Under the pieces are notes generated by a model, which did no database searches, was not told the DNA's origin, and saw only the letters and a program-made list of their open reading frames with translations. A stretch of 64,000 bases of DNA from Patescibacteria group bacterium (GTDB lineage Bacteria; Patescibacteriota; UBA1384; CAJBMM01), in NCBI GenBank assembly GCA_041660565.1, contig JBAZWC010000001.1, positions 302,481-366,480 of the forward strand, written 5' to 3'. Of this stretch, positions 1-64,000 are shown piece by piece. How positions within the stretch are numbered: the first letter of the stretch is position 1; the number at the start of each line of letters is the position of its first letter. The translations under genes and the position numbers were made by a program.

Positions 1-23
1 ATAATAATTAAATCGATTTTAGG

Positions 24-70
24 TCTTCAACAATTTCGGGGAAAGTTGGTTGGTCAAAGTGCTTTCGGTT
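24..70. repeat. 46-bp direct repeat copy A (4 mismatches to copy B); reads as a second copy of the 3' end of the hydrolase gene (encodes ...HFDQPTFPEIVEDLKSI* in one frame)
   Basis: tcttcaacaatttcggggaaagttggttggtcaaagtgctttcggtt vs 1074-1120 tcctcaacaatttcggggaaggtgggttggtcaaagtgctttcggtc. Confidence 0.7.
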
Positions 71-722
71 TCTTATGTGTCGCAGGGTAGTATTTCATTG
101 GGACACCATTGTATCGCTCGTTTAATCCCTCGTATATTAATTTCTTTAACGGCTCATAATCAGAATTGTTGTCAATTTGAGCTAAAGCTTTACGATACGC
201 ATTCTTATTTTCTTTTTCAATCTTAACCGATATCCCAACAAGCCCATATCTTTCAAGAATTAAGTTAGCAGCTAGCCTAGCAGTTCTCCCGTTTCCCTCA
301 AAAAATGGGTGGATGAATGTAATTTTATGATGAATCCAAGCGGCAACTGTGACTACTTTGTCAATGCATTCTACCAATTCATTACTAATCTCATCAAACC
401 CGATTATTAGTCCTTTGCATTCTGGACCAATGTTATTAATTTTACTAATAAGTTCTGCATCGGCTTGTTTCATAAGACCTGGTATTTTTGTTGGATGCGG
501 TGGTAGATGTTTTGAACCTGAGATTTTGACCTCTTCGGTTCTGAATTGCCCCGCAATTTCAGGCCAGATATTTTTCCATATCTCTTTATGAATAGCGTTT
601 ACGGTTTCAAGATTTATTTTCTTGTCAGACCTGGCATATTTTCGCACAAAACCGGCTGCATGAATTACTCCAGCAGCGGCTTTTCGCTCCAGATCCTCTT
701 CATCTTTTGGTCTGGATTGCAT
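54..722 (-). CDS. Fic/DOC (Fido) family protein, catalytic part; probably the downstream half of a frameshifted class II Fic gene
   Basis: Fic core motif HPFFEGNGRTARL (HPFxxGNGR); no ribosome-binding site upstream of its ATG; upstream ORF in -1 frame. Confidence 0.75.
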   Translation of the reverse strand: MQSRPKDEEDLERKAAAGVIHAAGFVRKYARSDKKINLETVNAIHKEIWKNIWPEIAGQFRTEEVKISGSKHLPPHPTKIPGLMKQADAELISKINNIGPECKGLIIGFDEISNELVECIDKVVTVAAWIHHKITFIHPFFEGNGRTARLAANLILERYGLVGISVKIEKENKNAYRKALAQIDNNSDYEPLKKLIYEGLNERYNGVPMKYYPATHKKPKAL

Positions 723-730
723 AAGTTGCC

Positions 731-925
731 TTATCTTACTTTAGTGGCAAGTTTATCGAATTCTTTTCGGTCAATTTTACTGCCTTCTAAAGTGCTAGAA
801 TAGTACGCATGTTCAATATCCCACGATTTCTCGAGGTCGTTTTTTTGAGACGAGGTCATCTTCTTGATGGTTTCTCGTGCAATTTTAATATTTGATATAA
901 GCAGTGATGCTTGTTTTGCGGTCAT
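731..925 (-). pseudogene. N-terminal fragment of a Fic gene carrying the inhibitory-helix motif SSTLEG ([ST]xxxE[GN]); separated from the Fic core ORF by a -1 frame change at an AAA tract
   Basis: Translation ...HAYYSSTLEGSKIDRKEFDKL resembles Fic N-terminal regions; strong RBS GGAGGA-ATG; both frames open only across 5 nt around ...actAAAgtaag... Confidence 0.45.
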
Positions 926-951
926 TTATCCTCCGATTAATGATCTGACTA

Positions 952-980
952 AGTATATTCCAATTTTACGCATTTTTCAA
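952..980 (-). promoter_or_regulatory. sigma70-like promoter for Fic module (-35 TTGAAA, 17-bp spacer, -10 TATACT)
   Basis: Read on minus strand upstream of RBS GGAGGA. Confidence 0.4.
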
Positions 981-1057
981 TGTATCTTTACATAATTATC
1001 TGTTTTAATTCTAATACAATGACGTAAATAAGCAACAAATATCCCTAACTGTCATGA

Positions 1058-1654
1058 CTATAATGCTCGAATATCCTCAACAATTTCGGGGAAGGTGGGT
1101 TGGTCAAAGTGCTTTCGGTCATCAAAAACCCTAAGCGTTGCTTGTAGCAACTCCTTAACGTAATCTTTGCAATTTGAAAATGGCACAACTTTGTCATCTT
1201 TACTTTGATAAATAAATATCGTTTTAACCTGTTTGGCCAGGCCGTCTAGCGATTTGATTATATTAAAATCGACTAGCGGGTGTTTGGTTGGCGTGTTGTA
1301 AGGCGCGGCGACCAAGTAAACCGCCTTAATTTTTCTTGAGCTAACATTTTCTGATAGATATTTAGCGGTGAATATTCCACCCAGTGAGTGCCCAATTATA
1401 ATTACGTTGTCATCTAGTAATGGAATAATTTTTTCGAACATAATTTTCCATTCGGCGTATCGCGCATTTCGAGCGTTGGGCATTTTTGGAATTAAAACTT
1501 GGTAGTTGCCACCTAGTGCATCTGCCAAATTGTCCTTCCAGCTTTTTGCCACCATTTTTTCAAGTGTGACCTCTCTGTTTTTTAGGTTTTGAATATATTC
1601 CTCGTGCGTTTCAAACGCATTCCCACCATTTATCACTAATATTTGCTGTGTCAT
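1058..1654 (-). CDS. alpha/beta serine hydrolase, RBBP9/YdeN-like (GHSLGG nucleophile elbow)
   Basis: IIGHSLGG GxSxG motif, ~190 aa size typical of the family; 3' end carries repeat copy B. Confidence 0.6.
   Translation of the reverse strand: MTQQILVINGGNAFETHEEYIQNLKNREVTLEKMVAKSWKDNLADALGGNYQVLIPKMPNARNARYAEWKIMFEKIIPLLDDNVIIIGHSLGGIFTAKYLSENVSSRKIKAVYLVAAPYNTPTKHPLVDFNIIKSLDGLAKQVKTIFIYQSKDDKVVPFSNCKDYVKELLQATLRVFDDRKHFDQPTFPEIVEDIRAL
1074..1120. repeat. 46-bp direct repeat copy B (inside hydrolase gene 3' end)
   Basis: See copy A. Confidence 0.7.
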
Positions 1655-1655
1655 T

Positions 1656-2180
1656 TTACTTCCTTTCAGATGGATTTATTAATCCCATTTGGATTTCGTC
1701 TTGATATTTTTGATCATAAAACACTTGTTCCTTAAGCACGCCTTCTACCTCAAACCCAAGCGATTTGTACAGATTGATCGCTGGGAGGTTGTAGCTGTAC
1801 ACCGCTAGGAATATTTTGTGTAGTTTGAGCTTTTCAAAACCGTATTTGATGATGTATTCGCAGGCTTTTCTGCCAATACCAAGCCCTCTGTATTCATCTT
1901 CACCAATCATGATGAATAGTTCGGCGTGTTTATCTACCGGATTTTGGCCGGTTAATCCAACTAGACCAACCGGAATGCCGTTGGCCTTGACGGTGAAGCG
2001 TTTGTCATATTTATTTTTTTGATAGCGGTTGAACCATCTTACGTTGTCTTTGTGGGTTACGCCGTTTCTAATTTGCCACCCTAAGTTGGCTTTGACTTTG
2101 GGATTTTGTATCCATTTGGTTCGTAGTTTGATGTCTTCTAGCTTTAGCGGGCTAAAAGTTATTTTTAATTGCTCTGGCAT
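1656..2180 (-). CDS. GNAT family N-acetyltransferase
   Basis: GNAT acetyl-CoA fold motifs (RGLGIGRKA...), 174 aa; 1-nt gap to downstream gene. Confidence 0.7.
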   Translation of the reverse strand: MPEQLKITFSPLKLEDIKLRTKWIQNPKVKANLGWQIRNGVTHKDNVRWFNRYQKNKYDKRFTVKANGIPVGLVGLTGQNPVDKHAELFIMIGEDEYRGLGIGRKACEYIIKYGFEKLKLHKIFLAVYSYNLPAINLYKSLGFEVEGVLKEQVFYDQKYQDEIQMGLINPSERK

Positions 2181-2182
2181 TT

Positions 2183-3016
2183 TTATTCCTTATCTTTAAT
2201 TTCTTTCTTCTTTGGCAAATAGTTCTCGTTAGTAATTACTTTTTTACCGGTTTCTTGTTCTAGCTCAATTCTAGCATTTTTGGCGATACCACCGCCTTTT
2301 ATACCAGCAATTTTATTTGGCTCAAATCCAGTGGCTTTATCTGTTTCGGCTATCTTACGGGTAGATAGCTCTGCCAGCGCGGTGAAAATTAGCTCGGCTT
2401 CAGACATATGATCACGCAGATTTTGTTTTGAAAGTCCTTTAATTTGTTTGTGTTTACCAACAGTTAGCCCGCTCCATTCTTGATGAATCACATTTGTTAG
2501 AATAGCAAATTCGCTTTGCTCTTCTATTCCATTATTTTTCCAGTAATCGGTTAGTTTATTTCTAGTTTCTTGCCCCATCATCCTTTGTTGAATCCATTTT
2601 TCACTCCGACCGAATCGTTGCCAGTTTTCTCTAGCGCGATTTATCGCTTTTTCCGGATCTTGAATTTCTTGGATTCTCTCGTAGCCAACTTTAGACAACC
2701 AGAGCTTAAACGGTTCTGCTTTAGGTGATGGGATCGACTGAATAATACGCAGAATAGCCTGGGTTGTGGCGCAATCCGTCAAGTATTTTTTTCCATCTGA
2801 CGATTCTAGTTTCAGTTGTCGACAAAGTGTCGACAACTCTACACCATCCTCTGAATTTACACGGATTTTCATTTTGAACCAATAGTCTCGCGCATTAACA
2901 CTGTTAGTTAGCGTCTCGACTACGTCAACCACTGAGAAATACCATACCGATTCCTTACTATCCCAGACTCGTCTAATTTTCTTGCCTTCGAATAACGCTA
3001 TTTCAAGATCGGTCAT
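2183..3016 (-). CDS. BRO-N domain / DinD-like (DNA-damage-inducible protein D family) protein
   Basis: N-terminal pattern ...IRRVWDSKESVWYFSVVDVVETL...ARDYW typical of BRO-N; DinD-like size (277 aa). Confidence 0.5.
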   Translation of the reverse strand: MTDLEIALFEGKKIRRVWDSKESVWYFSVVDVVETLTNSVNARDYWFKMKIRVNSEDGVELSTLCRQLKLESSDGKKYLTDCATTQAILRIIQSIPSPKAEPFKLWLSKVGYERIQEIQDPEKAINRARENWQRFGRSEKWIQQRMMGQETRNKLTDYWKNNGIEEQSEFAILTNVIHQEWSGLTVGKHKQIKGLSKQNLRDHMSEAELIFTALAELSTRKIAETDKATGFEPNKIAGIKGGGIAKNARIELEQETGKKVITNENYLPKKKEIKDKE

Positions 3017-3095
3017 TTTGTCTCCAGTCTATATATTATACACATCTATTATAATATCATTTGCGTAAAACTACCATACAAATACCGAATCGTCC

Positions 3096-3232
3096 GACAG
3101 ACGTCCCCGACATTATATTCGGGGATCCAGAAATAGACTTTTTCATAGACTGCCCCGAAGCGCGTTCGGGGTGGCTGGCGCCAGATTCTAGACGAAGTCT
3201 ACCCCGTGCTGTGCCACGGGGCGGGAATGACA
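3096..3232. repeat. cluster of truncated palindromic-repeat fragments (..gtccccgacattatattcggggatccag..; catagactg..; ..gcgggaatgaca) at left junction of GC-rich island
   Basis: Matches to repeat families at 8657, 9419, 21101, 41704. Confidence 0.55.
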
Positions 3233-3260
3233 CGAGGAGTGCCCGGGATAACATAAATTG

Positions 3261-3297
3261 ATAAAGAAAAGGCCCCGGGCACGGATGTGCTGGGGCC
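3261..3297 (-). terminator. rho-independent terminator (stem ggccccgggcac/gtgctggggcc, T-run on minus strand)
   Basis: GC hairpin followed by ttttctttat on coding strand, just downstream of stop at 3343. Confidence 0.6.
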
Positions 3298-3342
3298 TTC
3301 TTGGGGCGGGTAGGTTACGTGGACATCTCCGTCTACGACGGC

Positions 3343-3900
3343 CTAGTGCGTCTCCAACGCCGACGCGGGGTCGGTCTGGCCGCCCAGGTTGCCTGTGCCA
3401 GGCGCGCCTCCAGCGAAACCAAGCTGATCGGTTGCGACTGGCGGGTCGTCGGGCTCGGGTTCGCCGGTAGGGACCTCGTGGGTCAGACCGAAGATCTCCT
3501 CGAGCGTGTCGCCGGTTCCAGGCTCTTTGGGCTTGGGTTCGGGCTCGCCGGTCTCGGGCTCGGCCTTCTTGACGACCTCGTAGCCGAGTGTTCCCAGCGT
3601 GAAGGCCAGTGCGTCAATGCCCGACTTGATGCACTCGGGAACCACGCGCTCGGTGGTCCCATCCGCATTGACGATCAGACTGACGCTGCAGCCGGCGCCC
3701 TGCATCACCCACAGCCCGATCTGCTTGACCACTTCCTCGGCGGCCTTCGCGTTGCCGAAGTCGCCAACCGGATACTGCGTCTCGGTCACGTCGCCGCACG
3801 CCACCTCGGGAATAACGGCGTACACCACACCCCCTACTGCGACGGCCCGAACGACCTGGCGTACGTCAGCCACCAACCTTGGTGCGATCAAGTACGGCAT
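3343..3900 (-). CDS. hypothetical protein, GC-rich foreign-looking gene A (start MPYLIAPRL...), acidic Pro/Glu-rich C-terminus
   Basis: RBS GGGAGG-5nt-ATG, GC3-rich codons, own terminator; opposite-strand ORF 3301..3939 judged artifact. Confidence 0.45.
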   Translation of the reverse strand: MPYLIAPRLVADVRQVVRAVAVGGVVYAVIPEVACGDVTETQYPVGDFGNAKAAEEVVKQIGLWVMQGAGCSVSLIVNADGTTERVVPECIKSGIDALAFTLGTLGYEVVKKAEPETGEPEPKPKEPGTGDTLEEIFGLTHEVPTGEPEPDDPPVATDQLGFAGGAPGTGNLGGQTDPASALETH

Positions 3901-4041
3901 GTGCTTCCTCCCTGTGGAGTAACTCACAGATGTTTGTGAGCCAAGCCTGCTATTGGCTTGGGTTAGACAAGAAATACTTCTTTTCTAACCTAAACCTTAA
4001 GTAAAACTATTATTATATTGTTCAGTTTCTAAACTGGATGT

Positions 4042-4070
4042 ATTTTAGTAATTATTTATAGTTTTGTCAA
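4042..4070 (-). promoter_or_regulatory. sigma70-like promoter for gene A (TTGACA-17-TAAAAT) followed by ~150-nt leader with two small hairpins
   Basis: Read on minus strand in AT-rich spacer. Confidence 0.4.
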
Positions 4071-4129
4071 TACTTATTTATATTTTATGTGATGGGGTCG
4101 ATGGTTTTTGCATATTCCAAAGCACGGTA

Positions 4130-4166
4130 GTAATGAAAACGGCCGGGGCGCGGATGCGCCCCGACC
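4130..4166 (-). terminator. rho-independent terminator (ggccggggcgcggatgcgccccgacc + T-run), same family as 3271 and 4795
   Basis: Hairpin with conserved loop gGATGc, followed by gttttcattac on minus strand. Confidence 0.6.
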
Positions 4167-4187
4167 GATTGTCAGGCTTGGTGCCGG

Positions 4188-4700
4188 CTACATGCCGGCG
4201 GAGGCCTCAGCGTGTGAGTTGCCTCTGACGTTCACCTGCATCGTGAACGTCACAACGGTACCGCTGGTGTAGATATACACGTCAGCGGTACTTCCATCCA
4301 GGTACGAGTGTACCGCCGGGGTGGTGTACCCCGCGGCTAGCGCAACCCCAGCGCCCATGCATCCAGACGACGCGAATCCGTCATCGGCCTGGATGTTGCC
4401 CGAGCACCGACCACTTGCCGTGACATGGAGCGGCATTGGCGTGCCGGTGCCAATCCAGTACCACGTGGTGGTCGATCGGGCCGTGGCCACAGCAGACGAC
4501 AAGTTTGGGAAGTACCCCTCTGCGTAGAGGGTGTTCCCGCTGACCCAGACGTCAGCGAACTCCTTCGACTGGCTGGTGATGACCAGCCCGCTCGGGACGC
4601 ATGTCCAGAAACCGGTTGGCAGACCACCGCCAGACGCCTTAGCCGACGGGACAACAATCTGCCCCGTTGCCATCAGAAGTGCTACAACCAGTGGATACAT
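4188..4700 (-). CDS. small secreted hypothetical protein, GC-rich gene B (signal peptide MYPLVVALLMATGQIVVPSAKA; G/T/S/A-rich, 4 Cys)
   Basis: RBS GGAGG-6nt-ATG; N-terminal hydrophobic signal; own promoter and terminator. Confidence 0.5.
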   Translation of the reverse strand: MYPLVVALLMATGQIVVPSAKASGGGLPTGFWTCVPSGLVITSQSKEFADVWVSGNTLYAEGYFPNLSSAVATARSTTTWYWIGTGTPMPLHVTASGRCSGNIQADDGFASSGCMGAGVALAAGYTTPAVHSYLDGSTADVYIYTSGTVVTFTMQVNVRGNSHAEASAGM

Positions 4701-4748
4701 CTACGTCCTCCGTAGGGTTTTTGTACTGCATCCAGGCGTACACGGCAT

Positions 4749-4777
4749 ATATTAGCATAAGTTTTTAATTTTGTCAA
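4749..4777 (-). promoter_or_regulatory. sigma70-like promoter for gene B (TTGACA-17-TAATAT)
   Basis: Near-consensus hexamers in AT-rich spacer. Confidence 0.5.
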
Positions 4778-4784
4778 CATTTTT

Positions 4785-4821
4785 GCAACAAAAAGGGCCG
4801 AGGCGCAGATGCGCCCCGGCC
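4785..4821 (-). terminator. rho-independent terminator (gggccgaggcgcagatgcgccccggcc + T-run)
   Basis: Third member of the conserved terminator family. Confidence 0.6.
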
Positions 4822-4833
4822 ATTCGGGCTATG

Positions 4834-5613
4834 TTAGCTCGCGGTCAGAGTGAACAGGGATGTGCCCTCGGTGAAGTAGGCGGCGTCCGCAATATCCAAC
4901 ATCAGTAGCTGATCGCCACCACCCCTCACAACCACCACCCCCTCGTTCTGTCCTTTGGCTTGATTGGCTACAACGCGGGTTCCGGGCAGAATCACCTTGG
5001 CGTCTGCCGGAATAACGACGCCGGTGACGTAGCACCTGACAAACCAAAGGAATTCCAGTAGCCCACCGGGGATGACGCGTTTTGGGATGTGATTCCCATG
5101 CACTGCCACCGGAACGCCGAGGTTAACGGGCACGTCGTCCGTGGTGATGAAATGCGTGGACAGATCTGGCACAACTGAGGCGCAAGGCAACGATTCACCA
5201 GCTGTCGTAGCTGGCTCCCAGTTGATCCATGACTTGATGTTCGCCTGCGTCGGAGCAAGCCGCTGATCAGCCAGTGCCTGCTCGAACGGCTCGCACAGTC
5301 CAATACCCGAACCATTTTCAAGCATCCGCCGGACAAGTCTGGAATACGCGTCCGACCGTAGCAATAGGTCCACGTACACCCCCATCGACACCATCAATAC
5401 CACCGTACTGGGTAGTTTGACAGCACCATCATCGGATATGCTCAGCTGATTGGGATCCAGCTGATATTGCACGCCCCCGTTATTGCCAAGCACCCGCAGT
5501 AACGCGCTGATATCGAACTGGTGCGGGACCCGATGGGTGACGCATCGCACATCACAATCCGGCCGGCGCGTCACATAGCCGGCTGGCGTGTCGCTTAGCC
5601 TTATCGCTGGCAC
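4834..5613 (-). CDS. hypothetical protein, GC-rich gene C (GTG start, RBS GGAGGA)
   Basis: 259-aa ORF, GC-rich, own terminator; opposite-strand/alternative-frame ORFs judged artifacts. Confidence 0.4.
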   Translation of the reverse strand: MPAIRLSDTPAGYVTRRPDCDVRCVTHRVPHQFDISALLRVLGNNGGVQYQLDPNQLSISDDGAVKLPSTVVLMVSMGVYVDLLLRSDAYSRLVRRMLENGSGIGLCEPFEQALADQRLAPTQANIKSWINWEPATTAGESLPCASVVPDLSTHFITTDDVPVNLGVPVAVHGNHIPKRVIPGGLLEFLWFVRCYVTGVVIPADAKVILPGTRVVANQAKGQNEGVVVVRGGGDQLLMLDIADAAYFTEGTSLFTLTAS

Positions 5614-5935
5614 CTTGGTTCCTCCGTTGCGCTATCTAAGCGCGGTGTGAATGTACTGCCGCGTACATTAAATCACTTTTTGTCATAAAAGTCCACTAAA
5701 ATAAAGTAACGGTTCACAACAATATGAGTGTTCTCGTTCGAGGAGTTCGGAAAACGACGAGAACTATCTACAAATTAGTTCTCGCTACGCTCGAACAAGA
5801 AAGTCTGTTTGATAACTGTGCACTTTTATAAAATATAATCTGACAAGGGGTTGACAGAATTAAATCATATCTGTTATTATTAGTGCATCACGAGAGAGAA
5901 ACGAACTGGCAACTACGTGTTGCCTGTAACGCCTC

Positions 5936-6460
5936 TCATTTTTTGTATTCTAATTTCGCTTTTTCGTTCTCGATAAAGGTTTTGTACGATTGAAATTTCT
6001 TTAGTAATGATGATTCCGATTTGCGGTTTGGGATAACTACCCTAAGCAATTTATTTTGATCAATTAGATATTCGTACAGACATCTAAAATCACCATCACT
6101 AGAGACAATGACCGCTTTGTCATAATTTGGATATTGCAGCACCGCCGAGTGCAACACTAATTCGGCATCTATATTGCCTTTGGTTTTGCCTAATCTATCG
6201 GTGGTGGTGGGCTTGAACACTAATTCGTAGCCAAACGATCTAAGTTGGCTGTATAGTTGCTCGTTGTCTTCAATGTATCCAATGAATAGAAATGCTTTTG
6301 AGACCCGGAATTTATTAGAAAGATAAACGCGGAATTTGCGGAAATCCAGATGCCAACCGGTGTAAATCTTTCTACCGCGCTGGTTAATGACGTCTTTGCC
6401 CGTGCCTAAGTTTAGATTTTGACTGTCAATGAAGGCGTAGACGATTTGATGATTTTTCAT
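5936..6460 (-). CDS. NYN (LabA-like) domain protein; start taken at internal ATG overlapping obg stop (ATGA)
   Basis: VYAFIDSQNL...VIVSSDGDF motifs of NYN domain; translational coupling with obg. Confidence 0.6.
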   Translation of the reverse strand: MKNHQIVYAFIDSQNLNLGTGKDVINQRGRKIYTGWHLDFRKFRVYLSNKFRVSKAFLFIGYIEDNEQLYSQLRSFGYELVFKPTTTDRLGKTKGNIDAELVLHSAVLQYPNYDKAVIVSSDGDFRCLYEYLIDQNKLLRVVIPNRKSESSLLKKFQSYKTFIENEKAKLEYKK

Positions 6461-7503
6461 ATTTTGATTGCTTTGATTATTTGACGTTTGAGTTCGGTAA
6501 GACCTAAGCCGGTGGCGCAAGAGATAAACATAGCGTTTGGCATCTCTTTGGCCAGTTTCTTTTGATCTTTTTCCGGAATTGCATCAATTTTGTTGATGGC
6601 CACAATGCGTGGCTTTTTAAGTAAAGTGGAGTTGAATTGCTTGGCCTCGTTTTCGAGAGTTTTTAGGTTTGCTTTAACGTCTGCGTCTGTACCATCTAGA
6701 ATAAATAATAATAATTTTGTGCGGTTGATGTGACGCAGAAATTCAACTCCAAGACCCTTGCCGCTGGCCGCGCCTTCAATAATTCCGGGGATATCGGCGA
6801 TAACCAGGTGATTTCCATCAATATCTGCCACCCCAAGATTTGGCTCTAGGGTGGTAAACGGATAGTTGGCAATTTTTGGCCGGGCGTTGGTGGTTACCGA
6901 TAAAAAGGTAGATTTTCCAGCGTTTGGCAAGCCAACCAGACCAACATCGGCAATTAGTTGCAGCTCTAGGTCTAGATTAAATTGCTGGCCCAACATACCG
7001 GTTTTAGCCCAGTGCGGAGCTTGTTTTATACTGGTAGCAAAGTGCGCGTTACCCCAACCGCCACGGCCGCCTTTAGCGATGATTTCGGTTTGACCTTCGG
7101 TTAGGATTTCGTATTTTTTAGGAGCGTCATTCACGTGCAGGCGGGATTCTATGTCTTTTATATCTGGATTCCGGATCAAGTCCGGAATGACAGGTCGTGA
7201 TGCTTCGTCAACAACTGAGATGATTGTGCCGAGGGGAACATGAATAATGCAGTCTTCGCCGTTTTTACCGTGCATCTTTTTACCCATTCCGCCTTGACCG
7301 TTCTGTGCCTCGTACATCTTTTTTGATCTAAAATCGCTTAGCGTGTGTAGATCTCGTTTGCCCACAATAACCACGTCTCCCCCATTACCCCCATCACCCC
7401 CATCCGGGCCTCCGTTGGGAATATATTTCTCACGCCGAAAAGAGACGGCTCCATCGCCGCCATTACCAGATTGAACGCTAATTTCACATTGATCGATAAA
7501 CAT
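6457..7503 (-). CDS. obg: GTPase Obg (ObgE/CgtA), no C-terminal extension
   Basis: Gly-rich Obg fold N-terminus, GLPNAGKST G1 and DIPG motifs. Confidence 0.9.
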   Translation of the reverse strand: MFIDQCEISVQSGNGGDGAVSFRREKYIPNGGPDGGDGGNGGDVVIVGKRDLHTLSDFRSKKMYEAQNGQGGMGKKMHGKNGEDCIIHVPLGTIISVVDEASRPVIPDLIRNPDIKDIESRLHVNDAPKKYEILTEGQTEIIAKGGRGGWGNAHFATSIKQAPHWAKTGMLGQQFNLDLELQLIADVGLVGLPNAGKSTFLSVTTNARPKIANYPFTTLEPNLGVADIDGNHLVIADIPGIIEGAASGKGLGVEFLRHINRTKLLLFILDGTDADVKANLKTLENEAKQFNSTLLKKPRIVAINKIDAIPEKDQKKLAKEMPNAMFISCATGLGLTELKRQIIKAIKI

Positions 7504-8630
7504 TAGTAAATAAATCCTTTTAATGGAATTGAATTGATACTGACAGTGCGCGAGCTAATAATGCCAAAGCCTTTGTAGTTTTCCTCACTCACCGTTACTG
7601 TACTACCATTTACGCTTTCTACAATAGCCACGTGACCCCAACCACTTTCACCGGTAACCATAATTGCACCGGCTTTGGGGGTTCGGCCGGTGGCGTAACC
7701 ATCGGCTCTGGCACCCGATAACCACTGCCCCGCGTTGCCCCAGCGGCCAACTGCGCGTCGTGACGCTACGTAGGAGGTACAATATCCACCCGGATAACCA
7801 CGGTATGATTTATAATCACGTGTACCAACTCGGGTTACACTGGTGGTTTTCTTTTTGGTACTAGAGCTGGAATTACCGGATGCAACCTGTTTTTTGGCGT
7901 TGTTGATATCGTTTAGAATAGCAACCCAGTTGGTTGGCCCGCCATCGATGTCTTCAGCTGGGACCGTAATCACATCACCCGGAGATAATTTGGGTAAACC
8001 ATTTTTCTTTAACTTGGCTTCATCTATGCCGTTTGCGGCAAACAACGAAGCGGTGTGAAGGTTGTTTTTGCCCGCAATGCCAGACCAGGTATCGCCTTGC
8101 TGCACGGTGTAGTTAATAGCAAAACCACCGTATTGGCTTTGGTTGTCCGCACTCATGGCCAAAATGGACGCTTGGGCAATGTAATCTTGCTCTTGAATTC
8201 CCGCCAATGAGTGTGCTACCTCCGTTGGATCAACGTTTAGCGTTGGGGTGAACTGACCAACATCGGTAATAATAGCGGCGGTAACATCGGGCGAGGTAGG
8301 TAAGAATTGATACAAATTGGTTTCAGATGTGGCCGATGAATGGATAAAGTTAGATCCAATAAGCGCGGCGGCCATTAGTGATATGTTGGCTTTGCGATTA
8401 AAAACACGTAGCGAATCTAGGTTTATCTTAGATCGATTAATTTGAAACTTGGGCACACGCACAGACGCGATGCCGTAATGATACTTAATTTGATAGCGAA
8501 AACTGCTGACAGTACTCCGAATTCGTCGTCGCTTTGTGTCGGCAATGATCTGCAATTTAATGTAGATTTTTTTGAACCAAGCAGTGGCGTTTTTCATTCT
8601 GTGTACATTTATGTTAAAGGAAAAATGCAT
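7503..8630 (-). CDS. LysM + CHAP domain peptidoglycan hydrolase (true start probably downstream of annotated ATG)
   Basis: LysM (YTVQQGDTWSGIAG...) and C-terminal CHAP (GYCTSYVA...GHVAIVESV); 1-nt overlap with obg start. Confidence 0.7.
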   Translation of the reverse strand: MHFSFNINVHRMKNATAWFKKIYIKLQIIADTKRRRIRSTVSSFRYQIKYHYGIASVRVPKFQINRSKINLDSLRVFNRKANISLMAAALIGSNFIHSSATSETNLYQFLPTSPDVTAAIITDVGQFTPTLNVDPTEVAHSLAGIQEQDYIAQASILAMSADNQSQYGGFAINYTVQQGDTWSGIAGKNNLHTASLFAANGIDEAKLKKNGLPKLSPGDVITVPAEDIDGGPTNWVAILNDINNAKKQVASGNSSSSTKKKTTSVTRVGTRDYKSYRGYPGGYCTSYVASRRAVGRWGNAGQWLSGARADGYATGRTPKAGAIMVTGESGWGHVAIVESVNGSTVTVSEENYKGFGIISSRTVSINSIPLKGFIY

Positions 8631-8656
8631 CTATGTCAAACTGACAAACCGGTGTT

Positions 8657-8725
8657 TGTCATCCCCGCCCCGCTAAGCGGGGCATTGGGACGCTAAGCGT
8701 CCCGACGTTCTATTCGGGGATCCAG
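8657..8725. repeat. double-hairpin palindromic element, family GTCATCCCCGCCCCGCTAAGCGGGGC..GGGACGCTAAGCGTCCC..ATTCGGGGATCCAG
   Basis: Copies at 21101-21231 (with insertion), 41763-41824 (reverse), fragment at 3096-3130. Confidence 0.7.
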
Positions 8726-8739
8726 AAATGAAGGTGGAA

Positions 8740-9201
8740 CTAATTGCTCACAAAATCTGATAAATGGTCAGAAATAGTCAGCGTAATATGCGACAAAACA
8801 TGGTCATGATCAGTGGGGTTTGATTCAGACACCAAATACGCTAATTCGTATAGATCGGCTGCACTTATGATTAGCCACTTGTCATTGTTGGCCAAAAACA
8901 CTAGCAATGCCATCACAGCAATTCTTTTGTTACCGTTTTGGAACGGATGGTTTTTGATTAGTGAATAAAACAAAATCGATGCTTGATCCACTAGATTTGG
9001 ATACAACAGCTTACCACCGAATGATTGTGACGGTTGTCCGAGCGCGGATTCTAACAATGAAACGTCCCGAGTTGAATAATCGGGAATCGGTTGATTGAAA
9101 GTCATTAGATCTCTAGCGAGATTAAAACACAAGTATTCGAAATCTTGCGAGTTTATCCAAGCCGTTTCAGACGGCGGCGAGTTTTTTGAATGTTGATTCA
9201 T
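8740..9201 (-). CDS. doc: Doc (death-on-curing) family toxin, Fic/Doc superfamily
   Basis: Doc motif HPFQNGNKRIAVMA (HxFx[DN]GNKR), 153 aa. Confidence 0.75.
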   Translation of the reverse strand: MNQHSKNSPPSETAWINSQDFEYLCFNLARDLMTFNQPIPDYSTRDVSLLESALGQPSQSFGGKLLYPNLVDQASILFYSLIKNHPFQNGNKRIAVMALLVFLANNDKWLIISAADLYELAYLVSESNPTDHDHVLSHITLTISDHLSDFVSN

Positions 9202-9307
9202 ACTCTTTTAGACCACGCTTAACCGCTCGATCAATAGTTTTGGCCTTTTTAGGGTTAACTTTTTGATAAGCTTTGACGTCAATGCTTGAAAAAACAACTT
9301 TGTTCAT
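9167..9307 (-). CDS. candidate small upstream partner ORF of Doc (possible Phd-like antitoxin; 46 aa, MNKVVFSSIDVKAYQKVNPKKAKTIDRAVKRGLKEYESTFKKLAAV), overlapping doc start by 35 nt in another frame
   Basis: Manually translated; too short for ORF track; typical TA operon geometry; promoter immediately upstream. Confidence 0.35.
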   Translation of the reverse strand: MNKVVFSSIDVKAYQKVNPKKAKTIDRAVKRGLKEYESTFKKLAAV

Positions 9308-9316
9308 AATAGATAT

Positions 9317-9345
9317 ATTCTAATGCAATTAACGATCGGTGTCAA
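9317..9345 (-). promoter_or_regulatory. promoter of doc operon (TTGACA-17-TAGAAT) with -35 embedded in palindrome TGTCAaacTGACA (possible operator)
   Basis: Read on minus strand; start codon ~9 nt after -10. Confidence 0.45.
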
Positions 9346-9418
9346 ACTGACAGGGGATAGAAAATTGATGATGGAGGATAGATTGATCTCGTTCGAGCGA
9401 ATGCGAGAACTATCCGCT

Positions 9419-9490
9419 GTCATTCCGGGCTCGACCCGGAATCTATGTAATTCTTTTATAGACTGGATTCCCGCCTTCGCGGGAATGACA
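9419..9490. repeat. hairpin repeat pair: GTCATTCCGGGCTCGACCCGGAATC + TTTATAGACTGGATTCCCGCCTTCGCGGGAATGACA
   Basis: Same units at 16210-16235, 37295-37372, 41704-41730, 62234-62268. Confidence 0.7.
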
Positions 9491-9562
9491 TTGTAAAAAC
9501 CCCTAATCAGCTAATAACCCTCCGGGCGTAGCCCTACGGGCGGAGCCTAATAACCTAATAAC

Positions 9563-11308
9563 CTACAGCGTCCGTGTATGGACCTCGGTTACAAAGCTAA
9601 TTAGTTCGTCTTTGAGCTCAATTTTAAGATCGCCAGGTATCTGCACGCCCGCCTCTTGCCCACTTAACATCTCTTTAACTTCTTCTTTACCCCGGCGTAG
9701 TCCTAACACTTTACCTTCACCAATTTGCTCTTTTTTACGCATCACTCTAAATTGCTCACCCATTTTAAGAATGCCATCTTCTACCAATACCCCAATTACT
9801 TGAGATTTGGTGTTTCCCTTAAATACGGCGATTACTTTGCAATGCGCGTGATCTATCACCACTTCTTCTGGCGGTAGCAATTTGCTTAAAGCGGTTTTGG
9901 CATCTTCAACTAAATCGTAAATGACATCGTATGAAGAAATGTTAACTTTTTCTTTGTCGGCTAATTGACGCATTGAGGCCGAAACCGGCACTCTAAACGC
10001 CACCACAATCGATTTGGAAGCACGGCTTTTGGTGATGTCTGATTCAGAGACCGGCCCAACACCTAAGCCAACCAGATTTATTTTGACTTCACTGTTTCCT
10101 AGATCTTCTAGCACCGTTTTTACCGCTTCTAGCGAGCCCTGCACATCTGCTTTGACCAAAATTGGCAGCTCTTTGCTCTCCATTTGCTCTTCGGTAACAG
10201 ATTGATCTAACCCGGATTTGTTAATAGTGTGAACCCGGCCCAGGTTTATAGATGCCGCAAAACGCAATGCGTTGTCTTTAGCCTGTTTTTCGGTATCTAC
10301 CACTACCATTTGATCACCAAAGTTTGGCAACTGACGCAATCCAGAGATAACCACCGGCTGGCTGGGTAGCGCGTTATCTATTGCCTCGCCATTAAAATCT
10401 TGCAACGTTCTAATTTTGCCATAAGTTTTACCCACGGTAATGACATCGCTGTTCTTTAATTGCCCGTTTTGTACTAAAACGGTGGCCATTGGGCCTTTGC
10501 CAATCTGCATATGAGATTCAACCACCACCCCGCTGGCGCCACCTTCAAACGACGCTTGGTAGTGTTTCATTTCCGCCACCAGCAAAATCATTTCCAATAA
10601 TTGGTCAATGCCCATGTTGGTTTTAGCCGAAATTGGCACTACAACCGTTTGGCCACCCCAATCTTCTGGCACTAACTCTAACTCGGCTAATTGCTGTTTA
10701 ATGCGGTCTGGGTTTGCGCCAGGCTGATCCATTTTAGTGATGGCCACAATAATTGGCACATTGGCTAATTTGGCATGGTCTATTGCTTCGATAGTTTGCG
10801 GCTTAACGCCATCGTCTGCGGCAATTACCAAAACCACAATATCGGTAATATTGGCTCCGTGCTGGCGCATGGCGGTAAATGCGGCGTGTCCCGGTGTATC
10901 CAAAAAGGTAATTACTTTTTTGTTATGCGTTACTTGGTAGGCCGCAATATGCTGAGTAATGCCACCGGATTCGGAGGCAACTACGTTGGATTTTCTGATT
11001 GTGTCTAAAAGCGTGGTTTTGCCATGATCAACATGTCCCATAATGGTAACCACCGGAGGGCGTTCTTTTAGACTTTGCTCATCATTTATAACCGCTTCGG
11101 TGTTTAATTTTGATGCCAGTTCGGCGGTAAAACCAAATTCTTCAGAGATAATGGCCGCGGTCTCAAAATCCAAATTCTCGTTAATGGTGGCCATAATGCC
11201 GTTTTTCATTAGCATCCCAATGATTTTGGTTACCGGCACATCTAACTTATCGGCTAAATCTTTAACCGGAACAATATTGGGTAAAACTATTGGTTTTTGA
11301 TCAGACAT
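9563..11308 (-). CDS. infB: translation initiation factor IF-2 (short form, 581 aa)
   Basis: [13 protein letters not shown]-domain, full IF-2 C-terminal domains. Confidence 0.9.
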
Positions 11309-11350
11309 GGTCTCCTGAATTTAAAATTTAAAATTAAAAATTAAAAATTG

Positions 11351-14149
11351 TTATTTATTATCTTGTTGGTAATCGTGGATTTTAATTTGTGGCTTTGGTG
11401 TTTCGACTTTAATTTTGACTGCCGGCTTTGATTCTTTAATCGGCTTAACGGATTTTGTCACTAGTTTTGATTTAGTCACAGGTTTTTGCGACTTGGTAAC
11501 CGGTTTAGACTTTTTTGCCGCCGGTTTTGATTTAGCAACAGATTTTTTTGGTGCCGGTTTGGCTTTTGCCTTGGTTGGTTTTTTTGCCAAGGCTTTTTTA
11601 GTAGTAGCAGCAGATTTCTTTACCGGGTTTGATTTCTTAACCGGAGATTTGGCGGCTTTAGTTTCTATGGCATCACCGGGCTCATCGTAAATAATTGTAA
11701 CCGAAGCCACTTTGTCGTCATTTGGCAATTTCATCATCGTTACGCCCTGCGTGTCTCTACCCAATCTCTTAATCGTATTCAATTTGGTGCGCAACACTTG
11801 GCCGCGCTGACTAATCATTAATACATCGCCATTATTTGAATTTAACACATACATGCCAATAATATGGCCGGTTCTGTCGGTGCAATTTGCCGCTCGCATC
11901 CCAATACCGCCTCGCTGTTGTAGCGTAAAGTGAGACAAAGCAGTGCGTTTGCCAAAGCCATTTTCCAGCACAATTAACAAATCCGGATCTGCATTTACGG
12001 TGTTAGAGACTACGTCCATGGCCATCACGCTATCATTGGCGCGCAACTTCATTCCACGCACTCCGGCAGCTGATCGCCCCATTACTCGCACATCGGTCTC
12101 ATCAAAGTAAATGGCTTGGCCGTTACTGGAAACTTCTATCACCTTGTCCGAACCGGTAGTGGTGCGCACCCAACGTAGCTCATCTGACTTATCTAGATTG
12201 ATGGCAATTAAACCGGTTTTGCGCACATTGGCGTAGTCGGCAATTTTGGATTTTTTAACCGTGCCCTTAACTGTGGCAAACAGGAAATACTGATAAGATT
12301 TCTTTTGCTCGGCGTTCAAGGTAAGCACCGAGGTAACTTTTTCGGTGGATGAAATTTGGATGATGTTTACTAGCGCTTGACCTTTAGCTTGGCGCGAAGA
12401 CGAAGGAATTTCGTACACTTTGGTCTGAAAAATGCGCCCTTTGTTGGTAAAGAAGAGCAAATCATCGTGCGTAGAGGCAATAATCAGCCGATCAACCTGA
12501 TCTTCATCTTTGGTGGTCATGCCAATTACCCCTTTTCCACCGCGAATCTGGCTTTGATAGGTAGAGGTAGGCACGCGCTTAATGTAGTTGTCTCGGGTAA
12601 TGGAAACCACCACTTGCTCGTCTGGAATAAGGTCGGTGGCCACAAATTTGTCTAGCGCATGTGGCACGATAGTGGTTTTGCGGGGATCACCGTATTTTTC
12701 TTTAATTTCAGCTAGCTCGGCTTTAATGATGGAGCGAATTTTTTCCGGATGCGCCAATAAATCTTCTAATCTGGCAATTTCTTTCTTCACTGCTTCATAT
12801 TCATCTTCGATTTTTTGACGTTCCAATGCCGCTAGTTGCGCCAAGCGCATTTCCAAAATGGCATCGGTTTGTAATTCGGACAATTTGAATTTTGCCATCA
12901 ACTGCACTTTGGCGTCGGCACGATCTTTAGACGCGCGAATGGTGTTAATTACCTCGTCCAAATGATCTAGGGCAATCTTTAAGCCCTCTAAAATATGTAA
13001 ACGATCTTTGGCTTTGCCCAACTCAAACTCGGTGCGACGGGTTAGCACTTCGACGCGGTGGACAATAAAGAACTCGAGCATTTCTTTGAGGGTCATGGTG
13101 CGCGGCTCTAAATTCGGTGTTAGCGCCAGCATGTTCACGTGAAATGCTACTTGCATTTGGGTTAGCTCATACAGTTGGTTCAAAATCTTTTTGGGATAGC
13201 CCGAAGTCTTTAATTCAACCACAATGCGCATACCGGTGCGGTCTGATTCATCACGTAAATCTGAAATGCCCTCTATTCGCTTTTCTTTGACTAAATCGGC
13301 AATTTTGCTTACCAAAGTGGATTTGTTTACTTGATATGGAATCTGGCTGATGATAATGCGATTTTGACCACGTTTGTCTTCTTCAATTTCGGCAACAGCG
13401 CGAATGATAATGCGCCCGCGACCGGTGGAAAATGCGGTTTTAATGTCATCTAGGTTATAAATAATGCCGCCGGTAGGAAAATCTGGACCTTTTATAAACT
13501 GCATTAATTCATCAATAGTGGCGTCGCCATTATCTATGAGGTGGATAATACCATCACACAGCTCGGTTAAGTTGTGAGGTGGAATGTTGGTGGCCATACC
13601 AACCGCAATACCAACCGAACCGTTAAGTAACAACTGTGGTATTTTAGCCGGTAATACTTTTGGCTCCTGCAAACGACCATCGTAGTTTGGCACCCAATTA
13701 ACAGTATTTTTGTCAATGTCTTGTAACATTTCGGCGGTAATTTTGGCCATGCGACATTCGGTATAACGCATTGCCGCCGCGCCATCACCATCTACTGAGC
13801 CAAAGTTACCTTGACCATCTACCATGGTGTAACGCATCGAAAAATCTTGTGCCATACGCACCACAGTATCGTAAATTGCCAAATCGCCGTGCGGGTGAAA
13901 ATCTTTCATCACCTGTCCCACCACAGCGGCGGATTTCTGATATCGGGCCGAGGCGGTTAAATTGAGCTTGTGCATGGCGTAAATAACACGGCGATGCACC
14001 GGTTTCATGCCGTCGCGAACATCTGGTAAAGCGCGCGCAACAATAACCGACATGGCGTAATCTAGATAGCTTTTCTGCACCTCGTCTTCGACGTGCTGAA
14101 TTTGTATCCGGCCGATGTTTGAATTTTCAATTTCTGTTTCTTCTGGCAT
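11351..14149 (-). CDS. gyrA: DNA gyrase subunit A with ~110-aa lysine/alanine/proline-rich histone-H1-like C-terminal tail
   Basis: GyrA N-terminus incl. active-site region, GyrA-box beta-pinwheel repeats; tail [26 protein letters not shown]... Confidence 0.95.
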
Positions 14150-14159
14150 TTCGTTTTCC

Positions 14160-16142
14160 TTATACGTCTAGGGTAGCTGAGTGGGCGTGGGTTTGGATAA
14201 ATCGCTTGCGCGGCGGTACTTCATCACCCATTAACATACTAAACAGCTCGTCGGCCTTCATGGCGTCAAATACACTTACTTGTAACAGAATACGGTTGGC
14301 GGGATCCATGGTGGTGTCCCATAGTTGCTCGGCGTTCATTTCACCCAAACCTTTGTAGCGCTGTACGATGTATCTGGATGATTTGACTACCGGCGTTTCC
14401 GCTTCTTCGCTTAAATCATCTTCCGGCACTACTGAATCGTCTTTAATGTTTAGCTTTTTGAACAGCGCCGCTTTTTCCTCGTCGTTATAGGCGTAATGTT
14501 TGTCTTTGCCTTTGGTTACAGCGTAAAGTGGCGGCTGAGCGATATAAACGTAGCCAGCATCAATAATTTCGCGAAAATATCGGAAGAAGAAAGTTAGGAG
14601 AAGCGTGCGGATGTGAGCTCCATCTACATCGGCATCTGTCATGATGACAATACGATGATAGCGCACCTTATTGATATCAAACATATCGCCAATGCCGGCC
14701 CCAATGGCCACAATTAACGCCTTGATTTCATCTGATGCTAACATGCGGTCTAATCTGGCACGCTCGACGTTTAGAATTTTTCCTTTAAGTGGCAAAATGG
14801 CTTGAAAACGACGGTCTCGTCCCATTTTGGCCGAACCACCAGCCGAGTCTCCCTCAACAATAAATATTTCTGATTTGGCGGCTGATTTTTCGGAACAGTC
14901 AGCCAATTTACCCGGCAAGGTCATGCCTTCTAGCGCGCCTTTACGAATAACGGTGTCGCGTGCCGCTCTTGCCGCCAAACGCGCCCGTGCCGACAAGGAA
15001 CATTTTTCGATAATACCCTTGGCTTCGTTTGGATGTTCTTCCATATAATAACCAAGCAGTTCAGTAGTGATGTTTTCTACCACCGCCCGAACATCGGCAT
15101 TACCCAATTTGGATTTGGTCTGGCCTTCAAATTGCGGCTCTGGTAATTTTACTGATACAACGGCCACCAAGCCCTCGCGCACATCTTCACCGGTCAACGC
15201 GCCATCTGCATCTTTTAATAAACCACTTTTCTTGGCGTAATCGTTAATTACCCGAGTTAACGCCGACCGAAAACCGGTTAAGTGTGTGCCACCCTCTACG
15301 GTGTGAATGTTGTTGGCAAAGGTGTAAACGTGCTCATTAAAATCATCGCTATAAGTCAGCGCCACCTCTACCATCAAATTGCCGGACTCTTTTTCACCAT
15401 AAAACGGCGGATCAATAATTGACTGCTTGTTTTGGTTCAAATGACGCACGTAACTGGCAATTCCACCTTCAAAATAAAACGAATACGTCTGCACTTCTTC
15501 GGTGCGCTGATCTCGAATGTTTAGTTTGATGCCTTTGGTTAGATACGCTTGCTGGCGTAAGTGATTTACAATAGTTGTCCAGTCAAACTCAATAACTTCA
15601 AAAATTTCGGCATCTGGCTTAAAGGTGATGGTAGTACCGGTGCCGGTTGAGGTACCGGACGCCGCGACATCGGCTACCGGTTTGCCACGATGATATTCTT
15701 GAGCGTAGATTTTGCCATCCCGAAATACTTCGGCTTTGACCCATTCGGACAAAGCATTAACTACGCTTACACCAACGCCGTGCAATCCACCTGAAACTTT
15801 ATATCCGCCATCACCAAATTTACCACCGGCGTGCAGAGTGGTTAAAACGGTTTCCAGCGCCGATTTGTGAGTGGTTGGATGAATATCTACCGGAATACCG
15901 CGCCCGTTATCTGCTACCGAGACGCTGTTATCGGGATTCATAATGATATCAATTTGATCGCAGAACCCGGCCATCGCTTCGTCGATGGAGTTATCTACCA
16001 CTTCCCAAATTAGGTGATGCAAGCCTTCAATGCCGGTGCCACCAATGTACATACCCGGACGTTTGCGTACAGGGTCTAAACCCTCTAAAACGGTAATGTT
16101 TTTGGCGTCATAGGTATGACCGGTCGCTTCGTTACTCATCAA
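14160..16142 (-). CDS. gyrB: DNA gyrase subunit B
   Basis: GHKL ATPase motifs, TOPRIM (EGDSAGG), PLKGKILNVE. Confidence 0.95.
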   Translation of the reverse strand: MMSNEATGHTYDAKNITVLEGLDPVRKRPGMYIGGTGIEGLHHLIWEVVDNSIDEAMAGFCDQIDIIMNPDNSVSVADNGRGIPVDIHPTTHKSALETVLTTLHAGGKFGDGGYKVSGGLHGVGVSVVNALSEWVKAEVFRDGKIYAQEYHRGKPVADVAASGTSTGTGTTITFKPDAEIFEVIEFDWTTIVNHLRQQAYLTKGIKLNIRDQRTEEVQTYSFYFEGGIASYVRHLNQNKQSIIDPPFYGEKESGNLMVEVALTYSDDFNEHVYTFANNIHTVEGGTHLTGFRSALTRVINDYAKKSGLLKDADGALTGEDVREGLVAVVSVKLPEPQFEGQTKSKLGNADVRAVVENITTELLGYYMEEHPNEAKGIIEKCSLSARARLAARAARDTVIRKGALEGMTLPGKLADCSEKSAAKSEIFIVEGDSAGGSAKMGRDRRFQAILPLKGKILNVERARLDRMLASDEIKALIVAIGAGIGDMFDINKVRYHRIVIMTDADVDGAHIRTLLLTFFFRYFREIIDAGYVYIAQPPLYAVTKGKDKHYAYNDEEKAALFKKLNIKDDSVVPEDDLSEEAETPVVKSSRYIVQRYKGLGEMNAEQLWDTTMDPANRILLQVSVFDAMKADELFSMLMGDEVPPRKRFIQTHAHSATLDV

Positions 16143-16209
16143 GTCCTTTTATGTGTTTACTAATTCATTTTACACTAGATTAGAGCCAAATTCAACTTAA
16201 ACATCTCTT

Positions 16210-16235
16210 GTCATTCCGGGCTCGACCCGGAATCT
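16210..16235. repeat. hairpin repeat GTCATTCCGGGCTCGACCCGGAATC
   Basis: Identical to 9419-9445. Confidence 0.7.
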
Positions 16236-16249
16236 ATATAAATGAATCA

Positions 16250-16281
16250 CCCGCGCCGGCCATAAGGCTAGCGCGGGTAAC
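16250..16281 (-). terminator. GC-rich hairpin terminator (acccgcgccggccataaggctagcgcgggt)
   Basis: 8-bp GC stem directly downstream of stop at 16292, T/A-rich tail on minus strand. Confidence 0.45.
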
Positions 16282-16291
16282 TTGACAGTGA

Positions 16292-16579
16292 TCACGCGAC
16301 GATTTCGCGCTCGAGGACCTGCATTCCGTTGACGCGTCTACAGGGGTTGCACTTCAAGGCAAAGATCAACCCGCACGACGTACACTGGATTGGCCAGACA
16401 TGCCCACCATATCGAACGGCGTCTCGGGCATCGATCGTGAAGTCACCATGCTCGCAGCAGTAACCATCAGTGGACGAGTCAAGAATAATACGCTTGTCCT
16501 TCACGCCAGACTGGTGCACAACGATCTCTCTCAAAGCCATCACCCCCTTCAATGCGAAGAGTAAGTCTCTCTTGTTCAC
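16292..16579 (-). CDS. small Cys-rich hypothetical protein (CCEHGDF...CTSCG...CNPC) in a GC-rich mini-island
   Basis: 95-aa ORF, GC-rich relative to flanks. Confidence 0.3.
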   Translation of the reverse strand: MNKRDLLFALKGVMALREIVVHQSGVKDKRIILDSSTDGYCCEHGDFTIDARDAVRYGGHVWPIQCTSCGLIFALKCNPCRRVNGMQVLEREIVA

Positions 16580-16903
16580 TACGAACAGCTTTTGGCTAAC
16601 TAGGCGCTGGTGGACATCGCAGAGGTCGAATTCGGCTCAGCGTCCCGCCGGCTTCTGCCGCACTTCTTGCAATACGCGGCCGGGGTGAAGTGATTGGTGC
16701 CGTCGAACCGACACGTCCACGAGGTGGCGTCAACAAAAACGCCTGACCGCCTCGCAACAGAGGTTTCGACCAACCTAGCCGACTCGATTCCAACAAGGTA
16801 TGGTGTGCCCAATCCCGTACTCCTGGAGATTTGATAGCGATATTATAACAGATTATTTGATTTATTAAAAGGGCAACCCTGCAAATCTATCTGACTTACA
16901 GGG

Positions 16904-17098
16904 CTAAACGACATCCAGGTTGTCCCAATCTACAAAGCGCACCATAGCGCTTCTAAGCACAAAGCCACACCAACCGCACCGAATCTTGCTCCCTCCTCGT
17001 TTCTTGCGGACATGACCGCAATGGCAACATACGTGCTGCAAATCTTCTGGTTGGATGAAATCCTCAACCAGAACGACGTCAACGCACAGTTCGTCCAT
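16904..17098 (-). CDS. small zinc-ribbon-like hypothetical protein (VCCHCGH...CGWCG); the N-terminal extension in the ORF track is encoded by a repeat element
   Basis: Start set at MDELC; CxxC...CxxC. Confidence 0.3.
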   Translation of the reverse strand: MDELCVDVVLVEDFIQPEDLQHVCCHCGHVRKKRGGSKIRCGWCGFVLRSAMVRFVDWDNLDVV

Positions 17099-17119
17099 AA
17101 TCCGACCTCCAATAGGCGT

Positions 17120-17277
17120 TGTCATTTCGACCCTGCGAGCGTTGTCGAGCTGTTGGCTTCCTGCCCTCTTAGGGCGTAAGCCCGGAGGGAGAAATCTCAA
17201 AATGAATTTTGAAGAGATTCTTTCTCAGATTTCTCCACCGTGGTCGAGTTGCGACTCTCCCCGAGTCGAAATGACAG
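17120..17277. repeat. MITE-like element, family TGTCATTTCGAC...GGAGAAATCT..AGATTTCTCC...GTCGAAATGACAG (terminal inverted repeats ~13 bp), with a nested extra hairpin
   Basis: Full copies at 22372-22497 and 24029-24150; half copies at 36174-36236 and 40847-40908. Confidence 0.7.
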
Positions 17278-17285
17278 TTTTTACA

Positions 17286-19439
17286 CTATTTTAGCACCAT
17301 CGCCGTTTGCCAATTGGTTTTGGTGTAAAGTTCAAAGTTAGTCTGAATGTTTTGGAAAGTTAGACCATTAGCATTTACCAAATTCAGTTTTAATTTATCG
17401 CCAATGGTACCGGGCTGTTTTACATAGCTGAACTGCGCCGTATTTACTCCATTTTTATCTTTCACTATCGGCATTTCGTATTCAAATTTGGTTACAGTGG
17501 TGGCTTTGACCGCCGTGGTTACCCACAAGCCAAACGTCTGATAATTATCAAATTTCTGGGTGGTCGTGCCCTCGTTCGGCGCCACTCCTTCAACCCCGTT
17601 TGTTTCACTCTTAACAAGCGTAGCGTTATCCGGCACCACTAACCGCAAATAGTTGTGATTATCGGTATCGGGCCACACGCCATTGCCGGTGTGGGTTCGA
17701 GTGATTTCAACTGAGTGCAAAATAGTATTGTGGCTGGTTGGTTTAATGGTTACCGCCACGGTCTGATTAATATTAAGACTACTCTTTAACCCGCCTAAAT
17801 TGGCGTTATTTACCATCAGAAAATCATCATTTTTTGGCAGTGGATTTATGAGCGATAATTGAGCTTTTGTATCTTTATTAGTGATAAAAAGAGGATCAAA
17901 TAACAAATGTTTCTCCATTGCCGCATCGTAAAATACTTGGGCAATTTTACCCGGATCAGTAGACATTTGTTTAAACATGGATTGCAGCAAAATTGGCACC
18001 ATATCTGCTAATATCGATTTTGGCTCGTTGGCCTGTTTGTTGGCGCTATTTTGCCAGTAGTCTTTTTCCACCGCTTGCGTGGTTACCGCGTTAAAGTTGT
18101 CTTTGTTCACCGTAATGTTATCTTTTGGAATAGTAACCGAACCCACCACGTCTAGCATTGACGAAATTAAGCTAGTGTCTATGGCCAGCACGCCATCAAC
18201 ATTAATGCCGGTTTCTTGGTTGTAAAACCACGCCACTTGCTTGGCAGCGGTGTCAAAATCTACCGACCAGTTGGAATCACGCATCAACCAGTCTTTAGTC
18301 ATCAATCCAATTTGCGCCGGCGGATCGATGTGATACATTTTGGCATAAGTGTTATCTAATTTGTAAATGTTGGTTTCGACCGCAAAACTGTTGATATTGC
18401 CGTTTTTGATCGACATAGTGGCAAAAGAGCCCAAAAATCCGCCGCTCGGACGCAATTCGGAGTTGTTTTGAAATAGCACCAGATATTTTTTAGTATTATC
18501 TTTGCCCAACAGCAACGGCAGTTCGGTTAGTAAGTTATTTAATGATTTGGCTTGATGCAACAACGTTGGCAGCTGTTCTACCAACTGTAAACGCGTTTTT
18601 TCCAGTGTTGGTTCAGTGGATGGAGTTTTGGCATACAAATCTACCTGAGACTGAGCATCGGTTAGCAACTCGACAATTTTTTGCGATTGCTGAATATTGT
18701 TATTATTTGACTCCATTATGCCACTTAACACCACACTAACTTTAGACATTGGATTACTTTCGGTACTGGCATTAGTTTCATTATTGATCTTGGCCGCGTT
18801 ACTGATGTTTTCGGCTATCGTCATCAAAATTGACCCGGACCGTGTAATATCGGTCGCCGCAACCAGTAACCCCGAGGCAGTGTAAATTTGATCATGCTGA
18901 GCGAATAATGAGGTAATTTCTGAGCCCTGGCCGGCTTCAAATATCACCAATTTTGCTTGCTCAAATTGACTGGTGGCACGATCAAAATGCACTCCAGCTT
19001 CTTTGAATTGTTGCTGTTTTACCAACTCTTCGGCTAATTTTAGCTCGGCAATGCCAGATTTAGCTCTGTCTGAAATGTTGGCCTGAGCGCTGCCAACCAA
19101 AGCCGAAACCGGCAAAATGTTCATAAATAAGATAGATAGCGCAACCAAAAATGACGTAAATGCGTATATTTTACGAGTGGCAATTTGACGTTTTTTGCTT
19201 TTTAATCGAGTTGAATGCCTGGCGATGTTTTCCGGATAACCCCTGAATTTAACCAATGATGGTTGTTTTTCGTTGTACCACTCTAACCGATCTTGAGAAT
19301 GGTCTGGAGCAGCGTTTTTAACCGACAATACATCGTGACGTTGGCTAGCGGCAAAAACGCGATGCACCGGAATCTCCACGGGGGCAGCTACCACCGTGCG
19401 ACGTATCGGTTTAATATCACTTAGACGCTTCCCCTCCAT
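17286..19439 (-). CDS. DUF4012-like membrane-anchored protein (motif NNSELRPSGGFLGSFA)
   Basis: N-terminal TM, conserved ELRPSGGF(L/I)GS motif recalled for DUF4012; polysaccharide locus context. Confidence 0.45.
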   Translation of the reverse strand: MEGKRLSDIKPIRRTVVAAPVEIPVHRVFAASQRHDVLSVKNAAPDHSQDRLEWYNEKQPSLVKFRGYPENIARHSTRLKSKKRQIATRKIYAFTSFLVALSILFMNILPVSALVGSAQANISDRAKSGIAELKLAEELVKQQQFKEAGVHFDRATSQFEQAKLVIFEAGQGSEITSLFAQHDQIYTASGLLVAATDITRSGSILMTIAENISNAAKINNETNASTESNPMSKVSVVLSGIMESNNNNIQQSQKIVELLTDAQSQVDLYAKTPSTEPTLEKTRLQLVEQLPTLLHQAKSLNNLLTELPLLLGKDNTKKYLVLFQNNSELRPSGGFLGSFATMSIKNGNINSFAVETNIYKLDNTYAKMYHIDPPAQIGLMTKDWLMRDSNWSVDFDTAAKQVAWFYNQETGINVDGVLAIDTSLISSMLDVVGSVTIPKDNITVNKDNFNAVTTQAVEKDYWQNSANKQANEPKSILADMVPILLQSMFKQMSTDPGKIAQVFYDAAMEKHLLFDPLFITNKDTKAQLSLINPLPKNDDFLMVNNANLGGLKSSLNINQTVAVTIKPTSHNTILHSVEITRTHTGNGVWPDTDNHNYLRLVVPDNATLVKSETNGVEGVAPNEGTTTQKFDNYQTFGLWVTTAVKATTVTKFEYEMPIVKDKNGVNTAQFSYVKQPGTIGDKLKLNLVNANGLTFQNIQTNFELYTKTNWQTAMVLK

Positions 19440-19484
19440 TAGTGCCTATCCTTTTACCCAATTGGTCAAATTAGTTAAATGGGA

Positions 19485-20111
19485 TTAATTGGAATCTTTT
19501 TTAAGATAAGTACCCAGCATTGCCAGGAAGGTGGTTAAAACCAATCCAATCACAACCGCTAAGGTAATATCTAGTGCCCAAAACGGCTGCACTTTAACAC
19601 TCACCGGGCCGGAAGCACGTAAAACATACTTTTCGTCAGTTTTGGCGGCATTAGTCTCGTCGGTTAAGCCTTGCAAAACCGTGTTGGCAGAGTTGAGCAA
19701 CTTTTCGGATTGAACCGAATCGGTTGATCGCAGGGTGATGTCCACAGTGGCTGGCTGAAACTGTTTAACCGTAAATAATTTGCCTAATTGAGTTGATGAG
19801 CGTAAATCTGGCAAATCAACATCGGCGTTGGCATAAATACTCTTAACAACGCTTGGTGAAATCATCCAGTTACCAACAGTTTGTGCAAACAAACCACCAG
19901 CTTGCTGAGCGTAATATCCATCATACAGATAGTATGGGGTGGTTTTTTGATCAATGATTGAAACACGGTCAATGGTTAGAGTTAACGAGGTGTCGTATCT
20001 GGTTTTTCCGGTAGCAATGAATAGCGCGGTTATAAGCACCACAAGCAGTGTACCAAAGATGATTAATTTCTTGGCGCGACCAAATATTTTGATGTAATCT
20101 ATTAGTTCCAT
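19485..20111 (-). CDS. Wzz/YveK-like polysaccharide chain-length determinant-type membrane protein (N- and C-terminal TM); start trimmed to MELIDYIKIF
   Basis: Wzz N-terminal pattern, 2 TM; ORF-track N-terminal extension is encoded by the terminator element; RBS AAAGGAT before chosen ATG. Confidence 0.45.
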   Translation of the reverse strand: MELIDYIKIFGRAKKLIIFGTLLVVLITALFIATGKTRYDTSLTLTIDRVSIIDQKTTPYYLYDGYYAQQAGGLFAQTVGNWMISPSVVKSIYANADVDLPDLRSSTQLGKLFTVKQFQPATVDITLRSTDSVQSEKLLNSANTVLQGLTDETNAAKTDEKYVLRASGPVSVKVQPFWALDITLAVVIGLVLTTFLAMLGTYLKKDSN

Positions 20112-20172
20112 TTTTATCCTTTCGTAAGTTAAATACTCTATTTCATTTATACCATCATCGCGCCACAATAGC

Positions 20173-20209
20173 AAAAGGAAACCGCCCGGGTGGCGAACCA
20201 CCAAGGCGG
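20173..20209 (-). terminator. conserved cassette terminator ggaaaccgcccgggtggcgaaccaccaaggcgg + T-run (copy 1)
   Basis: Imperfect hairpin followed by tttcctttt on minus strand; identical copy at 20617-20655. Confidence 0.55.
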
Positions 20210-20221
20210 ACAGGCACCGGT

Positions 20222-20536
20222 CTAGTAGACCCGGGAGAACAACGGCTCGATAACTGCGACATACTCGCCAATAGGCAAAGCTCGAGGCATTACGGATCCC
20301 TTCAGCAACTGGGCAATGTTGTACACGATGCCCTCGATTTCCTCGCGGCCAAACTCCGACGCAACGTCTGAGGGTTCGACAACCAGAGTAAGTCGCACAT
20401 CTTTTCGACCAAATACCGGTTCTACCCTCTCGACGGCAAATGTCCGACAGGAAACATCCGCAATGTACCTCAATAACTCATCCGACGGAGTCCATTGATG
20501 CTCTCCGTCATCGTACCCAGACACTAATACTCGCAT
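20222..20536 (-). CDS. hypothetical protein, GC-rich cassette gene P1 (MRVLVSGYDDGE...)
   Basis: RBS GGGAGAC-ATG; conserved promoter box upstream and conserved terminator downstream. Confidence 0.4.
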   Translation of the reverse strand: MRVLVSGYDDGEHQWTPSDELLRYIADVSCRTFAVERVEPVFGRKDVRLTLVVEPSDVASEFGREEIEGIVYNIAQLLKGSVMPRALPIGEYVAVIEPLFSRVY

Positions 20537-20553
20537 CAATGTCTCCCATGAAC

Positions 20554-20595
20554 CATGATGGCATTAAGATACTATTTTAGAACATCTTTGTCCAG
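20554..20595 (-). promoter_or_regulatory. conserved 42-bp cassette promoter/5' box (catgatggcattaagatactattttagaacatctttgtccag; TGGACA-17-TATCTT on minus strand), copy 1
   Basis: Identical sequence at 21025-21066. Confidence 0.5.
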
Positions 20596-20616
20596 ATCAA
20601 GTCAGAATAACAATTA

Positions 20617-20655
20617 ATAAAGGAAACCGCCCGGGTGGCGAACCACCAAGGCGGA
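20617..20655 (-). terminator. conserved cassette terminator, copy 2
   Basis: Same hairpin as 20173-20209 followed by tttcctttatt. Confidence 0.55.
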
Positions 20656-20683
20656 GTGAACCAGGAAGAACGTTGCCGAAGTC

Positions 20684-21007
20684 CTAGGAGAATGTCGCTG
20701 AGAACATCTTTGCGGTGGTTGCCACATCGATGGTGGTATAGGGCGAGAATTGCTTGGTGTAGTCTTGCACCAGCTCTCCAACACGCTTGATCTGCAGATC
20801 GACGTTTTGAAGACTACCCAGCTCATCCCACATGTCCGGATTAATGATCCCGAACACATTTACGCTACCACCTGCTGGTGTCTCGCCGTAGCAGATACCG
20901 CCTATCACCACTGAATCGACCAGCGAACACGTGCGCAAAATGGTCTGCACAAGATCACCGACGCCGTCTTGGCGTTCGCTGGGAATTCCATCAATGACTA
21001 CGATCAT
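20684..21007 (-). CDS. hypothetical protein, GC-rich cassette gene P2 (MIVVIDGIPSERQ...), weakly similar N-terminus to P1
   Basis: RBS GGAGGG-5nt-ATG; same flanks as P1. Confidence 0.4.
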   Translation of the reverse strand: MIVVIDGIPSERQDGVGDLVQTILRTCSLVDSVVIGGICYGETPAGGSVNVFGIINPDMWDELGSLQNVDLQIKRVGELVQDYTKQFSPYTTIDVATTAKMFSATFS

Positions 21008-21024
21008 AGTAGCCCTCCGGCACA

Positions 21025-21066
21025 GCATGATGGCATTAAGATACTATTTTAGAACATCTTTGTCCA
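21025..21066 (-). promoter_or_regulatory. conserved cassette promoter/5' box, copy 2
   Basis: Identical to 20554-20595. Confidence 0.5.
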
Positions 21067-21100
21067 GTTTTGTTTATGTGAATTTAATAATTATTATATT

Positions 21101-21231
21101 TGTCATCCCCGCCCCGCTAAGCGGGGCAAAGGAACGCTTAGCGTCCCGACGTCCGTAATCCGTTTGCAGACGATGGCCTCCGGCTCTACGAGCCGATAGG
21201 CTCGGAGAGAGGACACTATTCGGGGATCCAG
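21101..21231. repeat. double-hairpin element (GTCATCCCCGCCCCGCTAAGCGGGGC...ATTCGGGGATCCAG) with a ~55-bp internal insertion that is itself a hairpin (cctccggctctacgagccgataggctcggagagagg)
   Basis: Compare 8657-8725. Confidence 0.65.
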
Positions 21232-21251
21232 TAAAAAATCCATTGTTACCC

Positions 21252-22346
21252 TTAGTTATGCGAGACCAAAGCTAAGATCTTTTCTTTGAATTTGTCTTCC
21301 GAGAACTGCATAGCGCGAAGATGGCAATCCTCTGGCTTAAACTTAGACGAATCAAACGTTTTTAGCTGATCTGCCAGGTTTTCCGCGTCGAGTGAGTCAA
21401 TTAGAATACCGGTGTGTGGCGTGACGATTTCTGCCGCTCCACCAGCGTTTCGGGCGATTACCGGACATCCGGCCGCCAGCGCTTCTACCATAGTAATGCC
21501 AAAATCCTCGGTTTGCGGGGCTAAAAACGCCTTAGCTTGGTACAACCAGTCGTCACGAACTTGATCTGAAACCCGTCCTAAGAATTTGACCGTTGGCCCG
21601 GCTAATTCCTGAAGTCGCTCGCTGTCGTTACCATCACCGATAATCACCAATTTAGTTTGACTCAAATTGGCTGCTTTTATTGCTAAATCAACGTCTTTAT
21701 GCGGTTCGAGGCGCGAAACGATCACAAAAGCGTCTTTAGTGTCACGTTTTTTGATATCAAATCGATCAACGTCTACCGGCGGATTTATTACGGTGCTCGG
21801 TTTATGATAAAACTTGGTAATGCGATCTTGGGTGGTTTTTGAGTTTGCAATAATCACATCTGGCCGCGATGAAGCAATCACATCCCATCGACGCAGGCGA
21901 TGCAGCATAAGCGGCACCAACCCTTTTAACGCGCCGGCAAATCGCCCGCGTTCAATATGGCTTTTGATATCAAACCATAAAAATCGGGTGGGGGTGTGCA
22001 TGTAGCAAATATGTTTCGTATTGGGCTGAGTAATTACGCCTTTGATGAAGCTAGATGAATCTGAAATTACCACGTCAAATTCAGATAGATCAAAACTTTC
22101 CACCGCTCGCGGCATTTCGGCGCGATAGTAGTTAATAAGTTTCTGAATTGCGGGGCGTTTTTGCAGATATGAGGTGCGAATATCCCAATCTTTATACACG
22201 CCGTGAGTACTTTTTTCGTCGTACAGTAATGTAAACACCGGCGCACTTGGAAAAAGCTGATGCAGACTGATCAACACCTTTTCCGCCCCACCATTCTTGA
22301 TGAGGTAGTCGTGAGCTAGAGCGATTTTAGGATTATTGGTGTTCAT
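21252..22346 (-). CDS. glycosyltransferase family 4 (GT-B, GT1-type)
   Basis: C-terminal EX7E-like region ...FGITMVEALAAGCPVIA... Confidence 0.8.
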   Translation of the reverse strand: MNTNNPKIALAHDYLIKNGGAEKVLISLHQLFPSAPVFTLLYDEKSTHGVYKDWDIRTSYLQKRPAIQKLINYYRAEMPRAVESFDLSEFDVVISDSSSFIKGVITQPNTKHICYMHTPTRFLWFDIKSHIERGRFAGALKGLVPLMLHRLRRWDVIASSRPDVIIANSKTTQDRITKFYHKPSTVINPPVDVDRFDIKKRDTKDAFVIVSRLEPHKDVDLAIKAANLSQTKLVIIGDGNDSERLQELAGPTVKFLGRVSDQVRDDWLYQAKAFLAPQTEDFGITMVEALAAGCPVIARNAGGAAEIVTPHTGILIDSLDAENLADQLKTFDSSKFKPEDCHLRAMQFSEDKFKEKILALVSHN

Positions 22347-22371
22347 TTAGTTTATATCCAATTGTATTACC

Positions 22372-22497
22372 TGTCATTTCGACCCCTCGAGCGTTGTCGA
22401 GAGGTTGGAGAAATCTCGAAAAAAAACTGGGAGGGATTCTTTCTTAAGATTTCTCCACCGTGGTCGTGTTGACACACTTCCCGAGTCGAAATGACAG
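22372..22497. repeat. MITE-like element (TGTCATTTCGAC ... GTCGAAATGACAG), full copy
   Basis: Terminal inverted repeats plus internal hairpin GGAGAAATCT/AGATTTCTCC. Confidence 0.75.
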
Positions 22498-22518
22498 ATA
22501 CTGACATTTACCTAGCAA

Positions 22519-23976
22519 TCAACACCCGCTTCTATCTTTAAATATGATCATCCATGGGGTTTTGATGATGATGGCAATATCCGCCCACAAGCTCCAATGC
22601 TCGATGTAATAAGTGTCTAAACGCACTTCTTCTTCAAAAGACAAATCGGAGCTACCGGAAATTTGCGCCATACCGGTCATCCCCGGTTTTATAGCTAGCA
22701 CTTTACGGTGATGTTTCTGGTAATTGGCAATTTCTTTTGCCAAGTGCGGACGCGGCCCAACTAGGCTCATTTTGCCAAACAGCACATTCACTAGCTGAGG
22801 AATTTCATCTATTCTACTGGCCCGTAAAAATCGACCGAGTGGTGTTACTCTAGGATCATGTTTCATCTTAAACAACGGACCATCGCCACGCTCATTAGAC
22901 TGTTGGCGTAGTTTATCCTCTAGTTTCTCGGCGTTTTTCACCATCGATCTAAATTTATACATCTTAAACGGTTTACCGCGTGAAATGCGATCATGCGAGA
23001 AAAATATTGGCCCCAAATCTTGAAGCTTAACCAAAATTGCCGTAACCAAAATTACCGGCGATAAAATGATTAACAACAGCAAAGAGCCTACAATGTCCAT
23101 TGCGCGCTTGAAAATCTTGCCCCAACCATCAAGAGGTGTGCGGCGCAGCGCTAACAGTGGTACCCCACCAATGTTTTCGGCTTGAACGTTACTAGATAGC
23201 ACCTCAAATAAGTTTGGAGCAAAAATAAAATCAAGCCTAAGCTCGTTGGTTCGGTCTATTACATCAATCATTAATTCATCATCCAAATCTGGATCGGCTT
23301 GAATGATGATATCGGGCTTAAGTTTAGCTATGGCATCATCAATATCTGCCAGCGTGCCAACGCATTTCATTTCAATATGATGATCGGTGTTGCTGACGGT
23401 TTTAAGTACGCCAATCACTTTTAAACCGCGGCTTTTTTCACGCGATGTAGTGTCGATAATTGTCTTTGCCACTTTGGTATTGCCAATTAGCAAAACTCGT
23501 TTTTGCCCAATCCCTTCTTCTAAAAGCAAATTGAGTAAGAAACGATAAACCAGCCGAACGCCAAATGTAACGATGATTGAGGCGATCCAAAAATAAACAA
23601 TGGTCAAAAGAGAGATGTTATTTGACCAAGTGAACCAGTTTTCGTAGCGGTTTTCGATAAAAGGCGTACGTCCAAACAGCACCACCATCAGCATAATCAT
23701 AATGGTGGTAGAGGTAGCTGAAACTACTCGAATTAGTTGTTGGCCGCTCTTACGAGTTTCAGAAAGGATATACAAACGGTGAAAGGCGTAAAAAAAGATC
23801 AGTATCGGCAGATACCAAATTAGAAAATGATAATTATTTATTTGCACCCGAGTTTGATCAAGCGGCAAAATGTCTAAAGTAGTACGCAGATTTTTGGCTA
23901 CCAAGATGCTTAAAAAAACAGCCACAAAATCGAGCACAGGCAAGAGAGCGGTAAACCATAATTCAAGTTTTTTCAT
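22519..23976 (-). CDS. polyprenyl-phosphate sugar phosphotransferase (bacterial sugar transferase, WbaP/EpsL-like) with N-terminal TM domain
   Basis: C-terminal bacterial sugar transferase signature KMSLVGPRPH; multiple TM helices. Confidence 0.8.
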   Translation of the reverse strand: MKKLELWFTALLPVLDFVAVFLSILVAKNLRTTLDILPLDQTRVQINNYHFLIWYLPILIFFYAFHRLYILSETRKSGQQLIRVVSATSTTIMIMLMVVLFGRTPFIENRYENWFTWSNNISLLTIVYFWIASIIVTFGVRLVYRFLLNLLLEEGIGQKRVLLIGNTKVAKTIIDTTSREKSRGLKVIGVLKTVSNTDHHIEMKCVGTLADIDDAIAKLKPDIIIQADPDLDDELMIDVIDRTNELRLDFIFAPNLFEVLSSNVQAENIGGVPLLALRRTPLDGWGKIFKRAMDIVGSLLLLIILSPVILVTAILVKLQDLGPIFFSHDRISRGKPFKMYKFRSMVKNAEKLEDKLRQQSNERGDGPLFKMKHDPRVTPLGRFLRASRIDEIPQLVNVLFGKMSLVGPRPHLAKEIANYQKHHRKVLAIKPGMTGMAQISGSSDLSFEEEVRLDTYYIEHWSLWADIAIIIKTPWMIIFKDRSGC

Positions 23977-24028
23977 ATAAAGATATATTACCACTTTTAG
24001 CGCTAGAGATAAAGGATGCTCACGTTAT

Positions 24029-24150
24029 GTCATTTCGACCCTAGGAGATTGTCAAATCGACTATGTCGGAGAAATCTGAGAAAGAATCCCTTCAATTTTT
24101 TAAGGAGATTTCTCCAACCGTTCGTGGAAGCTCACGGGGTCGAAATGACA
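24029..24150. repeat. MITE-like element, full copy, in promoter region of sugar transferase gene
   Basis: Same family as 22372-22497. Confidence 0.75.
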
Positions 24151-24220
24151 AAGTAGAAGTAACACCCAGAAAATCCACGGACGAGCCGTGGATTTTCTAT
24201 TTAATAATTAGATTTAATTA

Positions 24221-24361
24221 TTATGCTTTGCCAATTTTAAACATTTTGGTGCCACATGTTCCGCAAGTTCCGGTTGAAGCTGGTTTGCCATTTTTCATGG
24301 TAATTTGAGTTGCACCTTGCATTTCTCTTTTGGCTTTGCACTTAACGCAATATCCTTCCAC
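24221..24361 (-). CDS. small zinc-ribbon protein (46 aa; VEGYCVKCKAKREMQGATQITMKNGKPASTGTCGTCGTKMFKIGKA), GTG start after RBS GGAGGTGA
   Basis: Manual translation; CxxC...CxxC; strong RBS; not in ORF track (<60 aa). Confidence 0.4.
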   Translation of the reverse strand: MEGYCVKCKAKREMQGATQITMKNGKPASTGTCGTCGTKMFKIGKA

Positions 24362-24477
24362 GTAAATCACCTCCTCTCGAAGTCATTTATGCTTACTTAA
24401 GCTCATAGTAGATTGAGCGTACCACGCTTGTCAAGAGGGAGAATGCGCTAGCCTGTGGATAAGAGAGGTTTTTAACC

Positions 24478-24590
24478 TCAAAATTCTAAATTCTAAGCAC
24501 TAGATTCTAAACAAATTCAAATGTTTTGAATTTAGTGCTTCTGATTTGTTTCGAATTTCGGATATAGTGCTTCGTGCTTACCAGTTATGG
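24478..24590. repeat. repeat cluster of GAATTTAGTGCTT / TTCTAAGCAC units
   Basis: Related copies at 34113-34155, 49410-49500 and in-frame inside glyA at 55305-55425. Confidence 0.55.
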
Positions 24591-24833
24591 CCATAACTGG
24601 TTGCCGTCTTTATCTTTAACGATAATGGCGTCGGTAGGACAACTTTGTGCCGCTTGAATGATAGTGTCTAGATCTTCGCCGTTTGCATCAATAATGATTG
24701 CTTTTTGCTCATCATCTAGTTCAAAAACCGCACCGGCGATAGTGACGCAACTGGCTGCACCAATACAAGCTTCGCGATCAATTTCGACCGTTACACCATC
24801 GGTTCTAGAAATTGGTTTGTTATTATTACTCAT
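24585..24833 (-). CDS. fdx: 4Fe-4S ferredoxin
   Basis: Cys clusters CIGAASC and CPTDA, 82 aa. Confidence 0.6.
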   Translation of the reverse strand: MSNNNKPISRTDGVTVEIDREACIGAASCVTIAGAVFELDDEQKAIIIDANGEDLDTIIQAAQSCPTDAIIVKDKDGNQLWP

Positions 24834-24866
24834 GTGGAAATTATATCATATTTTCTTAAATGCCAA

Positions 24867-26000
24867 TCAATCCAATTTGAGAATAGATTTAATTGACTCG
24901 GCAACTTTCTTGATCTCGTCTGACGTGTTAAACCGCCCCAAGCTAAACCGAATGCACGTAAAAGCATCTTGATAAGATATACCCATCGCCAGCAAAACAT
25001 GCGATGGATCGGTGGACGTGGCGCTACACGCCGAGCCGGCCGAAACGCAAATCCTACGTTGGTCTAGAGCATGAATTAGGTTTTGGGCATCGACGTCAGC
25101 AAATTTGATATTTAGAATATGAGGCACGTGGTTGCTTTCTGAGCCCACAACTAAAGTATTCGGCATTTTTAGCAGCTGGTCTTTTAATTGGTCATGTAAA
25201 CCGGAAATGCACTTAGACTCAGTTTGACAGTTTGCCTGGGCAATTTCGAGCGCCTTGGCCAATCCCACAATGCCGGCGACGTTTTCGGTGCCACCTCTGC
25301 GATGGTTTTCTTGCCCGCCACCGGTCATTACCGGACTAAAATCAACCTCATTCTTTACATAAAGCAATCCAACCCCTTTGGGACCGTAAATTTTTGATCC
25401 GTTTAGCGTAAGCAAGTCCACGCCTAGTTTCTTGACATCAAGATTTAGATAACCAGCCGCTTGACAAGCATCGGTATGAAAAATAGCGCCGGATTGATGC
25501 GATATCGTAGCGAGATCAGTAATCGGCTGCACCGACCCAACTTCGTTATTGGCATACATTACCGAGACAAATTTAGTCTTATCGCTTATCGTGTTCACTA
25601 ACGTAGACACTTCCACTATTCCCTCGGCTGTTGCCGGCAAGTATTTGACCGTAAATCCGCGTTTAAGTAAATTTTCGGCAGTCGACAGAACAGCCGGATG
25701 TTCAATTTGTGACACGATCAGCTCGCTACGTTTCGATTCGTCCGACATTACTCCTACCAGCGCTAAATAATCGCTTTCGGTACCTCCGGAGGTAAAAATG
25801 ATCTCATCTGGCGAGCAATTAAGTATTTTGGCGCATTTATCGCGTGCTGATTCCACCGCCTCGCGAGCTTCGGATCCAAGTTGGTGCATACTCGAAGCGT
25901 TGCCATACTGATTTGTCAGATACGGCATCATTTCGGCTAAAACACGGTCGTCGATCTTAGTTGTCGCCGCGTTATCTAAATAAATTATTGGATTTTTCAT
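24867..26000 (-). CDS. cysteine desulfurase (NifS/IscS-like, class V aminotransferase); C-terminus ...KLD* encoded by ATTGGA repeat
   Basis: PLP-dependent fold, SSMHQLG..., active-site Cys region SAGSACS; start set at MKNPIIYLD. Confidence 0.85.
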   Translation of the reverse strand: MKNPIIYLDNAATTKIDDRVLAEMMPYLTNQYGNASSMHQLGSEAREAVESARDKCAKILNCSPDEIIFTSGGTESDYLALVGVMSDESKRSELIVSQIEHPAVLSTAENLLKRGFTVKYLPATAEGIVEVSTLVNTISDKTKFVSVMYANNEVGSVQPITDLATISHQSGAIFHTDACQAAGYLNLDVKKLGVDLLTLNGSKIYGPKGVGLLYVKNEVDFSPVMTGGGQENHRRGGTENVAGIVGLAKALEIAQANCQTESKCISGLHDQLKDQLLKMPNTLVVGSESNHVPHILNIKFADVDAQNLIHALDQRRICVSAGSACSATSTDPSHVLLAMGISYQDAFTCIRFSLGRFNTSDEIKKVAESIKSILKLD

Positions 26001-26045
26001 ATTTAAATTAAAACACAAATAACCACAATTTGCAATCAAAGCTAC

Positions 26046-26081
26046 AAAAAAGAACTAGGGCGTTTCTTGCAAGAAACGCCC
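26046..26081 (-). terminator. terminator hairpin gggcgtttcttgcaagaaacgccc + T-run
   Basis: Perfect 11-bp stem; tagttctttttt on minus strand. Confidence 0.6.
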
Positions 26082-26126
26082 TACGTTGGCACAGAGCCAT
26101 CAGTCACAACCACTACGCGATCATCC

Positions 26127-26576
26127 CTAGGCGCAGTTTGTCGAAACAGACAACCAGCCGTGCATCTGGCCGGCTAGTTGACGGAAGAACTTCCGACATC
26201 TTTCGACGTCTACCCGCTGCGCTGTCCCGTTGGCGAGAGTATTCAGAGTCTCCTGAAACTGGATGAACAGGCGCGCGAAATCGTCGGGGGTATTCACCCC
26301 AAAGTCGTCCGGATGGGCGTTAACTACTCCCAGCGCACACCCACAGGCATCAAGCATCTCCACGGTTGGCGCGAACTTGGCGCCGGGATCAACGAACATC
26401 GAGTGCGCTTGCACGACATTCACAATCATCGCTCGCGCTTGGTTTACCGCCCCCTGCTGATCGGGAGATACTTGGCCGCTATTGAGGTATTGACCCAATG
26501 CACCAGAGGCCTTTGACGACATGAAGCCGTAGCGAAACGCTGTCGAACGGTCAAGGCTCATCATTGCGCTAGCCAT
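26127..26576 (-). CDS. hypothetical protein (MASAMMSLDRST...), mid/high-GC single-gene insert
   Basis: RBS GGGGGT-5nt-ATG; own promoter and terminator. Confidence 0.4.
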   Translation of the reverse strand: MASAMMSLDRSTAFRYGFMSSKASGALGQYLNSGQVSPDQQGAVNQARAMIVNVVQAHSMFVDPGAKFAPTVEMLDACGCALGVVNAHPDDFGVNTPDDFARLFIQFQETLNTLANGTAQRVDVERCRKFFRQLAGQMHGWLSVSTNCA

Positions 26577-26660
26577 CTTGGACCCCCAGTCGTAGCAACG
26601 TCGTCCCACACGCCCAGTGCGGCACGACTCTACCTTTGTAATGGTACTCCCCTTGACATC

Positions 26661-26688
26661 ATATTAGTTCATAGACAATCATTGTCAA
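26661..26688 (-). promoter_or_regulatory. promoter TTGACA-16-TAATAT, flanked by inverted repeat CTTGACA..23 bp..TGTCAAG (possible operator)
   Basis: Read on minus strand upstream of 26127..26576. Confidence 0.5.
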
Positions 26689-26695
26689 GCATTTA

Positions 26696-28759
26696 TTACG
26701 GCAATCGGGTTAGCCGGCGGCGGATTAGCCAACCAACGACTGAGATTATGATTAACGTAGCTCCACCACCGATTGACAAGTTGGTCGGGGTAAGTAGTTT
26801 CTGGGCTTGAGTTTTAGTTTCAGTTGGAACTACAACAGGAGCTTCTTTAAATGACGCGGTAACAGCCGTGGATGGGTTTGAAGTGTTATTGTGATTATCT
26901 GTAGCTTGTAGAGTAAACTGGTAGTCTGTGGCTAGTTTGAGTTTAGCATGATCTGCCAGTGTTAAATTGTAGCTAGTAACGGATTTCTCTAACTTTACCG
27001 TCTCTATGTTTGCACCCGACGCATCGTTAATATTCAAAATATATCCAGATAAATCGGCATCGATATCTGCAGTCCAAGATAGTTTAATGATAGATTTTGA
27101 GTAACTGGTAACAGCTAGGTTAACCGGAATACCCGGAGCTAGGTTATCTACTGAAGCAAAACTAACCGTATTAGAGCTTTTTGATTCAGAGGTACCTTTG
27201 TATGCTCTAACAAAGTAATAAAATGTAGTACCAACATCTGCTTTAGTATCGATATACTGTAATACTGTTTTTTCAGTTTTAGCTACGTTTACAAAATCTT
27301 TGGTTTGATCTGTAGTACTACGGTAAACCATATAACCGTTAATAGTAGATGAGGTAGATGCCTTCCACTTTAGAGTAGTATTTCCGCCTTGATCTCCGGG
27401 GAAATCTTCTGCAGTTAAACTAGATGGTACATTAATAAATGATACCGGAGTAGCTGGAGCAGCACCGGTACCAGCAGATACCCCAACTTGAGGTGCTGGG
27501 GTGTTGGCTACTACAACTTGAGGCGCGGCAGTTGCGCTTGTACCCGTGTTACTAGTACCGGTATTACCGGTGTTATTATTTCCGGTATTGCTACTGGCGG
27601 CTGTACTTGGAGTTGGAGTAGGGGTTGGGGTAGAATCACTGCCAACCACCGCATTCACCGTTAGAGTTGCTTCGTTGGAGGTAGCATTGCCGTAAGCGTT
27701 AGTAACTACGCATTTATATTTACTACCACTATCCGAGGTAGATAAAACACCGGTAGTATATGACGAGCTAGTTGCCCCCGAAACGTTGGCACTATTTTTT
27801 TGCCACTGATATGACAACGGCGCCGTGCCCGACGCAGAAACTGAAAATGTAGCGGTTTGCCCAGCGGTTACAGTTACACTAGATGGATGAGATGAAATAG
27901 ATGGCGCGGTACCTTGCGCAGGAGCATTAACTGAAAAAGCTACATAGACGTCTGAATACGCTACTCTGGAGTTATTAGACGTTCTCTCCAATCTCCCACG
28001 CAATATATGTGAGCCGTTAGCCACACCGGTGATTTGGTATGATCCATTTAATGTGGAATCGGTATATTCGGTACCGCTATCTATACTATAATGAGCATGA
28101 TATGTTGGAGCCATTTTAGTGGAAGTATAGCTTATTGTGACCGTACTAGAGGTTAGAGTCTGGCCACTGGTTGGAGAAGTGATGGTAAAAGGCGTCACCT
28201 GATACATACTAACCGCACCACTGTTTACCGCCAATTCTTCCGGGACTTCAAACAAAACACTACCACTACTAGCGTTCACGACTTTTGCTTTAGCGGTTCC
28301 ATTTGCCCCATACGCAGTCAGCTCAGTAATTAACTTTGCTGTAACATGAACGCTCCCGTGATATTTGTCAACGTAATCAAAAGCATTACTAGTAGCCACG
28401 CAATGATCATATTGACTGCCGCTAATGGTAACTTTACTAAAAACAATTGACTCCACGCTTGCCATAGCATTGGCTACGATACTCAAATTTCGATCCAATA
28501 TGTCAATTCTTACGTCTCCCGAAAAAGATGTGGGAGTAGCCGGATCGGCATAAGTATGCTGAGAAACCACTACGTCGTATGCAGTGGAAATATTATTGCC
28601 GTCTGTGGTGCCATCGTTGCTACAATATGTGTAAGTATCAGCCATCACCTTGGTACTTTTTGATAAAATCATCCCGGCAATCGATAAAACTAAAACAAAT
28701 CCTAAAAGCACCAGCGATGTCATAGATCGTGAAAAATATTTTTTATGCATTTGTACCAC
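26696..28759 (-). CDS. secreted surface protein with Ig-like (I-set) and two fibronectin type III domains, TPTPTP/N-G-T-rich linker, C-terminal TM anchor
   Basis: Signal/TM N-terminus; Ig motif YQWQKN...KYKCVVTNAYGNATSNEATLTV; FN3-like W..Y..Y repeats; C-terminal hydrophobic helix + RRRLTRLP. Confidence 0.65.
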   Translation of the reverse strand: MVQMHKKYFSRSMTSLVLLGFVLVLSIAGMILSKSTKVMADTYTYCSNDGTTDGNNISTAYDVVVSQHTYADPATPTSFSGDVRIDILDRNLSIVANAMASVESIVFSKVTISGSQYDHCVATSNAFDYVDKYHGSVHVTAKLITELTAYGANGTAKAKVVNASSGSVLFEVPEELAVNSGAVSMYQVTPFTITSPTSGQTLTSSTVTISYTSTKMAPTYHAHYSIDSGTEYTDSTLNGSYQITGVANGSHILRGRLERTSNNSRVAYSDVYVAFSVNAPAQGTAPSISSHPSSVTVTAGQTATFSVSASGTAPLSYQWQKNSANVSGATSSSYTTGVLSTSDSGSKYKCVVTNAYGNATSNEATLTVNAVVGSDSTPTPTPTPSTAASSNTGNNNTGNTGTSNTGTSATAAPQVVVANTPAPQVGVSAGTGAAPATPVSFINVPSSLTAEDFPGDQGGNTTLKWKASTSSTINGYMVYRSTTDQTKDFVNVAKTEKTVLQYIDTKADVGTTFYYFVRAYKGTSESKSSNTVSFASVDNLAPGIPVNLAVTSYSKSIIKLSWTADIDADLSGYILNINDASGANIETVKLEKSVTSYNLTLADHAKLKLATDYQFTLQATDNHNNTSNPSTAVTASFKEAPVVVPTETKTQAQKLLTPTNLSIGGGATLIIISVVGWLIRRRLTRLP

Positions 28760-28793
28760 CTACTAAAATAAGTGTACATCAACCCCCAAAATT

Positions 28794-29111
28794 TTACCAA
28801 ATCCCCAGCAGATCTTTGACCTCTTGACTGGCCATTATTGAAGGATCCCAAATTGGGTCAAAAACCACCACTACTTCCACGTTAGAATAGTTATTTTTGT
28901 TTAGTTGATCTTTCACTTCTTGAATTAGGCTAGATGCGTACGGGCAAAACGGCGTGGTAAGGGTCATGGTGATTTTAACGTGGCGATCTGTCACTTCGGC
29001 ACCATAAATTAGTCCCAAATCTACAATGTTGATGTTTAGTTCGGGATCAACAACTTTTGAAAGCATCGTATTAATTTTAGGATCTATTTTCATCCTCGTC
29101 ATCCCTGCCAA
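28794..29111 (-). CDS. sufT: SufT/DUF59 (MIP18-like) Fe-S assembly protein
   Basis: DUF59 pattern ...VDLGLIY...TTPFCP; suf operon context. Confidence 0.65.
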   Translation of the reverse strand: MAGMTRMKIDPKINTMLSKVVDPELNINIVDLGLIYGAEVTDRHVKITMTLTTPFCPYASSLIQEVKDQLNKNNYSNVEVVVVFDPIWDPSIMASQEVKDLLGIW

Positions 29112-29525
29112 TCAAGCCAATTTATCCAATTTTGATATACAATCTGACAACCCCTGCCAAGGCAACCAAGCGCACCCATGGCGATTTGGGAACTGAGCTA
29201 CGCCACTTAAACTAATCAAACTGTCTGGCGGATTAGACCCCTTTAAGACTTGGTCGACATCAGAAATTAGCTTTTGAGTTTCGTTTCGACTTTTGCCATT
29301 AACCTCACGACACATTAGCGATGCCGAAGCTTGGCAAATTAGACATCCGTCAACTTGGCATGACACCTTTAATTTACCCAAAGCGACCTTAGCCTGAAGC
29401 TTAATTTTATCACCGCAGCTAAGGTGCGACCGCTCAATTTCAACATCCGGATTTTTTATTCGATCCGCGCCGGTTGGAAACTGGGCTAAATCTAGTAATT
29501 CTTGTTGATAGATATCATTTGACAT
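29112..29525 (-). CDS. sufU: SufU/IscU-like Fe-S scaffold/sulfur acceptor; C-terminus KLDKLA* encoded by ATTGGA repeat
   Basis: Three Cys motifs SCGDKI, GCLICQAS, HGCAWL. Confidence 0.75.
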   Translation of the reverse strand: MSNDIYQQELLDLAQFPTGADRIKNPDVEIERSHLSCGDKIKLQAKVALGKLKVSCQVDGCLICQASASLMCREVNGKSRNETQKLISDVDQVLKGSNPPDSLISLSGVAQFPNRHGCAWLPWQGLSDCISKLDKLA

Positions 29526-30747
29526 ACAATTTATCCACCGCAGTTTTAACCGCAGCGATTAATTTATCCACATCAGACGAATCATTATATATCCCAAAAC
29601 TGGCTCTAACCGTACCCGGCAAACGCAGATGATCTGACAACGGCATGGCACAATGCTTTCCCGAACGCACTGTGATTTTGTTCTCATCCAAAACATGAGC
29701 TAAATCGTGAGGATGTACGTTCTTAATATTAAATGAGACAAGCGACAACTGGTTTTTGCCGTACACTTCCACTGCTGGAATTTCGGCCAGATTTGATATT
29801 AATTGATCTACCAAATCACGATCATGTTGTTGAATTTTATTCAAACCGATTTTATTGATGAACCGAATTGCTTCACCTAAACCAACCACCCCGGCAACAT
29901 CCACTGTGCCCGCTTCAAATCGATGTGGCAATTTTGTTAGCTCAAACCAATCAAACGTTACTTCAGAAATCATCCCACCGCCATAAATCAACGGAGACAT
30001 TTGCTCAAGTAGTTCTACGCGACCGTACAAGACGCCAATACCGGTTGGCCCATACATTTTATGCGCGCTGAACGCATAAAAATCGGCATCAAGTTTGGTC
30101 ACGTCAACCGGCATATGCCCAACCGCTTGCGCGCCGTCAACCACCACTTTTGCACCAAATTGGTGCGACATTTTAACGATTTGTTCAACTGGATTTTGGT
30201 GACCCAAAACATTTGAAACATGCCCCACAGCCACAATTTTGACTTTTTTAGATAGCTTTTTGGCTAAATCGTCCAAATCTATTTGACCGAATTGGTTAAG
30301 CTCGATTGCTACCAGCTCAGCGCCAGTTTGCTTTGCGATCACTTGCCAGGGCATCAAGTTAGCATGATGCACACCGCGGCTAACCAAAATAATATCACCT
30401 AGTTTTAATATATTTCTAGCAAAGCCAAACGCCACCAAATTTAGTGATTCGGTACAATTTTTGCTAAAAATAATCGATTTTGCGTCCCCTGCACCAATAA
30501 AATCTGCTACAATTTGACGATTATCAGCTAAAATTTGACTGGCAAGATTCCCAGCCGTAGAGACTCCGCGACCGGTATTGGCATTATTTTTTTGATAATA
30601 TGCGTCCATTTTCGCTAAAACCGACTTGGGCTTCTGCGATGTGGCTGCCGAATCTAAATAAGCGCTAGATGGATTAGATTTGAAATAGGGGAATTGTTTT
30701 TTCATTTTGGTCACTTTCTTAAAATAGTTCTCACTCCGTTCGAACAA
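29515..30747 (-). CDS. sufS: cysteine desulfurase SufS (group II); true start may be MKKQFPYFK at 30705
   Basis: PLP Lys region SAHKMYGPTGIGVLY, C-terminal RSGKHCA active Cys. Confidence 0.85.
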   Translation of the reverse strand: MFERSENYFKKVTKMKKQFPYFKSNPSSAYLDSAATSQKPKSVLAKMDAYYQKNNANTGRGVSTAGNLASQILADNRQIVADFIGAGDAKSIIFSKNCTESLNLVAFGFARNILKLGDIILVSRGVHHANLMPWQVIAKQTGAELVAIELNQFGQIDLDDLAKKLSKKVKIVAVGHVSNVLGHQNPVEQIVKMSHQFGAKVVVDGAQAVGHMPVDVTKLDADFYAFSAHKMYGPTGIGVLYGRVELLEQMSPLIYGGGMISEVTFDWFELTKLPHRFEAGTVDVAGVVGLGEAIRFINKIGLNKIQQHDRDLVDQLISNLAEIPAVEVYGKNQLSLVSFNIKNVHPHDLAHVLDENKITVRSGKHCAMPLSDHLRLPGTVRASFGIYNDSSDVDKLIAAVKTAVDKLYVK

Positions 30748-30772
30748 AAAATGATATTTCTTGTTCGAGGAT

Positions 30773-31474
30773 CTAGGCGTCCGAGAACTGTGTTTGACTA
30801 ACTTGATTAATAATTTTACTCACTCTGTTTCTACTTCTATTGTTGGCAAACATCTCGGCGGCGGAATACAATCCACCTAAAATTAACTCGCGCCTAGCTT
30901 GGTCCAGCGTTAGCCCCCGACATAATAAATAATTTATTTGATCTTGATTTAGCGGCCCGGTGGTAGCACCGTGCGTGCATTTTACATCATTGGTCAAAAT
31001 CTGTAAAAACGGTTTTGACGCGGCCTTTGCCCCTGGCGATAGCAGTAAATTGCTATTTTTTTGGTATGCTACGCTTTGTTGCCCATTCGCTGTTATTTCG
31101 ATTAGACCATCAAATTCGGAAGCGCTTTGATCTGACAACACCGACCGATATTCCAAATTTGATGTAGTAAGCGGGCTTTGGTGAATCTGGCGTGTTTTAA
31201 TAGATAGCACGTCTCCATTTTGTCCAATCCCGATAATTCGCACATCGGCCGTGGCATTTTGACCCGCCATCACCACTTCAAGATTGATTGAGCAATTAGT
31301 GATAATCCACAACTTGAAACCGGCGCTTTCTTCGACAACAAAAGACATATCGACCGACTCTGGCTGGCTCGAAAATCGCGATTCGATAACCGAAATCTGT
31401 TGCGACTTTTTAACCACCGCCTGATTCAGCATTGCACTTTTTCGCTTTCCATTTATATAACAACGGTTATCCAA
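30773..31474 (-). CDS. sufD: SufD-like protein, short (233 aa, C-terminal beta-helix part only)
   Basis: SufBD family C-terminal similarity; 8-nt overlap with sufB stop. Confidence 0.55.
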
Positions 31475-32846
31475 CTGAGCCCTCCATTTCCAAATCGATT
31501 AACCGGTTTAACTCAATGGCGTATTCAAACGGCAATTCTTTGGTAAACTGGCTAATAAATCCGTTGACGATCAGAGACGCGGCCGCACTTTCTGACAATC
31601 CTCGACTAGTTAGATAGAAAAGTTGAGCGTCACCAATCTTGCTCACCGACGCTTCGTGCTCCACAAACGCCGTTGGTTCGGCAACCTTGATGGTGGGGTA
31701 CGTATCTGATCGTGATCGATCGTCTAACAGCAATGCATCGCATCGAACTCGGTTCTTAACTCCGCTATACCCCCTACCAACGTTTACCGTCCCGCGAAAG
31801 CTGGTCCGGCCGCCATCTTTTGAAATCGATTTGGAAATTATTGTTGATGAGGTGTTGTTTGCCAAATGGATTGCCTTGGCGCCGGCATCTTGGTACTGAT
31901 CTTTGCCTGCATACGCAATGGACAAAATATCACCTTTTGCCCCGTTACCTAACAAATACACGCTCGGATATTTCATCGTTAACCGCGAGCCCAAATTGCC
32001 ATCCACCCACTCTACAAACGCATTTTCATACACAAATGCCCGTTTTGTCACCAAGTTGTAGATGTTTTTGGACCAATTCTGCACTGTGGTATAGCGAATA
32101 TGTGAACCGGGCAACGCGATTAGTTCCACCACCGCGGCGTGAAGCGAATACGTGGAATATACCGGCGCGGTGCACCCTTCTATATAATGAACATCACTTC
32201 CTTCATCTGCGATGATTAACGTGCGCTCAAACTGGCCAAAGCTTTCCGCGTTAATGCGAAAATATGCCTGCAACGGCAAGCGCACTTTGGTATTTTTAGG
32301 CACGTAGATAAAACTGCCTCCCGACCACACCGCCGAATTTAGGGCGGAAAATTTGTTGTCATTTGCCGGAACAACAGACGCAAAATATTTTTTGACGATT
32401 TCGGGATATTCTCTTAAACCCGTGTCCATATCGCAAAAGATCACTCCCTGGTCATCTAACTCTTTTTTGATGTGATGATAAACCACTTCGGATTCAAATT
32501 GCGCCGATACGCCGGCCAGAAATTGGCGTTCCGCTTGCGGAATACCAATTTTATCAAATGTTTGCTTGATATCGTCTGGAACATCGTCCCAACTGTTTTG
32601 CGGCTTGTCAGATGTGGACAAATAATAGGTGATTTGGTCAAAATTAATCTCGTCAATTAGTTTACTTTGTGCCCAAATTGGGAGTTTTTTGGCTAAAAAT
32701 TGAGTGTAAGATTTAAGCCGAAAATCTAGCATCCATTTTGGCTCATTTTTGCGACGCGAAATAGCCTTAACCGTTTCGGCGGTAAGTCCTTTTGGTGTTT
32801 GGTATTTAACTGCGCTTTTCATGGTTCCCTTGTCATTCCGGGTCAA
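31467..32846 (-). CDS. sufB: Fe-S cluster assembly protein SufB
   Basis: Strong SufB signature throughout (…[20 protein letters not shown]…). Confidence 0.9.
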
Positions 32847-32887
32847 TTGGCTTAATTGGATTGATTGGACTAATTGGAAAATTTAAA

Positions 32888-33616
32888 TTATTTATTAATT
32901 TCACTAAACCCAGTGCTATTTACCTTCTGCGATAAATCCGCACCACCGATTCTGACAATCGCTCCGTCTTGCATTACCAACACCCGATCAACTTTGACTA
33001 AATCTAGCAAGCGTTGGTAGTGGGTAATTATAATAATTGCTCGATCAGGTGCACGGTATTGGTTAATAACGTCGGCAACCAGATGAAGTGCATCTACGTC
33101 TAACCCGGAGTCAATTTCGTCTAAGATCAATAATTTTGGCTGCAATACCAATGCTTGCGCCAATTCCAACCGCTTTTTCTCGCCTCCAGACATCCCGTCG
33201 TTTACCGCACGATTAGCGTAGCTTTGATCTAAACCAACCGAGTTAAGCGCCGAAATTAAATTTGACCGAAAACTGGCGGCAGTTACTTTAAGATGAGGAT
33301 GATTTTTAACCGCGGCCCGCAGCATTGAAGCCACGGTTAGCCCCGGAATTTCTATGGGATGTTGCGATGCCACATATATCCCCAGTGCAGATCGTTTGTC
33401 TGCACTTAATTTGGTGAGGTCTTTATGATTAAAAATAATTCGCCCAGCAGAACAGTCGTAATTTGGCGAGCCCATAATGGAAGATACCAGCGTGCTTTTG
33501 CCTGAACCGTTTGGCCCCATTATCGCCACCACTTCGCCTGCTTCAATTTCAAGCGACAGATTCTCAATAATTTTTTTATCACTGGCGTTTACAGATAAAT
33601 TATTTATTTTTAGCAT
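32888..33616 (-). CDS. sufC: Fe-S cluster assembly ATPase SufC
   Basis: Walker A GPNGSGKST, ABC signature, Walker B LLILDE. Confidence 0.9.
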   Translation of the reverse strand: MLKINNLSVNASDKKIIENLSLEIEAGEVVAIMGPNGSGKSTLVSSIMGSPNYDCSAGRIIFNHKDLTKLSADKRSALGIYVASQHPIEIPGLTVASMLRAAVKNHPHLKVTAASFRSNLISALNSVGLDQSYANRAVNDGMSGGEKKRLELAQALVLQPKLLILDEIDSGLDVDALHLVADVINQYRAPDRAIIIITHYQRLLDLVKVDRVLVMQDGAIVRIGGADLSQKVNSTGFSEINK

Positions 33617-33640
33617 TATTCAACTTTCCAATTCATCCAA

Positions 33641-34018
33641 TCAATCCAATTTATCCAATTTGATTGAATGTAATTTTTCAATAATTTCCGCGTTTATTTT
33701 TCTCACTTGAGGAGATGTCTGACACCCTTTATTTTGACAACTGGCGCAATCGGTCAACGCAATCGGCCCATCAACGGCGGTGATTATTTGGGCAAAACTG
33801 ATGGTTTTTGGATCAACTGCCACCCAATATCCCCCTCCCACACCTTCTTTACTCGAAATCAATCCAGCCTGACGCAATTTGTTAGCTAATTGTCGCAATA
33901 TTGATAACGGCAAGTTCGCTTCCCCTGCCACCACATTTAAGCTAATTGGATGGCTAGAATTTGATAATTTAGACATCAGCACCAGCGCATAATCTTGTTT
34001 TTTGGAGAGTTTCAACAT
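33641..34018 (-). CDS. Rrf2 family transcriptional regulator (IscR/SufR-like); C-terminus KLDKLD* encoded by ATTGGA repeat
   Basis: Rrf2 wHTH N-terminus MLKLSKKQDYALVLM..., C-terminal Cys triad. Confidence 0.75.
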   Translation of the reverse strand: MLKLSKKQDYALVLMSKLSNSSHPISLNVVAGEANLPLSILRQLANKLRQAGLISSKEGVGGGYWVAVDPKTISFAQIITAVDGPIALTDCASCQNKGCQTSPQVRKINAEIIEKLHSIKLDKLD

Positions 34019-34194
34019 ATCTAATACCTATTTGTATCTAGTTTTACAGATGTAATAGACGCTTGTCAAATTGGTCTGATTGGATTAATTGGAGCAATTG
34101 GATTGATTGGATTTGAATTTGTTTCGTATTTCGAATTTTGTGCTTAGTGCTTTGTTGACTTGCGCCAACTCGATCCTTAATTCATACTGATATT

Positions 34195-34617
34195 ATGTGG
34201 CAGTGCAAACATTGTAGAGAACGCTTTGTGGAAAAGCCCGAACATCACCTGTGCGTAACCGACGAGTTAAGCGGGTATTTCCGAGGGCGGCGCACCTTAC
34301 TGCAACCGCTATTTCAAAATATGCTCGCTAAGCTAAATCGCTTTAACGGCATTACGGTGCAACCGTTTGATCAGCTTATTGCGATAAAATCCAGCCAGCC
34401 GTTTGCATATGTACATATTGGTGATGGTAGCATCGACGTTTTCGTAGATCTTCCACAAGACAAGCCGATATCACCCAACCTTAAATCAGCAAATCGGTTG
34501 CAGGTGGGAAAAACCAGCCATTATTTTACAATTAAATCTGTTGCCGATTTAACCCCAGACATAATGCACGCCTTAATGTGGGCAAAGGAAAAAGTGGATT
34601 ATCAGCAAAATGAATAA
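34195..34617 (+). CDS. hypothetical protein with N-terminal Cys/His cluster (CxxC...HHLC)
   Basis: ORF only; first gene of a 5-gene plus-strand cluster. Confidence 0.35.
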   Translation: MWQCKHCRERFVEKPEHHLCVTDELSGYFRGRRTLLQPLFQNMLAKLNRFNGITVQPFDQLIAIKSSQPFAYVHIGDGSIDVFVDLPQDKPISPNLKSANRLQVGKTSHYFTIKSVADLTPDIMHALMWAKEKVDYQQNE

Positions 34618-35581
34618 CTATCTACTCGATTATTTTAAGAATTACAAAAAATCGCCGGAGTTTAAGCGGCTGCATAGCCAACTGCGTACTCAGCAAGCGC
34701 AAGTTCAGCAGACTTTTCACCATACCCACAAACATGCCAAAAAATTATTACGTAAACATCGCATTGTGCTTGGACATTTACGCCACGGTAGCACCAAGGC
34801 TTTTGCCGGCGCTGCGCTGGCCAGTAGTTTGTTTGTTGCGCCTATTCATACTCAGACCATACATACAGACAAGGCACAAGCCAAAATCCCCGAGGTGTCT
34901 CAAACATCATTGGTTCCCGGCCCAACTAATCCAAATGTTCACCAAATGACCCAAGATGAATTTAAGGATGCTCTACAGCGCATTATTGGCACTTCGTTAG
35001 CACGAGAGGGCAAACTTACAGACAGTCAGCTTAGCCAAATTGAAACGTTAATCCAACAACAATTTAATCTAGAAATCAGTAATAAAACCGCCTCCGGGTT
35101 TGAACTGAAAGATCATTATGGATATATGGGTGCCGAGCAGCATCTACCAACCAAACCGGGTGACACTGCCTCGAATCACGTTAACTCGCGAGACCCGCTT
35201 GCCATTTTAACCGGAATTACCCCAGGGCGCGGAGCATGGGGATACGCACCCGCCGGTCCCGAAGAACTTAATTACTTTGTGGCACAAACATGGCTTTCAG
35301 ATCAGTTTGGCACCGCCGCATCCAAAAACCTGGCTGGGCAACGCTATCTGGTTATTCAGGCTCCGAACGCCCGCAATGGCAACCGAGTTAGCGTTCAAGT
35401 TACAGACATCAGAGACGCCGGCCCCGGAATTAGCACTCGAAAAGTATTTGGCGGCTCCCCAGAAGTAATGGATGCACTTGGTAGCGCCATTTCTGGCGGT
35501 CCACGCAACGATCAAGTCATTGCCCTGCCAATTTTAACCGACGTTCCTTCAAATCAATTAGGACCAAGGAGTTTCAAATGA
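34610..35581 (+). CDS. membrane-anchored protein with C-terminal RlpA-like double-psi beta-barrel (DPBB) domain
   Basis: Basic N-term + TM; C-terminal ...NARNGNRVSVQVTDIRDAGPG...EVMDALG resembles RlpA motif NGxSVVVRxNDRGP...DLSxAAxxLG. Confidence 0.4.
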   Translation: MNNYLLDYFKNYKKSPEFKRLHSQLRTQQAQVQQTFHHTHKHAKKLLRKHRIVLGHLRHGSTKAFAGAALASSLFVAPIHTQTIHTDKAQAKIPEVSQTSLVPGPTNPNVHQMTQDEFKDALQRIIGTSLAREGKLTDSQLSQIETLIQQQFNLEISNKTASGFELKDHYGYMGAEQHLPTKPGDTASNHVNSRDPLAILTGITPGRGAWGYAPAGPEELNYFVAQTWLSDQFGTAASKNLAGQRYLVIQAPNARNGNRVSVQVTDIRDAGPGISTRKVFGGSPEVMDALGSAISGGPRNDQVIALPILTDVPSNQLGPRSFK

Positions 35582-35922
35582 GCCAACTATTTTACGCCCA
35601 TCTGGTACCATTAGATGAAGCGTTACATCTTTTAGATCAGTATGAGCTTGAAAGTGATGAACGCGATCAACTAGAAGAAATGGTTTACGCCATTTTTGAC
35701 CACAACATTATGAATTTGATCATGCAAAAGGTGCCTAAAGAACATCATGATAATTTGGTAGAGATGATTGCTGTTTCCCCCTTTGATCTTGCCATCATTG
35801 ATTATCTGAAAACTCACGCTCCCGACATTGAAACTGATATAATGGATGTGGGCAAACAAGTTCATTATCAGTTAATCCCGGTTTTAGCGAAGCCGGCGAA
35901 CAAAGATGGAGGTAAAAAGTGA
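35578..35922 (+). CDS. acidic hypothetical protein
   Basis: ORF with 4-nt overlaps to neighbours (operon). Confidence 0.35.
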   Translation: MSQLFYAHLVPLDEALHLLDQYELESDERDQLEEMVYAIFDHNIMNLIMQKVPKEHHDNLVEMIAVSPFDLAIIDYLKTHAPDIETDIMDVGKQVHYQLIPVLAKPANKDGGKK

Positions 35923-36161
35923 TATTAGTTGATGAGTTTGACTGCTCGGAGTGCGGAAAATCAATTGATATTGGCGAACCATTCGTTGCCTCTGCCACCT
36001 ACCCAGCGCGATCAGCATTTCAGTCCGATGCAGTTGGTTTAGGTTACCTATCTAATAACGGCGAGGTGTTGTGCGGTAATTGTGCTAAAAAAAGGTTTGG
36101 AGAGGAAGATTTGGCAAAATTCAAAGGCACTACATTCCATTTCCCAAAACACAAAAAATAA
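35919..36161 (+). CDS. small zinc-ribbon protein (CSEC...CGNC)
   Basis: Two CxxC pairs; operon overlap. Confidence 0.35.
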   Translation: MILVDEFDCSECGKSIDIGEPFVASATYPARSAFQSDAVGLGYLSNNGEVLCGNCAKKRFGEEDLAKFKGTTFHFPKHKK

Positions 36162-36173
36162 TTAACTTCAGAT

Positions 36174-36236
36174 TGTCATTTCGACTCGGGGAGAGTGTCA
36201 ACTCGACCACAGTGGAGAAACCTCAAGAAAGAATCC
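36174..36236. repeat. half copy of MITE-like element (TGTCATTTCGAC...GGAGAAAC..AGAATCC)
   Basis: Aligns to left half of 22372-22497. Confidence 0.6.
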
Positions 36237-36878
36237 ATTCCAGTGAAACACATAAATAATAGCTATTTTGTGGTAATTACTTTATTTGTTCTCGCCGTTG
36301 CGGCCGTAATTGCCATAGTCCTAACGTCAGATCATCAGCAGTCTGCCGAAGCCACTATTTGGCGAGTTGATGCCCCGACAAAAGGCAAAACAAGCGCCAA
36401 AGTTAAGATGGTGGAATTTGGCGATTTTGCTTGCGTCGCCTGCGCCGATTTCAGGGCGATAAAAAACGCCCTGCTAGAACAATATCCAAACGACCTACAA
36501 TATCAATTTCGCTTTTTCCCCACCGCTAATCATCCCAATTCGTACTCGGCGGCGGTAACCGCCGAAATTGCCAACCAGCACGACCAATTTTGGGTAATGT
36601 CTGACCTCTTATACGAAAACCATGCAAACTGGCAAGATTCAACCAACTTTCGCAGCATTTTTGCCAACTTTGCAGTGTTAGTGGGAATTGATCAGAGTAC
36701 ATTTACCAGTGATTTTGACAAACTAAAAACAGCTGACGATGTGGTAGATAAAGACGTGGCAGACGGCAATGCACTGTCGATTACCGAAACGCCGGCTATT
36801 TTTCTAAATGACACCCGTTACGGCGGCACCTTAACTCAGACCGATTTGGCCAAAGCAATAGATTCTCTATTAAAATAG
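36195..36878 (+). CDS. DsbA-like thiol:disulfide oxidoreductase, membrane-anchored (CVAC active site); annotated N-terminus lies in the repeat, true start probably GTG near 36223
   Basis: Thioredoxin-fold CxxC FGDFACVACADF after a TM helix. Confidence 0.65.
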   Translation: MSTRPQWRNLKKESIPVKHINNSYFVVITLFVLAVAAVIAIVLTSDHQQSAEATIWRVDAPTKGKTSAKVKMVEFGDFACVACADFRAIKNALLEQYPNDLQYQFRFFPTANHPNSYSAAVTAEIANQHDQFWVMSDLLYENHANWQDSTNFRSIFANFAVLVGIDQSTFTSDFDKLKTADDVVDKDVADGNALSITETPAIFLNDTRYGGTLTQTDLAKAIDSLLK

Positions 36879-36909
36879 TCTTTTTCTAACTCCAATTGGA
36901 TAAATTGGA

Positions 36910-37284
36910 CTAATTGGAATGATTGGATTCTTTTATTGTGACCGATGGTTCGGAACTATAAACCGGCGCCACCGGGCTTGAAAAATGTCCATGATTTACG
37001 TTAGCTGATGTTGAAACCGGAATATCCAGTGCAAACGCCAGCGAATTTGCCGTAGCCACACCTATTCGGGTACCGGTGAAAGACCCGGGGCCGGGATTAA
37101 CCACAATTGCATTTAGATTAGACAGTACAATTTTATTTTGTTTTAACAATTGATCAATTTTTGGCAACAGCTCCGACCCTAAATTACGCCCGGATTCCCA
37201 CGCAATTTGGTCAACTACTTGCTTGTCGATTATGATTTCGAGTTTAGTTGTTTCAGTTGTAGTGTCTATTGATAATATTTTCAT
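36910..37284 (-). CDS. tsaB: TsaB (YeaZ)-like protein, N-terminal domain only (124 aa)
   Basis: SIDTTTE...NPGPGSFTGTRIGVA motif. Confidence 0.6.
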   Translation of the reverse strand: MKILSIDTTTETTKLEIIIDKQVVDQIAWESGRNLGSELLPKIDQLLKQNKIVLSNLNAIVVNPGPGSFTGTRIGVATANSLAFALDIPVSTSANVNHGHFSSPVAPVYSSEPSVTIKESNHSN

Positions 37285-37294
37285 TCTTTTCCTT

Positions 37295-37372
37295 TGTCAT
37301 CCCGGGCTCGACCCGGGATCCAGACTATAAAAGACTTTATTATATAGATTCCGTGTCAAGCACGGAATGACA
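37295..37372. repeat. hairpin pair TGTCATCCCGGGCTCGACCCGGGATCCAGACTATAAAAG + ATTCCGTGTCAAGCACGGAATGACA; second hairpin encodes the last 9 codons and stop of tsaE
   Basis: Family of 9419-9490; tsaE ends ...CHSVLDTESI* inside hairpin. Confidence 0.65.
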
Positions 37373-37789
37373 TGCTCGTGTTATTGTTTCAAACAATCTT
37401 AAGCTTTCTTCATCCTCACCATGATTCTCGATTAAAACCTGTCGTTTTTGACCAATCCGGCTTAGTGTAAGATGAATATGACCAAAAGATTCGATTACTG
37501 GCTGTTTTTCCGGCCATTCAACAATCGAAATCACATCTTTTGACCCAAGCAACTCGTCTAAACCAATCGATTTTACATCGTCTATTTTTCCGGTACGATA
37601 CAAATCTATATGCGCTAAAATATTTTGATCTGCTAACTGGTACTCGTTTATCATTACAAATGTTGGGCTTGATACGCTTGACTGAACGCCCAATTCTTTT
37701 GCAATCGATTGCGTTAGCGTGGTTTTGCCCGCACCAAGCTCTCCGGTCAAAAAAATCACCTCACCACCAATACAACTCCGTCCTATCAA
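37340..37789 (-). CDS. tsaE: tRNA t6A biosynthesis ATPase TsaE (YjeE)
   Basis: P-loop GELGAGKTT, SPTF motif. Confidence 0.8.
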   Translation of the reverse strand: MIGRSCIGGEVIFLTGELGAGKTTLTQSIAKELGVQSSVSSPTFVMINEYQLADQNILAHIDLYRTGKIDDVKSIGLDELLGSKDVISIVEWPEKQPVIESFGHIHLTLSRIGQKRQVLIENHGEDEESLRLFETITRACHSVLDTESI

Positions 37790-37817
37790 TTGGCCCAGTT
37801 TATCTGTATCAGCTAAA

Positions 37818-39482
37818 TTATTTAGTTTTAGATAAAAAGAAGATTTTATAAATCACCACCTCGGTTACTATCAGACCTAAATAATACCACGTTTGATCTG
37901 ATTTGTCACTGGATTGCGTATCTGTTTGTTGATACGTGGTCGCCGTTATAAACTCGGTTGGTGCAATAACTGATGTCGAATTAACGACCGACGCGTACAC
38001 AGTTGTCGTTTTTACCACTGCCGGTTCAATCATCTGCCAATCAGTCGCGGCAATTACCCAGTCTCCGCTACTTTTTTGATATCTAAGCCCAAAAATCGCA
38101 ATTTTATCTTTAATTTTAGGGAGATTTGACGGATAATTTAACCATTCCGCTTCAACAATCGTCCCATCTACCAACTTAATTTTCCAGCCCGATTTTGCCA
38201 CACTGGTCAAAACCCCACTCACCCCAATCCAAGCGGAATCGACGTTGGCCGACCCGTTAAGCACTTCGATGCTGTACGCCCCATGCATCAAAATACTGTT
38301 GCCCTTACTGTTTACCGTGCCGTAAATTACCACATTCGATCCCCGCACCATCCCAGGCGGCGGCCGACCAACGGTCCAATCTAAAATATACGGTTTATCT
38401 AACATAATTAACGCCTTGTCTTCGGCAATTACGCCCGGCTCAGCCAGTAGATATCCTCGCCAGATTCCTTTTTCTCTTGGCGCAAGCTCAGCATAATCAT
38501 TTGGCTTGATTGAGTGTAATGAGGGCATGACGATTTTAAAATGATATTCGCTAGTAATTCCCACTACATCGGTTGCGATAATCACCCCGGAATATCTAAC
38601 CGATGGGACAAGCGAGCTAATAGTGTTGGTATGGCTTTTGGTTAAAGATTTATAATTTTTAGTGATTGCTTTAAGATCGCTTTGCATTGGTGTCAGAACA
38701 ATTTGCGTGGTTGTTTTTTCATCGGTATGCCAATGCAATTTTATTTGATCAACCTGAATTTCGACATTTAGTTGATCGATTGCCGGCGGAGTATGATCGA
38801 TTATAATTTTTCCTACAACTTGAGGCGATCCTGAAACGTCGATTGATGAAGTGGCAATACCAGAGATAATGTATTCTCCATCTGGAGCATTTATCGGAAT
38901 AAGTTGAGCGATATCCCAACCTTGATCCAAAACCAAAGCAGTTTGATTATATAAATTACTGTCGCTTTTGGCTGATAGAGTAACCGACGCCGCATTTGAC
39001 GAGCCAAAAAAGTGAGACTGGTTAGCACTAAACTCGCTGTAAATTGTAAATGCTGGCGGATCAACCATTGTTATTACAATGTCGTTGATTTGGGTTGATA
39101 CAATTTCTGCACCACCATTTGATAATAATCGATATGACAAATCGTTTTTCACAAAATCTGGCACTGAGGTAAAAATAGTATTTGATGTAAGACACAAATA
39201 GTAAGTTTTACCATCCGAGATAAACTGAACGTATTTATCAGACGCGGCCACTAAAGCAGAAGGCGCGGCCAAAAGTGGTTGAACAGCCCCATCCCCAAGA
39301 CGCACAAAAATCGCCTCGTATCCCAGGCGATTATCGTTCCAAACCAATTTGTCCCCGGCCCACAGTGGATTTGACTGAATATCGGCGGTGTTAAGCGTCC
39401 AAAACGCCAACGTGGAACGAGAAAAGAAAATCCAAACCAGCCCCACTGCCACAAAAATAATCCCCCGTGAGAGATTTCTCAT
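37818..39482 (-). CDS. hypothetical envelope protein (N-terminal signal anchor, C-terminal TM)
   Basis: 554-aa ORF, hydrophobic termini. Confidence 0.4.
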   Translation of the reverse strand: MRNLSRGIIFVAVGLVWIFFSRSTLAFWTLNTADIQSNPLWAGDKLVWNDNRLGYEAIFVRLGDGAVQPLLAAPSALVAASDKYVQFISDGKTYYLCLTSNTIFTSVPDFVKNDLSYRLLSNGGAEIVSTQINDIVITMVDPPAFTIYSEFSANQSHFFGSSNAASVTLSAKSDSNLYNQTALVLDQGWDIAQLIPINAPDGEYIISGIATSSIDVSGSPQVVGKIIIDHTPPAIDQLNVEIQVDQIKLHWHTDEKTTTQIVLTPMQSDLKAITKNYKSLTKSHTNTISSLVPSVRYSGVIIATDVVGITSEYHFKIVMPSLHSIKPNDYAELAPREKGIWRGYLLAEPGVIAEDKALIMLDKPYILDWTVGRPPPGMVRGSNVVIYGTVNSKGNSILMHGAYSIEVLNGSANVDSAWIGVSGVLTSVAKSGWKIKLVDGTIVEAEWLNYPSNLPKIKDKIAIFGLRYQKSSGDWVIAATDWQMIEPAVVKTTTVYASVVNSTSVIAPTEFITATTYQQTDTQSSDKSDQTWYYLGLIVTEVVIYKIFFLSKTK

Positions 39483-39540
39483 ATTATAATTGTAGAGCTA
39501 TTCAATTTTTCAGACAAGTGCCTGAGTCGCCATGAATTTT

Positions 39541-39610
39541 AAATTTTAAAGGCAAAATTTTAAATGAATAAGTACCGAATGATTAAATTTTATAAAAGTT
39601 CCTTATTTAG
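39541..39610. repeat. ~65-bp repeat, inverted copy of 54776-54838 (ctaaataaggaac..aaatttaatcattcggtact.attcatt..)
   Basis: Near-identical in reverse complement. Confidence 0.6.
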
Positions 39611-39662
39611 TCATTTAAAATTAGCAACCATTCATTTGAAATTGAAAATTGAAAATTGAAAA

Positions 39663-40685
39663 TTAAATTATAAGCATGCAATCGCCAAAAGAGAGAAAAC
39701 GATAATTTGATTTTTGGGCGTGATCGTATAAATCAAATAACTTAGTTCGCCCCGTAAGCGCCGAAACCAACATCAGCAGCGTAGATTTTGGCTGATGAAA
39801 GTTAGTCAATAAGCAATCGACCACTTTGAACCGATAGCCCGGGGTAATAAACAAATTTGTCTCCCCAAAATACGGCTGATTTCCGGCTGATTCAAGCGCC
39901 CTGGCCACAGTGGTCCCAACTGCCACCACCCTGCCCCCATTGGCTTTTGTCTGATGTATGAGGTCAATTACCGCCTGAGACACCTCTACCGCCTCTGAGT
40001 GCATTACGTGATCGTTCGTATTTTCCACCCTCACCGGCAAAAACGTGCCCAGCCCAACATGCAAAATCACTTCCGCGGTTTTAACTCCGCCTTGCTTCAG
40101 CTTCTCCAATAACTCCGGTGAAAAGTGCAAACTGGCGGTAGGTGCGGCCACGCTACCCAATATTTTGGCGGTAATGGGTTGATATAACTCGTCTTCAAAA
40201 CCGGCTAGTTGCGGGTTGTGAATGTAAGGTGGCAGAGGCAGGTGACCAAATTCTTCGCAAAACAGGATGAAATCGGGGGATGATAAATTGGTTTGAATAA
40301 TAAACCGCCCCATCCCATCGGTTAATTTATTAATTATTTCACAATGAACATCATCAAATCTTATCTTTTCTCCAATCTCGATGTTTTTCCCCCTAAGTAA
40401 ACACTCAAATTGTCCATCTTTACTCAGTGATTTTAAAATTAACGCTTCGATTTCTTTGCCGTCACTCTGGCGAACTCCCATCAACCGCGCGTGCCTCACT
40501 TTCGAGACGTTAAAGACAAGCAAATCTCCTGAGCGAATAAACGAGGGCAAATCTGCCACCGTTCTATCTAAAATTCGATCTGCTTCTCTGCTATACACCA
40601 GCATTTTTGCTCGCTCACGCGGTCGCACCGGTGCTTGAGCAATTTTATTCTCGGGCAAATTATAATCAAACAGGTCAACTTTCAT
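39663..40685 (-). CDS. queA: S-adenosylmethionine:tRNA ribosyltransferase-isomerase QueA
   Basis: QueA family similarity across length (…LPLPPYI…). Confidence 0.85.
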   Translation of the reverse strand: MKVDLFDYNLPENKIAQAPVRPRERAKMLVYSREADRILDRTVADLPSFIRSGDLLVFNVSKVRHARLMGVRQSDGKEIEALILKSLSKDGQFECLLRGKNIEIGEKIRFDDVHCEIINKLTDGMGRFIIQTNLSSPDFILFCEEFGHLPLPPYIHNPQLAGFEDELYQPITAKILGSVAAPTASLHFSPELLEKLKQGGVKTAEVILHVGLGTFLPVRVENTNDHVMHSEAVEVSQAVIDLIHQTKANGGRVVAVGTTVARALESAGNQPYFGETNLFITPGYRFKVVDCLLTNFHQPKSTLLMLVSALTGRTKLFDLYDHAQKSNYRFLSFGDCMLII

Positions 40686-41395
40686 CTCAAATACACTACC
40701 TGACCTTCTATTAGTTCAATTGGATCTGACGTTGCATTATTTTTCTTGGATACCTGACGCTCAACTCTTTCCGGAATATATTTTATCGGTTTTTGGCTGA
40801 TTTGGTCAAACCACGACTGATCCGTTTCGTCTCTGCCTTTAACCATTGTCATTTCGACCCGTGGAGCTGGCTCGAGCGACCGCGTTGGAGAAATCTGAGA
40901 AAGAATCCTTACAGGTCTTTCTGCGGGTTCGTTCCATTCTCGATTGAGACTGACACTGGAATCAAAGCGCATTAACGGAAAGGTAATCACATTCCCAGCC
41001 ATCATCAAATGCATCACACCAAGATTTACACGTTGATGTAGTTTGGAAGGATACCTAATTGTCATCTTTTCGATCTGTAATTTATCAACCGCAAATCGAA
41101 CTATCTGCCATTTTCTGACTAAATTAATCTCAAATTTGTCCTGATCAAAAATTAGCAATGAATTTAGCCAACGCCAATAATATTGCATAAGATTATAGAG
41201 GTCGAGACACACGAAAGCTAGCGCGATCACAAAAATTATCCCGGCCAAATTCGGGTTTGAAACCAACAGATTGTTCACAACTAGTAATATCAATACAATC
41301 GATGCAATTTTTATAATTGATCTTAGCACGGCCGTTACCAATCCAAGCCAATGTGGATGTAAAGTAATTGTGTTTGAACTAATATTTTTATTCAT
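40682..41395 (-). CDS. hypothetical membrane protein containing an in-frame half-MITE (encodes ...RSLEPAPRVEMTMVKGRDET...)
   Basis: 2 TM N-terminus; repeat at 40847-40908 lies inside ORF. Confidence 0.4.
   Translation of the reverse strand: MNKNISSNTITLHPHWLGLVTAVLRSIIKIASIVLILLVVNNLLVSNPNLAGIIFVIALAFVCLDLYNLMQYYWRWLNSLLIFDQDKFEINLVRKWQIVRFAVDKLQIEKMTIRYPSKLHQRVNLGVMHLMMAGNVITFPLMRFDSSVSLNREWNEPAERPVRILSQISPTRSLEPAPRVEMTMVKGRDETDQSWFDQISQKPIKYIPERVERQVSKKNNATSDPIELIEGQVVYLR
40847..40908. repeat. half copy of MITE-like element inside coding sequence
   Basis: TGTCATTTCGACCC...GGAGAAATCTGAGAAAGAATCC. Confidence 0.6.
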
Positions 41396-41486
41396 GACAA
41401 TTCAATATATCACACTCGGAATAACAAAAAAACGCCTTCCGCGCTGTTTAAAAATTTAAAATTTAAAATTTAAAATTTTGGAGATG

Positions 41487-41562
41487 TGGTAGCGGTGGGT
41501 AGAATTGAACTACCGACCTCGGCCTTATGAAGACCTTGCTCTAACCGCTGAGCTACACCGCC
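41487..41562 (-). tRNA. tRNA-Met/Ile2 (anticodon CAT), elongator type
   Basis: Manual fold: GGCGGTG acceptor, D, anticodon loop TTCATAA, TTCAATT T-loop, CCA encoded. Confidence 0.65.
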
Positions 41563-41576
41563 ATAAGTATTAAATT

Positions 41577-41651
41577 TGGTGGCGGGGGTAGGATTCGAAC
41601 CTACGACCTTGAGGTTATGAGCCTCACGAGCTGCCGCTGCTCCACCCCGCT
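41577..41651 (-). tRNA. tRNA-fMet initiator (anticodon CAT), A1·C72 unpaired, CCA encoded
   Basis: AGCGGGGTGGAGCAGC...CTCATAA...GGTTCGAATCC...CCCCGCCACCA, close to E. coli tRNAfMet. Confidence 0.65.
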
Positions 41652-41703
41652 ACATTATTTATATGTTACCATATTTTTATTTTTTTAGCAATCTATTTTT
41701 CTC

Positions 41704-41824
41704 GTCATTCCCGCGAAGGCGGGAATCCAGCCTATAATAAAATTCATATTTTTCTGGATCCCCGAATATAATGTCGGGACGCTTAGCGCCCCTAAGTCCC
41801 GCTTAGCGGGACGGGGATGACAAA
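41704..41824. repeat. composite repeat: GTCATTCCCGCGAAGGCGGGAATCCAGCCTATAAT + reverse copy of double-hairpin element
   Basis: Matches 9475-9490 and revcomp of 8657-8725. Confidence 0.65.
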
Positions 41825-41903
41825 GGGCATAACGTCGTTGACTCTATTTGAAGTAAGTGGTACAACTAACTTTGGAAACTTAATCGCTTCACGGGGGTGA
41901 GTG

Positions 41904-42221
41904 ATGGAGATTGCGCTGGTTGAGGTGTACCCACCCGATAACTGTCTTGGTCGGGTGGCAGCGTTCAGAATAGATCAAGAATCGGATACGTTGGAGGGAA
42001 TCCAACTGGCTCAAGACTATACTCGCGAACATGGCACAGATAAGGATCGCGGCCGTGGCCTGCAAGGCCCGCAGAACGGATTCGTGGTGATGGTCGCCAG
42101 AGACGAATATGGGCTTTGGGTGCGCATTAACACCGGGGAGATTGACCCGGACAATGTCTCGCAACTCAAAGCGCATGTTTGCAAGGACTTCTCTTATGCT
42201 TTGAACGGCACTAGCCCGTAG
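41904..42221 (+). CDS. hypothetical protein, GC-rich, paralog 1 (…YPPDNC…LAQDYTREHG…QNGF…)
   Basis: RBS GGGGGTGAGTG-ATG; ~30% identity to next gene; opposite-strand ORF judged artifact. Confidence 0.4.
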   Translation: MEIALVEVYPPDNCLGRVAAFRIDQESDTLEGIQLAQDYTREHGTDKDRGRGLQGPQNGFVVMVARDEYGLWVRINTGEIDPDNVSQLKAHVCKDFSYALNGTSP

Positions 42222-42298
42222 GCCAACCGCCTGCGGGTTGAACTTTGCCATAAAAAATGGTATAACTAACACAACGCTAGCACGACGGAGGGAAACAA

Positions 42299-42652
42299 TT
42301 GAGGATCACGGAGGTTGTGCTGTACCCGACGATGCCTTGCCGTCGCCTGGCATCGTTGAAGTTTGGCCCGTTATCCGATCTGACCGAAGCTGTCTGCCTG
42401 GCGCAGATCTTCACCAGAAGGCATGGCAATGGCGACTTCCTGCCAGATGGACAGATAGGCGTCCAGAACGGGTTCCAGATTCTGCCGTACGAGTCAATAA
42501 ATCGTGCCTGCTCAGTGGTCATATACTCAACAAATGACACCTGTAGGAAACAGTGCAAGGCACTTATCAGCGGCCTTCGAACATCAGGCATTGTCAAAAC
42601 GCCAACCGTCCGCAACGAGATCGAGATCAACAACCCACCATACTGGGCTTAA
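42299..42652 (+). CDS. hypothetical protein, GC-rich, paralog 2 (TTG start; …YPTMPC…LAQIFTRRHG…QNGF…)
   Basis: RBS GGAGGG-6nt-TTG; paralogy on plus-strand frame. Confidence 0.4.
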   Translation: MRITEVVLYPTMPCRRLASLKFGPLSDLTEAVCLAQIFTRRHGNGDFLPDGQIGVQNGFQILPYESINRACSVVIYSTNDTCRKQCKALISGLRTSGIVKTPTVRNEIEINNPPYWA

Positions 42653-42710
42653 ACCGCCCAACTCACGCCCGTGGAGCCATCCGGCTCTGCGGGTTGCCTT
42701 TTTTGAGACC

Positions 42711-42795
42711 AGTTAGGGGGCTTAGGGAATTTTAGGGAAGTTAGGGGTACCATCGGCCCTCCCAATGCCCCTAATCACCCCACCCCCCCTAACCA
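42711..42795 (+). repeat. TTAGGG/CCCTAA palindromic element E1
   Basis: G-rich arm (ttaggggg cttaggg..ttaggg..ttagggg) then C-rich arm (ccctaa units). Confidence 0.7.
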
Positions 42796-42798
42796 CCT

Positions 42799-44598
42799 TC
42801 AGTTCTTCAATAATTTTAGAAACACTTCGGTAGGAATATCTACCTTACCGATTCTTTTTAACCTTTTTTTACCGGCTTTTTGTTTGTCTAATAATTTATT
42901 TTTTCGAGTTACATCTCCACCATATAATTTGGCAGTAACGTTTTTGCCTACCGCCGGAATGTCTTCACGAGCGATTATTTTGCCGCCAATGGCTGCTTGC
43001 AACATCACCTCAAATAATTGGCGTGGGATTAAAGTTTTAAGTTTGGCTAAAATGATGCGGCCTTTTTCGATTGCGGTTGATCGGTGCACAATTTGACTAA
43101 GCGAATCTACTTCTTCGCCGCCGACTAGGATGTTCAGTTTAACCAAATCACCGGTGCGATATTCAAGCATCTCGTAGTTCATTGAGCCGTATCCCGAAGT
43201 AATGCTTTTAAGGCGATCGTAAAAGTCGACAATTAACTCAGAAATTGGCAACTGATATTTTAGAATGGCACGATCTTCATCTAAATAATCTAAGTTAACA
43301 TAGATGCCACGCTTGTTTCCCGCCATCTCCATTACCGCACCAATGTTACTTTTTGGCAGCACTATTTCTACCACTGCCCACGGCTCGGCTATTTCAGCAA
43401 TTTTAGTAACTTCTGGCAGTTCGGATGGGGTGTGGATAATGATGGTCGATTCGACACCGTCAGCTTGTTTGTTTATGGTGATTTGGTACGAAACACTGGG
43501 CGAAGTGGCAATTAAATCCAAATTATATTCGCGCTCTAACCGTTCTTTAACGATTTCCATATGTAATAAACCAAGAAAGCCGCATCTAAACCCAAATCCC
43601 AGCGCTTCAGAGACTTCCGGTTCATAAATTAACGCAGCGTCGTTTAGTTTTAGCTTGCCCAACGCTTCACGTAATTCGGGATATTGGTTTGCATCAACGG
43701 AGAAAATGCCAGCGTAAACCAGCGGCTTGACTTGACGATATCCTTCAAGCGCAGCTACATTTTGGTCTGATTCAAGCGTTACCGTATCACCAACGCGCGC
43801 CAAACTAACATCTTTGAAACCAGTGATAATATAGCCAATTTGCCCGGCACAGATTGTATTTGATGGTTTAAGAGTTGGCGAAAAATATCCCACCTCAATT
43901 ACGTCGGTTTCACTTTTGACCTGTATCATCCTGATTTTTTGATGCGCTTTTAACGCGCCACTGGTTATTCGAACATACGCAATCACCCCGCGATACGGGT
44001 CAAAAATGCTATCAAAAATGAGTGCCTTTAGCTCATTACTGGGATCAATTTTTGGAGCAGGAGTACGTTCAATTACGGCGGCTAGAATTTCATTTACGCC
44101 TTGACCAGTTTTTCCTGATGCAAATATAATTTCATCTTTAGAGATTCCGAGCAGTTTAACAATTTCTTCACTAACCTTTTCCGGCTCGGCTGATGGTAAA
44201 TCAATCTTATTGACTACCGGAATAATGGTTAAATTATGCTCCATTGCCATATACAAATTGGCCAGAGTTTGCGCCTCAATTCCTTGCGCCGCATCAACAA
44301 GGAGGATCGCGCCCTCAACCGCGGCCAAGCTGCGCGACACTTCGTAAGAGAAATCGACGTGTCCGGGGGTATCGATTAGATTTAGCTCATATTCCTGGCC
44401 TTGGAATTGGTAGTGCATTCGCACTGGTTGCAATTTGATGGTAATACCACGCTCGCGCTCGATATCCATAGTATCGAGAAGCTGTTCTTTCATTTCGCGC
44501 TTGGCTACGGTATTGGTTACTTCTAAAAGACGATCGGCAAGAGTGGACTTGCCGTGATCAATGTGTGCAATAATACAAAAGTTTCGAATATTGTTCAT
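42799..44598 (-). CDS. lepA: elongation factor 4 (LepA)
   Basis: GTPase motifs AHIDHGKST, DTPGH; LepA C-terminal domain. Confidence 0.9.
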   Translation of the reverse strand: MNNIRNFCIIAHIDHGKSTLADRLLEVTNTVAKREMKEQLLDTMDIERERGITIKLQPVRMHYQFQGQEYELNLIDTPGHVDFSYEVSRSLAAVEGAILLVDAAQGIEAQTLANLYMAMEHNLTIIPVVNKIDLPSAEPEKVSEEIVKLLGISKDEIIFASGKTGQGVNEILAAVIERTPAPKIDPSNELKALIFDSIFDPYRGVIAYVRITSGALKAHQKIRMIQVKSETDVIEVGYFSPTLKPSNTICAGQIGYIITGFKDVSLARVGDTVTLESDQNVAALEGYRQVKPLVYAGIFSVDANQYPELREALGKLKLNDAALIYEPEVSEALGFGFRCGFLGLLHMEIVKERLEREYNLDLIATSPSVSYQITINKQADGVESTIIIHTPSELPEVTKIAEIAEPWAVVEIVLPKSNIGAVMEMAGNKRGIYVNLDYLDEDRAILKYQLPISELIVDFYDRLKSITSGYGSMNYEMLEYRTGDLVKLNILVGGEEVDSLSQIVHRSTAIEKGRIILAKLKTLIPRQLFEVMLQAAIGGKIIAREDIPAVGKNVTAKLYGGDVTRKNKLLDKQKAGKKRLKRIGKVDIPTEVFLKLLKN

Positions 44599-45209
44599 TA
44601 ATTTACCACTGTTGCGGTTATTTGACCTTGCTCAAGCTTTAGATTTGTTATTTTACCAATAATTCGACTATTTATCAAGTTTGATAGCGAATCTGCTAAT
44701 CCGGCACGCACTTCGGTAGTCGCTAAAGGCAGCAACCGCACCCCAGCTACGGTAAGATCGTTTACACTGACAGTTAGCTTACCATTAGAATCAACCTTTG
44801 GGATCCAATAAAATATTAACGGCAGATCGGTAGGTGTGGTGTAAGTACCGGTAGTTTCTATTTGAGTGGCAGTTGTTTTGGACGAAAGGTTTTTGGTGTT
44901 TGGGATATTTAATTGAGTGATAATGTAGTTTATTTGACTATCGGTAATATAGACAAAATATTCTTGACTATTATTAGATGGTTTTGGCAGTATCACCTGA
45001 AACCATTTGGCCGAAAATGAGGTTGAGTTCCATGCTTTTTTGCTTAAGCTATCGCGAAATGGCACAATAATCCAGATTGTGAAAAATATTAGACCCATAA
45101 TTAGTAACACAATCAGCACAAACAAAGCCCACGGAGACAACCGCAAATAAGAATGCAAATTGGTTTTTTGGGTTTTTAGACTTGACATTTTGTAACCCTT
45201 TTGATACAT
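44598..45209 (-). CDS. hypothetical membrane-anchored protein
   Basis: Single N-terminal TM. Confidence 0.35.
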   Translation of the reverse strand: MYQKGYKMSSLKTQKTNLHSYLRLSPWALFVLIVLLIMGLIFFTIWIIVPFRDSLSKKAWNSTSFSAKWFQVILPKPSNNSQEYFVYITDSQINYIITQLNIPNTKNLSSKTTATQIETTGTYTTPTDLPLIFYWIPKVDSNGKLTVSVNDLTVAGVRLLPLATTEVRAGLADSLSNLINSRIIGKITNLKLEQGQITATVVN

Positions 45210-45212
45210 TAT

Positions 45213-45767
45213 CTATAGATTTGGACGTAGCGGTGCCGATTTACCTGAAGTCATTGCGACCTGGTATTTAAGCGCTGGACGTCCATTTTTTGTTGAAAAA
45301 CATTCCTTGTATATTGTTTCAAATGACAATATCAAGTCAGTTTTGTATTGCTTATGAAGTGTTTTAATCGCTCGGTCATGAGCCTCGGATAGCTTACCAA
45401 GGAGAGAGAAACTTACCATCGGATCAGGTATTTTTTTATCAGCGCATAAAGCATTTATAATTTTAATAATATTTTTTTCCTGACCAGGGTATTCTATATC
45501 TATGATGACATCAGGCTCATGTATCAAATCCGGTTTAAATAATAAATAACAGGCAGCACTAAAAACATAGATTACAAAATCTCGGGGCCGCCCTACCTGC
45601 CGAAAGATATCCTGCAACCGTCTTTTGGTGCGAGCAGATATCTTAACTGAACGAAACTGCTTGGACTTACCCATGTAAGATACACACGCCAAAACCGTGT
45701 CTTTTTGTGTTTGCTCAACTTTGCCCGATTGGTCAATATATATTTTCATAGAGGATTTATTCCTCAA
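45213..45767 (-). CDS. hypothetical protein
   Basis: ORF overlapping murJ start. Confidence 0.35.
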   Translation of the reverse strand: MRNKSSMKIYIDQSGKVEQTQKDTVLACVSYMGKSKQFRSVKISARTKRRLQDIFRQVGRPRDFVIYVFSAACYLLFKPDLIHEPDVIIDIEYPGQEKNIIKIINALCADKKIPDPMVSFSLLGKLSEAHDRAIKTLHKQYKTDLILSFETIYKECFSTKNGRPALKYQVAMTSGKSAPLRPNL

Positions 45768-47400
45768 GCTTTTTCTTCCTAATCAGCCAGCCAAGCTCTT
45801 CCATATTGAACCATTTTGCCATTAAGGCGTAGCTGCCAAGGCCAACCACCGCTGCCCCAAACGCCTGAATCATAATGCCAAGAACGGTTCTGGTGCCAAA
45901 TCCTTCAAACCCAAACGGCACAATATCATTCAAATTTAACCCATTGCCAATTATGCGTAGGGTGAGCCAAGATAAGGCTCCGGAGATAATGGCGATAAAG
46001 CTGATCGGCAAAATTCGACGGTACACCTTTGTCATATCACCCCTCCACTGCGACGGTAGCCAAATAATCATTAATACCGCTTGCACCCACATTCCAAAAC
46101 TATACGCCAGAGCCAGTGATGCCACATCATAACCAGATGCATTACTAAACCAAGACAGCTGAGGCAAAACAACCGCCGCGCCCACCGTGGCCAAACAACC
46201 AATAACGCTGGCGTACATTGGTTTCTTGGTGTCTTGCAAAGCATAAAACGCCCTGGCGGTGATAAATACTACCGCCTGAGCCACGAACGAGATGCAAAAC
46301 CAAGACAATGTGTTGATAGCGCGAATAGTATCTTCCCATGAAGTATGATGGTTAAGACCAATGTATAATCGCATAATTTGAGCGCGAAGCAAGAAGACTA
46401 AAATGGTAGCGGGTATTAGTACAAATAAGCTTACACGCAAGGTGCGGAGATAATAGTGCTGGTATTTGTCATGATCTTTTTCGGCTACGGCGTCGGTGAG
46501 CGTAGGGAAAACCGCGGTAGCCATCGATGAACCGAAAATCAGCGCCGGGGTAGTTTGAAAATTATTAGCAAAGTTAAAGATAGTCCATGCACCAGCGGAC
46601 ATCGTAGCAGCAATACGAGTAAATGATAACAGTACAATTTGCATCATCCCGAGTGATAATGTGCGCGGGATCATTAGCATCACCACTTTACCCACATTTT
46701 TATCAAACATATTTACTTTTGGATTTAATCTAATGCCCACTCCAATAAGCGATGGGAGCTGAACACCAAAGTGAAGCGCTGCGCCAACCACCACCGCCCA
46801 CGCCACCGCATTGATGCCATATTTTGGTAGCAGCAATGCGCCCACAATGATAGATAGATTATAAACCAGCGGCGCTACGCTATACGTAAAGAAACGACGA
46901 TGTGCGTTTAGCACGGCGGAAACTGTGTATGATAGACAGAAAAAGAATGGCGAAAGTAGCATAATTCGCGCCAAATTGATCGTTTCGGTTTGCCGCGCCA
47001 TGGTATTGACTGCGCTGAGTGGGGTAAGTAGCGGAATAATTATAGGCATTAGAAAAAACAAAATCACCAAGGCAATGGTGACAAAAAAAGTTAGCGTTCC
47101 CAAAACCGTATTTGCCATATTAGTAGCGTCGGATTGTGATTTGTTTTTGAGCAAATCGGTATAAATTGGAATAAATGCCGATGCAATTGCACCCAGTACC
47201 AGTAGATTAAAAATTAAATCTGGGATACGAAAGGCGGTAAAATACGGATCAAGCTGAGATAAAGATTGAGCACGGTTAGACAACAAAATATCCCGCAGCA
47301 ATCCAAGAACATTGCTTAAGAACAGTGTAATGGTCAACAAAACTGTCGCAGATTTTAAGCTGTGCTCACCGTTAACTAGACCTTTTATCCGATCAACCAT
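45757..47400 (-). CDS. murJ: lipid II flippase MurJ (MviN)
   Basis: MurJ N-terminal pattern, ~14 TM. Confidence 0.8.
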   Translation of the reverse strand: MVDRIKGLVNGEHSLKSATVLLTITLFLSNVLGLLRDILLSNRAQSLSQLDPYFTAFRIPDLIFNLLVLGAIASAFIPIYTDLLKNKSQSDATNMANTVLGTLTFFVTIALVILFFLMPIIIPLLTPLSAVNTMARQTETINLARIMLLSPFFFCLSYTVSAVLNAHRRFFTYSVAPLVYNLSIIVGALLLPKYGINAVAWAVVVGAALHFGVQLPSLIGVGIRLNPKVNMFDKNVGKVVMLMIPRTLSLGMMQIVLLSFTRIAATMSAGAWTIFNFANNFQTTPALIFGSSMATAVFPTLTDAVAEKDHDKYQHYYLRTLRVSLFVLIPATILVFLLRAQIMRLYIGLNHHTSWEDTIRAINTLSWFCISFVAQAVVFITARAFYALQDTKKPMYASVIGCLATVGAAVVLPQLSWFSNASGYDVASLALAYSFGMWVQAVLMIIWLPSQWRGDMTKVYRRILPISFIAIISGALSWLTLRIIGNGLNLNDIVPFGFEGFGTRTVLGIMIQAFGAAVVGLGSYALMAKWFNMEELGWLIRKKKLEE

Positions 47401-47460
47401 TTACCCTCATACATTTTGTTGTAGTAAGATCTATTTTACCTGAAAGAGAACAAAAAGACC

Positions 47461-47555
47461 AATAAGGGGGCGTAAGGGTTGTAAGGGCAGTTGGGGGTGT
47501 CATAACCTCCCCTAACATCCCAAACTCCCCTAAACTCCCTAATCGTCCCCTCCCC
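47461..47555 (+). repeat. TTAGGG/CCCTAA palindromic element E2 (abuts ftsH stop codon)
   Basis: gtaaggg..gtaaggg..ttggggg / cccctaa..ccctaa..ccctaa. Confidence 0.7.
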
Positions 47556-49343
47556 CTAGCTAAATAGTCCTTCAAACGTAGCTCGGTCAACTGATTCTTG
47601 TTCAAGCAACAACGCTGAAAGTTTGTCTAATACAGCGCGATTTTTAGAAAGCAATTTTTTAGCCATTAATTGCGCTTCGTCCACAATTTTGTAGACCTCT
47701 TTGTCGATTTTGGCTGCCACTTCTTCGGAATAATTGCGCTGCTCTGAAATTTCGCGGCCAAGGAAGATCATCTCTTCGTGCTCACCAAAAGTACGAGGCC
47801 CAAGTTCTTTACTCATACCGTAGCGCATCACCATATCTCGGGCAATTTTGGTGGCGTTTTTCAGATCATTTGACGCACCGGTGGTCATCTCATTAAATAT
47901 CAATTCTTCAGCCACCCAGCCACCCATCATCACCACTAAATCAGCCTTAAAATGATTTTCGCTGACATAATGGCGATCGTCCAGTGGAGTGGTTAAAGTA
48001 TATCCACCAGCCATACCACGCGGAATGATGGTGATTTTTTCTACCTTGTCGGCCTCTGGCATTAGTTGCGCCAAAACGGCATGACCGCTTTCGTGATATG
48101 CAGTCATTTTGCGCTCTGCGTCGGTATAACGATGTGATTTGCGCTCAGGCCCCATGGCCACGCGCTCTACCGCTTCACGGATATAATGCTGAGTAACAAT
48201 TTTTTTACCGTCTCTAACAGCTAAGATGGCCGCTTCATTAACCACATTCTTAAGATCGGCGCCAGAGAAACCGGTAGTGATGGCAGCAATACGAGCCAAA
48301 TCAATTTCTTTTGATAACGGCTTATTTTGAGAGTGAATTTCCAAAATTGCCACGCGCTCGTCTTTATTAGGCAAATTAACCATCACCCTACGATCAAATC
48401 GTCCGGGACGAAGCAAAGCAGGATCAAGCACGTCTGGACGGTTAGTTGCGCCCATAATAATCACGTTGGCTTCGGTTTCAAACCCATCCATTTCAACCAG
48501 AATTTGGTTTAAGGTCTGTTCGCGCTCATCATGACTACCGCCTAAGCCCGAGCCACGTTGTCGCCCAATAGCGTCTAATTCATCGATAAAAACGATACAC
48601 GGAGCGTTACGCTTGGCTTTTTGAAACAGATCGCGCACGCGGCTAGCGCCAACACCCACGAACATCTCCACAAATTCGGAGGCAGACATGGCAAAAAACG
48701 GTACGCGAGCTTCGCCGGCAACCGCTTTGGCCAGCATTGTTTTACCGGTTCCGGGAGGTCCAACCAAAAGAACGCCTTTGGGAATCTCGGCGCCCATCGC
48801 CAAAAACTTGCCAGGCGAGCGCAAAAATTCCACCACTTCTTCTAGTTCTTGCTTTGGTTCTACTAAACCGGCCACATCTTTAAAACTCAAATGCTTGTTA
48901 GATTCGTACGCCTTAACCTTAGATTTACCAAAAGACATCGCTTTCATATTTGAGCCCTGAGCTTGGCGCATCATAATGTAAAAGAAACCAATAATTAATA
49001 CCACCGGCACGATGGCAGAGAGCAGAGTAATCCACAGGCCGCTATTGCTGGATGGCTGAATATCTATGCTGACTTTATCTGGAGTGATATTATAGTCTTT
49101 AAGCTGAGCCGAGCTTTCTTTTTGTGATGTTAATTGGCTACCGTTTTTAAGCGTAGCGTTGACAGTATTTTCTCCAACAACCGTAATTTGCTTAACGTTG
49201 TTATTGGTTACTTCATTCGATATTTCTGAGATTGGGACAGTTTGAGAAGTGGCTTGGCGGGGGCGTAAATAACCAAACAAAGCTATGCCCACAAACAGGG
49301 CAATAAATATATAGAGAATTTGTTTTGAACAACCTTGTTTCAA
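47556..49343 (-). CDS. ftsH: ATP-dependent zinc metalloprotease FtsH
   Basis: AAA motifs [11 protein letters not shown]; HESGH zinc site. Confidence 0.9.
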
Positions 49344-49409
49344 CGTATCTCCTCGATGAGTTAATTGATAATGTTTAGTTATAATAGACGTAGTGTGGGG
49401 TCATAACGT

Positions 49410-49500
49410 ATTAAGCACTAAATTCTAAGCACTAAGCACTAAATAAATCCAAAATAAAAAATTCAAAAGTTTAGAATTTAGTATTTATAATTTAGAATTT
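49410..49500. repeat. TAAGCACTAAATTC / GAATTTAG repeat cluster
   Basis: taagcactaaattctaagcactaagcactaaat...tttagaatttagtatttataatttagaattt. Confidence 0.55.
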
Positions 49501-49526
49501 ATTTGCTATCGCGAGCGATAGCAAAT
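49501..49526. repeat. perfect 12-bp-stem hairpin atttgctatcgc-ga-gcgatagcaaat abutting tRNA-Lys 3' end
   Basis: Exact palindrome. Confidence 0.6.
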
Positions 49527-49604
49527 TGGTGGGTCGTCTGGGATTCGAACCCAGGACACCCTGCTTAAAAGGCAGGTGCTCTAACCAGGCTGAGCTAACG
49601 ACCC
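49527..49604 (-). tRNA. tRNA-Lys (anticodon TTT), CCA encoded
   Basis: GGGTCGT acceptor; anticodon stem CCTGC/GCAGG, loop CTTTTAA; TTCGAAT T-loop. Confidence 0.75.
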
Positions 49605-49649
49605 TAACGATAAAGATTATAACACAAAAGAAAGGGAATTGCCAAGACC

Positions 49650-49752
49650 GTTAGGGATTTTTAGGGAGTTTAGGGTTGTTAGGGTGGTTCCTTCCCTAAT
49701 TGGTCCCCCGCTCTCCCAATCACTCCAATCTCCCTAATTCCCCCAATTGCCC
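49650..49752 (+). repeat. TTAGGG/CCCTAA palindromic element E3
   Basis: ttagggatttttagggagtttagggttgttagggtggttccttccctaat...ccctaattcccccaa. Confidence 0.75.
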
Positions 49753-49773
49753 TATTTCTGTTATAATGGCACT

Positions 49774-50919
49774 ATGAAAATACTTGTTTGCACCGAAACC
49801 TATCTTCCAACCATTAACGGCGTCGTTAACTCAATTGAACTGTTTAGGCATCAACTTGAAAAAAATGGCCATCAAGTGGATATTGTCGCCCCACACTCTG
49901 CCGCCGAAAGCTTTAAGTCTAGATCTCACGTTTTTCGCCTACCATCGCTACCTCTGATCGGGCAGCCAACGCATCCGGTAGCATGGCCAAGCAAATCCCA
50001 CATCTCAGCCATCATCAGCGAAACCAAACCAGACGTTGTCCACTGTCAAGGTATGTTTGCCTGTGGCTGGCTGGGTCTAAAAGGTGCGCAAAAGGCCAAT
50101 TTGCCACATGTTTTAACTTATCACACTCATCTTGAGGGATATTCGCACTATGCCGGGCCATTATCGTTCTTAGCCAAACCAATTATGCGCTGGTGGACTA
50201 AAAAAATGTGCAACCAATTTGATTTGGTCATCACCCCATCCCCCAGCATGGCTAAGATGCTCAAGAGTTACAAAGTCAAAACCGACATTGTAGCGCTCCC
50301 AACCGGTATTGAGCTAAAGGATTACCGTTTTAATGATAAGAAAAAATTGCGAGCAATGCTTAAATTTAACCCAGATGAGGTTTATATTTTATCCGCCGGG
50401 CGGTTATCTGAAGAAAAAAATGTCAAACAATTATTAATCGATTTTGGGCGCATTCACGTGCGCAATCCTAAAGTCAAATTATTATTAGCAGGTGATGGCC
50501 CCGAGCGCAAAGCGTATGAAACGATAGTAGAAGCTAGAGGATTGCAATCGGTGGTTACGTTTTTGGGCGCACTAAAACACGAAGATCTAATAAATTACTT
50601 TGTTGCCTGTGATATATTTGCCTTTCCATCGCTAACAGACACCCAAGGCATCGTATTAATTGAAGCGATGGCGGCCGGATGTCCCAGCGTGGTGTACGAT
50701 ATGCTAGGCCCGGGCGATATTGTTAAGCACGAGGTAAACGGGTTAAAGGCAAAAGTGGGCACGGATCAGTTTTTCCAACACTTATTTGCGCTTGTTTCAG
50801 ACCAAGATTTAAGAGAAAAAATCAGCATCGGTGGCTTAAGAGACGTTAGAAACTACTCTATCGAAAAAACCGCTGATCAATTGCAACAGATCTACGCTGT
50901 TTTATGTAAGAGGCCATAG
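49774..50919 (+). CDS. glycosyltransferase family 4 (GT-B); leaderless-looking start 5 nt after TATAAT
   Basis: GT1/GT4 C-terminal motif ...GIVLIEAMAAGCPSVV...; start MKILVCTE. Confidence 0.8.
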   Translation: MKILVCTETYLPTINGVVNSIELFRHQLEKNGHQVDIVAPHSAAESFKSRSHVFRLPSLPLIGQPTHPVAWPSKSHISAIISETKPDVVHCQGMFACGWLGLKGAQKANLPHVLTYHTHLEGYSHYAGPLSFLAKPIMRWWTKKMCNQFDLVITPSPSMAKMLKSYKVKTDIVALPTGIELKDYRFNDKKKLRAMLKFNPDEVYILSAGRLSEEKNVKQLLIDFGRIHVRNPKVKLLLAGDGPERKAYETIVEARGLQSVVTFLGALKHEDLINYFVACDIFAFPSLTDTQGIVLIEAMAAGCPSVVYDMLGPGDIVKHEVNGLKAKVGTDQFFQHLFALVSDQDLREKISIGGLRDVRNYSIEKTADQLQQIYAVLCKRP

Positions 50920-50920
50920 G

Positions 50921-51018
50921 GTGTGTTAGGGAGTTTAGGGTTGTTAGGGTGGTTCCTTCCCTAATAGGTTCTACGCTCTCCCAACATCCCTAACGTCCCT
51001 AACTACCCTAACCGTCCT
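50921..51018 (+). repeat. TTAGGG/CCCTAA palindromic element E4 (45-bp core identical to E3)
   Basis: ttagggagtttagggttgttagggtggttccttccctaat shared with E3. Confidence 0.75.
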
Positions 51019-51088
51019 TTTCCTATTGACCACAACGACTACTTATTCCATACTATACTTATAGATCAAATAATGTGGGGCAGGATAA

Positions 51089-51613
51089 ATGGGCGCAACA
51101 TCACCAAGTTGGGACGCAGTAATTGTATTAGTTTACGTTATTGGTGTTGGATATAGTCTAATTTTGCATCGAGAACGAATTGCCGGGCAAATTGCCTCGG
51201 CCTATATTTCATTGGCCGTTACCTCGGTTATCACCACTCCGGTGTATAATTTTTTACATCATAACAGCTTCTTAATGAATCAACTTTGGGTACAAAATGA
51301 CGCCACAACGCAAATGGTTTCGGGTCTGTTGTTTCTTGCTTTAACCATCATTCTTTCCAGCTTTCTGTCGGTGATACCAACCGGGCGAAAATCTGACAGC
51401 CTGTCTATGTTTGAGTCTACTTTGTTTAGCTTTTTGTGGGTAACGTTGTTAATTTCAACAATACTATCATTCCTACCGGTGGACAGATTGGTTTTATTTA
51501 GCAATCAGTCCAAACTCATCACTCTAATTTGGCAATATCACACCGCTTGGTTAATTATCCCGGCGTTTTTGTTAATTTACTCCGGCTTTAGACGCGGGAA
51601 TCTTAATTATTAG
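51089..51613 (+). CDS. hypothetical integral membrane protein
   Basis: ~5 TM helices. Confidence 0.4.
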   Translation: MGATSPSWDAVIVLVYVIGVGYSLILHRERIAGQIASAYISLAVTSVITTPVYNFLHHNSFLMNQLWVQNDATTQMVSGLLFLALTIILSSFLSVIPTGRKSDSLSMFESTLFSFLWVTLLISTILSFLPVDRLVLFSNQSKLITLIWQYHTAWLIIPAFLLIYSGFRRGNLNY

Positions 51614-51714
51614 ACCAATTAGGGAAATTAGGGTCATTTGGGACATTAGGGGTTCTTTCCCTAATAGGTTCTACACTATCCCAATCCCCCTAATCACCCC
51701 AATCTCCCAAATCG
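51612..51714 (+). repeat. TTAGGG/CCCTAA palindromic element E5
   Basis: aattagggaaattagggtcatttgggacattagggg...ccctaat...cccctaatcaccccaatctccc. Confidence 0.75.
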
Positions 51715-51760
51715 TTTTCCTGTTGTAAAAAAACTATTTTTCGTTTATAATATGGTTTAG

Positions 51761-52054
51761 GTGATTATGAACAATTTACAACTAAAGCAAATCTGTTTGG
51801 AAATTCAAAGCAATTTGCGTTGTGTACATTGTGGCAAGCCATATCAGGCTAACAATATTCACCTACGTAGCGCTTTTAAGAACAATTACTTGTTTCATTT
51901 AGTTTGTGAAAATCATAGCGCTATGGCCACCATCACCGTGGTTGGCGAAAAATCACAAAACGTCTTAAAGGTAGTTACGCCGGATGATGTAATGCAATTT
52001 AGAACTCAACTGTCCAAGTTCAAGGGTGATTTTAACAAAGTTTTTAAAAAGTAA
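51761..52054 (+). CDS. hypothetical protein (CVHCG...)
   Basis: Promoter TTGTAA-17-TATAAT and RBS AGGTGA upstream. Confidence 0.4.
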   Translation: MIMNNLQLKQICLEIQSNLRCVHCGKPYQANNIHLRSAFKNNYLFHLVCENHSAMATITVVGEKSQNVLKVVTPDDVMQFRTQLSKFKGDFNKVFKK

Positions 52055-52177
52055 TTCCTCCTCAACCGCCCTACGGGCACCTTCTCCTCCAGAGGAGAAG
52101 GGTTCCAAGGTTTTTCCCTCTCCTCCCTGAGGAGAGGGTGGCTGGAAGCCGGGTGAGGAGCCGACATAAGGAATAAT

Positions 52178-52864
52178 ATGAGCCTACAACTAAACGCAGA
52201 TACCCGCAAAATAACTGGCAAAAAAGTTAAGTCTATTAGACGTGACGGTCTAATTCCATTGGTAATGTATGGAAAAGGCTTGCCAACTCATCACCTGCAA
52301 TCCAACGCCAAACTGTTCTCCAAGTTATTTAAAGAAAGCGGTACCTCTAGCTTAGTTGATATTGCTATTGAAGACGCCAAACCAATTAAAGCTTTAATCA
52401 AATCGGTCAGCCTTGATCCGGTATCCAATGAAATTCTTCACGCTGACTTGTTACAGGTAAATATGAAAGAAAAAATCCGCACCGAAATTCCAATTGAATT
52501 TGTGGGTGATTCCAGTGTAGTTACCGAGCAAGATGGTAAATTGGTGTTCAACTTAGACGCTCTTGAGATTGAATGTTTGCCAGACGATTTGGTACCAAAC
52601 TTTGAAGTAAATGTTTCATCTCTAACTGAATTTGATCAAGCAATTCACGTATCTGACATAAAAATCCCAGACGGCATGGAAATTCTAACCGATCCGGAAT
52701 TGGTAATTGTAGTTGCGCAGGCTCCGTTAACCGAAGCTGAACTTGAAGCCGAACTAGCAGAGCCAGAAAAGACCGAGGAAGAGGCAGTCGCTGAAATGGC
52801 CGCCGAAGAACCAGCCGCCGAAGGTGAAGAATTGGGGGAAACCAAAGACGATTTGGGTAATTAG
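52178..52864 (+). CDS. rplY: ribosomal protein L25 / general stress protein Ctc with acidic C-terminal tail
   Basis: L25/Ctc fold pattern (…RRDGLIPLVMYGKG…). Confidence 0.8.
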   Translation: MSLQLNADTRKITGKKVKSIRRDGLIPLVMYGKGLPTHHLQSNAKLFSKLFKESGTSSLVDIAIEDAKPIKALIKSVSLDPVSNEILHADLLQVNMKEKIRTEIPIEFVGDSSVVTEQDGKLVFNLDALEIECLPDDLVPNFEVNVSSLTEFDQAIHVSDIKIPDGMEILTDPELVIVVAQAPLTEAELEAELAEPEKTEEEAVAEMAAEEPAAEGEELGETKDDLGN

Positions 52865-52946
52865 GGGCATTTGGGACATTAGGGTTCTTACCCTAATGAG
52901 TACCCCGCACCCCCAATCACCCTAATCTCCCTAATTCCCCAAACGT
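52855..52946 (+). repeat. TTAGGG/CCCTAA palindromic element E6 (overlaps rplY stop)
   Basis: ttaggggcatttgggacattagggttcttaccctaat...ccctaatctccctaattcccc. Confidence 0.75.
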
Positions 52947-52969
52947 TTTCTTTATGCTATATTGGCATT

Positions 52970-54736
52970 ATGAAACAAATACGCACAAACACACCCAAAA
53001 CCAAAGAAATGTCTTCTCAAATTGAGAAAATGCGCCACACTCTAAGCCACTGCTTAGCGGCTGCGGTGCTAAACTTGTATCCCAAAACCAAGCTGGGTAT
53101 AGGCCCGGTAATTGAAAACGGGTTCTATTATGATTTTCTGTTCGAATCTCCCCTATCACCCGACGATCTAATCAAAATCGAAAACGAGATGCGATCAGTT
53201 ATCAAACAAAAAATGTCTTTGCGCCAATTTAATTTGAGCCGCGATGAAGCATTGGCAAAGGAAAAAGATCAACCATTCAAATTTGAATTGATTAAAGACC
53301 TAGGCGATAAGGAATTAAGTTTTTATAGCTTGGAATCCCCCAATCAACCCAATTCTTTCGTTGACCTCTGCGCTGGGCCGCACCTTGAATCTACCGACCA
53401 AGTTGGCGCGTTTAAGCTAACCCATCTTGCCGGCGCATACTGGAAAGGTGACGAAAAAAATCAGATGCTCACCCGTATCTACGGCGTAGCGTTTGAGACC
53501 CAGGAAGAACTAGACCAATACCTCAAGCAAATCGACGAAGCCACCAAACGCGATCATCGCAAATTAGGTGTAACGCTTGATCTATTTACCTTTTCCGACC
53601 TCGTTGGTGCCGGTTTGCCATTGTGGACACCAAAAGGGACTATTGTTCGCGATTTACTTGATGATTTTGTGTGGAGTTTGCGTCGTGCTAAGGGATACGA
53701 AAAAGTGGAAATCCCCCACATCACCAAAAAAGATTTATATGTTAAAAGTGGGCACTGGGATAAGTTTAAGGACGAATTATTTAGAATTAACACCCGTGAA
53801 GGCCACGAATTTGCGATGAAGCCAATGAACTGCCCACACCACACTCAAATTTTTGCCCGCAAAAGTTGGAGCTACAAAGAAATGCCGCAACGCTACGCCA
53901 ACACTACGTTTGTGTATCGTGATGAGCAAACCGGTGAATTAAACGGACTGTCCCGCGTTAGAGCCATCACTCAAGACGATGCCCACGTGTTTTGCCGCGA
54001 AGACCAGATAAAAGACGAGATACTGGCAATCTGGGATATTGTAGATGATTTTTATGGTAAATTTGGCATCAAAACAGCTGCTCGTCTATCACTTGGCGAC
54101 CAATCTCAACCAGATAAATATCTTGGTGATGCCAAAACCTGGGATAAAATGGAAAACACGTTACGAGAAGTAGTCAAAATCAAAAAAACCACCGCATCTG
54201 AGGCTATTGGTGAAGCGGCGTTTTACGGGCCAAAAATTGACTTTATGGGTATTGATTCCTTGGGCCGAGAGTGGCAAGTGGCAACCATCCAACTGGATAT
54301 GAATATGCCAACGCGATTTGGCTTGAGTTTCACCAATGCTGACGGCCACGATGAGACCCCAATTATGATTCACGCCGCCATTATGGGCTCAATTGAACGA
54401 TTCATGTCCATTTTAATTGAACATTACGCCGGCGTATTTCCGGTCTGGCTAGCGCCGGTGCAAGCGGTGGTGGTACCAATTGCAGATCGGCATAACGGCT
54501 ATGCCACTACCATTGTCGATCAGTTAAAAGCAAGTGGAGTTCGGGTTAACCTAGACCTCAGACGTGAGACTTTGGGCAAAAGAATCCGAGATCTAGAAAT
54601 GCAAAAAGTGCCTTTTGTCTTGGTTATTGGCGATAAAGAAGTCGAATCAAAGAAAATTGCCGTCCGCTCCCGTGATGATGGCGACCTCGGAGCAAAAAGC
54701 GTAAAAGAACTTATAAAGACCAATTTTCAATTTTAA
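52970..54736 (+). CDS. thrS: threonyl-tRNA synthetase (588 aa, short N-terminus)
   Basis: Class II aaRS motifs, editing-domain HxxxH region, anticodon-binding domain. Confidence 0.9.
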   Translation: MKQIRTNTPKTKEMSSQIEKMRHTLSHCLAAAVLNLYPKTKLGIGPVIENGFYYDFLFESPLSPDDLIKIENEMRSVIKQKMSLRQFNLSRDEALAKEKDQPFKFELIKDLGDKELSFYSLESPNQPNSFVDLCAGPHLESTDQVGAFKLTHLAGAYWKGDEKNQMLTRIYGVAFETQEELDQYLKQIDEATKRDHRKLGVTLDLFTFSDLVGAGLPLWTPKGTIVRDLLDDFVWSLRRAKGYEKVEIPHITKKDLYVKSGHWDKFKDELFRINTREGHEFAMKPMNCPHHTQIFARKSWSYKEMPQRYANTTFVYRDEQTGELNGLSRVRAITQDDAHVFCREDQIKDEILAIWDIVDDFYGKFGIKTAARLSLGDQSQPDKYLGDAKTWDKMENTLREVVKIKKTTASEAIGEAAFYGPKIDFMGIDSLGREWQVATIQLDMNMPTRFGLSFTNADGHDETPIMIHAAIMGSIERFMSILIEHYAGVFPVWLAPVQAVVVPIADRHNGYATTIVDQLKASGVRVNLDLRRETLGKRIRDLEMQKVPFVLVIGDKEVESKKIAVRSRDDGDLGAKSVKELIKTNFQF

Positions 54737-54775
54737 ATTTCCAATTTTTAATGAAAAGATAGCCAATTTTTAAAT

Positions 54776-54838
54776 GACTAAATAAGGAACCATTTAAAAT
54801 TTAATCATTCGGTACTCATTCATTAATAATTTAAAATT
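54776..54838. repeat. ~65-bp repeat, inverted partner of 39541-39610
   Basis: See 39541. Confidence 0.6.
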
Positions 54839-54883
54839 ATTATTGTCTCCCAATTAATCCCATCAATCCAATTGAGAATAACT

Positions 54884-56359
54884 ATGAGTAACGCAACAGA
54901 CATTTTGCAGCTAATCAAACTTGAAGAAACGCGCCAACAAGAAGGCATGGAGCTAATTCCGTCTGAAAATTACGCGTCTAAGAACATTCGCGGCGCTTTG
55001 GGCTCGGTTTTAACCAATAAATATTCCGAAGGCTATGCTGGCGCACGTTATTACGGTGGCCAAGAGGTCATTGACCAAATTGAAACCAAGGCCATTGAAC
55101 TTGCTCGGCAACTGTTCAAATATCAATTTGTAAACGTGCAACCATATTCCGGCACACCGGCCAATTTAGCGGTTTATAATGCTTTGTTACAACCGGGCGA
55201 TACTATACTTTCGATGGCGCTTGATATGGGCGGCCACCTAAGCCACGGACACAAACTTAGTTTACCGGGAAAACTTTATAATATTGTTAGTTATGGACTA
55301 CATGAAGAAAATTCGAAAAACGAAATACGAAATACAAAACAAATCCAAAATTCAAAAAAAGAAATTCAAAAAAATGGTACTTTTCGTGCTTCGGATTTCG
55401 AATTTAGTGCTTATGATGCCGGACGCATAGATTACAATCAAGTTGCAGAATTAGCCAAAACCCATAAGCCAAAACTGATTGTTGCTGGTGGTAGTGCGTA
55501 TCCTTATATAATAGATTTTAAGAGATTCAGAGAAATTGCCGACAGCGTTGGTGCTATTTTGATGGTAGATATGGCGCATATTGCCGGACTAGTGGCTGGT
55601 GGCGTGCACCCATCACCCTACCCGTATGCGCACGTTGTAACCTCAACCACCCATAAGACAATGCGCGGGCCAAGAGGTGGATTTATTTTGACCGATGATG
55701 AAGAAATGGCAAAAAAAATTAACCGCGCAGTTTTTCCCGGAATTCAAGGCGGCCCGCACGATAATAACATTGCCGGTATTGCCATTTGCTTTGCCGAAGC
55801 CCTAGATCCAGAGTTTAAGGACTATGCCAAACAAGTTATTCTTAACGCAAAAGCCTTAGCAGATACTGTAGGGGCACCGTCCTCGCTACCGCATCGGATG
55901 ACCGGTGGTCAACATGAATTGCCCGAGGTTCCAGCCATGGCGGGCGGACATATGAGTCCGCCCCTACACCCCCTAAAAAGAAATTCCTTCAATTCAAATT
56001 TCAAATTTCAAATTTCAAATTGTCCTCCCTCTAATTGGAACCCAACCACAGAGAATCACCTACTCTTACTAGACGTCACGCCTTTTGGCCTAGGTGGCTT
56101 ACGCGCCCAAGATCTACTAGACAGCGTTGGCATTACTGTAAATAAACAAGTTTTGCCGGGTGATACCAGAAAACCGGCCGACCCATCGGGTATTCGGCTT
56201 GGATCACCGGCAATGACTACCAGAGGATTCAAAGAAGAACAATTTAACCAAACCGGAAAATGGATTATTGACGTATTATCAAATCCGGAAGACCTTAAGT
56301 TGCACCGCGCTATTCACCAAGAGGTAAAAGCACTGTGTAAAAGGTTCCTGGTGCCTTAG
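54884..56359 (+). CDS. glyA: serine hydroxymethyltransferase with two in-frame insertions derived from repeat elements (~38 aa at 55305-55425; ~43 aa at 55912-56045)
   Basis: SHMT signature incl. PLP-Lys region TSTTHKTMRGPRGG; protein ~75 aa longer than typical; inserts carry GAATTTAGTGCTT repeat and hairpin ggcgggcggacatatgagtccgcccc + (ttcaaat)4. Confidence 0.85.
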   Translation: MSNATDILQLIKLEETRQQEGMELIPSENYASKNIRGALGSVLTNKYSEGYAGARYYGGQEVIDQIETKAIELARQLFKYQFVNVQPYSGTPANLAVYNALLQPGDTILSMALDMGGHLSHGHKLSLPGKLYNIVSYGLHEENSKNEIRNTKQIQNSKKEIQKNGTFRASDFEFSAYDAGRIDYNQVAELAKTHKPKLIVAGGSAYPYIIDFKRFREIADSVGAILMVDMAHIAGLVAGGVHPSPYPYAHVVTSTTHKTMRGPRGGFILTDDEEMAKKINRAVFPGIQGGPHDNNIAGIAICFAEALDPEFKDYAKQVILNAKALADTVGAPSSLPHRMTGGQHELPEVPAMAGGHMSPPLHPLKRNSFNSNFKFQISNCPPSNWNPTTENHLLLLDVTPFGLGGLRAQDLLDSVGITVNKQVLPGDTRKPADPSGIRLGSPAMTTRGFKEEQFNQTGKWIIDVLSNPEDLKLHRAIHQEVKALCKRFLVP

Positions 56360-56458
56360 GGGAATTAGGGACATTAGGGTGATTGGGGGGACAAGGTACC
56401 ATTAGGGTTTTGGTTCCCCCAATGTCCCAAATTTCCCTAATGCCCCCAACCGTCTTTC
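56357..56458 (+). repeat. TTAGGG/CCCTAA palindromic element E7 (perfect G4 motif GGGGaattaGGGacattaGGGtgattGGGGGG); overlaps last codons/stop of 56437..56982
   Basis: Direct reading. Confidence 0.75.
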
Positions 56459-56982
56459 CTCTTTTGGTCTTTTCTGGCATTAAAAAGTTTTTCACTATAA
56501 CCGCCTTCAGTTTTAAACTTTTCTTCTAGGGAAAGAAGCTGTTTATCTAATAAAAAGGTGGTTAAACTTACAAAGGTTACTAACATATTAGCCGCTAGAG
56601 TTGGGTCATTCGGAAAATTAGGTGTATTCAAGGTGTTTTCAGTTACCCAAATTGCCCTAAACTCTCTAAAAACCCTTACATTTTGGTCGTCCTTGCTAAA
56701 CAAAGGCAAATTTCTCTGTCTCAGAAAATCTTGGAAGTCTAACAACAGCTCCTCTTGGGACGCTTTTGCAACGCCCACCAGTTTTATATAACTCTTTAAT
56801 GACTTTTCCATATAACCTTCAGCTATGTTTTGCCTACCGCTGCGCGCCGCTTGCACCATTTGTTCAACCAGCCTACTGTTTTCTCTGCTATTAACAAACT
56901 GTTTGCAAAATTTGACTGTTAAATCATATACAACAGTCGCCATCATAAAGGAAGCTAGTGTTTTATAACCAGGCTGGGCCAT
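56437..56982 (-). CDS. four-helix-bundle protein of the 23S rRNA intervening-sequence protein family
   Basis: Motif SGRQNIAEGYMEKS...ASQEEL matches NIAEG...S.EL signature. Confidence 0.55.
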   Translation of the reverse strand: MAQPGYKTLASFMMATVVYDLTVKFCKQFVNSRENSRLVEQMVQAARSGRQNIAEGYMEKSLKSYIKLVGVAKASQEELLLDFQDFLRQRNLPLFSKDDQNVRVFREFRAIWVTENTLNTPNFPNDPTLAANMLVTFVSLTTFLLDKQLLSLEEKFKTEGGYSEKLFNARKDQKRKDGWGH

Positions 56983-56991
56983 GGTTCCTTT

Positions 56992-57112
56992 CTTAGGGGA
57001 ATTAGTAGGCCAATTGGGGGAATTAGGGTCATTTGGGTCATTGGGGGTTCCACCCCTAATTGGTTTATTGTTCCCCCAATCTCCCTAATCTCCCCAAGCC
57101 CCCTAACCGTTT
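56992..57112 (+). repeat. TTAGGG/CCCTAA palindromic element E8 (abuts stop of giant gene)
   Basis: ttaggggaattagtaggccaattgggggaattagggtcatttgggtcattggggg...ccctaat...ccctaaccg. Confidence 0.75.
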
Positions 57113-57115
57113 CTC

Positions 57116-60100
57116 TTATTTAACTCTAACGGTTCCGCCGCCGTTTACACGCACCGAACCAGAGTTTACCCGCACCCCAGAGTAGTTTGCCGCTTTAGTA
57201 CTAGCGGTGTCATCTACCGGAAAACCGGCCAGACCGGCAGGCCAGGCACCGGCATCAGTGCCAACAATGGCAAGACCCCCTAAGCCCAAACCTAAGCTAC
57301 TTACGCTATTTGAAGGCAAACTGGAATTTGCCGTGGTGTAAAAAACAATTTGTTTTTGCGTAGCTAACGAAATACTGGTTACCCCACTTGCCGTGCCGAC
57401 CCAAAGGGCAGATTGGTTCTTAACCGGTGAGCCGGTGGACCAGGTGGGATCGTCTGAGGCAACGGAAGAGTTGGCACCAAGAGTGCCGTTGTACCCTAAG
57501 CCAGAGGAATCAGCCGCAACTTGCCCGGAGCCTTCATTAAGCTTCCACCAACCGAGAATATTGGCGGATGGATTATCAGTCCTACCAAGCCCGCCGTTAT
57601 AGAGGGCAGCTACTTCGGCACCAGTTATTGCCCTTGAGTAGATACGCACATCATCAATTGATCCATTAATAAATGCAGAAGATCGGCCAATTTCTAAGGT
57701 ACCATTAGCCGTATTCAAAGTTTCAGTTGCAGTCCCGGAAACCATTCCATCCATATAAATTGTTTGGCTGCTTGCGCCACTAACAAGTACAATATGATGC
57801 CAAGCACCATCATCGACACTATTCGTCGTGGTGGCAGAACCGGCATCGGTACCATCAACAGCGCAGTTCATTTTATGTGCAGTCACACCAGCAATTTTAC
57901 ATATTCGGTTGGCAGCCCACCTAAGGGCTCCGCCACTGTTTGTGGTAGTTTTAATCCAGAATGATTCAGTTATCGCCGATTGACCTGGAATTGATCCGGT
58001 GATGACATAGTCAGATCCATCAAAGGTTAAATCTTCCCCCAAATCCCCTGTTTTCATCAACCCCACCGACGTAGCACTGGCCGAGGTGCCACCGATAGCA
58101 GGAGAAACGCGCATGGGATCGGTAGTGGTAACGGTAGCGTCAGCACCCAGAGTACCGTTGTTGGCGTTACCGGAAGAATCGTACACGGTCTGCCCATTTA
58201 TCCCATTAGCCCCACCGTACCGTTCGTCCAGGTGCCAAAGGCCAATGGTGTTTGCATCTGTGGTAAAAGGAACAACAGTGGGAGTAAAATATTTCGTATT
58301 AAGAACTGTCCCCGAATAACGTATTGAATTAGAAATACGCACTTCATCAATTGGACCGTTAAACCTTCCGGCTGAGGGACTACCACTTCCAATATATAGC
58401 GTTTCAGATGAGGTGTATTTGATATTTGCATTCATGTTACAATTGGCACGTAAAGTTCCATCCACAAATATCCTATATTTAAGATTGGATTGATCAATAG
58501 TACCGGCAACATGATGCCATACGCCATCGGCCTGTGAGCTATTAGTAGGACATTCTTCAGTTACCCCATACTGATTCACAAAAAATAAGGTGACTGTGCC
58601 ATTTGAAGACCATCTGTTCATCCGAAAGCCGTACGCACCATAGTTTAATGGGTAAATAGAACTACCAGATGTTGTATTAAACCACATCTCTATAGTAAAA
58701 ACGGTTGGTCTCAAACCGGCATTACCTGCAACCGGAACATAATCATCAGTTCCGTCAAACATAAGCGCGTTACCAAATGACTTGCTGTTGTAGTTTGATG
58801 TTCCGGTGGAGCCAGTGTTAACGTAATGCTCCACAAAACCACTAGCTTGGGTAGAGTGTTCCTGGATGGTTTCAACACCTAAGTTCGTACCAAGAGCAAC
58901 AGTGTTGCTGGTATTATCTGCAAGAGATGTACCGGTGGTGACAGATATGGAATTAATGGTATTGGAACGCAGAGCAGGGGTGGAAGCGGTGGAATAGGTA
59001 ACATCTGCTGTTCCTACTTGGTCGGCGGTGTCTGCATTTACAGCTGTGTAAACATCTAACCCGGCGTGAGTGGTATTAGCACCGTATACCGTGCCAGCAT
59101 TGGTCATAAATACTTTGGTATAGGTGTCTGAGGCGGTTGGGGCATATTTGTACATTGGTGAATCGGTGGGTGCATTGTTGTTAAGACCTATTCCGGTTAA
59201 GTTATTCAAGACATTTAAGTCAGAGGCGGTGGCAAGCGCAACGTATTGTTTTGGAGGAGCTGTGCCTATTACAGTAGGTGAAATATCATTAACGGTAGTG
59301 GAGTTAAGAGCAGTTCCACCAGCTGCGGGATACGCCGAGGCGGCACCACGATTAGCTAGAGTAGATTGATAAATTGAATTGCCAGATGAAGTAAATCGTA
59401 AAGCGGTATCATCATCTAACCGAATATCGGTTAAACCATCAGCGCTGGCAACGTAAATACGACCGTTTAGAGCTTTTACCTTGAGTGTATTATTTGAGCC
59501 GATTAAATTATTACTGGCTTTGGCAAAGCGCGCCCACAGTTTGTTAGTTGATGCGTCTATGATGTCGAGGCCACCGTTGTTGGCCACCAAATTAGTTTTT
59601 GAAGGATAACTACGGAGTTTACCACGGGTTGTACCAAAGGATTCGATAGCCAAGGCGTTGATGCGGTAGGTGTCGTAGGTGGAATAGTTTCCTTGAGGGT
59701 TCCAACGTACGTAGATTCCGGTGGCACCAAGCTGTTGGAGGGAGGAAGAGATCTGTTGTCGGGTGGACCAGGCGTCTAAGGTGGGAGTGGGGCCACCGGT
59801 AGAACCTCGGTACTGGTAGAAGACCGGAGTTTCTTGCTCCACGATGGCGGAGTAAGCGGCTACCGTGGGCTCTGTTGTGGCGTGGAGGAGAGAGTTGTTG
59901 GTGACCCAGTTGGAGGTTGAGTTGAAGCCAAAGTTAGTAAGGGTACCATTGTTGCCTGAGCCGGATGAGTCTACGGCGGTGGTTCCGGCAGCGGTGGTAT
60001 CGTCTAGTTTCCACCAACCAACTAGGCCGGAGTTGGAGACATAGGGAGTGTTGGTGTAAAGAGCTGATGCTTCTGTAGCGCTAATAGATCGACTGTATAT

Positions 60101-63100
60101 TCGGACATCATCAAGCTGACCGTTTAGGTAATTTTGATAATTTGCTGGAACACCTCTCACCCCAAGGGAAAGGTAATTAACCGTATCGACACCAAATGTT
60201 GTGGTCTGAGTTAGCGATCCTTGGTTTAAGGAGCCATCAATATAGATACTAATCGTATTATTGCCAATTACACTTGTATCGGTAGTAATTACGGCTGATA
60301 CCTGGTGCCAGTTACCATCATTCAAGCTCGAACTACTTGAAGATCGCGACATACTATTTCCACTCCCTGTTCCATCTTTTGTACTCACAATTATGATCCC
60401 GGCGTTGATTTTTACCCCCCACCCACCAGTGGAGGCCAAATAGTCTCCTTTAGCCACCAGTGTTTGTAGGGAGGCACTTGCAGTTTTAAACCACGTAGAA
60501 ACGGTAAAAGTCGTGTTTGCAAAGCGATAGGGTGTTTCGTTTGTTACGGCGATATAATCATCCGATCCATCAAACTTCAGACCATACGAATTATAGGAAA
60601 GCGCACTGGATTTTTCGTTGAGGTTGCCATAGTAAAGGTAGTAATCAGCATCAGTACTAGAGGCAGCAATAGGAGCGATGGTCTTGAACTGGGTTTGGTT
60701 GATAGAGTCTACCTTGCCACCGTTGGTGACCCAGGTTCCGGCGTGACCGGTCATATCGCCGTTGTTAGTACCAGTTTGATCTATTACGGTGTTGCCGGTA
60801 CCATCGTCCATATGCCAGAGTCCGGCGGTGTACTGATCTTTGGCAAAAGGCGTAGTTTGCGGGGTAAAGTTACTTCTATACCGTACTCTACTACTGACTC
60901 TCACTTCGTCAATCTGACCGTTCCAAAACCTACTGCCAGAACTCACTTTTTGACGACCGATTATCAAAGCTCCGGTTGAAGCAGCACCTGCCGTAAACAA
61001 ACTGGAACTACCTTGATAAACACCATCAATATATAATTGTAATTTTCCATTCGTGTACGTGCATCCTAAATGCGCCCACGTTCCAATTGATACGGTACTA
61101 CCGTAGGCACTAACACTAGCATCTGAACTATTTCTCATCGCGCAGTAGTACTTTGCTGTGCCGCTTACATCAGCTATACCAAATTGATACGGTGGGTTTG
61201 ACGGTCCTCCACCCTCATCTTTACTGACGGCGGTCTGTAAAGCACCTGATCCGGGTGTCGGAACGGTGTTAGTTTTTAACCAAGCTTCGTATGTTCGATC
61301 TCCAGTTGTGTTAAGGGATGCGTTGTTGGGAATAGTAACGTAGCTACTGGTGCCATTAAAACTAACCGTGTGGCCGTGGGGGAGGAAGCGGGGAACTTCC
61401 TGGGTGGTGGAGATGGCACCGTCGGTGGACCAGGTGGGGGAGTTGGTAAATACACCGTTGTTTTGGTTACCAGACGAATCGGCGGCGATTGTACCGGAGC
61501 CTTCATCGAGGTGCCAGAGGCCAACAGTGTTTGCATCAGAAACAAAAGGAGTTGTGCGAGGTATGAATGTTCCATTGTATCGAGCAATGTTTGAGATTCG
61601 AAATTCATCCTCAATACCACCGAAGCCATAGCTAGTGCCTAGGTTCATCAAGAGTAGGTCTGTTGCTGAGGGCAGATATGCAGAGTAGGTAGCTGAACCA
61701 TCAAGTTGTCCATTTAAGTACATTTTAAGGGTATTGGCCGAACCATTTCCAGAAATTGCTAAGTGATACCAAATGTTAGGGTCGATTATGTGAGATCCCG
61801 ATATATTACGATAACTAGTACCGGTTCCAATGTGACAGAACATTTTCTGTGAATAAAAATTACAGCCAAACCCATCATGAGAGGATACCGGATTTCCTTT
61901 GGAAAATAGGTATGTACCGAAATCGGAATCAGTTTTTTTGAACCACAATTCAAAGGTATAGTTGGCTGAAAGAGAGGCATCAACATTAGCTGGAATTGTA
62001 ATTGATTCGTTTGAGTTACTAGTTGTAGAAACGCCACTGGTGGTAAGTGCGGGTTGGTAGACGATGCGGGTGTCGTTGCCATCTGAACGCATTTGGTTGT
62101 TATCCATCAAAGTACCACGGTTGGTGGTTGACTCCACGCCGTAGCCCGGGGCGAGGATGGAAGCGACGTTATTGGTAAGATTGAGTTTTTGGCGGAATTG
62201 GTAGCCTGGGAGGGCCCAATTGGAAGATGTGTTCATAGACTGGATTCCCGCCTGCGCGGGAATGACACCATCGGTCCAGAGGGGTCCGTTGGTGGTGCCA
62301 TCGGCAGCTGGGGAGTTGGTACTTCCATTCATGAGGGTGCCGGTGTTGCCGTTACCGGAGGAGTCTACAGGGGTAGTGCCGGTAGCATCGTCAAGGTGCC
62401 AGAGTCCTACCGTTGACGCATCGGTGGCAAAGCGGCGGGAGGGGGTGAAGTTGGAGGTATAGCGGGCAGTGTTAGAGATACGGACTTCGTCAATTTGACC
62501 GGTCCAAAAATAATTATCTCCGTTGGGATTACTTGCCAGTTTAGTATTATCAATGCTTATTGCCGATCCTGAACCAGCAGTAAACGCATCTAATGCGCCA
62601 TTTATGTATAGGCTTAAACCAGCGCTATTATACACACCTGCAACATGGTACCATTGATTGACGCTAATAGTGGTGGCGCCTTGTGCAATGGTACCACCTT
62701 GGACAAATCGAAATTTTGTGCCATTTCTATCAAGGTACATTTTCTCTGATCCTGCCAGACTTGAATCAATAATTTTAATATACGCTCCACCTACTGTGCT
62801 AGTACGAACCCAAGCCTCAAAGGTTATCGTACTACTATTCAAAGATAGGCTTTGTGTCGTATAGTCATTACTCCCATCAAACTGCAGGCCACTGGACGGG
62901 ACGGTTTTAACCTCGTAAGACTTTTTGGAGGTGGTGGAGGATTGGGCACCAAGGGTTAAGTTGCCTGCTCCGGTTTTGCCACCTGGGGTATTGAAGCTTG
63001 GGGTATCGGGGTTATCCCCCACAAACCCATCCATAATGGCGTTAGAGCCGGAGACAAAGATAGGACCGTTGGCTGAGCCATCGGCAGCGGGAGAGTTGGA

Positions 63101-63970
63101 AGCGCCGTTCATCAACGTTCCAGTATTAGCGTATTGGGATGAGTCTTTGACATAGCAAGGGTTGGCGGCTTCACAGGAGCCTTCATCAAAGTGCCAGAGA
63201 CCAACGGTATTGGCATCTTCCGATAACCGACGAGAAGGAGTGAAGTTTGTGGTGTATCGTGCGGTATTGCTAATTCTAGCTTCATCATAATATGCACTAG
63301 TTGAAGAACTACCGGAGCTATTTGCCGCAAACGTCATTGCTCCTGTGCCAGTATTAGTTGGGCAATTTACAATAGACCTGGTTGAACCAGCTTGACTGCC
63401 GTTTTTATACAACTTTAAGGTCTTATCATTCTGATTGATAACATAAGCTAAATGCTGCCAAGCATTGGCTGTAGCGGAGGCTTGGGCGTTATCAGCGCAA
63501 GCTGTACTCCCAGAATAAAAAGTAATGCTAAACATGCCCGCTGCGTACAAGACATACAGTTTATTGTTTGATCCATTATTCTTAATAAAAACATAACCGG
63601 TTGTATTAATTGGTTTGATCCACATTTCCACCGTATAACTACCACTTCCCGGTCTAAGTGATTCAGAGTCAGGTATCGTAACATAATCATCACTCCCATC
63701 AAACTTAAGGGCGCTGGACTTTCGGGTGATGCCGTTCTGCCAGTTTGGATCAATACCTAACTGTTGTTGAGTGTCGGGACTGGAGTCCTGGGATGTATCA
63801 TAAAGGGTAGTGTCGTTGACGGTGTTGGAAGCTAGGTGGGTATTGCCATCGGCATCGGTAGAGGAGGAGGTGTAGGCACCCGATACCGGGGAACTAAGGT
63901 TGGGAATGGTGCCAATTATGATAGCAAAGACGAGGAGAACGGCAGTGGCGGCCGTCAAACCCCGCGGCAA
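57116..63970 (-). CDS. giant (2284 aa) surface protein: N-terminal signal/TM + at least 8 LamG-like (concanavalin A-like lectin, Laminin_G_3-type) repeats, each L(K/Q)FDG(S/T)DDY...DE(V/A)RISN(T/S)ARY...(L/V)GLWH(L/F)DEG
   Basis: Repeated motifs LKFDGSDDYVTIPD, LQFDGSNDY, VSFNGTSSYVTIPN, LMFDGTDDYVPVAG, LTFDGSDYVITGS and DEVRISNTARY / DDVRIYSRAI(T/S) ends; antisense ORFs judged artifacts. Confidence 0.8.
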   Translation of the reverse strand: MPRGLTAATAVLLVFAIIIGTIPNLSSPVSGAYTSSSTDADGNTHLASNTVNDTTLYDTSQDSSPDTQQQLGIDPNWQNGITRKSSALKFDGSDDYVTIPDSESLRPGSGSYTVEMWIKPINTTGYVFIKNNGSNNKLYVLYAAGMFSITFYSGSTACADNAQASATANAWQHLAYVINQNDKTLKLYKNGSQAGSTRSIVNCPTNTGTGAMTFAANSSGSSSTSAYYDEARISNTARYTTNFTPSRRLSEDANTVGLWHFDEGSCEAANPCYVKDSSQYANTGTLMNGASNSPAADGSANGPIFVSGSNAIMDGFVGDNPDTPSFNTPGGKTGAGNLTLGAQSSTTSKKSYEVKTVPSSGLQFDGSNDYTTQSLSLNSSTITFEAWVRTSTVGGAYIKIIDSSLAGSEKMYLDRNGTKFRFVQGGTIAQGATTISVNQWYHVAGVYNSAGLSLYINGALDAFTAGSGSAISIDNTKLASNPNGDNYFWTGQIDEVRISNTARYTSNFTPSRRFATDASTVGLWHLDDATGTTPVDSSGNGNTGTLMNGSTNSPAADGTTNGPLWTDGVIPAQAGIQSMNTSSNWALPGYQFRQKLNLTNNVASILAPGYGVESTTNRGTLMDNNQMRSDGNDTRIVYQPALTTSGVSTTSNSNESITIPANVDASLSANYTFELWFKKTDSDFGTYLFSKGNPVSSHDGFGCNFYSQKMFCHIGTGTSYRNISGSHIIDPNIWYHLAISGNGSANTLKMYLNGQLDGSATYSAYLPSATDLLLMNLGTSYGFGGIEDEFRISNIARYNGTFIPRTTPFVSDANTVGLWHLDEGSGTIAADSSGNQNNGVFTNSPTWSTDGAISTTQEVPRFLPHGHTVSFNGTSSYVTIPNNASLNTTGDRTYEAWLKTNTVPTPGSGALQTAVSKDEGGGPSNPPYQFGIADVSGTAKYYCAMRNSSDASVSAYGSTVSIGTWAHLGCTYTNGKLQLYIDGVYQGSSSLFTAGAASTGALIIGRQKVSSGSRFWNGQIDEVRVSSRVRYRSNFTPQTTPFAKDQYTAGLWHMDDGTGNTVIDQTGTNNGDMTGHAGTWVTNGGKVDSINQTQFKTIAPIAASSTDADYYLYYGNLNEKSSALSYNSYGLKFDGSDDYIAVTNETPYRFANTTFTVSTWFKTASASLQTLVAKGDYLASTGGWGVKINAGIIIVSTKDGTGSGNSMSRSSSSSSLNDGNWHQVSAVITTDTSVIGNNTISIYIDGSLNQGSLTQTTTFGVDTVNYLSLGVRGVPANYQNYLNGQLDDVRIYSRSISATEASALYTNTPYVSNSGLVGWWKLDDTTAAGTTAVDSSGSGNNGTLTNFGFNSTSNWVTNNSLLHATTEPTVAAYSAIVEQETPVFYQYRGSTGGPTPTLDAWSTRQQISSSLQQLGATGIYVRWNPQGNYSTYDTYRINALAIESFGTTRGKLRSYPSKTNLVANNGGLDIIDASTNKLWARFAKASNNLIGSNNTLKVKALNGRIYVASADGLTDIRLDDDTALRFTSSGNSIYQSTLANRGAASAYPAAGGTALNSTTVNDISPTVIGTAPPKQYVALATASDLNVLNNLTGIGLNNNAPTDSPMYKYAPTASDTYTKVFMTNAGTVYGANTTHAGLDVYTAVNADTADQVGTADVTYSTASTPALRSNTINSISVTTGTSLADNTSNTVALGTNLGVETIQEHSTQASGFVEHYVNTGSTGTSNYNSKSFGNALMFDGTDDYVPVAGNAGLRPTVFTIEMWFNTTSGSSIYPLNYGAYGFRMNRWSSNGTVTLFFVNQYGVTEECPTNSSQADGVWHHVAGTIDQSNLKYRIFVDGTLRANCNMNANIKYTSSETLYIGSGSPSAGRFNGPIDEVRISNSIRYSGTVLNTKYFTPTVVPFTTDANTIGLWHLDERYGGANGINGQTVYDSSGNANNGTLGADATVTTTDPMRVSPAIGGTSASATSVGLMKTGDLGEDLTFDGSDYVITGSIPGQSAITESFWIKTTTNSGGALRWAANRICKIAGVTAHKMNCAVDGTDAGSATTTNSVDDGAWHHIVLVSGASSQTIYMDGMVSGTATETLNTANGTLEIGRSSAFINGSIDDVRIYSRAITGAEVAALYNGGLGRTDNPSANILGWWKLNEGSGQVAADSSGLGYNGTLGANSSVASDDPTWSTGSPVKNQSALWVGTASGVTSISLATQKQIVFYTTANSSLPSNSVSSLGLGLGGLAIVGTDAGAWPAGLAGFPVDDTASTKAANYSGVRVNSGSVRVNGGGTVRVK
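62234..62268. repeat. hairpin element CATAGACTGGATTCCCGCCTGCGCGGGAATGACAC inserted in frame in giant LamG gene (encodes GVIPAQAGIQSM)
   Basis: Matches 9462-9490 family. Confidence 0.7.
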
Positions 63971-64000
63971 GGGATTTCTATTAGAAACTAAGGATTTTCT

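Follow-up and report, generated by a model that had tools for sequence, protein, structure and literature searches.

Eight imperfect palindromes of about 105-120 bp, built from regularly spaced TTAGGG and CCCTAA hexamers, are clustered around a gene of the four-helix-bundle-suffix family in an uncultured Patescibacteria group bacterium, and the gene itself carries a ninth, degenerate copy in frame. This link to the four-helix-bundle-suffix gene is the most informative feature of the repeats. With somewhat more confidence than doubt, they are read here as a lineage-specific, locally spread, non-coding miniature palindromic repeat that is tied to the gene and resembles REPINs, MITEs or ORF-less intervening sequences (IVSs). 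The window analyzed is a stretch of 64,000 nt (GCA_041660565.1, contig JBAZWC010000001.1, positions 302,481-366,480 of the forward strand), and the short Logan contigs from this organism match it exactly.

The motif pair TTWGGGN3TTWGGG (TTWGGGNNNTTWGGG) occurs 24 times in the window against 0.06 occurrences expected from shuffles, and all occurrences lie in the eight elements and the one intragenic copy. Alignment and profile searching over the 64 kb recovered the same eight copies plus the intragenic one and nothing further, which confirms the eight related elements noticed in a sequence-only reading of this DNA. An element consists of 4-5 TTAGGG hexamers at 9-nt spacing, a loop, and 4-5 CCCTAA units, with AAGACSR-TTAGGG at the head and at the reverse-complemented tail; the conserved 3' tail motif described earlier is present, being merely the inverted complement of this head. 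The central mini-hairpin (TTAGGG-loop-CCCTAAT), formerly ascribed to every element, belongs to the long-form elements and is absent from E1 and E2 (Table 1), and the identical core shared by E3 and E4 measures 40 bp, not 45. In several elements the C arm is followed by a T-rich tail. A search of the window against Rfam matched the element to no family and returned three tRNAs only, with no rRNA gene, and the phage and plasmid records searched gave no match to the element either. In this minimal CPR genome, about 1 kb out of 15 kb of housekeeping DNA is made up of the repeat.

Table 1. Elements, intragenic copy, and associated gene in the window. Element coordinates are profile-refined; orientation is that of the asymmetric centre, scored with a leave-one-out profile.
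Feature	Position	Orientation or strand	Form	Site	Scores
E1	42702..42807	+	short form; 4 TTAGGG units, loop, 3-4 CCCTAA units	convergent gap hyp117(+)/lepA(-); 9-nt overlap with lepA stop	46.8 vs 27.7 bits
E2	47453..47557	.	short form; TAAGGG-type units	between murJ(-) start and ftsH(-) stop; 2-nt overlap with ftsH stop	33.8 vs 33.6 bits, orientation undecidable
E3	49642..49761	+	long form; central TTAGGG-loop-CCCTAAT mini-hairpin	divergent gap tRNA-Lys(-)/GT4(+); tRNA -35 directly left of first TTAGGG unit, inside profile bounds; GT4 extended -10 at right end	
E4	50907..51027	+	long form	13-nt overlap with GT4(+) stop; upstream of hyp174(+)	folding z = -5.7
E5	51609..51727	+	long form	overlaps hyp174(+) stop; promoter-like TTGTAA-17-TATAAT starting within right end (51723)	
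E6	52843..52957	+	long form	gives rplY (L25) its last 22 nt and stop codon; right end 12 nt ahead of thrS start	folding z = -4.6
E7	56345..56464	-	long form, inverted relative to E3-E6 and E8	convergent gap; 15-nt overlap with SHMT(+) stop; encodes last 9 codons and stop of four-helix-bundle-suffix gene(-)	73.7 vs 58.9 bits; alignment of E6 with reverse-complemented E7, 96 against 42
E8	57003..57121	+	long form; extra outer unit from 56993	between giant-gene(-) stop (6-nt overlap) and four-helix-bundle-suffix gene(-) start; reaches that gene's ribosome-binding site	
Ninth copy	56599..56681	-	degenerate	in frame inside four-helix-bundle-suffix gene; encodes helix3-helix4 linker '...NVRVFREFRAIWVTENTLNTPNFPNDP...'	
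Four-helix-bundle-suffix gene	56437..56982	-	181 aa; PF05635 / TIGR02436 + TIGR04258	flanked by E7 and E8	

It had been claimed that all elements share one orientation, with the G-rich arm always on the plus strand. This is an artefact of symmetry: when (TTAGGG)n-loop-(CCCTAA)n is reverse-complemented, the G arm again comes first, and in 7 of the 8 elements the minus strand has an equivalent G4-type motif too. Judged by the asymmetric centre, E1, E3-E6, and E8 are plus, E7 is inverted and E2 is ambiguous, and a six-to-one majority among the seven decidable elements is not significant. The G arms do fit the canonical G3N1-7 x4 pattern (four runs of G3+, loops of 1-7 nt), as had been stated, and all 15 such motifs of the window lie inside elements, which is the argument for G-quadruplex or i-motif switches or for a replication-strand-specific signal. 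However, 8 of these motifs are on the plus and 7 on the minus strand, and therefore one replication strand is not marked; nor does the GC skew in the window switch at the elements. Quadruplexes with 6-nt loops are weak, and a hairpin with the complementary arm 10-30 nt away, predicted at -30 to -50 kcal/mol, should outcompete a G4 or i-motif. What stands of these proposed roles is a sequence potential on both strands, and either role is highly improbable.

Every element is predicted to fold as a long imperfect hairpin on both strands (-29 to -50 kcal/mol). The two arms agree at just 39% of spacer positions, the hexamers being conserved and the spacers not, with the hexamer identity between arms partly built in by the choice of units. 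No covariation is seen within the element hexamers, where the sequence itself is conserved, and hairpin formation is therefore no more than a candidate for the selected property.

The elements are not spread evenly along the window. Between 42.6 and 57.1 kb they occupy 8 of the 11 gaps of at least 60 nt, compared with 0 of 21 between 1 and 42.6 kb (Fisher p = 1.6e-5), and all copies in the window lie within 14 kb of the four-helix-bundle-suffix gene, the sole non-housekeeping gene amid them. Every intergenic gap was at first thought to be filled, but gaps 49344-49526, 52055-52177, and 54737-54871 are empty. The clustering, the link to the gene, and the ninth, in-frame copy had escaped the sequence-only reading. 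Its observation that elements abut or overlap stop codons holds for 7 of the 8 (lepA, ftsH, GT4, hyp174, rplY, SHMT together with the four-helix-bundle-suffix gene, and the giant gene); the elements supply stop codons to eight genes, and their ends lie a few bases from promoters. This placement is insertion-like.

The same position at gene 3' ends also speaks for host cis-regulatory hairpins under selection at gene boundaries, which would terminate transcription in both directions, stabilise mRNA 3' ends or be processed by RNase III, the likeness to the array of the four-helix-bundle-suffix gene being incidental or secondary. Good folding on both strands and the T-rich tails are consistent with such a role, as is the scarcity of canonical stem-plus-U-tract terminators in the window, the one clear gene-end example being directly left of E1. 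However, E3 lies in a divergent gap with nothing to terminate, the T-rich tail of E8 lies on the wrong side of the element for the giant gene, which is on the minus strand, and the 21 other gaps of the window, operon ends included, do without an element. An intrinsic terminator has a short G+C-rich stem with a U tract directly behind it, which the full elements lack, and a consensus terminator scan matched, among the elements, only the central mini-hairpin of E8 (57040-57060), calling no full element. Moreover, it is sequence rather than pairing that is conserved, the nearest relative described below has none of the elements, and the association with homologous genes across phyla would be left unexplained. 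Altogether, regulation by the host seems a rather unlikely origin of the pattern.

Among the four roles suggested in the sequence-only reading, a novel MITE fits best, the elements being dispersed, lineage-specific, non-coding palindromes with inverted termini and with no Rfam, phage or plasmid match; a parent insertion sequence (IS) and a transposase were not found among the window ORFs scanned. As in Correia/NEMIS, ERIC/IRU, RUP, and Rickettsia palindromic elements (RPEs), which are non-coding, about 100-150 bp long and form RNA hairpins, the ends are terminal inverted repeats (AAGACSR-TTAGGG, with arms complementary at the hexamers) and insertion is at gene ends, beside or within them. RPEs in addition occur within genes without breaking the frame, as does the linker copy here. 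However, no direct repeat or target-site duplication was seen at the 16 element termini, neither the window nor L243, the locus of a paralogue in the same genome, yielded a parent IS that shares these termini and encodes a transposase, and MITE-like repeats lack the internal 9-nt periodicity and the cross-phylum motif conservation of these elements.

REP/BIME sequences with their RAYTs (REPtrons, REPINs) offer another parallel, as they are dispersed intergenic imperfect palindromes, mostly at gene 3' ends, with one small gene between two inverted copies and many solo copies. The elements here are 3-5 times longer, are arrays of hexamers with 9-nt periodicity, are locally clustered, and have AAGACSR-TTAGGG termini in place of a 20-40 bp unit with a GTAG or CGTC head. 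A classical REP/BIME that depends on a RAYT (Y1 transposase) for its mobility, or a MITE whose parent is an ordinary IS elsewhere in the genome, would account for an intergenic palindromic family, and two further observations point that way: one relative has a PF01797 Y1_Tnp gene beside SHMT, where the source genome has the four-helix-bundle-suffix gene, and at another locus a faint Y1_Tnp match lies 7 kb from a four-helix-bundle-suffix gene. Against this, among the window ORFs scanned there is no transposase, integrase, Y1/HUH or reverse transcriptase domain and no PF01797 or DDE domain, and the gene found between inverted copies, twice, is a PF05635/TIGR04258 four-helix-bundle-suffix gene and not a Y1/HUH gene. 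Mobilisation by such a transposase is accordingly given very little credence. Mobility of the elements is itself a candidate property, the relative compared (65% ThrRS identity) being too distant for an empty/filled-site pair.

The gene bracketed by the mutually inverted E7 and E8, each a complete hairpin, encodes a protein that scores 50.1 bits with TIGR04258 (cut-off 40), 39 bits with TIGR02436 (cut-off 24), and 36.2 bits with PF05635 (cut-off 33.8). In its AF2 model (pLDDT 91), the bundle matches 2gsc with a TM of 0.85; 2gsc and 2rld, the closest structures solved, each contain five chains, and no recognised nucleic-acid-binding domain was found in the protein. The orphan family of four-helix-bundle-suffix proteins is very large, with matches to more than 8000 sequence clusters, and is related to the S23p proteins of 23S rRNA IVSs and to the Avd proteins of DGRs, and the literature searched holds no mention of the family model.

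The in-frame copy is under nucleotide-level constraint. Nine Patescibacteria homologues have retained the array against synonymous expectation, with 56 motif units in their linkers where synonymous recoding gives 14.7 (and never more than 28 in 5000 trials). Arg codons in the linkers are AGG in 22 of 31 cases, against 17 of 83 elsewhere (p = 1e-6), and Phe preceding Arg is TTT in 17 of 17. The linker is confidently modelled as structured (pLDDT about 95) and homologues of equal linker length without the motif exist; therefore, part of the linker conservation is at the protein level.

Arrays also accompany homologous genes elsewhere. In the source genome, a paralogue (P0122, in L243) lies between two elements, contains another, and is accompanied by a further partial array. 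In six 20-kb Patescibacteria loci picked by protein similarity alone, all six genes contain an in-frame array, and in four loci (L244, L248, L249, L250) a TTAGGG array lies upstream, no more than 140 bp from the gene; elsewhere in these loci there is no array, save in L248, where a CCCTAA array follows the gene about 170-220 bp downstream. Flanking arrays are absent from the other two and from three pattern-ascertained loci with internal arrays. In the nearest relative with DNA (ThrRS 65% identical), the four-helix-bundle-suffix gene likewise adjoins SHMT, and no gap contains an element. Of 120 loci found by the TTAGGG pattern alone, nine encode a homologue, and arrays directly flank it in Bacteroides, Alistipes, Muribaculaceae, UBP6, and Kiritimatiellae; these examples, the Bacteroidota included, were ascertained via the pattern itself. 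The one unbiased Bacteroidota record, from Prevotella nigrescens, has TAGGG/CCCTA hairpins downstream and not a clean 9-mer array.

These data show the repeat family with its architecture and clustering, its association with the gene, and the constraint on the in-frame copy. In the preferred reading of a gene-tied miniature repeat, the family is evolutionarily bound to four-helix-bundle-suffix genes of the 23S-rRNA-IVS/S23p/Avd fold family, which carry the array in frame in the helix3-helix4 linker and very often also adjoining the gene. In the source genome, the array may have escaped the immediate surroundings of the gene, with copies duplicated from gene-proximal arrays and landing, mostly in the same orientation, in the few tolerated bases between a stop codon and the next promoter over a range of about 14 kb. 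On this view an ORF-less derivative would have multiplied in a local burst, and it would be comparable with a REPIN/MITE or with an IVS that has no ORF. Transcribed copies, from either strand, would fold into interrupted hairpins of about 40 bp that could end or process transcripts as terminators, 3' stabilisers or RNase III substrates, like the stems bordering S23p-type IVSs, and the four-helix-bundle-suffix protein may be a sequence-specific reader of the hexamer array.

A different use of such reading would be an operator or regulon, in which a ring-shaped oligomer of the protein binds 4-5 hexamers with 3-base spacers on single-stranded RNA or DNA and, in competition with the hairpin, switches its own gene and neighbours that carry a copy. 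The analogy is with TRAP, a ring oligomer reading an array without homology to the present protein, whose sites in the Bacillus trp leader RNA (11 GAG/UAG triplets, 2-3 nt spacers) are likewise short motifs at fixed spacing with non-conserved spacers, overlapped by an alternative hairpin. Conserved hexamers with variable spacers, the 4-5 units in each arm, the presence of the array both within the gene and upstream of it in many genomes, a TTAGGG/TTAAGG motif kept beside homologues just 35-40% identical, and the five chains of the closest structures are consistent with it. However, unit number ranges from 2 to 13 in Bacteroidota, hexamer identity is partly a product of unit picking, and the protein is devoid of a recognised nucleic-acid-binding domain, which makes this regulon model decidedly doubtful.

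As a tentative extension of the gene-tied repeat, four-helix-bundle-suffix proteins could be readers of (TTAGGG N3)n whose cognate array lies in their own CDS and 5' flank, allowing autoregulation or self-propagation of a minimal hairpin-bounded cassette. ORF-less copies would have spread to neighbouring spacers in some lineages, where the protein would control the hairpins and hence the termination or processing of housekeeping transcripts. If true, the family would gain a function and a nucleic-acid ligand, and a new class of repeat coupled to a protein would be defined, a transposase-free 'REPtron'. Bacterial genomes commonly contain small palindromic repeats, and another family alone is ordinary. 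What sets this one apart is that, in Patescibacteria, a specific hexamer array is coupled with a single orphan gene family and includes an in-frame copy held against synonymous drift, with the Bacteroidota, UBP6, and Kiritimatiellae examples being pattern-ascertained. TTAGGG/UUAGGG repeats at 9-nt spacing are thus a candidate ligand for four-helix-bundle-suffix proteins.

A mechanistic link between these proteins and the long-known, unexplained ORF-bearing IVSs of 23S rRNA also follows from the coupling. In Coxiella, Leptospira, and Salmonella, such IVSs occur with an S23p (PF05635) ORF and in ORF-less forms, and S23p-type IVSs, considered selfish, have complementary borders that RNase III cleaves (PMC4990558). 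The four-helix-bundle-suffix protein belongs to the same fold family; some ORF-less IVSs are hairpins of about 100 nt, RNase III acts on the IVS stems, and how IVSs are transferred is unknown. Unlike these IVSs, the elements lie outside rRNA with no helix 25 or 45 insertion, their arms are hexamer arrays and not unique sequence, and in the window each flanking element is its own complete hairpin. An ORF bordered by complementary sequences with a long stem is nevertheless found at two other loci. In L248, the G array and C array around the gene have a predicted duplex energy of -44.7 vs -23.2 +/- 4.0, and in L254 a plain four-helix-bundle gene lies within a perfect 22-bp inverted repeat (predicted duplex -36.1 vs -13.4 +/- 2.9).

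The eight TTAGGG/CCCTAA palindromic elements (E1-E8) are real and lie well above chance expectation, as indicated by an excess of paired motifs, by the specificity of a profile and by predicted folding. Shuffles predict 0.06 occurrences of the pair motif TTWGGGNNNTTWGGG in the 64-kb window, but there are 24, all within element sites, and a profile made from the eight copies recovers those eight and one weaker copy with no other match in the 64 kb. All eight share the same build, consisting of a short head, four to five T-T-(A/T/G)-G-G-G units at 9-nt spacing, a loop, four to five CCCTAA-type units and a tail; in six of them, a small TTAGGG-loop-CCCTAAT hairpin and some 14 nt after it make up the loop. 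Every element alone folds into a long interrupted hairpin (-29 to -50 kcal/mol), with hexamers as stems and 3-nt spacers as internal loops. The "conserved tail" of the sequence-only reading is not a separate motif but the head in inverted complement, with each of the 16 termini reading roughly AAGACSR-TTAGGG, and the identical core of E3 and E4 measures 40 bp rather than the 45 bp claimed. Base pairs of the hairpins are essentially invariant (covariation term zero), and neither G-U versus A-C asymmetry nor plus and minus folding energies of the elements showed a consistent bias toward one functional-RNA strand. No target-site duplication was seen at the termini, Rfam gave no family match with either the gathering or an E-value threshold, and blastn found no match among phages and plasmids. 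The 120 matches listed by a metagenome scan with ATTAGGGNNRGAACCN{0,3}CYAA were random and included no true element, the pattern being too loose for that database.

The elements had also been described as lying in one orientation, with the G-rich arm always on the plus strand. This is an artefact: the reverse complement of (TTAGGG)n-loop-(CCCTAA)n also begins G-rich, so the G arm comes first whichever strand is read and the claim carries no orientation information. The window holds 15 canonical G3N1-7 x4 motifs (8 plus and 7 minus), all inside elements; G-quadruplex switches have their motif on both strands, but the competing hairpin should dominate over them. A role as strand-specific replication signals, suggested in the sequence-only reading, is excluded by the same symmetry, and a replication origin at the strand switch near 49.6 kb was rejected because cumulative GC skew continues falling across it. 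Orientation, readable only from the asymmetric centre, was called by leave-one-out scoring against a profile built on the five clearest copies. This profile assigns plus orientation to E1, E3, E4, E5, E6 and E8 and allows no call for E2. E7 scores as inverted (73.7 vs 58.9 bits), and in pairwise alignment E6 scores 96 with reverse-complemented E7, vs 42. Six of seven callable elements in one orientation is not significant, and gene direction is not followed either, E8 being a plus element in minus-strand surroundings.

Elements do not fill every intergenic gap, as had been stated, although in the 42.6-57.1 kb stretch they occupy eight of the 11 gaps that measure 60 nt or more, compared with none of 21 between 1 and 42.6 kb (Fisher p = 1.6e-5). 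The reported overlap with stop codons holds for seven of the eight, which overlap or abut them, and elements supply the stops of lepA, ftsH, the GT4 glycosyltransferase gene, a 174-aa ORF, rplY, glyA (SHMT), the four-helix-bundle-suffix gene and the giant minus-strand gene to the right of E8. The exception, E3, lies in a divergent gap between the tRNA-Lys promoter and the extended -10 box of the GT4 gene. Pure terminators or processing sites do not explain this distribution, as they leave E3 unaccounted for, and likewise the misplaced E8 tail, the 21 gaps without an element and the link to one gene, described below. An integron-like cassette array, with genes and repeats alternating in a single orientation, was likewise rejected, because the genes are core housekeeping and no integrase was found in the ORFs scanned. 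The gap of E1 is already equipped with a terminator, a canonical intrinsic one (12-bp G+C-rich stem, TTTTTT) that belongs to a 117-aa plus-strand ORF and stands directly left of the element. GT4 and thrS lack a Shine-Dalgarno sequence, and their extended -10 boxes end 6-7 nt short of the ATG, which suggests that these mRNAs may be leaderless and start directly after an element.

Locations of the elements and of associated features (window positions unless a locus or contig is named)
Feature	Location	Detail
E1	42702-42807	
E2	47453-47557	
E3	49642-49761	
E4	50907-51027	
E5	51609-51727	
E6	52843-52957	
E7	56345-56464	
E8	57003-57121	
Four-helix-bundle-suffix gene	56437-56982	minus strand, 181 aa
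Ninth, in-frame copy	56599-56681	degenerate
Intrinsic terminator	42667-42700	
Extended -10 box, GT4	49758-49777	TGTTATAAT
Extended -10 box, thrS	52955-52972	TGCTATATT
Left-end genes	54-9201	two Fic-domain, one Bro-N, one NYN-domain
Gap without long ORF	5614-6456	843 nt
Array in argS	L248:10716-10739	CCCTAA x3
Bracketed cassette	L254:1037-1531	CACAATTAACAATTAGCAATTT / AAATTGCTAATTGTTAATTGTG
Second array in P0219	L254:10102-10125	CCCWWA
Gene and element near dnaA	L244:9519-14751	
Solo elements, bin.460	L017:856-940 and 2134-2318; L042:10-109	
Different small repeat	L252:4038-4352	CACGCTAAAGCGTG-like and GCTTTAGC-like cores
Y1 transposase gene and neighbor	P0003 contig (ERZ1426769): 2662-3243, 3498-4745	
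Mixed tandem arrays, Rikenellaceae	L018:7050-7110; L013:3900-3960; L113:1700-1790	AATTGTC, GTGTAACA, CAACTGACA

The four-helix-bundle-suffix gene is closely tied to the elements. E8 reaches its ribosome-binding site, E7 encodes its final residues and stop, and the ninth copy lies in frame within it. The product combines a PF05635/TIGR02436 bundle (residues 22-80) with a TIGR04258 suffix (127-174), and an AlphaFold2 model (pLDDT 91) contains three bundle helices, a structured 35-residue linker, a long fourth helix and a C-terminal helix. Best structural matches of the model are XCC0516 (2gsc) and BT_0352 (2rld), both S23p-family proteins with five chains each as deposited; PADLOC gave no lead for the gene and its unknown neighbors. 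The in-frame copy encodes the linker, whose consensus among 32 homologues is K.D..VR.FR.FR..W...LNTPNLPN.P and whose DNA reads (N-TT AGG G-NN) x3-4, then (NCC CCT AAT) x3. Recent insertion of this copy was rejected, as the linker is equally long in motif-less homologues and is modelled with confidence within the fold. Codon use was compared in the nine Patescibacteria genes of this family with DNA. Arginine is encoded by AGG at 22 of 31 linker codons vs 17 of 83 in the remainder of these genes (p = 1e-6), the phenylalanine preceding it is TTT in 17 of 17 cases, and the residue following it nearly always has a G-first codon (V, E, G, A, D). Across the linkers 56 motif units were counted, whereas recoding the peptides with the codon frequencies of their genes predicts 14.7 and gave at most 28 in 5000 trials. 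Together, the codon bias and the excess over recoding indicate that the in-frame array is maintained at the nucleotide level, in addition to any protein-level constraint.

Arrays also accompany other homologues. Within this genome, the paralogue P0122 (3.4-kb Logan contig) is flanked by elements on both sides and has, in addition, an in-frame copy and a partial array 560 bp downstream. Six more Patescibacteria homologues were chosen by protein similarity only and examined with 10 kb on either side: a TTAGGG array precedes the start codon by no more than 140 bp in four of the six loci, as a full palindromic element in one of these, and no array was found away from the gene in the 20 kb of any of the six, apart from one downstream of the gene at L248. 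This CCCTAA array, about 170-220 bp 3' of the stop, has its complement in the array upstream (duplex -44.7 vs -23.2 +/- 4.0 for shuffles); it falls in the argS coding sequence, where it encodes ...TLNTLKSLK.... In one-genome-per-species contigs, nine of the 120 bacterial loci retrieved with the pattern TTAGGG-N3-4 x3 encode a homologue, and such loci, being ascertained through the motif, show co-location and not frequency. Long tandem 9-mer arrays (TTAGGG, TTAAGG, TAAGGA or CCCTAA units) directly adjoin the gene on one or both sides in those of the loci that come from Bacteroides, Alistipes, Muribaculaceae, UBP6 and Kiritimatiellae, and the linkers of these homologues are of equal length without the motif. 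In the only unbiased Bacteroidota case, a Prevotella nigrescens replicon, the annotated gene is followed by two TAGGG/CCCTA hairpins and no clean array. At many Alistipes and Tidjanibacter loci, palindromic arrays of this architecture stand alone, the fetched ~8 kb containing no such gene, and IMG/VR relatives yielded a single distant homologue that lacks arrays. The Parcubacteria MAG bin.460 also has solo elements of this build, between ftsE and ftsX and as three tandem copies after ftsX, so dispersal has taken place in at least one other Patescibacteria lineage. At locus L244, a 69%-identity homologue and its upstream palindromic element stand between dciA and recF-dnaN-dnaA, adjoining the probable replication origin region. 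A further homologue, P0219, has an extra array in the helix1-helix2 loop, where it encodes the insertion "KDPNFPN" and is apparently the gene's second in-frame array.

Altogether, the eight elements are most likely ORF-less copies of a hexamer-array hairpin that accompanies four-helix-bundle-suffix genes. The hairpin would have multiplied locally in this genome, into the few tolerant bases between a stop codon and the next promoter, and copies transcribed from either strand would form ~40-bp interrupted duplexes able to stop or process transcripts. The hexamers are conserved but the spacers are not (agreement of the two arms at 39% of spacer positions, near chance), and the same hexamer recurs beside homologues only 35-40% identical; jointly this suggests a sequence-specific reader, for which the gene's own product would be the obvious candidate. 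A TRAP-like ring reading four to five repeats is an attractive but speculative picture. The elements belong to a known sort of bacterial repeat, of which they are a fresh variant. REP elements around RAYT genes resemble them in that inverted copies flank a gene and further copies stand alone, and MITE-like repeats (Correia, ERIC, the in-frame Rickettsia palindromic elements) are also among the closest precedents. Closest of all are 23S rRNA intervening sequences, whose internal S23p ORFs share a fold family with the four-helix-bundle-suffix protein. Those bearing S23p are bordered by complementary sequences cut by RNase III and are regarded as selfish, and ORF-less forms of ~100 nt are known (PMC4990558). 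The bracketed cassettes at L248 and L254 have this layout outside rRNA. The latter, a plain 120-aa four-helix-bundle gene without suffix domain between the arms of a perfect 22-bp inverted repeat, is intervening-sequence-like; its repeat is composed of CAATT/AATTG, a motif different from TTAGGG. Literature on TTAGGG intergenic palindromes, Patescibacteria MITEs, "four helix bundle suffix" and TIGR04258/PF05635 yielded nothing on a link between the repeat and this gene family. The coupling of the repeat to an orphan protein family is the unexpected part, and is open to direct testing.

The window lies on a 516-kb contig from an uncultured Patescibacteria MAG, and exact matches to its proteins came from short Logan contigs of SRR18595301. 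No other ThrRS in the protein collection searched is more than 65% identical to the one encoded here. The closest relative with DNA (ThrRS 65% identical) keeps the neighborhood of a four-helix-bundle gene, glyA, thrS and rplY, yet has no TTAGGG element in any gap and no motif in the linker, which argues that the window elements are gains of this lineage rather than ancient regulatory sites. Between its thrS and rplY lies a different small repeat with at least five hairpins. Ordinary REP/RAYT elements or IS-derived MITEs would call for an enzyme, and a relative does carry a Y1 gene at the equivalent place by glyA, but no such enzyme is present here: transposase, integrase, Y1/HUH and reverse-transcriptase domains were absent from the window ORFs scanned. 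On the P0003 contig, this 193-aa PF01797 Y1 transposase gene lies between glyA and a giant gene, where the window carries the four-helix-bundle-suffix gene.

Rikenellaceae TTAGGG arrays, in the tabulated loci and other Alistipes/Tidjanibacter ones, often adjoin other short tandem arrays, which suggests that these genomes may hold a broader repertoire of periodic short-motif arrays. The rest of the window is housekeeping (gyrAB, infB, obg, suf operon, queA, lepA, murJ, ftsH, rplY, thrS, glyA). Its left end, with raised G+C (49-53%) at 2-6 kb, may be a mobile or defence-type island with no relation to the repeats.

What the first reader, a model, noticed from the sequence alone, without database searches (positions are those of the whole stretch)
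55305..56045. Essential glyA carries two in-frame ~120-bp repeat-element insertions
Compared with canonical ~415-aa serine hydroxymethyltransferase, this SHMT has two extra segments. The first is HEENSKNEIRNTKQIQNSKKEIQKNGTFRASDFEFSAYDAGR, between the conserved YG(L/I) and IDY. Its DNA contains the GAATTTAGTGCTT repeat family seen intergenically at 24478, 34113 and 49410. The second is …QHELPEVPAMAGGHMSPPLHPLKRNSFNSNFKFQISNCPPSNWNPT… between SGG and TDNH. Its DNA contains the hairpin ggcgggcggacatatgagtccgcccc and (ttcaaat)x4. The reading frame and all catalytic motifs are intact. These are RPE-like selfish elements tolerated in surface loops of an essential enzyme.
Basis: partly seen in the sequence, partly recalled or inferred. 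Interest (0 to 1): 0.65.

Follow-up and report, generated by a model that had tools for sequence, protein, structure and literature searches.

The report
Repeat DNA inserted in-frame in glyA
In an uncultured Patescibacteria genome, the gene for the housekeeping enzyme serine hydroxymethyltransferase carries two stretches of intergenic-type repeat DNA that keep the reading frame, a known kind of event (as in Rickettsia) not reported for this lineage in the papers I searched.

Summary
glyA (54884-56359, +) is an intact SHMT gene. Its 409-aa core matches the length of its relatives (405-426 aa). Two extra in-frame, stop-free blocks interrupt it. Insert 1 (55307-55417, 111 nt, 27% GC) is a heptamer-periodic imperfect palindrome. 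Insert 2 (55910-56047, 138 nt) has a GC hairpin, a CCCTAA-type module and (TTCAAAT)x4.

- **Uniqueness:** None of the 120 best SHMT homologues has either block. No protein among 5.8 billion clusters resembles the insert peptides.
- **Insert 1 origin:** It aligns significantly with three intergenic elements in the window and with one in a related genome.
- **Insert 2 origin:** It matches intergenic repeats only module by module.
- **Placement:** Both fall in low-confidence loops of an otherwise SHMT-like model.
- **Wider pattern:** Two close relatives carry different hairpin-forming extras at site 1. Obg and a giant surface protein in this window also carry in-frame palindromic repeats.

The "RPE-like" reading holds as an analogy, not as family membership. 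I found no target-site duplication, no full-length second copy and no transposase in the window. Translation and independent assembly could not be checked. I rate it a new variant of a known kind, of moderate interest.

The parts
54884..56359 (+). glyA (serine hydroxymethyltransferase) CDS, 491 aa from the ATG. An alternative TTG start lies at 54872.
   Evidence: Pfam SHMT E 1.1e-136. 66-69% identity to the closest homologues outside the inserts.
55307..55417 (+). Insert 1: 111 nt, 27% GC, heptamer-periodic imperfect palindrome. It encodes ENSKNEIRNTKQIQNSKKEIQKNGTFRASDFEFSAYD. The boundaries are good to within a few nt.
55309..55332 (+). Left arm of the insert 1 inverted repeat (AAATTCGAAAAACGAAATACGAAA).
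   Evidence: pair I1: 24-nt arms, 83% complementary, 49 nt apart. The fold is shown.
55382..55412 (+). Right arm of the insert 1 inverted repeat (55382-55405), running into the GAATTTAGTGCTT family motif (55400-55412).
55910..56047 (+). Insert 2: 138 nt, 45% GC mosaic. It encodes QHELPEVPAMAGGHMSPPLHPLKRNSFNSNFKFQISNCPPSNWNPT. An alternative split into two smaller insertions either side of 'AMAGG' is not excluded.
55942..55963 (+). GC hairpin GGGCGGAC-ATATGA-GTCCGCCC inside insert 2.
55962..55979 (+). CCCTACACCCCCTAAAAA module. It resembles the CCCTAA arms of the TTAGGG/CCCTAA intergenic hairpins.
   Evidence: 16 of 18 match with 49640-49746, z 4.0.
55993..56020 (+). (TTCAAAT)x4 heptamer tract inside insert 2.
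   Evidence: It is similar to AT-rich heptamer tracts at 39623-39681, 11306-11368 and 41437-41493.
24470..24585 (.). Intergenic copy E1 of the AT-rich modular palindrome family (AAGCACT / AGTGCTT / TTCGAAT modules).
   Evidence: z 5.6 against insert 1.
34075..34160 (.). Intergenic copy E2 of the same family, between divergent genes.
   Evidence: 26 of 30 match, z 9.2.
49400..49505 (.). Intergenic copy E3 of the same family. It aligns with insert 1 over about 77 nt and with the L002 element over about 95 nt.
   Evidence: z 6.3; z 10.3.

Best explanation
glyA of this Patescibacteria genome is a functional SHMT gene. At two points it has acquired short pieces of the hairpin-forming, heptamer-periodic repeat DNA that otherwise fills this genome's intergenic regions. 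Insert 1 is a member of an AT-rich modular palindrome family. Insert 2 is a mosaic of a GC hairpin, a CCCTAA-type module and an AT heptamer tract.

Both inserts are multiples of three and free of stops. The ribosome therefore most likely reads straight through them, giving an SHMT with two extra low-complexity, probably disordered loops:
- 37 aa after the strand at residues 133-137 of the PLP-binding domain;
- 46 aa in the hairpin turn before T(D/E)NH at the start of the C-terminal domain.

Selection on the enzyme has acted as a filter. Only insertions that preserve the frame and sit in tolerant loops survive.

**Shown:** the inserts exist, they are absent from all homologues, they look like repeat DNA, they are compatible with the frame, and they sit in low-confidence model regions.

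**Inferred:** they are translated, they are neutral and tolerated, and they arrived by insertion (transposition in trans, or recombination or template switching from another copy) rather than growing in place.
For: - **Extra segments in an intact gene:** (409-aa core).
- **Unique among homologues:** among the 120 best homologues the site-1 span is 51-55 aa, except 61 in P0002 and 68 in P0003, against 88 here. The site-2 span is 57-61 aa against 105 here.
- **No protein-level conservation:** no protein among 5.8 billion clusters resembles the insert peptides.
- **Heptamer periodicity:** tracts with lag-7 periodicity occur at only 6 places in the window. Four are intergenic or at gene ends, and two are the glyA inserts.
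- **Insert 1 belongs to a family:** it aligns with E1, E2 and E3 at z 5.6-9.2 and with an element in a related genome. It has 24-nt inverted arms.
- **Frame compatibility:** the reading frame is stop-free in only 2.5% and 11.6% of shuffles, and both lengths are divisible by 3. The joint probability is about 3e-4.
- **Structure model:** the model matches solved SHMTs (target-normalised TM-score 0.83). The inserts have pLDDT below 50, between a strand (133-137) and a helix (184-194), and between a helix (309-330) and a strand (393-397).
- **Site 1 is a recurrent hot spot:** P0002 and P0003 are 85% identical to each other, yet they carry different hairpin-forming extras there (z -5.1 and -2.9).
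- **Other genes in the window:** Obg (7126-7191) and the giant surface protein (62240-62266) contain in-frame copies of intergenic GTCATTCC...GGAATGAC-type palindromes.
Against: - No full-length second copy of either insert was found in the 64 kb. The similarities are 22-77 nt, or module by module.
- Insert 2 has no terminal inverted repeat.
- There is no target-site duplication at either insert (p 0.58 and 0.76).
- No transposase or RAYT-like gene appears among the 48 window ORFs scanned against Pfam.
- The hairpin stability of insert 1 is only modestly above shuffles (z about -1.8).
- There is no independent assembly, read support, transcript or peptide evidence. The exact protein is not in the protein collection, although the neighbouring ThrRS is.
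- Surface exposure is inferred from a low-confidence model. Site 2 lies next to a highly conserved GG-TDNH turn.
Confidence: 0.7

Rival explanations
1. The inserts grew in place. Short heptanucleotide seeds in two tolerant loops expanded by replication slippage and fold-back template switching, as with low-complexity expansions in other genomes. No pre-formed element was inserted.
For: - Both inserts have strong 7-nt periodicity.
- Similarity to other loci is modular rather than full-length.
- There is no target-site duplication.
- Insert 2 has no terminal inverted repeats.
- No transposase was found in the window.
- Site 1 varies in length and content between close relatives.
Against: - Insert 1 shares module order over about 77 nt with E3, and about 47 nt with an element in another genome. 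Independent slippage should not reproduce this.
- Insert 2 combines unrelated modules (GC hairpin, CCCTAA module, AT tract).
- Neither insert length (111 or 138 nt) is a multiple of 7.
Confidence: 0.15
2. Assembly artefact. Repeat-rich reads were wrongly threaded through glyA in the metagenome-assembled genome.
For: - An independent short-read assembly of the same organism breaks exactly at repeats flanking this region. The Logan contig equals window 50936-54789 at 100% identity and ends in the AT-rich repeat upstream of glyA.
- The glyA protein is absent from the protein collection.
Against: - Two independent misjoins would both have to be in frame and stop-free (joint probability about 3e-4).
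- Both would also have to fall exactly at loop positions of the fold.
- Relatives from other assemblies also carry hairpin inserts at site 1.
Confidence: 0.05
3. The segments are lineage-specific functional protein extensions, selected for what the peptide does (for example new interactions), not tolerated repeat DNA.
For: - The reading frame is preserved.
- Insert 1 is predicted to be helical, with a heptad-like K/E/N/Q pattern.
- Site 1 is also extended in two relatives.
Against: - There is no protein-level conservation anywhere.
- Relatives at 85% identity carry unrelated sequences at site 1.
- At the DNA level the inserts share palindromes and motifs with intergenic elements.
- The inserts have low complexity and pLDDT below 50.
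Confidence: 0.07
4. The inserts are removed or skipped before the protein is made, by an intein, a self-splicing intron or programmed translational bypass.
For: There is a stable GC hairpin in insert 2. By analogy, hairpin elements are bypassed in some mitochondrial genes (my own knowledge, not tested here).
Against: - Pfam finds no intein domain, and 37 and 46 aa are far too short for one.
- No Rfam family matches, and 111 and 138 nt are too short for group I or II introns.
- Bypassed elements need not be in frame or stop-free, yet both of these are.
Confidence: 0.03

Closest known systems
Rickettsia palindromic elements (RPE; Ogata et al. 2000, as summarised in PMC10969869)
   Same: Both are short (about 100-150 bp) palindromic repeats found both between genes and inside unrelated housekeeping genes. 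Both are inserted in frame, so the host protein gains a peptide without losing function. Several families coexist in one small genome.
   Different: The host is a different phylum (Patescibacteria), and no sequence relationship was tested. RPE families have conserved full-length consensus sequences and a conserved element-encoded peptide. Here similarity is modular and heptamer-periodic, no conserved peptide exists, and insert 2 has no recognisable family copy.
Bacterial MITEs that make in-frame fusions (ERIC, BOX, Correia and cyanobacterial MITEs; review PMC10969869)
   Same: Both are small non-autonomous repeats with inverted repeats. They are mostly intergenic and occasionally lie within genes with an open frame.
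   Different: The features that define a MITE were not found. There is no target-site duplication, insert 2 has no terminal inverted repeat, and no cognate transposase lies in the window.
Cyanobacterial STRR heptanucleotide repeats (own knowledge; the literature search only listed papers that mention them)
   Same: Both are tandem heptanucleotide repeat tracts that populate intergenic DNA. To my knowledge, STRR tracts can also sit inside a functional gene (cyanobacterial RNase P RNA).
   Different: The heptamers and the phylum differ. Here the tracts form inverted arrays (palindromes) and lie inside a protein-coding frame, so they generate 7-residue peptide periodicity.
Coding palindromes in Nematomorpha mitochondrial genes (PMC6649704)
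   Same: In both cases inverted repeats are embedded in essential protein-coding genes that remain functional.
   Different: In Nematomorpha both arms encode conserved parts of the protein under amino-acid selection. Here the palindromes are extra, non-conserved sequence placed in loops.

Membership tests
Serine hydroxymethyltransferase (glyA) | The SHMT fold and the Pfam PF00464 domain across the whole protein | tested here: met
   Pfam E 1.1e-136. PDB phmmer E 7.7e-130. The model matches SHMT structures with target-normalised TM-score 0.83.
Serine hydroxymethyltransferase (glyA) | Catalytic and PLP-binding residues retained (TTHKT lysine, GGHLSHG, DMAH, the RYYGG tyrosines, the substrate arginine) | tested here: met
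   All columns invariant among the 12 relatives are kept in the query. The only deviation is TDNH to TENH, next to insert 2.
Rickettsia palindromic elements (RPE) | Sequence homology to an RPE family consensus | not testable with these tools
   No RPE consensus library was available. The host is a Patescibacteria MAG. Rfam gave no match, but I did not check whether Rfam holds RPE models.
Rickettsia palindromic elements (RPE) | Palindromic, hairpin-forming element of about 100-150 bp | tested here: inconclusive
   Insert 1 has 24-nt arms, 83% complementary, but its fold z-score is only -1.8. Insert 2 has only an internal 8-bp hairpin (z about -2.5).
Rickettsia palindromic elements (RPE) | Many dispersed copies with a conserved full-length sequence and a conserved encoded peptide | tested here: not met
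   Within 64 kb the matches are only 22-77 nt or modular. No protein shares the insert peptides. The rest of the genome could not be searched.
Rickettsia palindromic elements (RPE) | In-frame insertion in housekeeping ORFs that is compatible with translation | tested here: met
   The inserts are 111 and 138 nt and stop-free in the host frame. Obg and a surface protein show the same with other elements.
MITE | Terminal inverted repeats | tested here: inconclusive
   Present in insert 1 and absent in insert 2.
MITE | Target-site duplication flanking the element | tested here: not met
   Junction-to-junction alignments are no better than shuffles (p 0.58 and 0.76).
MITE | A related autonomous IS or transposase able to mobilise it | tested here: inconclusive
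   None appears among the 48 window ORFs scanned against Pfam. The window is only about 64 kb of the genome.
Intein | Intein splicing domain with nucleophile and HN junction residues, at least about 130 aa | tested here: not met
   Pfam finds no intein domain. The inserts are 37 and 46 aa, and the junction residues are E...D and Q...T.
Self-splicing intron (group I or II) | Match to an intron RNA family, and sufficient length | tested here: not met
   No Rfam match at E up to 1, apart from three chance-level hits far below the gathering scores. The inserts are 111 and 138 nt.
STRR-like heptanucleotide repeats | Tandem 7-nt periodicity | tested here: met
   The lag-7 scan flags both inserts (55308-55359 and 55989-56034) and four intergenic tracts.
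STRR-like heptanucleotide repeats | The cyanobacterial STRR consensus heptamers | not tested
   The heptamers here (CGAAATA, TTCAAAT, AGTGCTT) appear to differ from the STRR consensus as I recall it. No formal comparison was made.

The most novel reading that the evidence does not exclude
This Patescibacteria lineage may have an undescribed process that repeatedly seeds hairpin-forming or heptamer-periodic intergenic repeat DNA into coding regions of essential genes. The mechanism leaves no target-site duplication. Candidates are hairpin-targeted single-strand transposition or template switching at replication.

Hits are reused at the same permissive loops. SHMT site 1 differs in three lineages, and Obg and a surface protein are also affected. 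The result would be a steady supply of new disordered protein segments in otherwise minimal genomes.
Probability: 0.3. Interest if true: 0.7.

Novelty: new variant of a known kind. Interest (0 to 1): 0.52.

Why it matters
In-frame colonisation of housekeeping genes by small palindromic repeats is best known from Rickettsia. Finding the same outcome in a Patescibacteria (CPR) genome would show that the phenomenon is not a rickettsial oddity. The case here involves non-homologous, heptamer-periodic elements, more than one element family, at least three affected genes in 64 kb, and a loop of SHMT that has been hit differently in three related lineages.

There are practical consequences:
- Such inserts can make annotation pipelines mis-score essential genes as aberrant or as pseudogenes.
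- They break short-read assemblies.
- They inflate apparent protein novelty in CPR genomes.

The case also gives natural data on where SHMT tolerates insertions. One such position is next to the highly conserved GG-TDNH turn.

Tried and rejected
- **Closer relatives or an insert-free allele.** The protein search found nothing closer than 66-69% identity. The genome-contig scan was swamped by conserved SHMT patterns and returned only distant SHMTs (43-48% identity). The metagenome scan with a glyA 20-mer found only an unrelated SHMT at 40% identity.
- **Independent assembly.** Exact look-ups of glyA and of the neighbouring PF05635 protein found nothing. ThrRS matched a Logan contig that stops upstream of glyA.
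- **Insert peptides in other proteins.** None were found.
- **Target-site duplications.** None were found.
- **Compensated frameshift just upstream of insert 2.** 'YRI' reads in the +1 frame, giving YRIVTGG if two bases are removed. An HMM built from the relatives favours this by only about 6 bits over the in-frame reading, and favours the alternative 'AMAGG' anchoring by about 3 bits. This is too weak to decide, so the exact left boundary of insert 2 stays ambiguous.
- **Signals inside the inserts.** No promoter, terminator or Rfam signal was found.
- **Transposase or RAYT gene in the window.** None were found.
- **Literature on such inserts in Patescibacteria or CPR.** Nothing relevant turned up. 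One search on RPE was lost to the retinal-pigment-epithelium homonym.

Full report
**What is there**

The ORF at 54872/54884-56359 (+) is serine hydroxymethyltransferase: Pfam PF00464 at E 1.1e-136, and E about 1e-130 to solved SHMTs. Against T. thermophilus SHMT it aligns in three blocks. Query 7-142 matches chain 9-144, 178-330 matches 144-296, and 389-462 matches 307-380. There is therefore a pure insertion of about 35 residues after the YGL strand. A 58-residue stretch also stands where homologues have 10 residues before T(D/E)NH.

The 12 closest usable homologues are 405-426 aa long and 57-69% identical outside the gaps. None has either block. Cutting out 55307-55417 (111 nt) and 55910-56047 (138 nt) leaves a 409-aa core, the same length as the relatives. 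Every column that is invariant among the relatives is kept in the query. The only deviation is that the near-invariant TDNH reads TENH, next to insert 2.

**Is it unusual?**

I measured two spans in the 120 best homologues.
- From GGH(L)SHG to SAY, which contains site 1, the span is 51-55 aa in 114 of 116 proteins. It is 61 in P0002, 68 in P0003 and 88 here.
- From FPGxQGGP to TDNH, which contains site 2, the span is 57-61 aa in all 110 measurable proteins. It is 105 here.

A search of 5.8 billion protein clusters with the two insert peptides plus short flanks returned nothing at E up to 1. The segments therefore show no protein-level conservation anywhere.

**Nature of the inserted DNA**

The window's intergenic regions are crowded with short repeat families:
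- hairpins built from TTAGGG/CCCTAA-type heptamers, placed just after stop codons;
- AT-rich palindromes built from AAGCACT/AGTGCTT/TTCGAAT heptamer modules;
- AT-rich heptamer tracts;

A lag-7 periodicity scan flags only six places in 64 kb. Four are intergenic or at gene ends, and the other two are exactly the two glyA inserts.

Insert 1 is 27% GC against 46% for the glyA core. It has 24-nt inverted arms, 83% complementary. It aligns with three intergenic elements: 24470-24585 (20 of 22, z 5.6), 34075-34160 (26 of 30, z 9.2) and 49400-49505 (about 77 nt, z 6.3). The 13-mer GAATTTAGTGCTT, with up to 2 mismatches, occurs 12 times against 2.2 expected. The same element type is found in a related genome at L002 16020-16190, which aligns with the window's 49400-49505 element at z 10.3 and with the left arm of insert 1 at z 4.3. 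That genome's SHMT is P0002, 68% identical.

Insert 2 is a mosaic of four parts:
- an 8-bp GC hairpin (55942-55963);
- a CCCTACACCCCCTAAAAA module that matches 16 of 18 positions in a CCCTAA-type element;
- (TTCAAAT)x4, which resembles AT heptamer tracts at 39623, 11306 and 41437;
- a CTAATTGG module.

I found no full-length relative of insert 2.

**Compatibility with translation**

Both lengths are divisible by three. The host frame is open through both inserts, whereas only 2.5% (insert 1) and 11.6% (insert 2) of base-shuffled versions are stop-free. Jointly this is about 3e-4. Only one of six frames is open in insert 2, and two of six in insert 1. This argues that the gene is under selection to be read through. 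It also argues against random misassembly.

No promoter-like or terminator-like site falls inside either insert, and there are only chance-level Rfam matches there. Pfam finds no intein domain.

**Position in the fold**

An AlphaFold model built on the 13-sequence alignment has mean pLDDT 71 and pTM 0.75. It matches solved SHMTs with target-normalised TM-score 0.83. Residues 142-177 and 332-387 have pLDDT below 50.
- Insert 1 lies between strand 133-137 and helix 184-194. By my reading of the fold-type-I sheet order (recalled, not measured here), 133-137 is the edge strand.
- Insert 2 lies between the long helix 309-330 and strand 393-397, in or at the hairpin turn that opens the C-terminal domain.

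That these are solvent-exposed loops far from the PLP site is an inference from the topology and from length variation among homologues. I did not measure it. The left boundary of insert 2 is ambiguous. Both 'RMTGG' and 'AMAGG' could stand for the canonical xVISGG strand, and an HMM cannot separate the alternatives, which differ by 3-6 bits.

**Wider pattern**

P0002 and P0003 are 85% identical to each other. At site 1 they carry different, unalignable extras of about 30 and about 51 nt. Both fold into hairpins: ATTGGACC-AATG-GGTCCAAT at z -5.1, and a 14-pair stem at z -2.9. The P0002 hairpin shares its ATTGGACCAA motif with the neighbouring intergenic spacer. Site 1 has therefore been hit independently in at least three lineages.

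Other genes in the window are affected too.
- Obg (6457-7503, -) has a block of about 26 aa that solved Obg structures lack. The block contains a 66-nt GTCATTCC...GAATGAC palindrome at 7126-7191.
- The 2284-aa surface protein reads VIPAQAGIQ across a 27-nt copy (62240-62266) of an element also found intergenically at 9482 and 41704.
- ORF 40682-41395 contains half of a GC-rich element resembling a MITE.

**Mechanism**

The best reading is that intergenic-type repeat DNA was copied into two tolerant loops of glyA, and that it survives because it preserves the frame. How it moved is unknown. I found no target-site duplication, insert 2 has no terminal inverted repeats, and none of the 48 window ORFs scanned encodes a transposase. 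Growth in place by slippage of heptamer seeds remains a live rival, mainly for insert 2.

**Provenance and limits**

The neighbouring ThrRS is identical to MFA6082129.1 from a Patescibacteria group MAG, on a 516-kb contig. An independent Logan contig from SRR18595301 equals window 50936-54789 and breaks inside repeats on both sides. The glyA protein itself is not on record.

No closer relative, insert-free allele or second assembly could be found. Read support, translation and genome-wide copy number therefore remain untested.

**Comparison with known systems**

The closest analogue is the Rickettsia palindromic element phenomenon (PMC10969869). The outcome is the same, but family membership is not supported: there is no conserved consensus or encoded peptide, and the phylum differs. 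The criteria for a MITE are only partly met. The heptamer periodicity recalls cyanobacterial STRR repeats. I found no report of such inserts in Patescibacteria in the held literature.

**Verdict**

This is a real feature. It is a new variant of a known kind, of moderate interest (0.52).

Noticed in passing
window 7126-7191 (-), inside Obg 6457-7503: A 66-nt palindromic element (GTCATTCCGGACTTGATCCGGAATCCAG...GAATCCCGCCTGCACGTGAATGAC) lies in frame within the essential GTPase Obg. Query residues 100-132 replace 7 residues of T. thermophilus Obg. Related elements are intergenic at 9419, 16210 and 41704.
   Followed up: partly
window 62240-62266 (-), inside the 2284-aa ORF 57116-63970: GTCATTCCCGCGCAGGCGGGAATCCAG is read in frame as VIPAQAGIQ within the giant surface protein. 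Near-identical elements lie in the intergenic regions 9202-9562 and 41396-41888.
   Followed up: partly
window 40847-40909 (-), inside ORF 40682-41395: Half of the GC-rich 'GTCATTTCGAC...GTCGAAATGAC' element is in frame in a 237-aa ORF with no Pfam match. Full copies are at about 17121-17275, 22373-22495 and 24029-24149. The ORF may be real with an insert, or spurious.
   Followed up: no
window 42700-42798, 47470-47555, 49640-49746, 50920-51020, 51614-51715, 52865-52950, 56360-56455, 56990-57115: Long imperfect hairpins have one arm of (NTTAGGG)n-like heptamers and the other of (CCCTAAN)n. They sit directly after stop codons of most genes in the 42-57 kb region, including right after the glyA stop. 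They may be terminator-like or G-rich structured elements. The heptamer resembles a telomere repeat.
   Followed up: no
L002 10418-10465 and L087 1619-1681 (glyA of relatives P0002 and P0003): Two SHMTs that are 85% identical carry different hairpin-forming in-frame extras at the same loop as insert 1. The P0002 hairpin motif ATTGGACCAA recurs in the adjacent spacer, L002 9592-9632.
   Followed up: yes
window 56437-56982 (-); L001/L002 9633-10004; L087 630-1157: A PF05635 (23S rRNA intervening-sequence protein) four-helix-bundle gene sits next to glyA in the window and in both related lineages. A giant surface protein is also adjacent in the window and in L001/L002. I recall this family being linked to diversity-generating retroelements, but I did not look for one.
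   Followed up: no
window 55868-55909: Just upstream of insert 2, the +1 frame reads GHRPRYRIG. Deleting two bases would give YRIVTGG, which is closer to the canonical strand. This may be a compensated frameshift, but HMM support is only about 6 bits. The adjacent TDNH motif reads TENH.
   Followed up: partly
whole glyA, 54884-56359: The exact SHMT protein is absent from the 15-billion-sequence collection, although the adjacent ThrRS of the same MAG is present as MFA6082129.1. The gene may have been set aside as a pseudogene by the depositor's annotation because of the inserts.
   Followed up: no
window 55316-55378: Because three 7-nt units make 21 nt, the heptamer DNA repeat is translated into a 7-residue peptide periodicity (NSKNEIR / NTKQIQN / SKKEIQK). 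The model draws this as a low-confidence helix.
   Followed up: no
window 16143-17285: A 1.1-kb stretch, seemingly more GC-rich than its surroundings by eye, has no ORF of 100 aa or more. It lies between gyrB and the DUF4012 gene and is flanked by repeat elements. It may be a decayed gene or foreign DNA.
   Followed up: no
window 24454-24462: A perfect DnaA-box 9-mer (TGTGGATAA) lies immediately beside the AT-rich palindrome at 24470-24585. About 0.5 such boxes are expected by chance in 64 kb, so this may mean nothing.
   Followed up: no
window 37333-37372 and 32832-32871: GGAATGAC/GTCATTCC-type elements overlap the 3' end of tsaE (37340-37789, -) and the annotated 5' end of sufB (31467-32846, -). 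Gene ends here may be formed or mis-called because of the repeats.
   Followed up: no

What the first reader, a model, noticed from the sequence alone, without database searches (positions are those of the whole stretch)
57116..63970. 2284-aa multi-LamG (concanavalin-A-like lectin) surface protein with an in-frame palindromic insertion
After a signal/TM N-terminus there are at least eight divergent LamG_3-type repeats. Each starts L(K/Q/M)FDG(S/T)DDY and ends DE(V)RISN(T)ARY or DDVRIYSRAI(S/T)..E(A/V)AALY, with recurring (L/V)GLWH(L/F)DEG linkers. The hairpin repeat at 62234-62268 is translated in frame as GVIPAQAGIQSM between two domains. Giant lectin-like adhesins are candidate host-attachment factors for reduced-genome symbionts.
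Basis: partly seen in the sequence, partly recalled or inferred. Interest (0 to 1): 0.6.

Follow-up and report, generated by a model that had tools for sequence, protein, structure and literature searches.

The report
Giant lectin gene carrying REP hairpin
A 2,284-residue secreted protein of a small-genome Patescibacteria (CPR) bacterium is built from seven lectin-like LamG domains, and a 33-base copy of a widespread hairpin repeat (the type cut by Ssn nucleases in Neisseria) is read in frame in one of its floppy linkers; both are new examples of known kinds.

Summary
The ORF is on the minus strand (57116-63970). Its frame stays open to the window edge. It has seven LamG_3 units, not eight or more.

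It belongs to a conserved, fixed-architecture family of about 2,200-2,430 aa. Its more distant orthologues (about 35% identity) come from Candidatus Berkelbacteria MAGs. NCBI already lists this protein as MFA6082132.1, "LamG domain-containing protein".

New anatomy:
- LamG3 and LamG4 are nested inside a split DUF2341-like domain.
- A 350-aa beta-rich domain with no Pfam family lies between LamG5 and LamG6. It occurs in about 1,000 protein clusters.

The in-frame hairpin is real. It matches 27 of 28 positions of the published NTS consensus (CGTCATTCCCGCGMAVGCGGGAATCYRG). NTS is the Neisseria dRS3 / CGTC-tagged REP class, the ssDNA target of the GIY-YIG nuclease SsnA. Two intergenic copies lie in the window, and the 27-nt core occurs in at least 120 metagenome stretches.

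In the protein the hairpin codes VIPAQAGIQSM, in a linker that is hypervariable in length and has low model confidence. No orthologue has this peptide.

No empty-site allele and no Ssn gene could be found in the 64 kb. An adhesin role is plausible but untested. Verdict: new member of known kinds, modest interest.

The parts
57116..63970 (-). Whole ORF, 2284 aa plus stop. The frame is open up to 64000. Equals NCBI MFA6082132.1.
63875..63970 (-). N-terminal signal/anchor segment, aa 1-32 (MPRG-LTAATAVLLVFAIIIGTI-PNLSSPVSGA).
   Evidence: Sequence. Orthologues whose N-terminus is included carry the same hydrophobic segment about 10 aa before a conserved AYT(T/S)S. No signal-peptide predictor was run.
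63713..63874 (-). Conserved N-terminal segment, aa 33-86 (YTSSSTDADGNTHLASNTVND...QQQLGIDPNW). No Pfam family.
63248..63712 (-). LamG_3 unit 1, aa about 87-241.
62453..62890 (-). LamG_3 unit 2, aa about 361-506.
62234..62267 (-). In-frame hairpin element. The NTS/SRM 28-mer TGTCATTCCCGCGCAGGCGGGAATCCAG lies at 62267-62240, followed by the locally shared tail TCTAT. It codes VIPAQAGIQSM (aa 569-579).
   Evidence: NTS consensus from PMC11893778.
62036..62224 (-). DUF2341-like domain, N-terminal half, aa about 583-645 (WALPGYQFRQKLNL...DGNDTRIVYQP).
61571..62008 (-). LamG_3 unit 3, aa about 655-800. Its start motif is degenerate. Nested in the DUF2341-like domain.
60872..61369 (-). LamG_3 unit 4, aa about 868-1033. 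This is the best Pfam stretch (872-1030). Nested in the DUF2341-like domain.
60596..60748 (-). DUF2341-like domain, C-terminal half, aa about 1075-1125 (WVTNGGKVDSINQTQFKTIAPIAASSTDADYYLYYGN).
60056..60583 (-). LamG_3 unit 5, aa about 1130-1305. Ends with DDVRIYSRSISATEASALY. Best PDB sequence match is S-layer domain protein 4qvs.
58781..59833 (-). Beta-rich domain with no Pfam family, aa 1380-1730. Possibly beta-propeller-like.
58301..58768 (-). LamG_3 unit 6, aa about 1735-1890.
57596..58033 (-). LamG_3 unit 7, aa about 1980-2125. Ends with DDVRIYSRAITGAEVAALY.
57119..57418 (-). Conserved C-terminal beta-rich module (ALWVGT...GLAIVGTDAGAW) plus a basic tail of repeats: xVRVNSGSVRVNGGGTVRVK.
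57005..57106 (.). Intergenic inverted array directly 3' of the stop: (TTAGGGnnn)n followed by (nnnCCCTAA)n. Probably a terminator or insulator hairpin. One of seven such arrays between 42.7 and 57.1 kb.
41703..41730 (+). Intergenic NTS copy, CGTCATTCCCGCGAAGGCGGGAATCCAG. Matches the consensus 28/28.
9463..9490 (-). Intergenic NTS copy, 27/28. Paired head-to-head with a second hairpin unit at 9418-9450.

Best explanation
The ORF encodes a secreted or membrane-anchored giant multi-lectin protein of a Patescibacteria (CPR) bacterium related to Berkelbacteria. It belongs to a conserved family with one fixed architecture:
- signal/anchor segment
- conserved N-terminal segment
- LamG1, LamG2
- DUF2341-like domain split by nested LamG3 and LamG4
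- LamG5
- a 350-aa beta-rich domain
- LamG6, LamG7
- a C-terminal beta-rich module with a basic tail

No catalytic domain was detected. The most likely role (inferred) is multivalent binding of glycans or other surface polymers on a partner cell or substrate.

The hairpin is a 33-nt copy of a CGTC-tagged REP of the NTS/SRM (Neisseria dRS3) class. That class is otherwise intergenic in this genome. The copy landed in the linker after LamG2, which is variable in length and probably disordered. It survives for three reasons: 33 nt keeps the frame, the frame used has no stop, and the frame yields a bland peptide (VIPAQAGIQSM) in a tolerant spot. At the protein level it is most likely a neutral passenger. 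At the DNA level it remains an intact potential ssDNA hairpin site for an Ssn-type GIY-YIG nuclease.

Shown: the ORF, the domains, the family, the element's identity, and its location in a variable, low-confidence linker.
Inferred: export, the adhesive role, the insertion event, and neutrality.
For: ORF and domains:
- seven PF13385 stretches, E 6.9e-135.
- AlphaFold models have mean pLDDT 70.8 and 62.7. Foldseek PDB hits are laminin LG4-5, neurexin LNS, PAPP-A and pentraxin, with E down to 1e-12.
- A profile against PDB sequences hits only ConA-like domains.

Family:
- 26 full-length or partial orthologues at 30-54% identity share the same layout, and invariant residues occur in every unit.
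- The genome scan names orthologue-bearing MAGs as Candidatus Berkelbacteria.
- Neighbouring genes are housekeeping.

Split DUF2341:
- aa 575-650 joined to aa 1070-1132 aligns colinearly with contiguous DUF2341 regions of other proteins. L028 gives 37% identity and E 4e-17. L046 gives E 1e-10.

Hairpin identity:
- 27/28 match to the NTS consensus, and a match to the degenerate SRM pattern. The window has 4 SRM hits against 0.1 in shuffles.
- Two near-identical intergenic copies.
- The 27-nt core occurs in at least 120 metagenome stretches with GC 0.32-0.71 and unrelated flanks.
- A GIY-YIG gene lies next to one such copy, in L093.

Tolerant site:
- Orthologues have 6-25 unrelated residues there, and none has VIPAQAGIQ.
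- Model residues 1-31, covering the peptide, have pLDDT about 27-30.

Precedent:
- Intragenic in-frame CGTC REPs are known as RPE-4 and RPE-6 in Rickettsia conorii (PMC3733652).
Against: - No empty-site allele exists. The closest orthologue is only 54% identical and just 12 nt shorter at the site, so the event looks like an insertion plus replacement, or the ancestral linker was simply different.
- The stem is perfect and only one consensus position differs. That fits either a recent arrival or selection to keep the hairpin, so it does not fit 'neutral' cleanly.
- No Ssn/GIY-YIG gene is present in the 64 kb.
- None of the repeat families occurs in the related loci L001-L003 or L047.
- Export and the adhesive role rest on sequence features and analogy only.
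- Both structure models are of moderate confidence.
- The 350-aa domain could be catalytic.
Confidence: 0.7

Rival explanations
1. The hairpin is kept inside this gene because it works there. As in Neisseria, NTS sites cluster around surface-antigen genes and SsnA cuts incoming ssDNA next to them. The site would shorten or redirect recombination tracts of transforming DNA within the surface-lectin gene. That would promote or restrict its diversification.
For: The stem is perfect and 27 of 28 consensus positions are kept. Published NTS biology covers SsnA cleavage, a 5-fold transformation effect and enrichment near membrane-protein genes (PMC11893778). The gene encodes a surface protein whose linkers vary among orthologues.
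Against: There is only one copy in 6.9 kb, with no flanking pair. No Ssn gene lies in the window. No strain data show variation. The other copies sit next to ordinary housekeeping or tRNA genes.
Confidence: 0.12
2. The protein is mainly an extracellular polysaccharide-active enzyme. A propeller-like catalytic core would be decorated with lectin/CBM-like LamG modules, as in sialidases or GH43 arabinanases. It would not be an adhesin.
For: Foldseek lists lectin-flanked propeller enzymes: Vibrio cholerae neuraminidase, NanB/NanC and GH43 AbnA, with E about 1e-6 to 1e-7. The 350-aa domain shows 4-strand groups in the model. Its homologues give sub-threshold Kelch, NHL and beta-propeller hints.
Against: Those matches have TM 0.14-0.24 and rmsd above 20 A, and the LamG parts explain them. 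No glycoside-hydrolase or lyase family hits any family member. A profile of the domain finds no PDB sequence.
Confidence: 0.13
3. The palindrome-coded peptide is not an insertion. It would be ancestral linker sequence or a chance resemblance.
For: The net length difference from the closest orthologue is only 4 residues.
Against: It shares 33 nt at 97% identity with an intergenic copy, where chance expects 0.03 copies per window. It matches a published 28-nt consensus found across phyla. All 22 aligned orthologues lack it.
Confidence: 0.02
4. The gene is a decaying pseudogene or a misassembly, and the repeat marks the join.
For: Repeats are classic misassembly points. The ORF touches the window edge.
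Against: The 6.85-kb frame is intact and colinear with 2200-2430-aa orthologues on both sides of the hairpin. The JGI and NCBI records of a 516-kb contig carry the same sequence.
Confidence: 0.03

Closest known systems
LamG_3 / concanavalin-A-like giant surface proteins of Patescibacteria (annotated 'LamG domain-containing protein' or 'DUF2341 domain-containing protein')
   Same: Repeated PF13385 domains, an N-terminal signal/anchor, very large size, CPR hosts and a presumed attachment role (PMC12911398).
   Different: This family has one fixed layout of about 2,300 aa. Two LamG units are nested inside a DUF2341-like domain, and it has an unannotated 350-aa domain and a conserved basic C-terminal tail. 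Other CPR LamG proteins match it over only 10-30% of its length.
NTS / SRM hairpins, the ssDNA targets of the GIY-YIG nuclease SsnA (Neisseria meningitidis; PMC11893778)
   Same: The sequence is the same: CGTCATTCCCGCGMAVGCGGGAATCYRG is matched 27/28 in the gene and 28/28 at 41703. The hairpin is the same, the copies are dispersed, and some are paired head-to-head.
   Different: The host is a CPR bacterium, a group the paper does not mention. One copy is translated inside a conserved gene. No ssnA gene lies in the 64 kb examined. Cleavage is untested.
CGTC-tagged REPs, including the intragenic Rickettsia conorii RPE-4 and RPE-6 (Di Nocera et al. 2013, PMC3733652; Ogata et al. RPE work cited there)
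   Same: A short CGTC-class palindromic repeat is inserted in frame in a gene that stays intact, adding about 11 residues. Most copies are intergenic and lie close to 3' ends. The tsaE 3' end here behaves the same way.
   Different: The phylum is new: the paper lists Proteobacteria, Chlorobi, Bacteroidetes, Spirochaetes and Thermotogae. The first base of the tag is T rather than C in the genic copy. It is a single unit, whereas more than half of the published intragenic inserts are dimers or groups.
Lectin-decorated beta-propeller enzymes (Vibrio cholerae neuraminidase, pneumococcal NanB)
   Same: LamG-like lectin modules are interleaved with another beta-rich domain by domain insertion.
   Different: There is no sequence or confident structural match to a sialidase or GH propeller, and no catalytic motif was identified.

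Membership tests
Laminin_G_3 (Pfam PF13385, concanavalin A-like lectin/glucanase superfamily) | Profile HMM score above the curated gathering threshold | tested here: met
   445.5 bits against 27.6, seven stretches.
Laminin_G_3 (Pfam PF13385, concanavalin A-like lectin/glucanase superfamily) | LamG/LNS beta-sandwich fold | tested here: met
   AlphaFold models of aa 556-1135 and 1345-2284. Foldseek PDB hits are laminin LG4-5, neurexin LNS, PAPP-A and pentraxins, E 1e-12 to 1e-7.
Laminin_G_3 (Pfam PF13385, concanavalin A-like lectin/glucanase superfamily) | Ligand (glycan, Ca2+) binding at the sandwich rim | not testable with these tools
   No binding-site analysis or experiment was possible.
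DUF2341 (Pfam PF10102) | Profile HMM score above the gathering threshold | tested here: not met
   Neither half nor the joined halves gave a Pfam hit at E up to 10.
DUF2341 (Pfam PF10102) | Homology to regions of other proteins that carry PF10102 | tested here: met
   The joined halves align colinearly to L028 (37% identity, E 4e-17) and L046 (E 1e-10). PF10102 is called in L028 and L027 right after the matched N-part.
NTS / Ssn-related motif (SRM) repeats | Match to the 28-nt NTS consensus CGTCATTCCCGCGMAVGCGGGAATCYRG with at most one mismatch, the paper's own search rule | tested here: met
   Genic copy 27/28, 41703-41730 28/28, 9463-9490 27/28.
NTS / Ssn-related motif (SRM) repeats | Match to the degenerate SRM pattern, and enrichment over shuffled sequence | tested here: met
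   4 hits in 64 kb against a mean of 0.1 in 100 dinucleotide shuffles.
NTS / Ssn-related motif (SRM) repeats | Forms a hairpin as single-stranded DNA | tested here: met
   8-bp stem and 4-nt loop, -8.9 to -9.9 kcal/mol, z -2.3 to -4.1.
NTS / Ssn-related motif (SRM) repeats | An ssnA (cd10448 GIY-YIG) gene in the same genome, often flanked by the repeats | tested here: inconclusive
   None was found in the 64-kb window by regex, by Pfam on small ORFs, or by tblastn (best E 0.16).
NTS / Ssn-related motif (SRM) repeats | Bound and cut by the cognate Ssn nuclease | not testable with these tools
   Needs biochemistry.
Protein-coding palindromic elements (Rickettsia RPE-4/RPE-6 = intragenic CGTC REPs) | A dispersed palindromic repeat present in frame inside an otherwise intact, conserved ORF | tested here: met
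Protein-coding palindromic elements (Rickettsia RPE-4/RPE-6 = intragenic CGTC REPs) | CGTC tetranucleotide tag at one end | tested here: inconclusive
   The copy at 41703 starts with CGTC. The genic copy and the copy at 9463-9490 start with TGTC.
Protein-coding palindromic elements (Rickettsia RPE-4/RPE-6 = intragenic CGTC REPs) | Insertion shown by comparison with an orthologue or strain that lacks it (empty site) | tested here: inconclusive
   All 22 orthologues lack the peptide. They are at most 54% identical and the linker cannot be aligned, so no clean empty site exists.

The most novel reading that the evidence does not exclude
This CPR genome is being colonised, Rickettsia-style, by hairpin repeats that end up translated. 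The cases seen are the NTS in the giant lectin, an SRM-like hairpin supplying the last 10 codons of tsaE, and a 97-nt palindrome plus a second insert inside SHMT. The NTS/Ssn ssDNA-nuclease system, so far characterised in Neisseria and Wolbachia, would operate in competent, host-dependent Patescibacteria. There the genic hairpin would act as a cut site that shapes recombination of incoming DNA within a surface-attachment gene.
Probability: 0.15. Interest if true: 0.6.

Novelty: new member of a known kind. Interest (0 to 1): 0.35.

Why it matters
Giant lectin-like proteins are among the few candidates for how CPR bacteria hold on to partner cells. This work defines one conserved family with a fixed layout, a nested LamG-in-DUF2341 architecture, and a widespread unannotated 350-aa domain. 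That gives concrete targets for structural and binding studies.

The hairpin result links a CPR genome to the recently described NTS/Ssn system and to the older CGTC-REP/RPE literature. It extends both to a new phylum. It also shows that translated hairpin repeats are not confined to Rickettsia-type endosymbionts.

For annotators it is a caution. Peptides such as VIPAQAGIQ, SFPRRRES and WIPAFAGMT in proteins or small 'hypothetical' ORFs are translated REP hairpins.

Tried and rejected
- Pfam on the non-LamG segments (N-terminus, both DUF2341-like halves and their fusion, aa 1330-1740, C-terminus) gave nothing significant.
- Searches of the PDB with the sequence and with a profile of the 350-aa domain gave nothing.
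- The hairpin motif was searched in related loci, including three Berkelbacteria contigs and the contig of the closest orthologue. No copies were found.
- Attempts to fetch the source contig beyond the window failed or returned only a 3.9-kb Logan contig. The true 5' end and the rest of the genome, including a possible ssnA, stayed out of reach.
- The search for an Ssn/GIY-YIG gene in the window was negative.
- A database search with an Ssn-like protein showed a huge, highly conserved family. At least 4,490 hits passed, about 80% identical across Nitrospirota, Chloroflexi, Acidobacteriota and Proteobacteria. No CPR name appeared among the top 120, so it says nothing about CPR.
- Promoter and terminator scans inside the ORF gave no more than chance.
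- GTAG-REP/RAYT membership was rejected, because the element has no GTAG tag.
Full report
**Observation**

A single ORF runs on the minus strand from 63970 (TTG) to 57116 and encodes 2284 aa. The frame has no stop between 63970 and the window edge at 64000, so the start is not fixed by the window. NCBI's annotation of the same 516-kb contig uses this TTG (MFA6082132.1, 'LamG domain-containing protein [Patescibacteria group bacterium]', 2284 aa). JGI uses the next TTG (2280 aa).

Pfam gives Laminin_G_3 with seven stretches, E 6.9e-135. A regex count finds seven domain ends of the type D[ED]xR(I/V) and seven G(L/W)W(H/K) linkers.

The hairpin ATTCCCGC-GCAG-GCGGGAAT is at 62244-62263. It is translated as VIPAQAGIQSM (aa 569-579).

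**Organism and family**

The neighbours are housekeeping genes: SHMT, ThrRS, L25, FtsH, MurJ and LepA.

The protein database holds the identical protein plus 26 full-length or partial relatives at 30-54% identity. Nearly all the full-length ones are 2200-2430 aa, and some genomes carry two paralogues. A 23-sequence alignment keeps invariant residues in all seven LamG units and in the non-LamG parts.

A scan of species-representative genomes names the orthologue-bearing MAGs Candidatus Berkelbacteria. Other CPR LamG proteins match only 10-30% of the length.

Every orthologue whose N-terminus is included has a hydrophobic segment about 10 residues before a conserved (A/G)xYT(T/S)S. That fits a signal peptide or anchor, but no predictor was run.

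**Architecture**

Two AlphaFold models were built: aa 556-1135 (pLDDT 70.8) and aa 1345-2284 (pLDDT 62.7). Both match laminin LG4-5, neurexin LNS, PAPP-A and pentraxins. A family profile hits only ConA-like chains in the PDB; the best is an S-layer domain protein, 4qvs.

Two non-LamG stretches, aa 583-645 and 1075-1125, matched DUF2341-type proteins separately in the genome scan. When joined, they align colinearly with contiguous DUF2341 regions. L028 gives 37% identity and E 4e-17; L046 gives E 1e-10. PF10102 is called in L028 and L027. Pfam does not call the query itself. LamG3 and LamG4 are therefore nested inside a DUF2341-like domain.

A further 350-aa beta-rich stretch (aa 1380-1730) has no Pfam or PDB relative. 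Its profile nevertheless finds 984 clusters among 1.84 billion representatives (E ≤ 0.001). These include stand-alone proteins of about 360 aa and other giants. Only sub-threshold Kelch, NHL and propeller hints appear. Groups of four strands in the model suggest a propeller, but this is not established. The idea that the conserved C-terminal module completes it has no sequence support.

**The hairpin**

The motif has three copies in the window against 0.03 expected. The genic copy shares 33 nt at 97% identity with the copy at 9458-9490, and 32 nt at 94% identity with the copy at 41704-41735. Both of those are intergenic.

A full-text search for the sequence led to Nat Commun 2025, PMC11893778. 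That paper defines the Neisseria Transformation Sequence, CGTCATTCCCGCGMAVGCGGGAATCYRG, which contains the dRS3 repeat. It shows that NTS is the ssDNA hairpin bound and cut by the GIY-YIG nuclease SsnA, and that NTS-like 'SRM' repeats and ssnA co-occur widely.

- The genic copy matches 27/28.
- The copy at 41703 matches 28/28.
- The paper's degenerate SRM pattern hits the window 4 times against 0.1 in shuffles.
- All copies fold as an 8-bp stem with a 4-nt loop as ssDNA.

Di Nocera et al. 2013 (PMC3733652) had classed dRS3 as a CGTC-tagged REP. They equated such REPs with Rickettsia conorii RPE-4 and RPE-6, and listed intragenic, in-frame copies. Their five phyla do not include CPR.

Those contigs have GC 0.32-0.71 and unrelated flanks. 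One copy (L093) abuts a 96-aa GIY-YIG gene.

**Why it is tolerated**

The site is the linker after LamG2. In 22 orthologues it holds 6-25 unrelated residues, and none has VIPAQAGIQ. In the model, the first 31 residues, which include the peptide, have pLDDT about 27-30. Thirty-three nucleotides keep the frame. From the sequence, five of the six frames of the element are open, and the frame used gives small neutral residues.

A clean empty site could not be shown. The nearest orthologue gene is 54% identical, cannot be aligned in the linker, and is only 12 nt shorter. No near-identical strain sequence exists in the databases.

**Limits on the Ssn link**

No GIY-YIG gene lies in the 64 kb. The rest of the contig could not be fetched. 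Related Berkelbacteria loci carry none of these repeats. An Ssn-like query finds a huge family that is about 80% conserved across phyla. No CPR name appears among the top hits, which settles nothing.

**Function**

No catalytic family is detected in any member. Multivalent binding to surface glycans or polymers is the most economical reading. It matches what the literature already supposes for Patescibacteria concanavalin-like proteins (PMC12911398). It remains an inference. A lectin-decorated enzyme is the main rival.

**Context in the genome**

The window is full of hairpin families with TGTCAT... heads. It also has 9-bp-period TTAGGG/CCCTAA inverted arrays in spacers, one of them directly 3' of this gene.

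Two further translated repeats were seen. An SRM-like hairpin supplies the last 10 codons and the stop of tsaE. SHMT aligns to solved SHMTs in three colinear pieces, leaving two in-frame inserts. The first insert coincides with a 24-nt-arm inverted repeat. No paper in the held library describes REP-type or translated palindromes in CPR.

**Verdict**

The finding is real and mostly correctly described. The protein is already annotated generically and belongs to a known kind. The hairpin is a known element (NTS / CGTC-REP) in a new host and in a genic, translated position, for which Rickettsia gives the precedent. Interest is modest (0.35). It would rise if the complete genome shows an Ssn gene and many translated hairpins.

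Noticed in passing
window 37340-37372 (minus strand), tsaE ORF 37340-37789: The last 10 codons and the stop of tsaE (CHSVLDTESI*) are encoded by an SRM-like hairpin, TGTCATTCCGTGCTTGACACGGAATCTATATAA. A second hairpin lies just downstream at 37295-37327. The TsaE Pfam domain ends at aa 112 of 149.
   Followed up: partly
window 54884-56359 (+), SHMT; inserts at about 55310-55414 and 55874-56047: SHMT aligns to solved SHMT (8ssy) in three colinear pieces. This leaves two in-frame inserts of about 35 and 58 aa. The first coincides with an inverted repeat (arms 55309-55332 and 55382-55405, 83% complementary) and has short similarity to intergenic repeats at 34112-34146 and 24528.
   Followed up: partly
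window 42713-42792, 49652-49755, 50917-51011, 51610-51711, 52852-52943, 56347-56449, 57005-57106: Intergenic arrays of 9-bp-period units (TTAGGGnnn) x3-5, each followed by the inverted array (nnnCCCTAA) x3-5, form long hairpins between genes. The one 3' of the LamG gene folds at -46.6 kcal/mol as RNA (z -2.0). Similar AATTGGnnn / CCAATnnn arrays lie at 29108, 32845, 33628, 34069, 36894 and 54850.
   Followed up: partly
window 17120-17276, 22372-22497, 24028-24150, 36174-36247, 40847-40920: A second hairpin family, TGTCATTTCGACC...GGAGAAATCT, is about 70 nt long and often occurs in inverted pairs. The copy at 40847-40920 lies inside ORF 40682-41395 (237 aa, no Pfam hit). That could be another genic insertion or a spurious ORF.
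   Followed up: no
window 8655-8728, 21099-21150, 41751-41824, 3106-3133: A third family, TTTGTCATCCCCGCCCCGCTAAGCGGGGC...CTTAGCGTCCCGAC, has 74-nt arms that are 91% complementary between distant copies. It sits next to NTS copies at 41.7 kb and beside the Fic/DOC gene at 8740-9201.
   Followed up: no
window 9323-9496 (+): This spurious 57-aa ORF has a C-terminus, ...VIPGSTRNLCNSFIDWIPAFAGMTL*, that is simply two translated hairpins. It is an example of the 'WIPAFAGMT / VIPAKAGIQ / SFPRRRES' peptides that litter hypothetical-protein databases.
   Followed up: yes
LamG protein aa about 2265-2284 (window 57119-57178) and orthologues: The extreme C-terminus is a conserved basic repeat (S/G)G(T/S)(V/I)R(V/I/F)K, present 2-3 times. 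It might be an anchoring or sorting signal. No known family matches it.
   Followed up: no
L093 96-122 and 127-417; L071 1672-2049: In unrelated metagenome contigs the same 27-nt hairpin directly abuts a 96-aa GIY-YIG gene (PF01541, E 1e-13). This reproduces the published NTS-ssnA association. Homologues of this protein are about 80% identical across Nitrospirota, Chloroflexi, Acidobacteriota and Proteobacteria, which suggests horizontal spread.
   Followed up: partly
L047 1585-8205: The closest orthologue, P0002, is called starting inside LamG1 (MEAWVKVSAF...). Its N-terminus is therefore either miscalled or disrupted. The contig showed none of the window's repeat families.
   Followed up: no
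window 56437-56982 (-): The gene immediately downstream of the LamG gene encodes a 23S rRNA-intervening-sequence-type four-helix protein (PF05635, E 7.6e-9).
   Followed up: no
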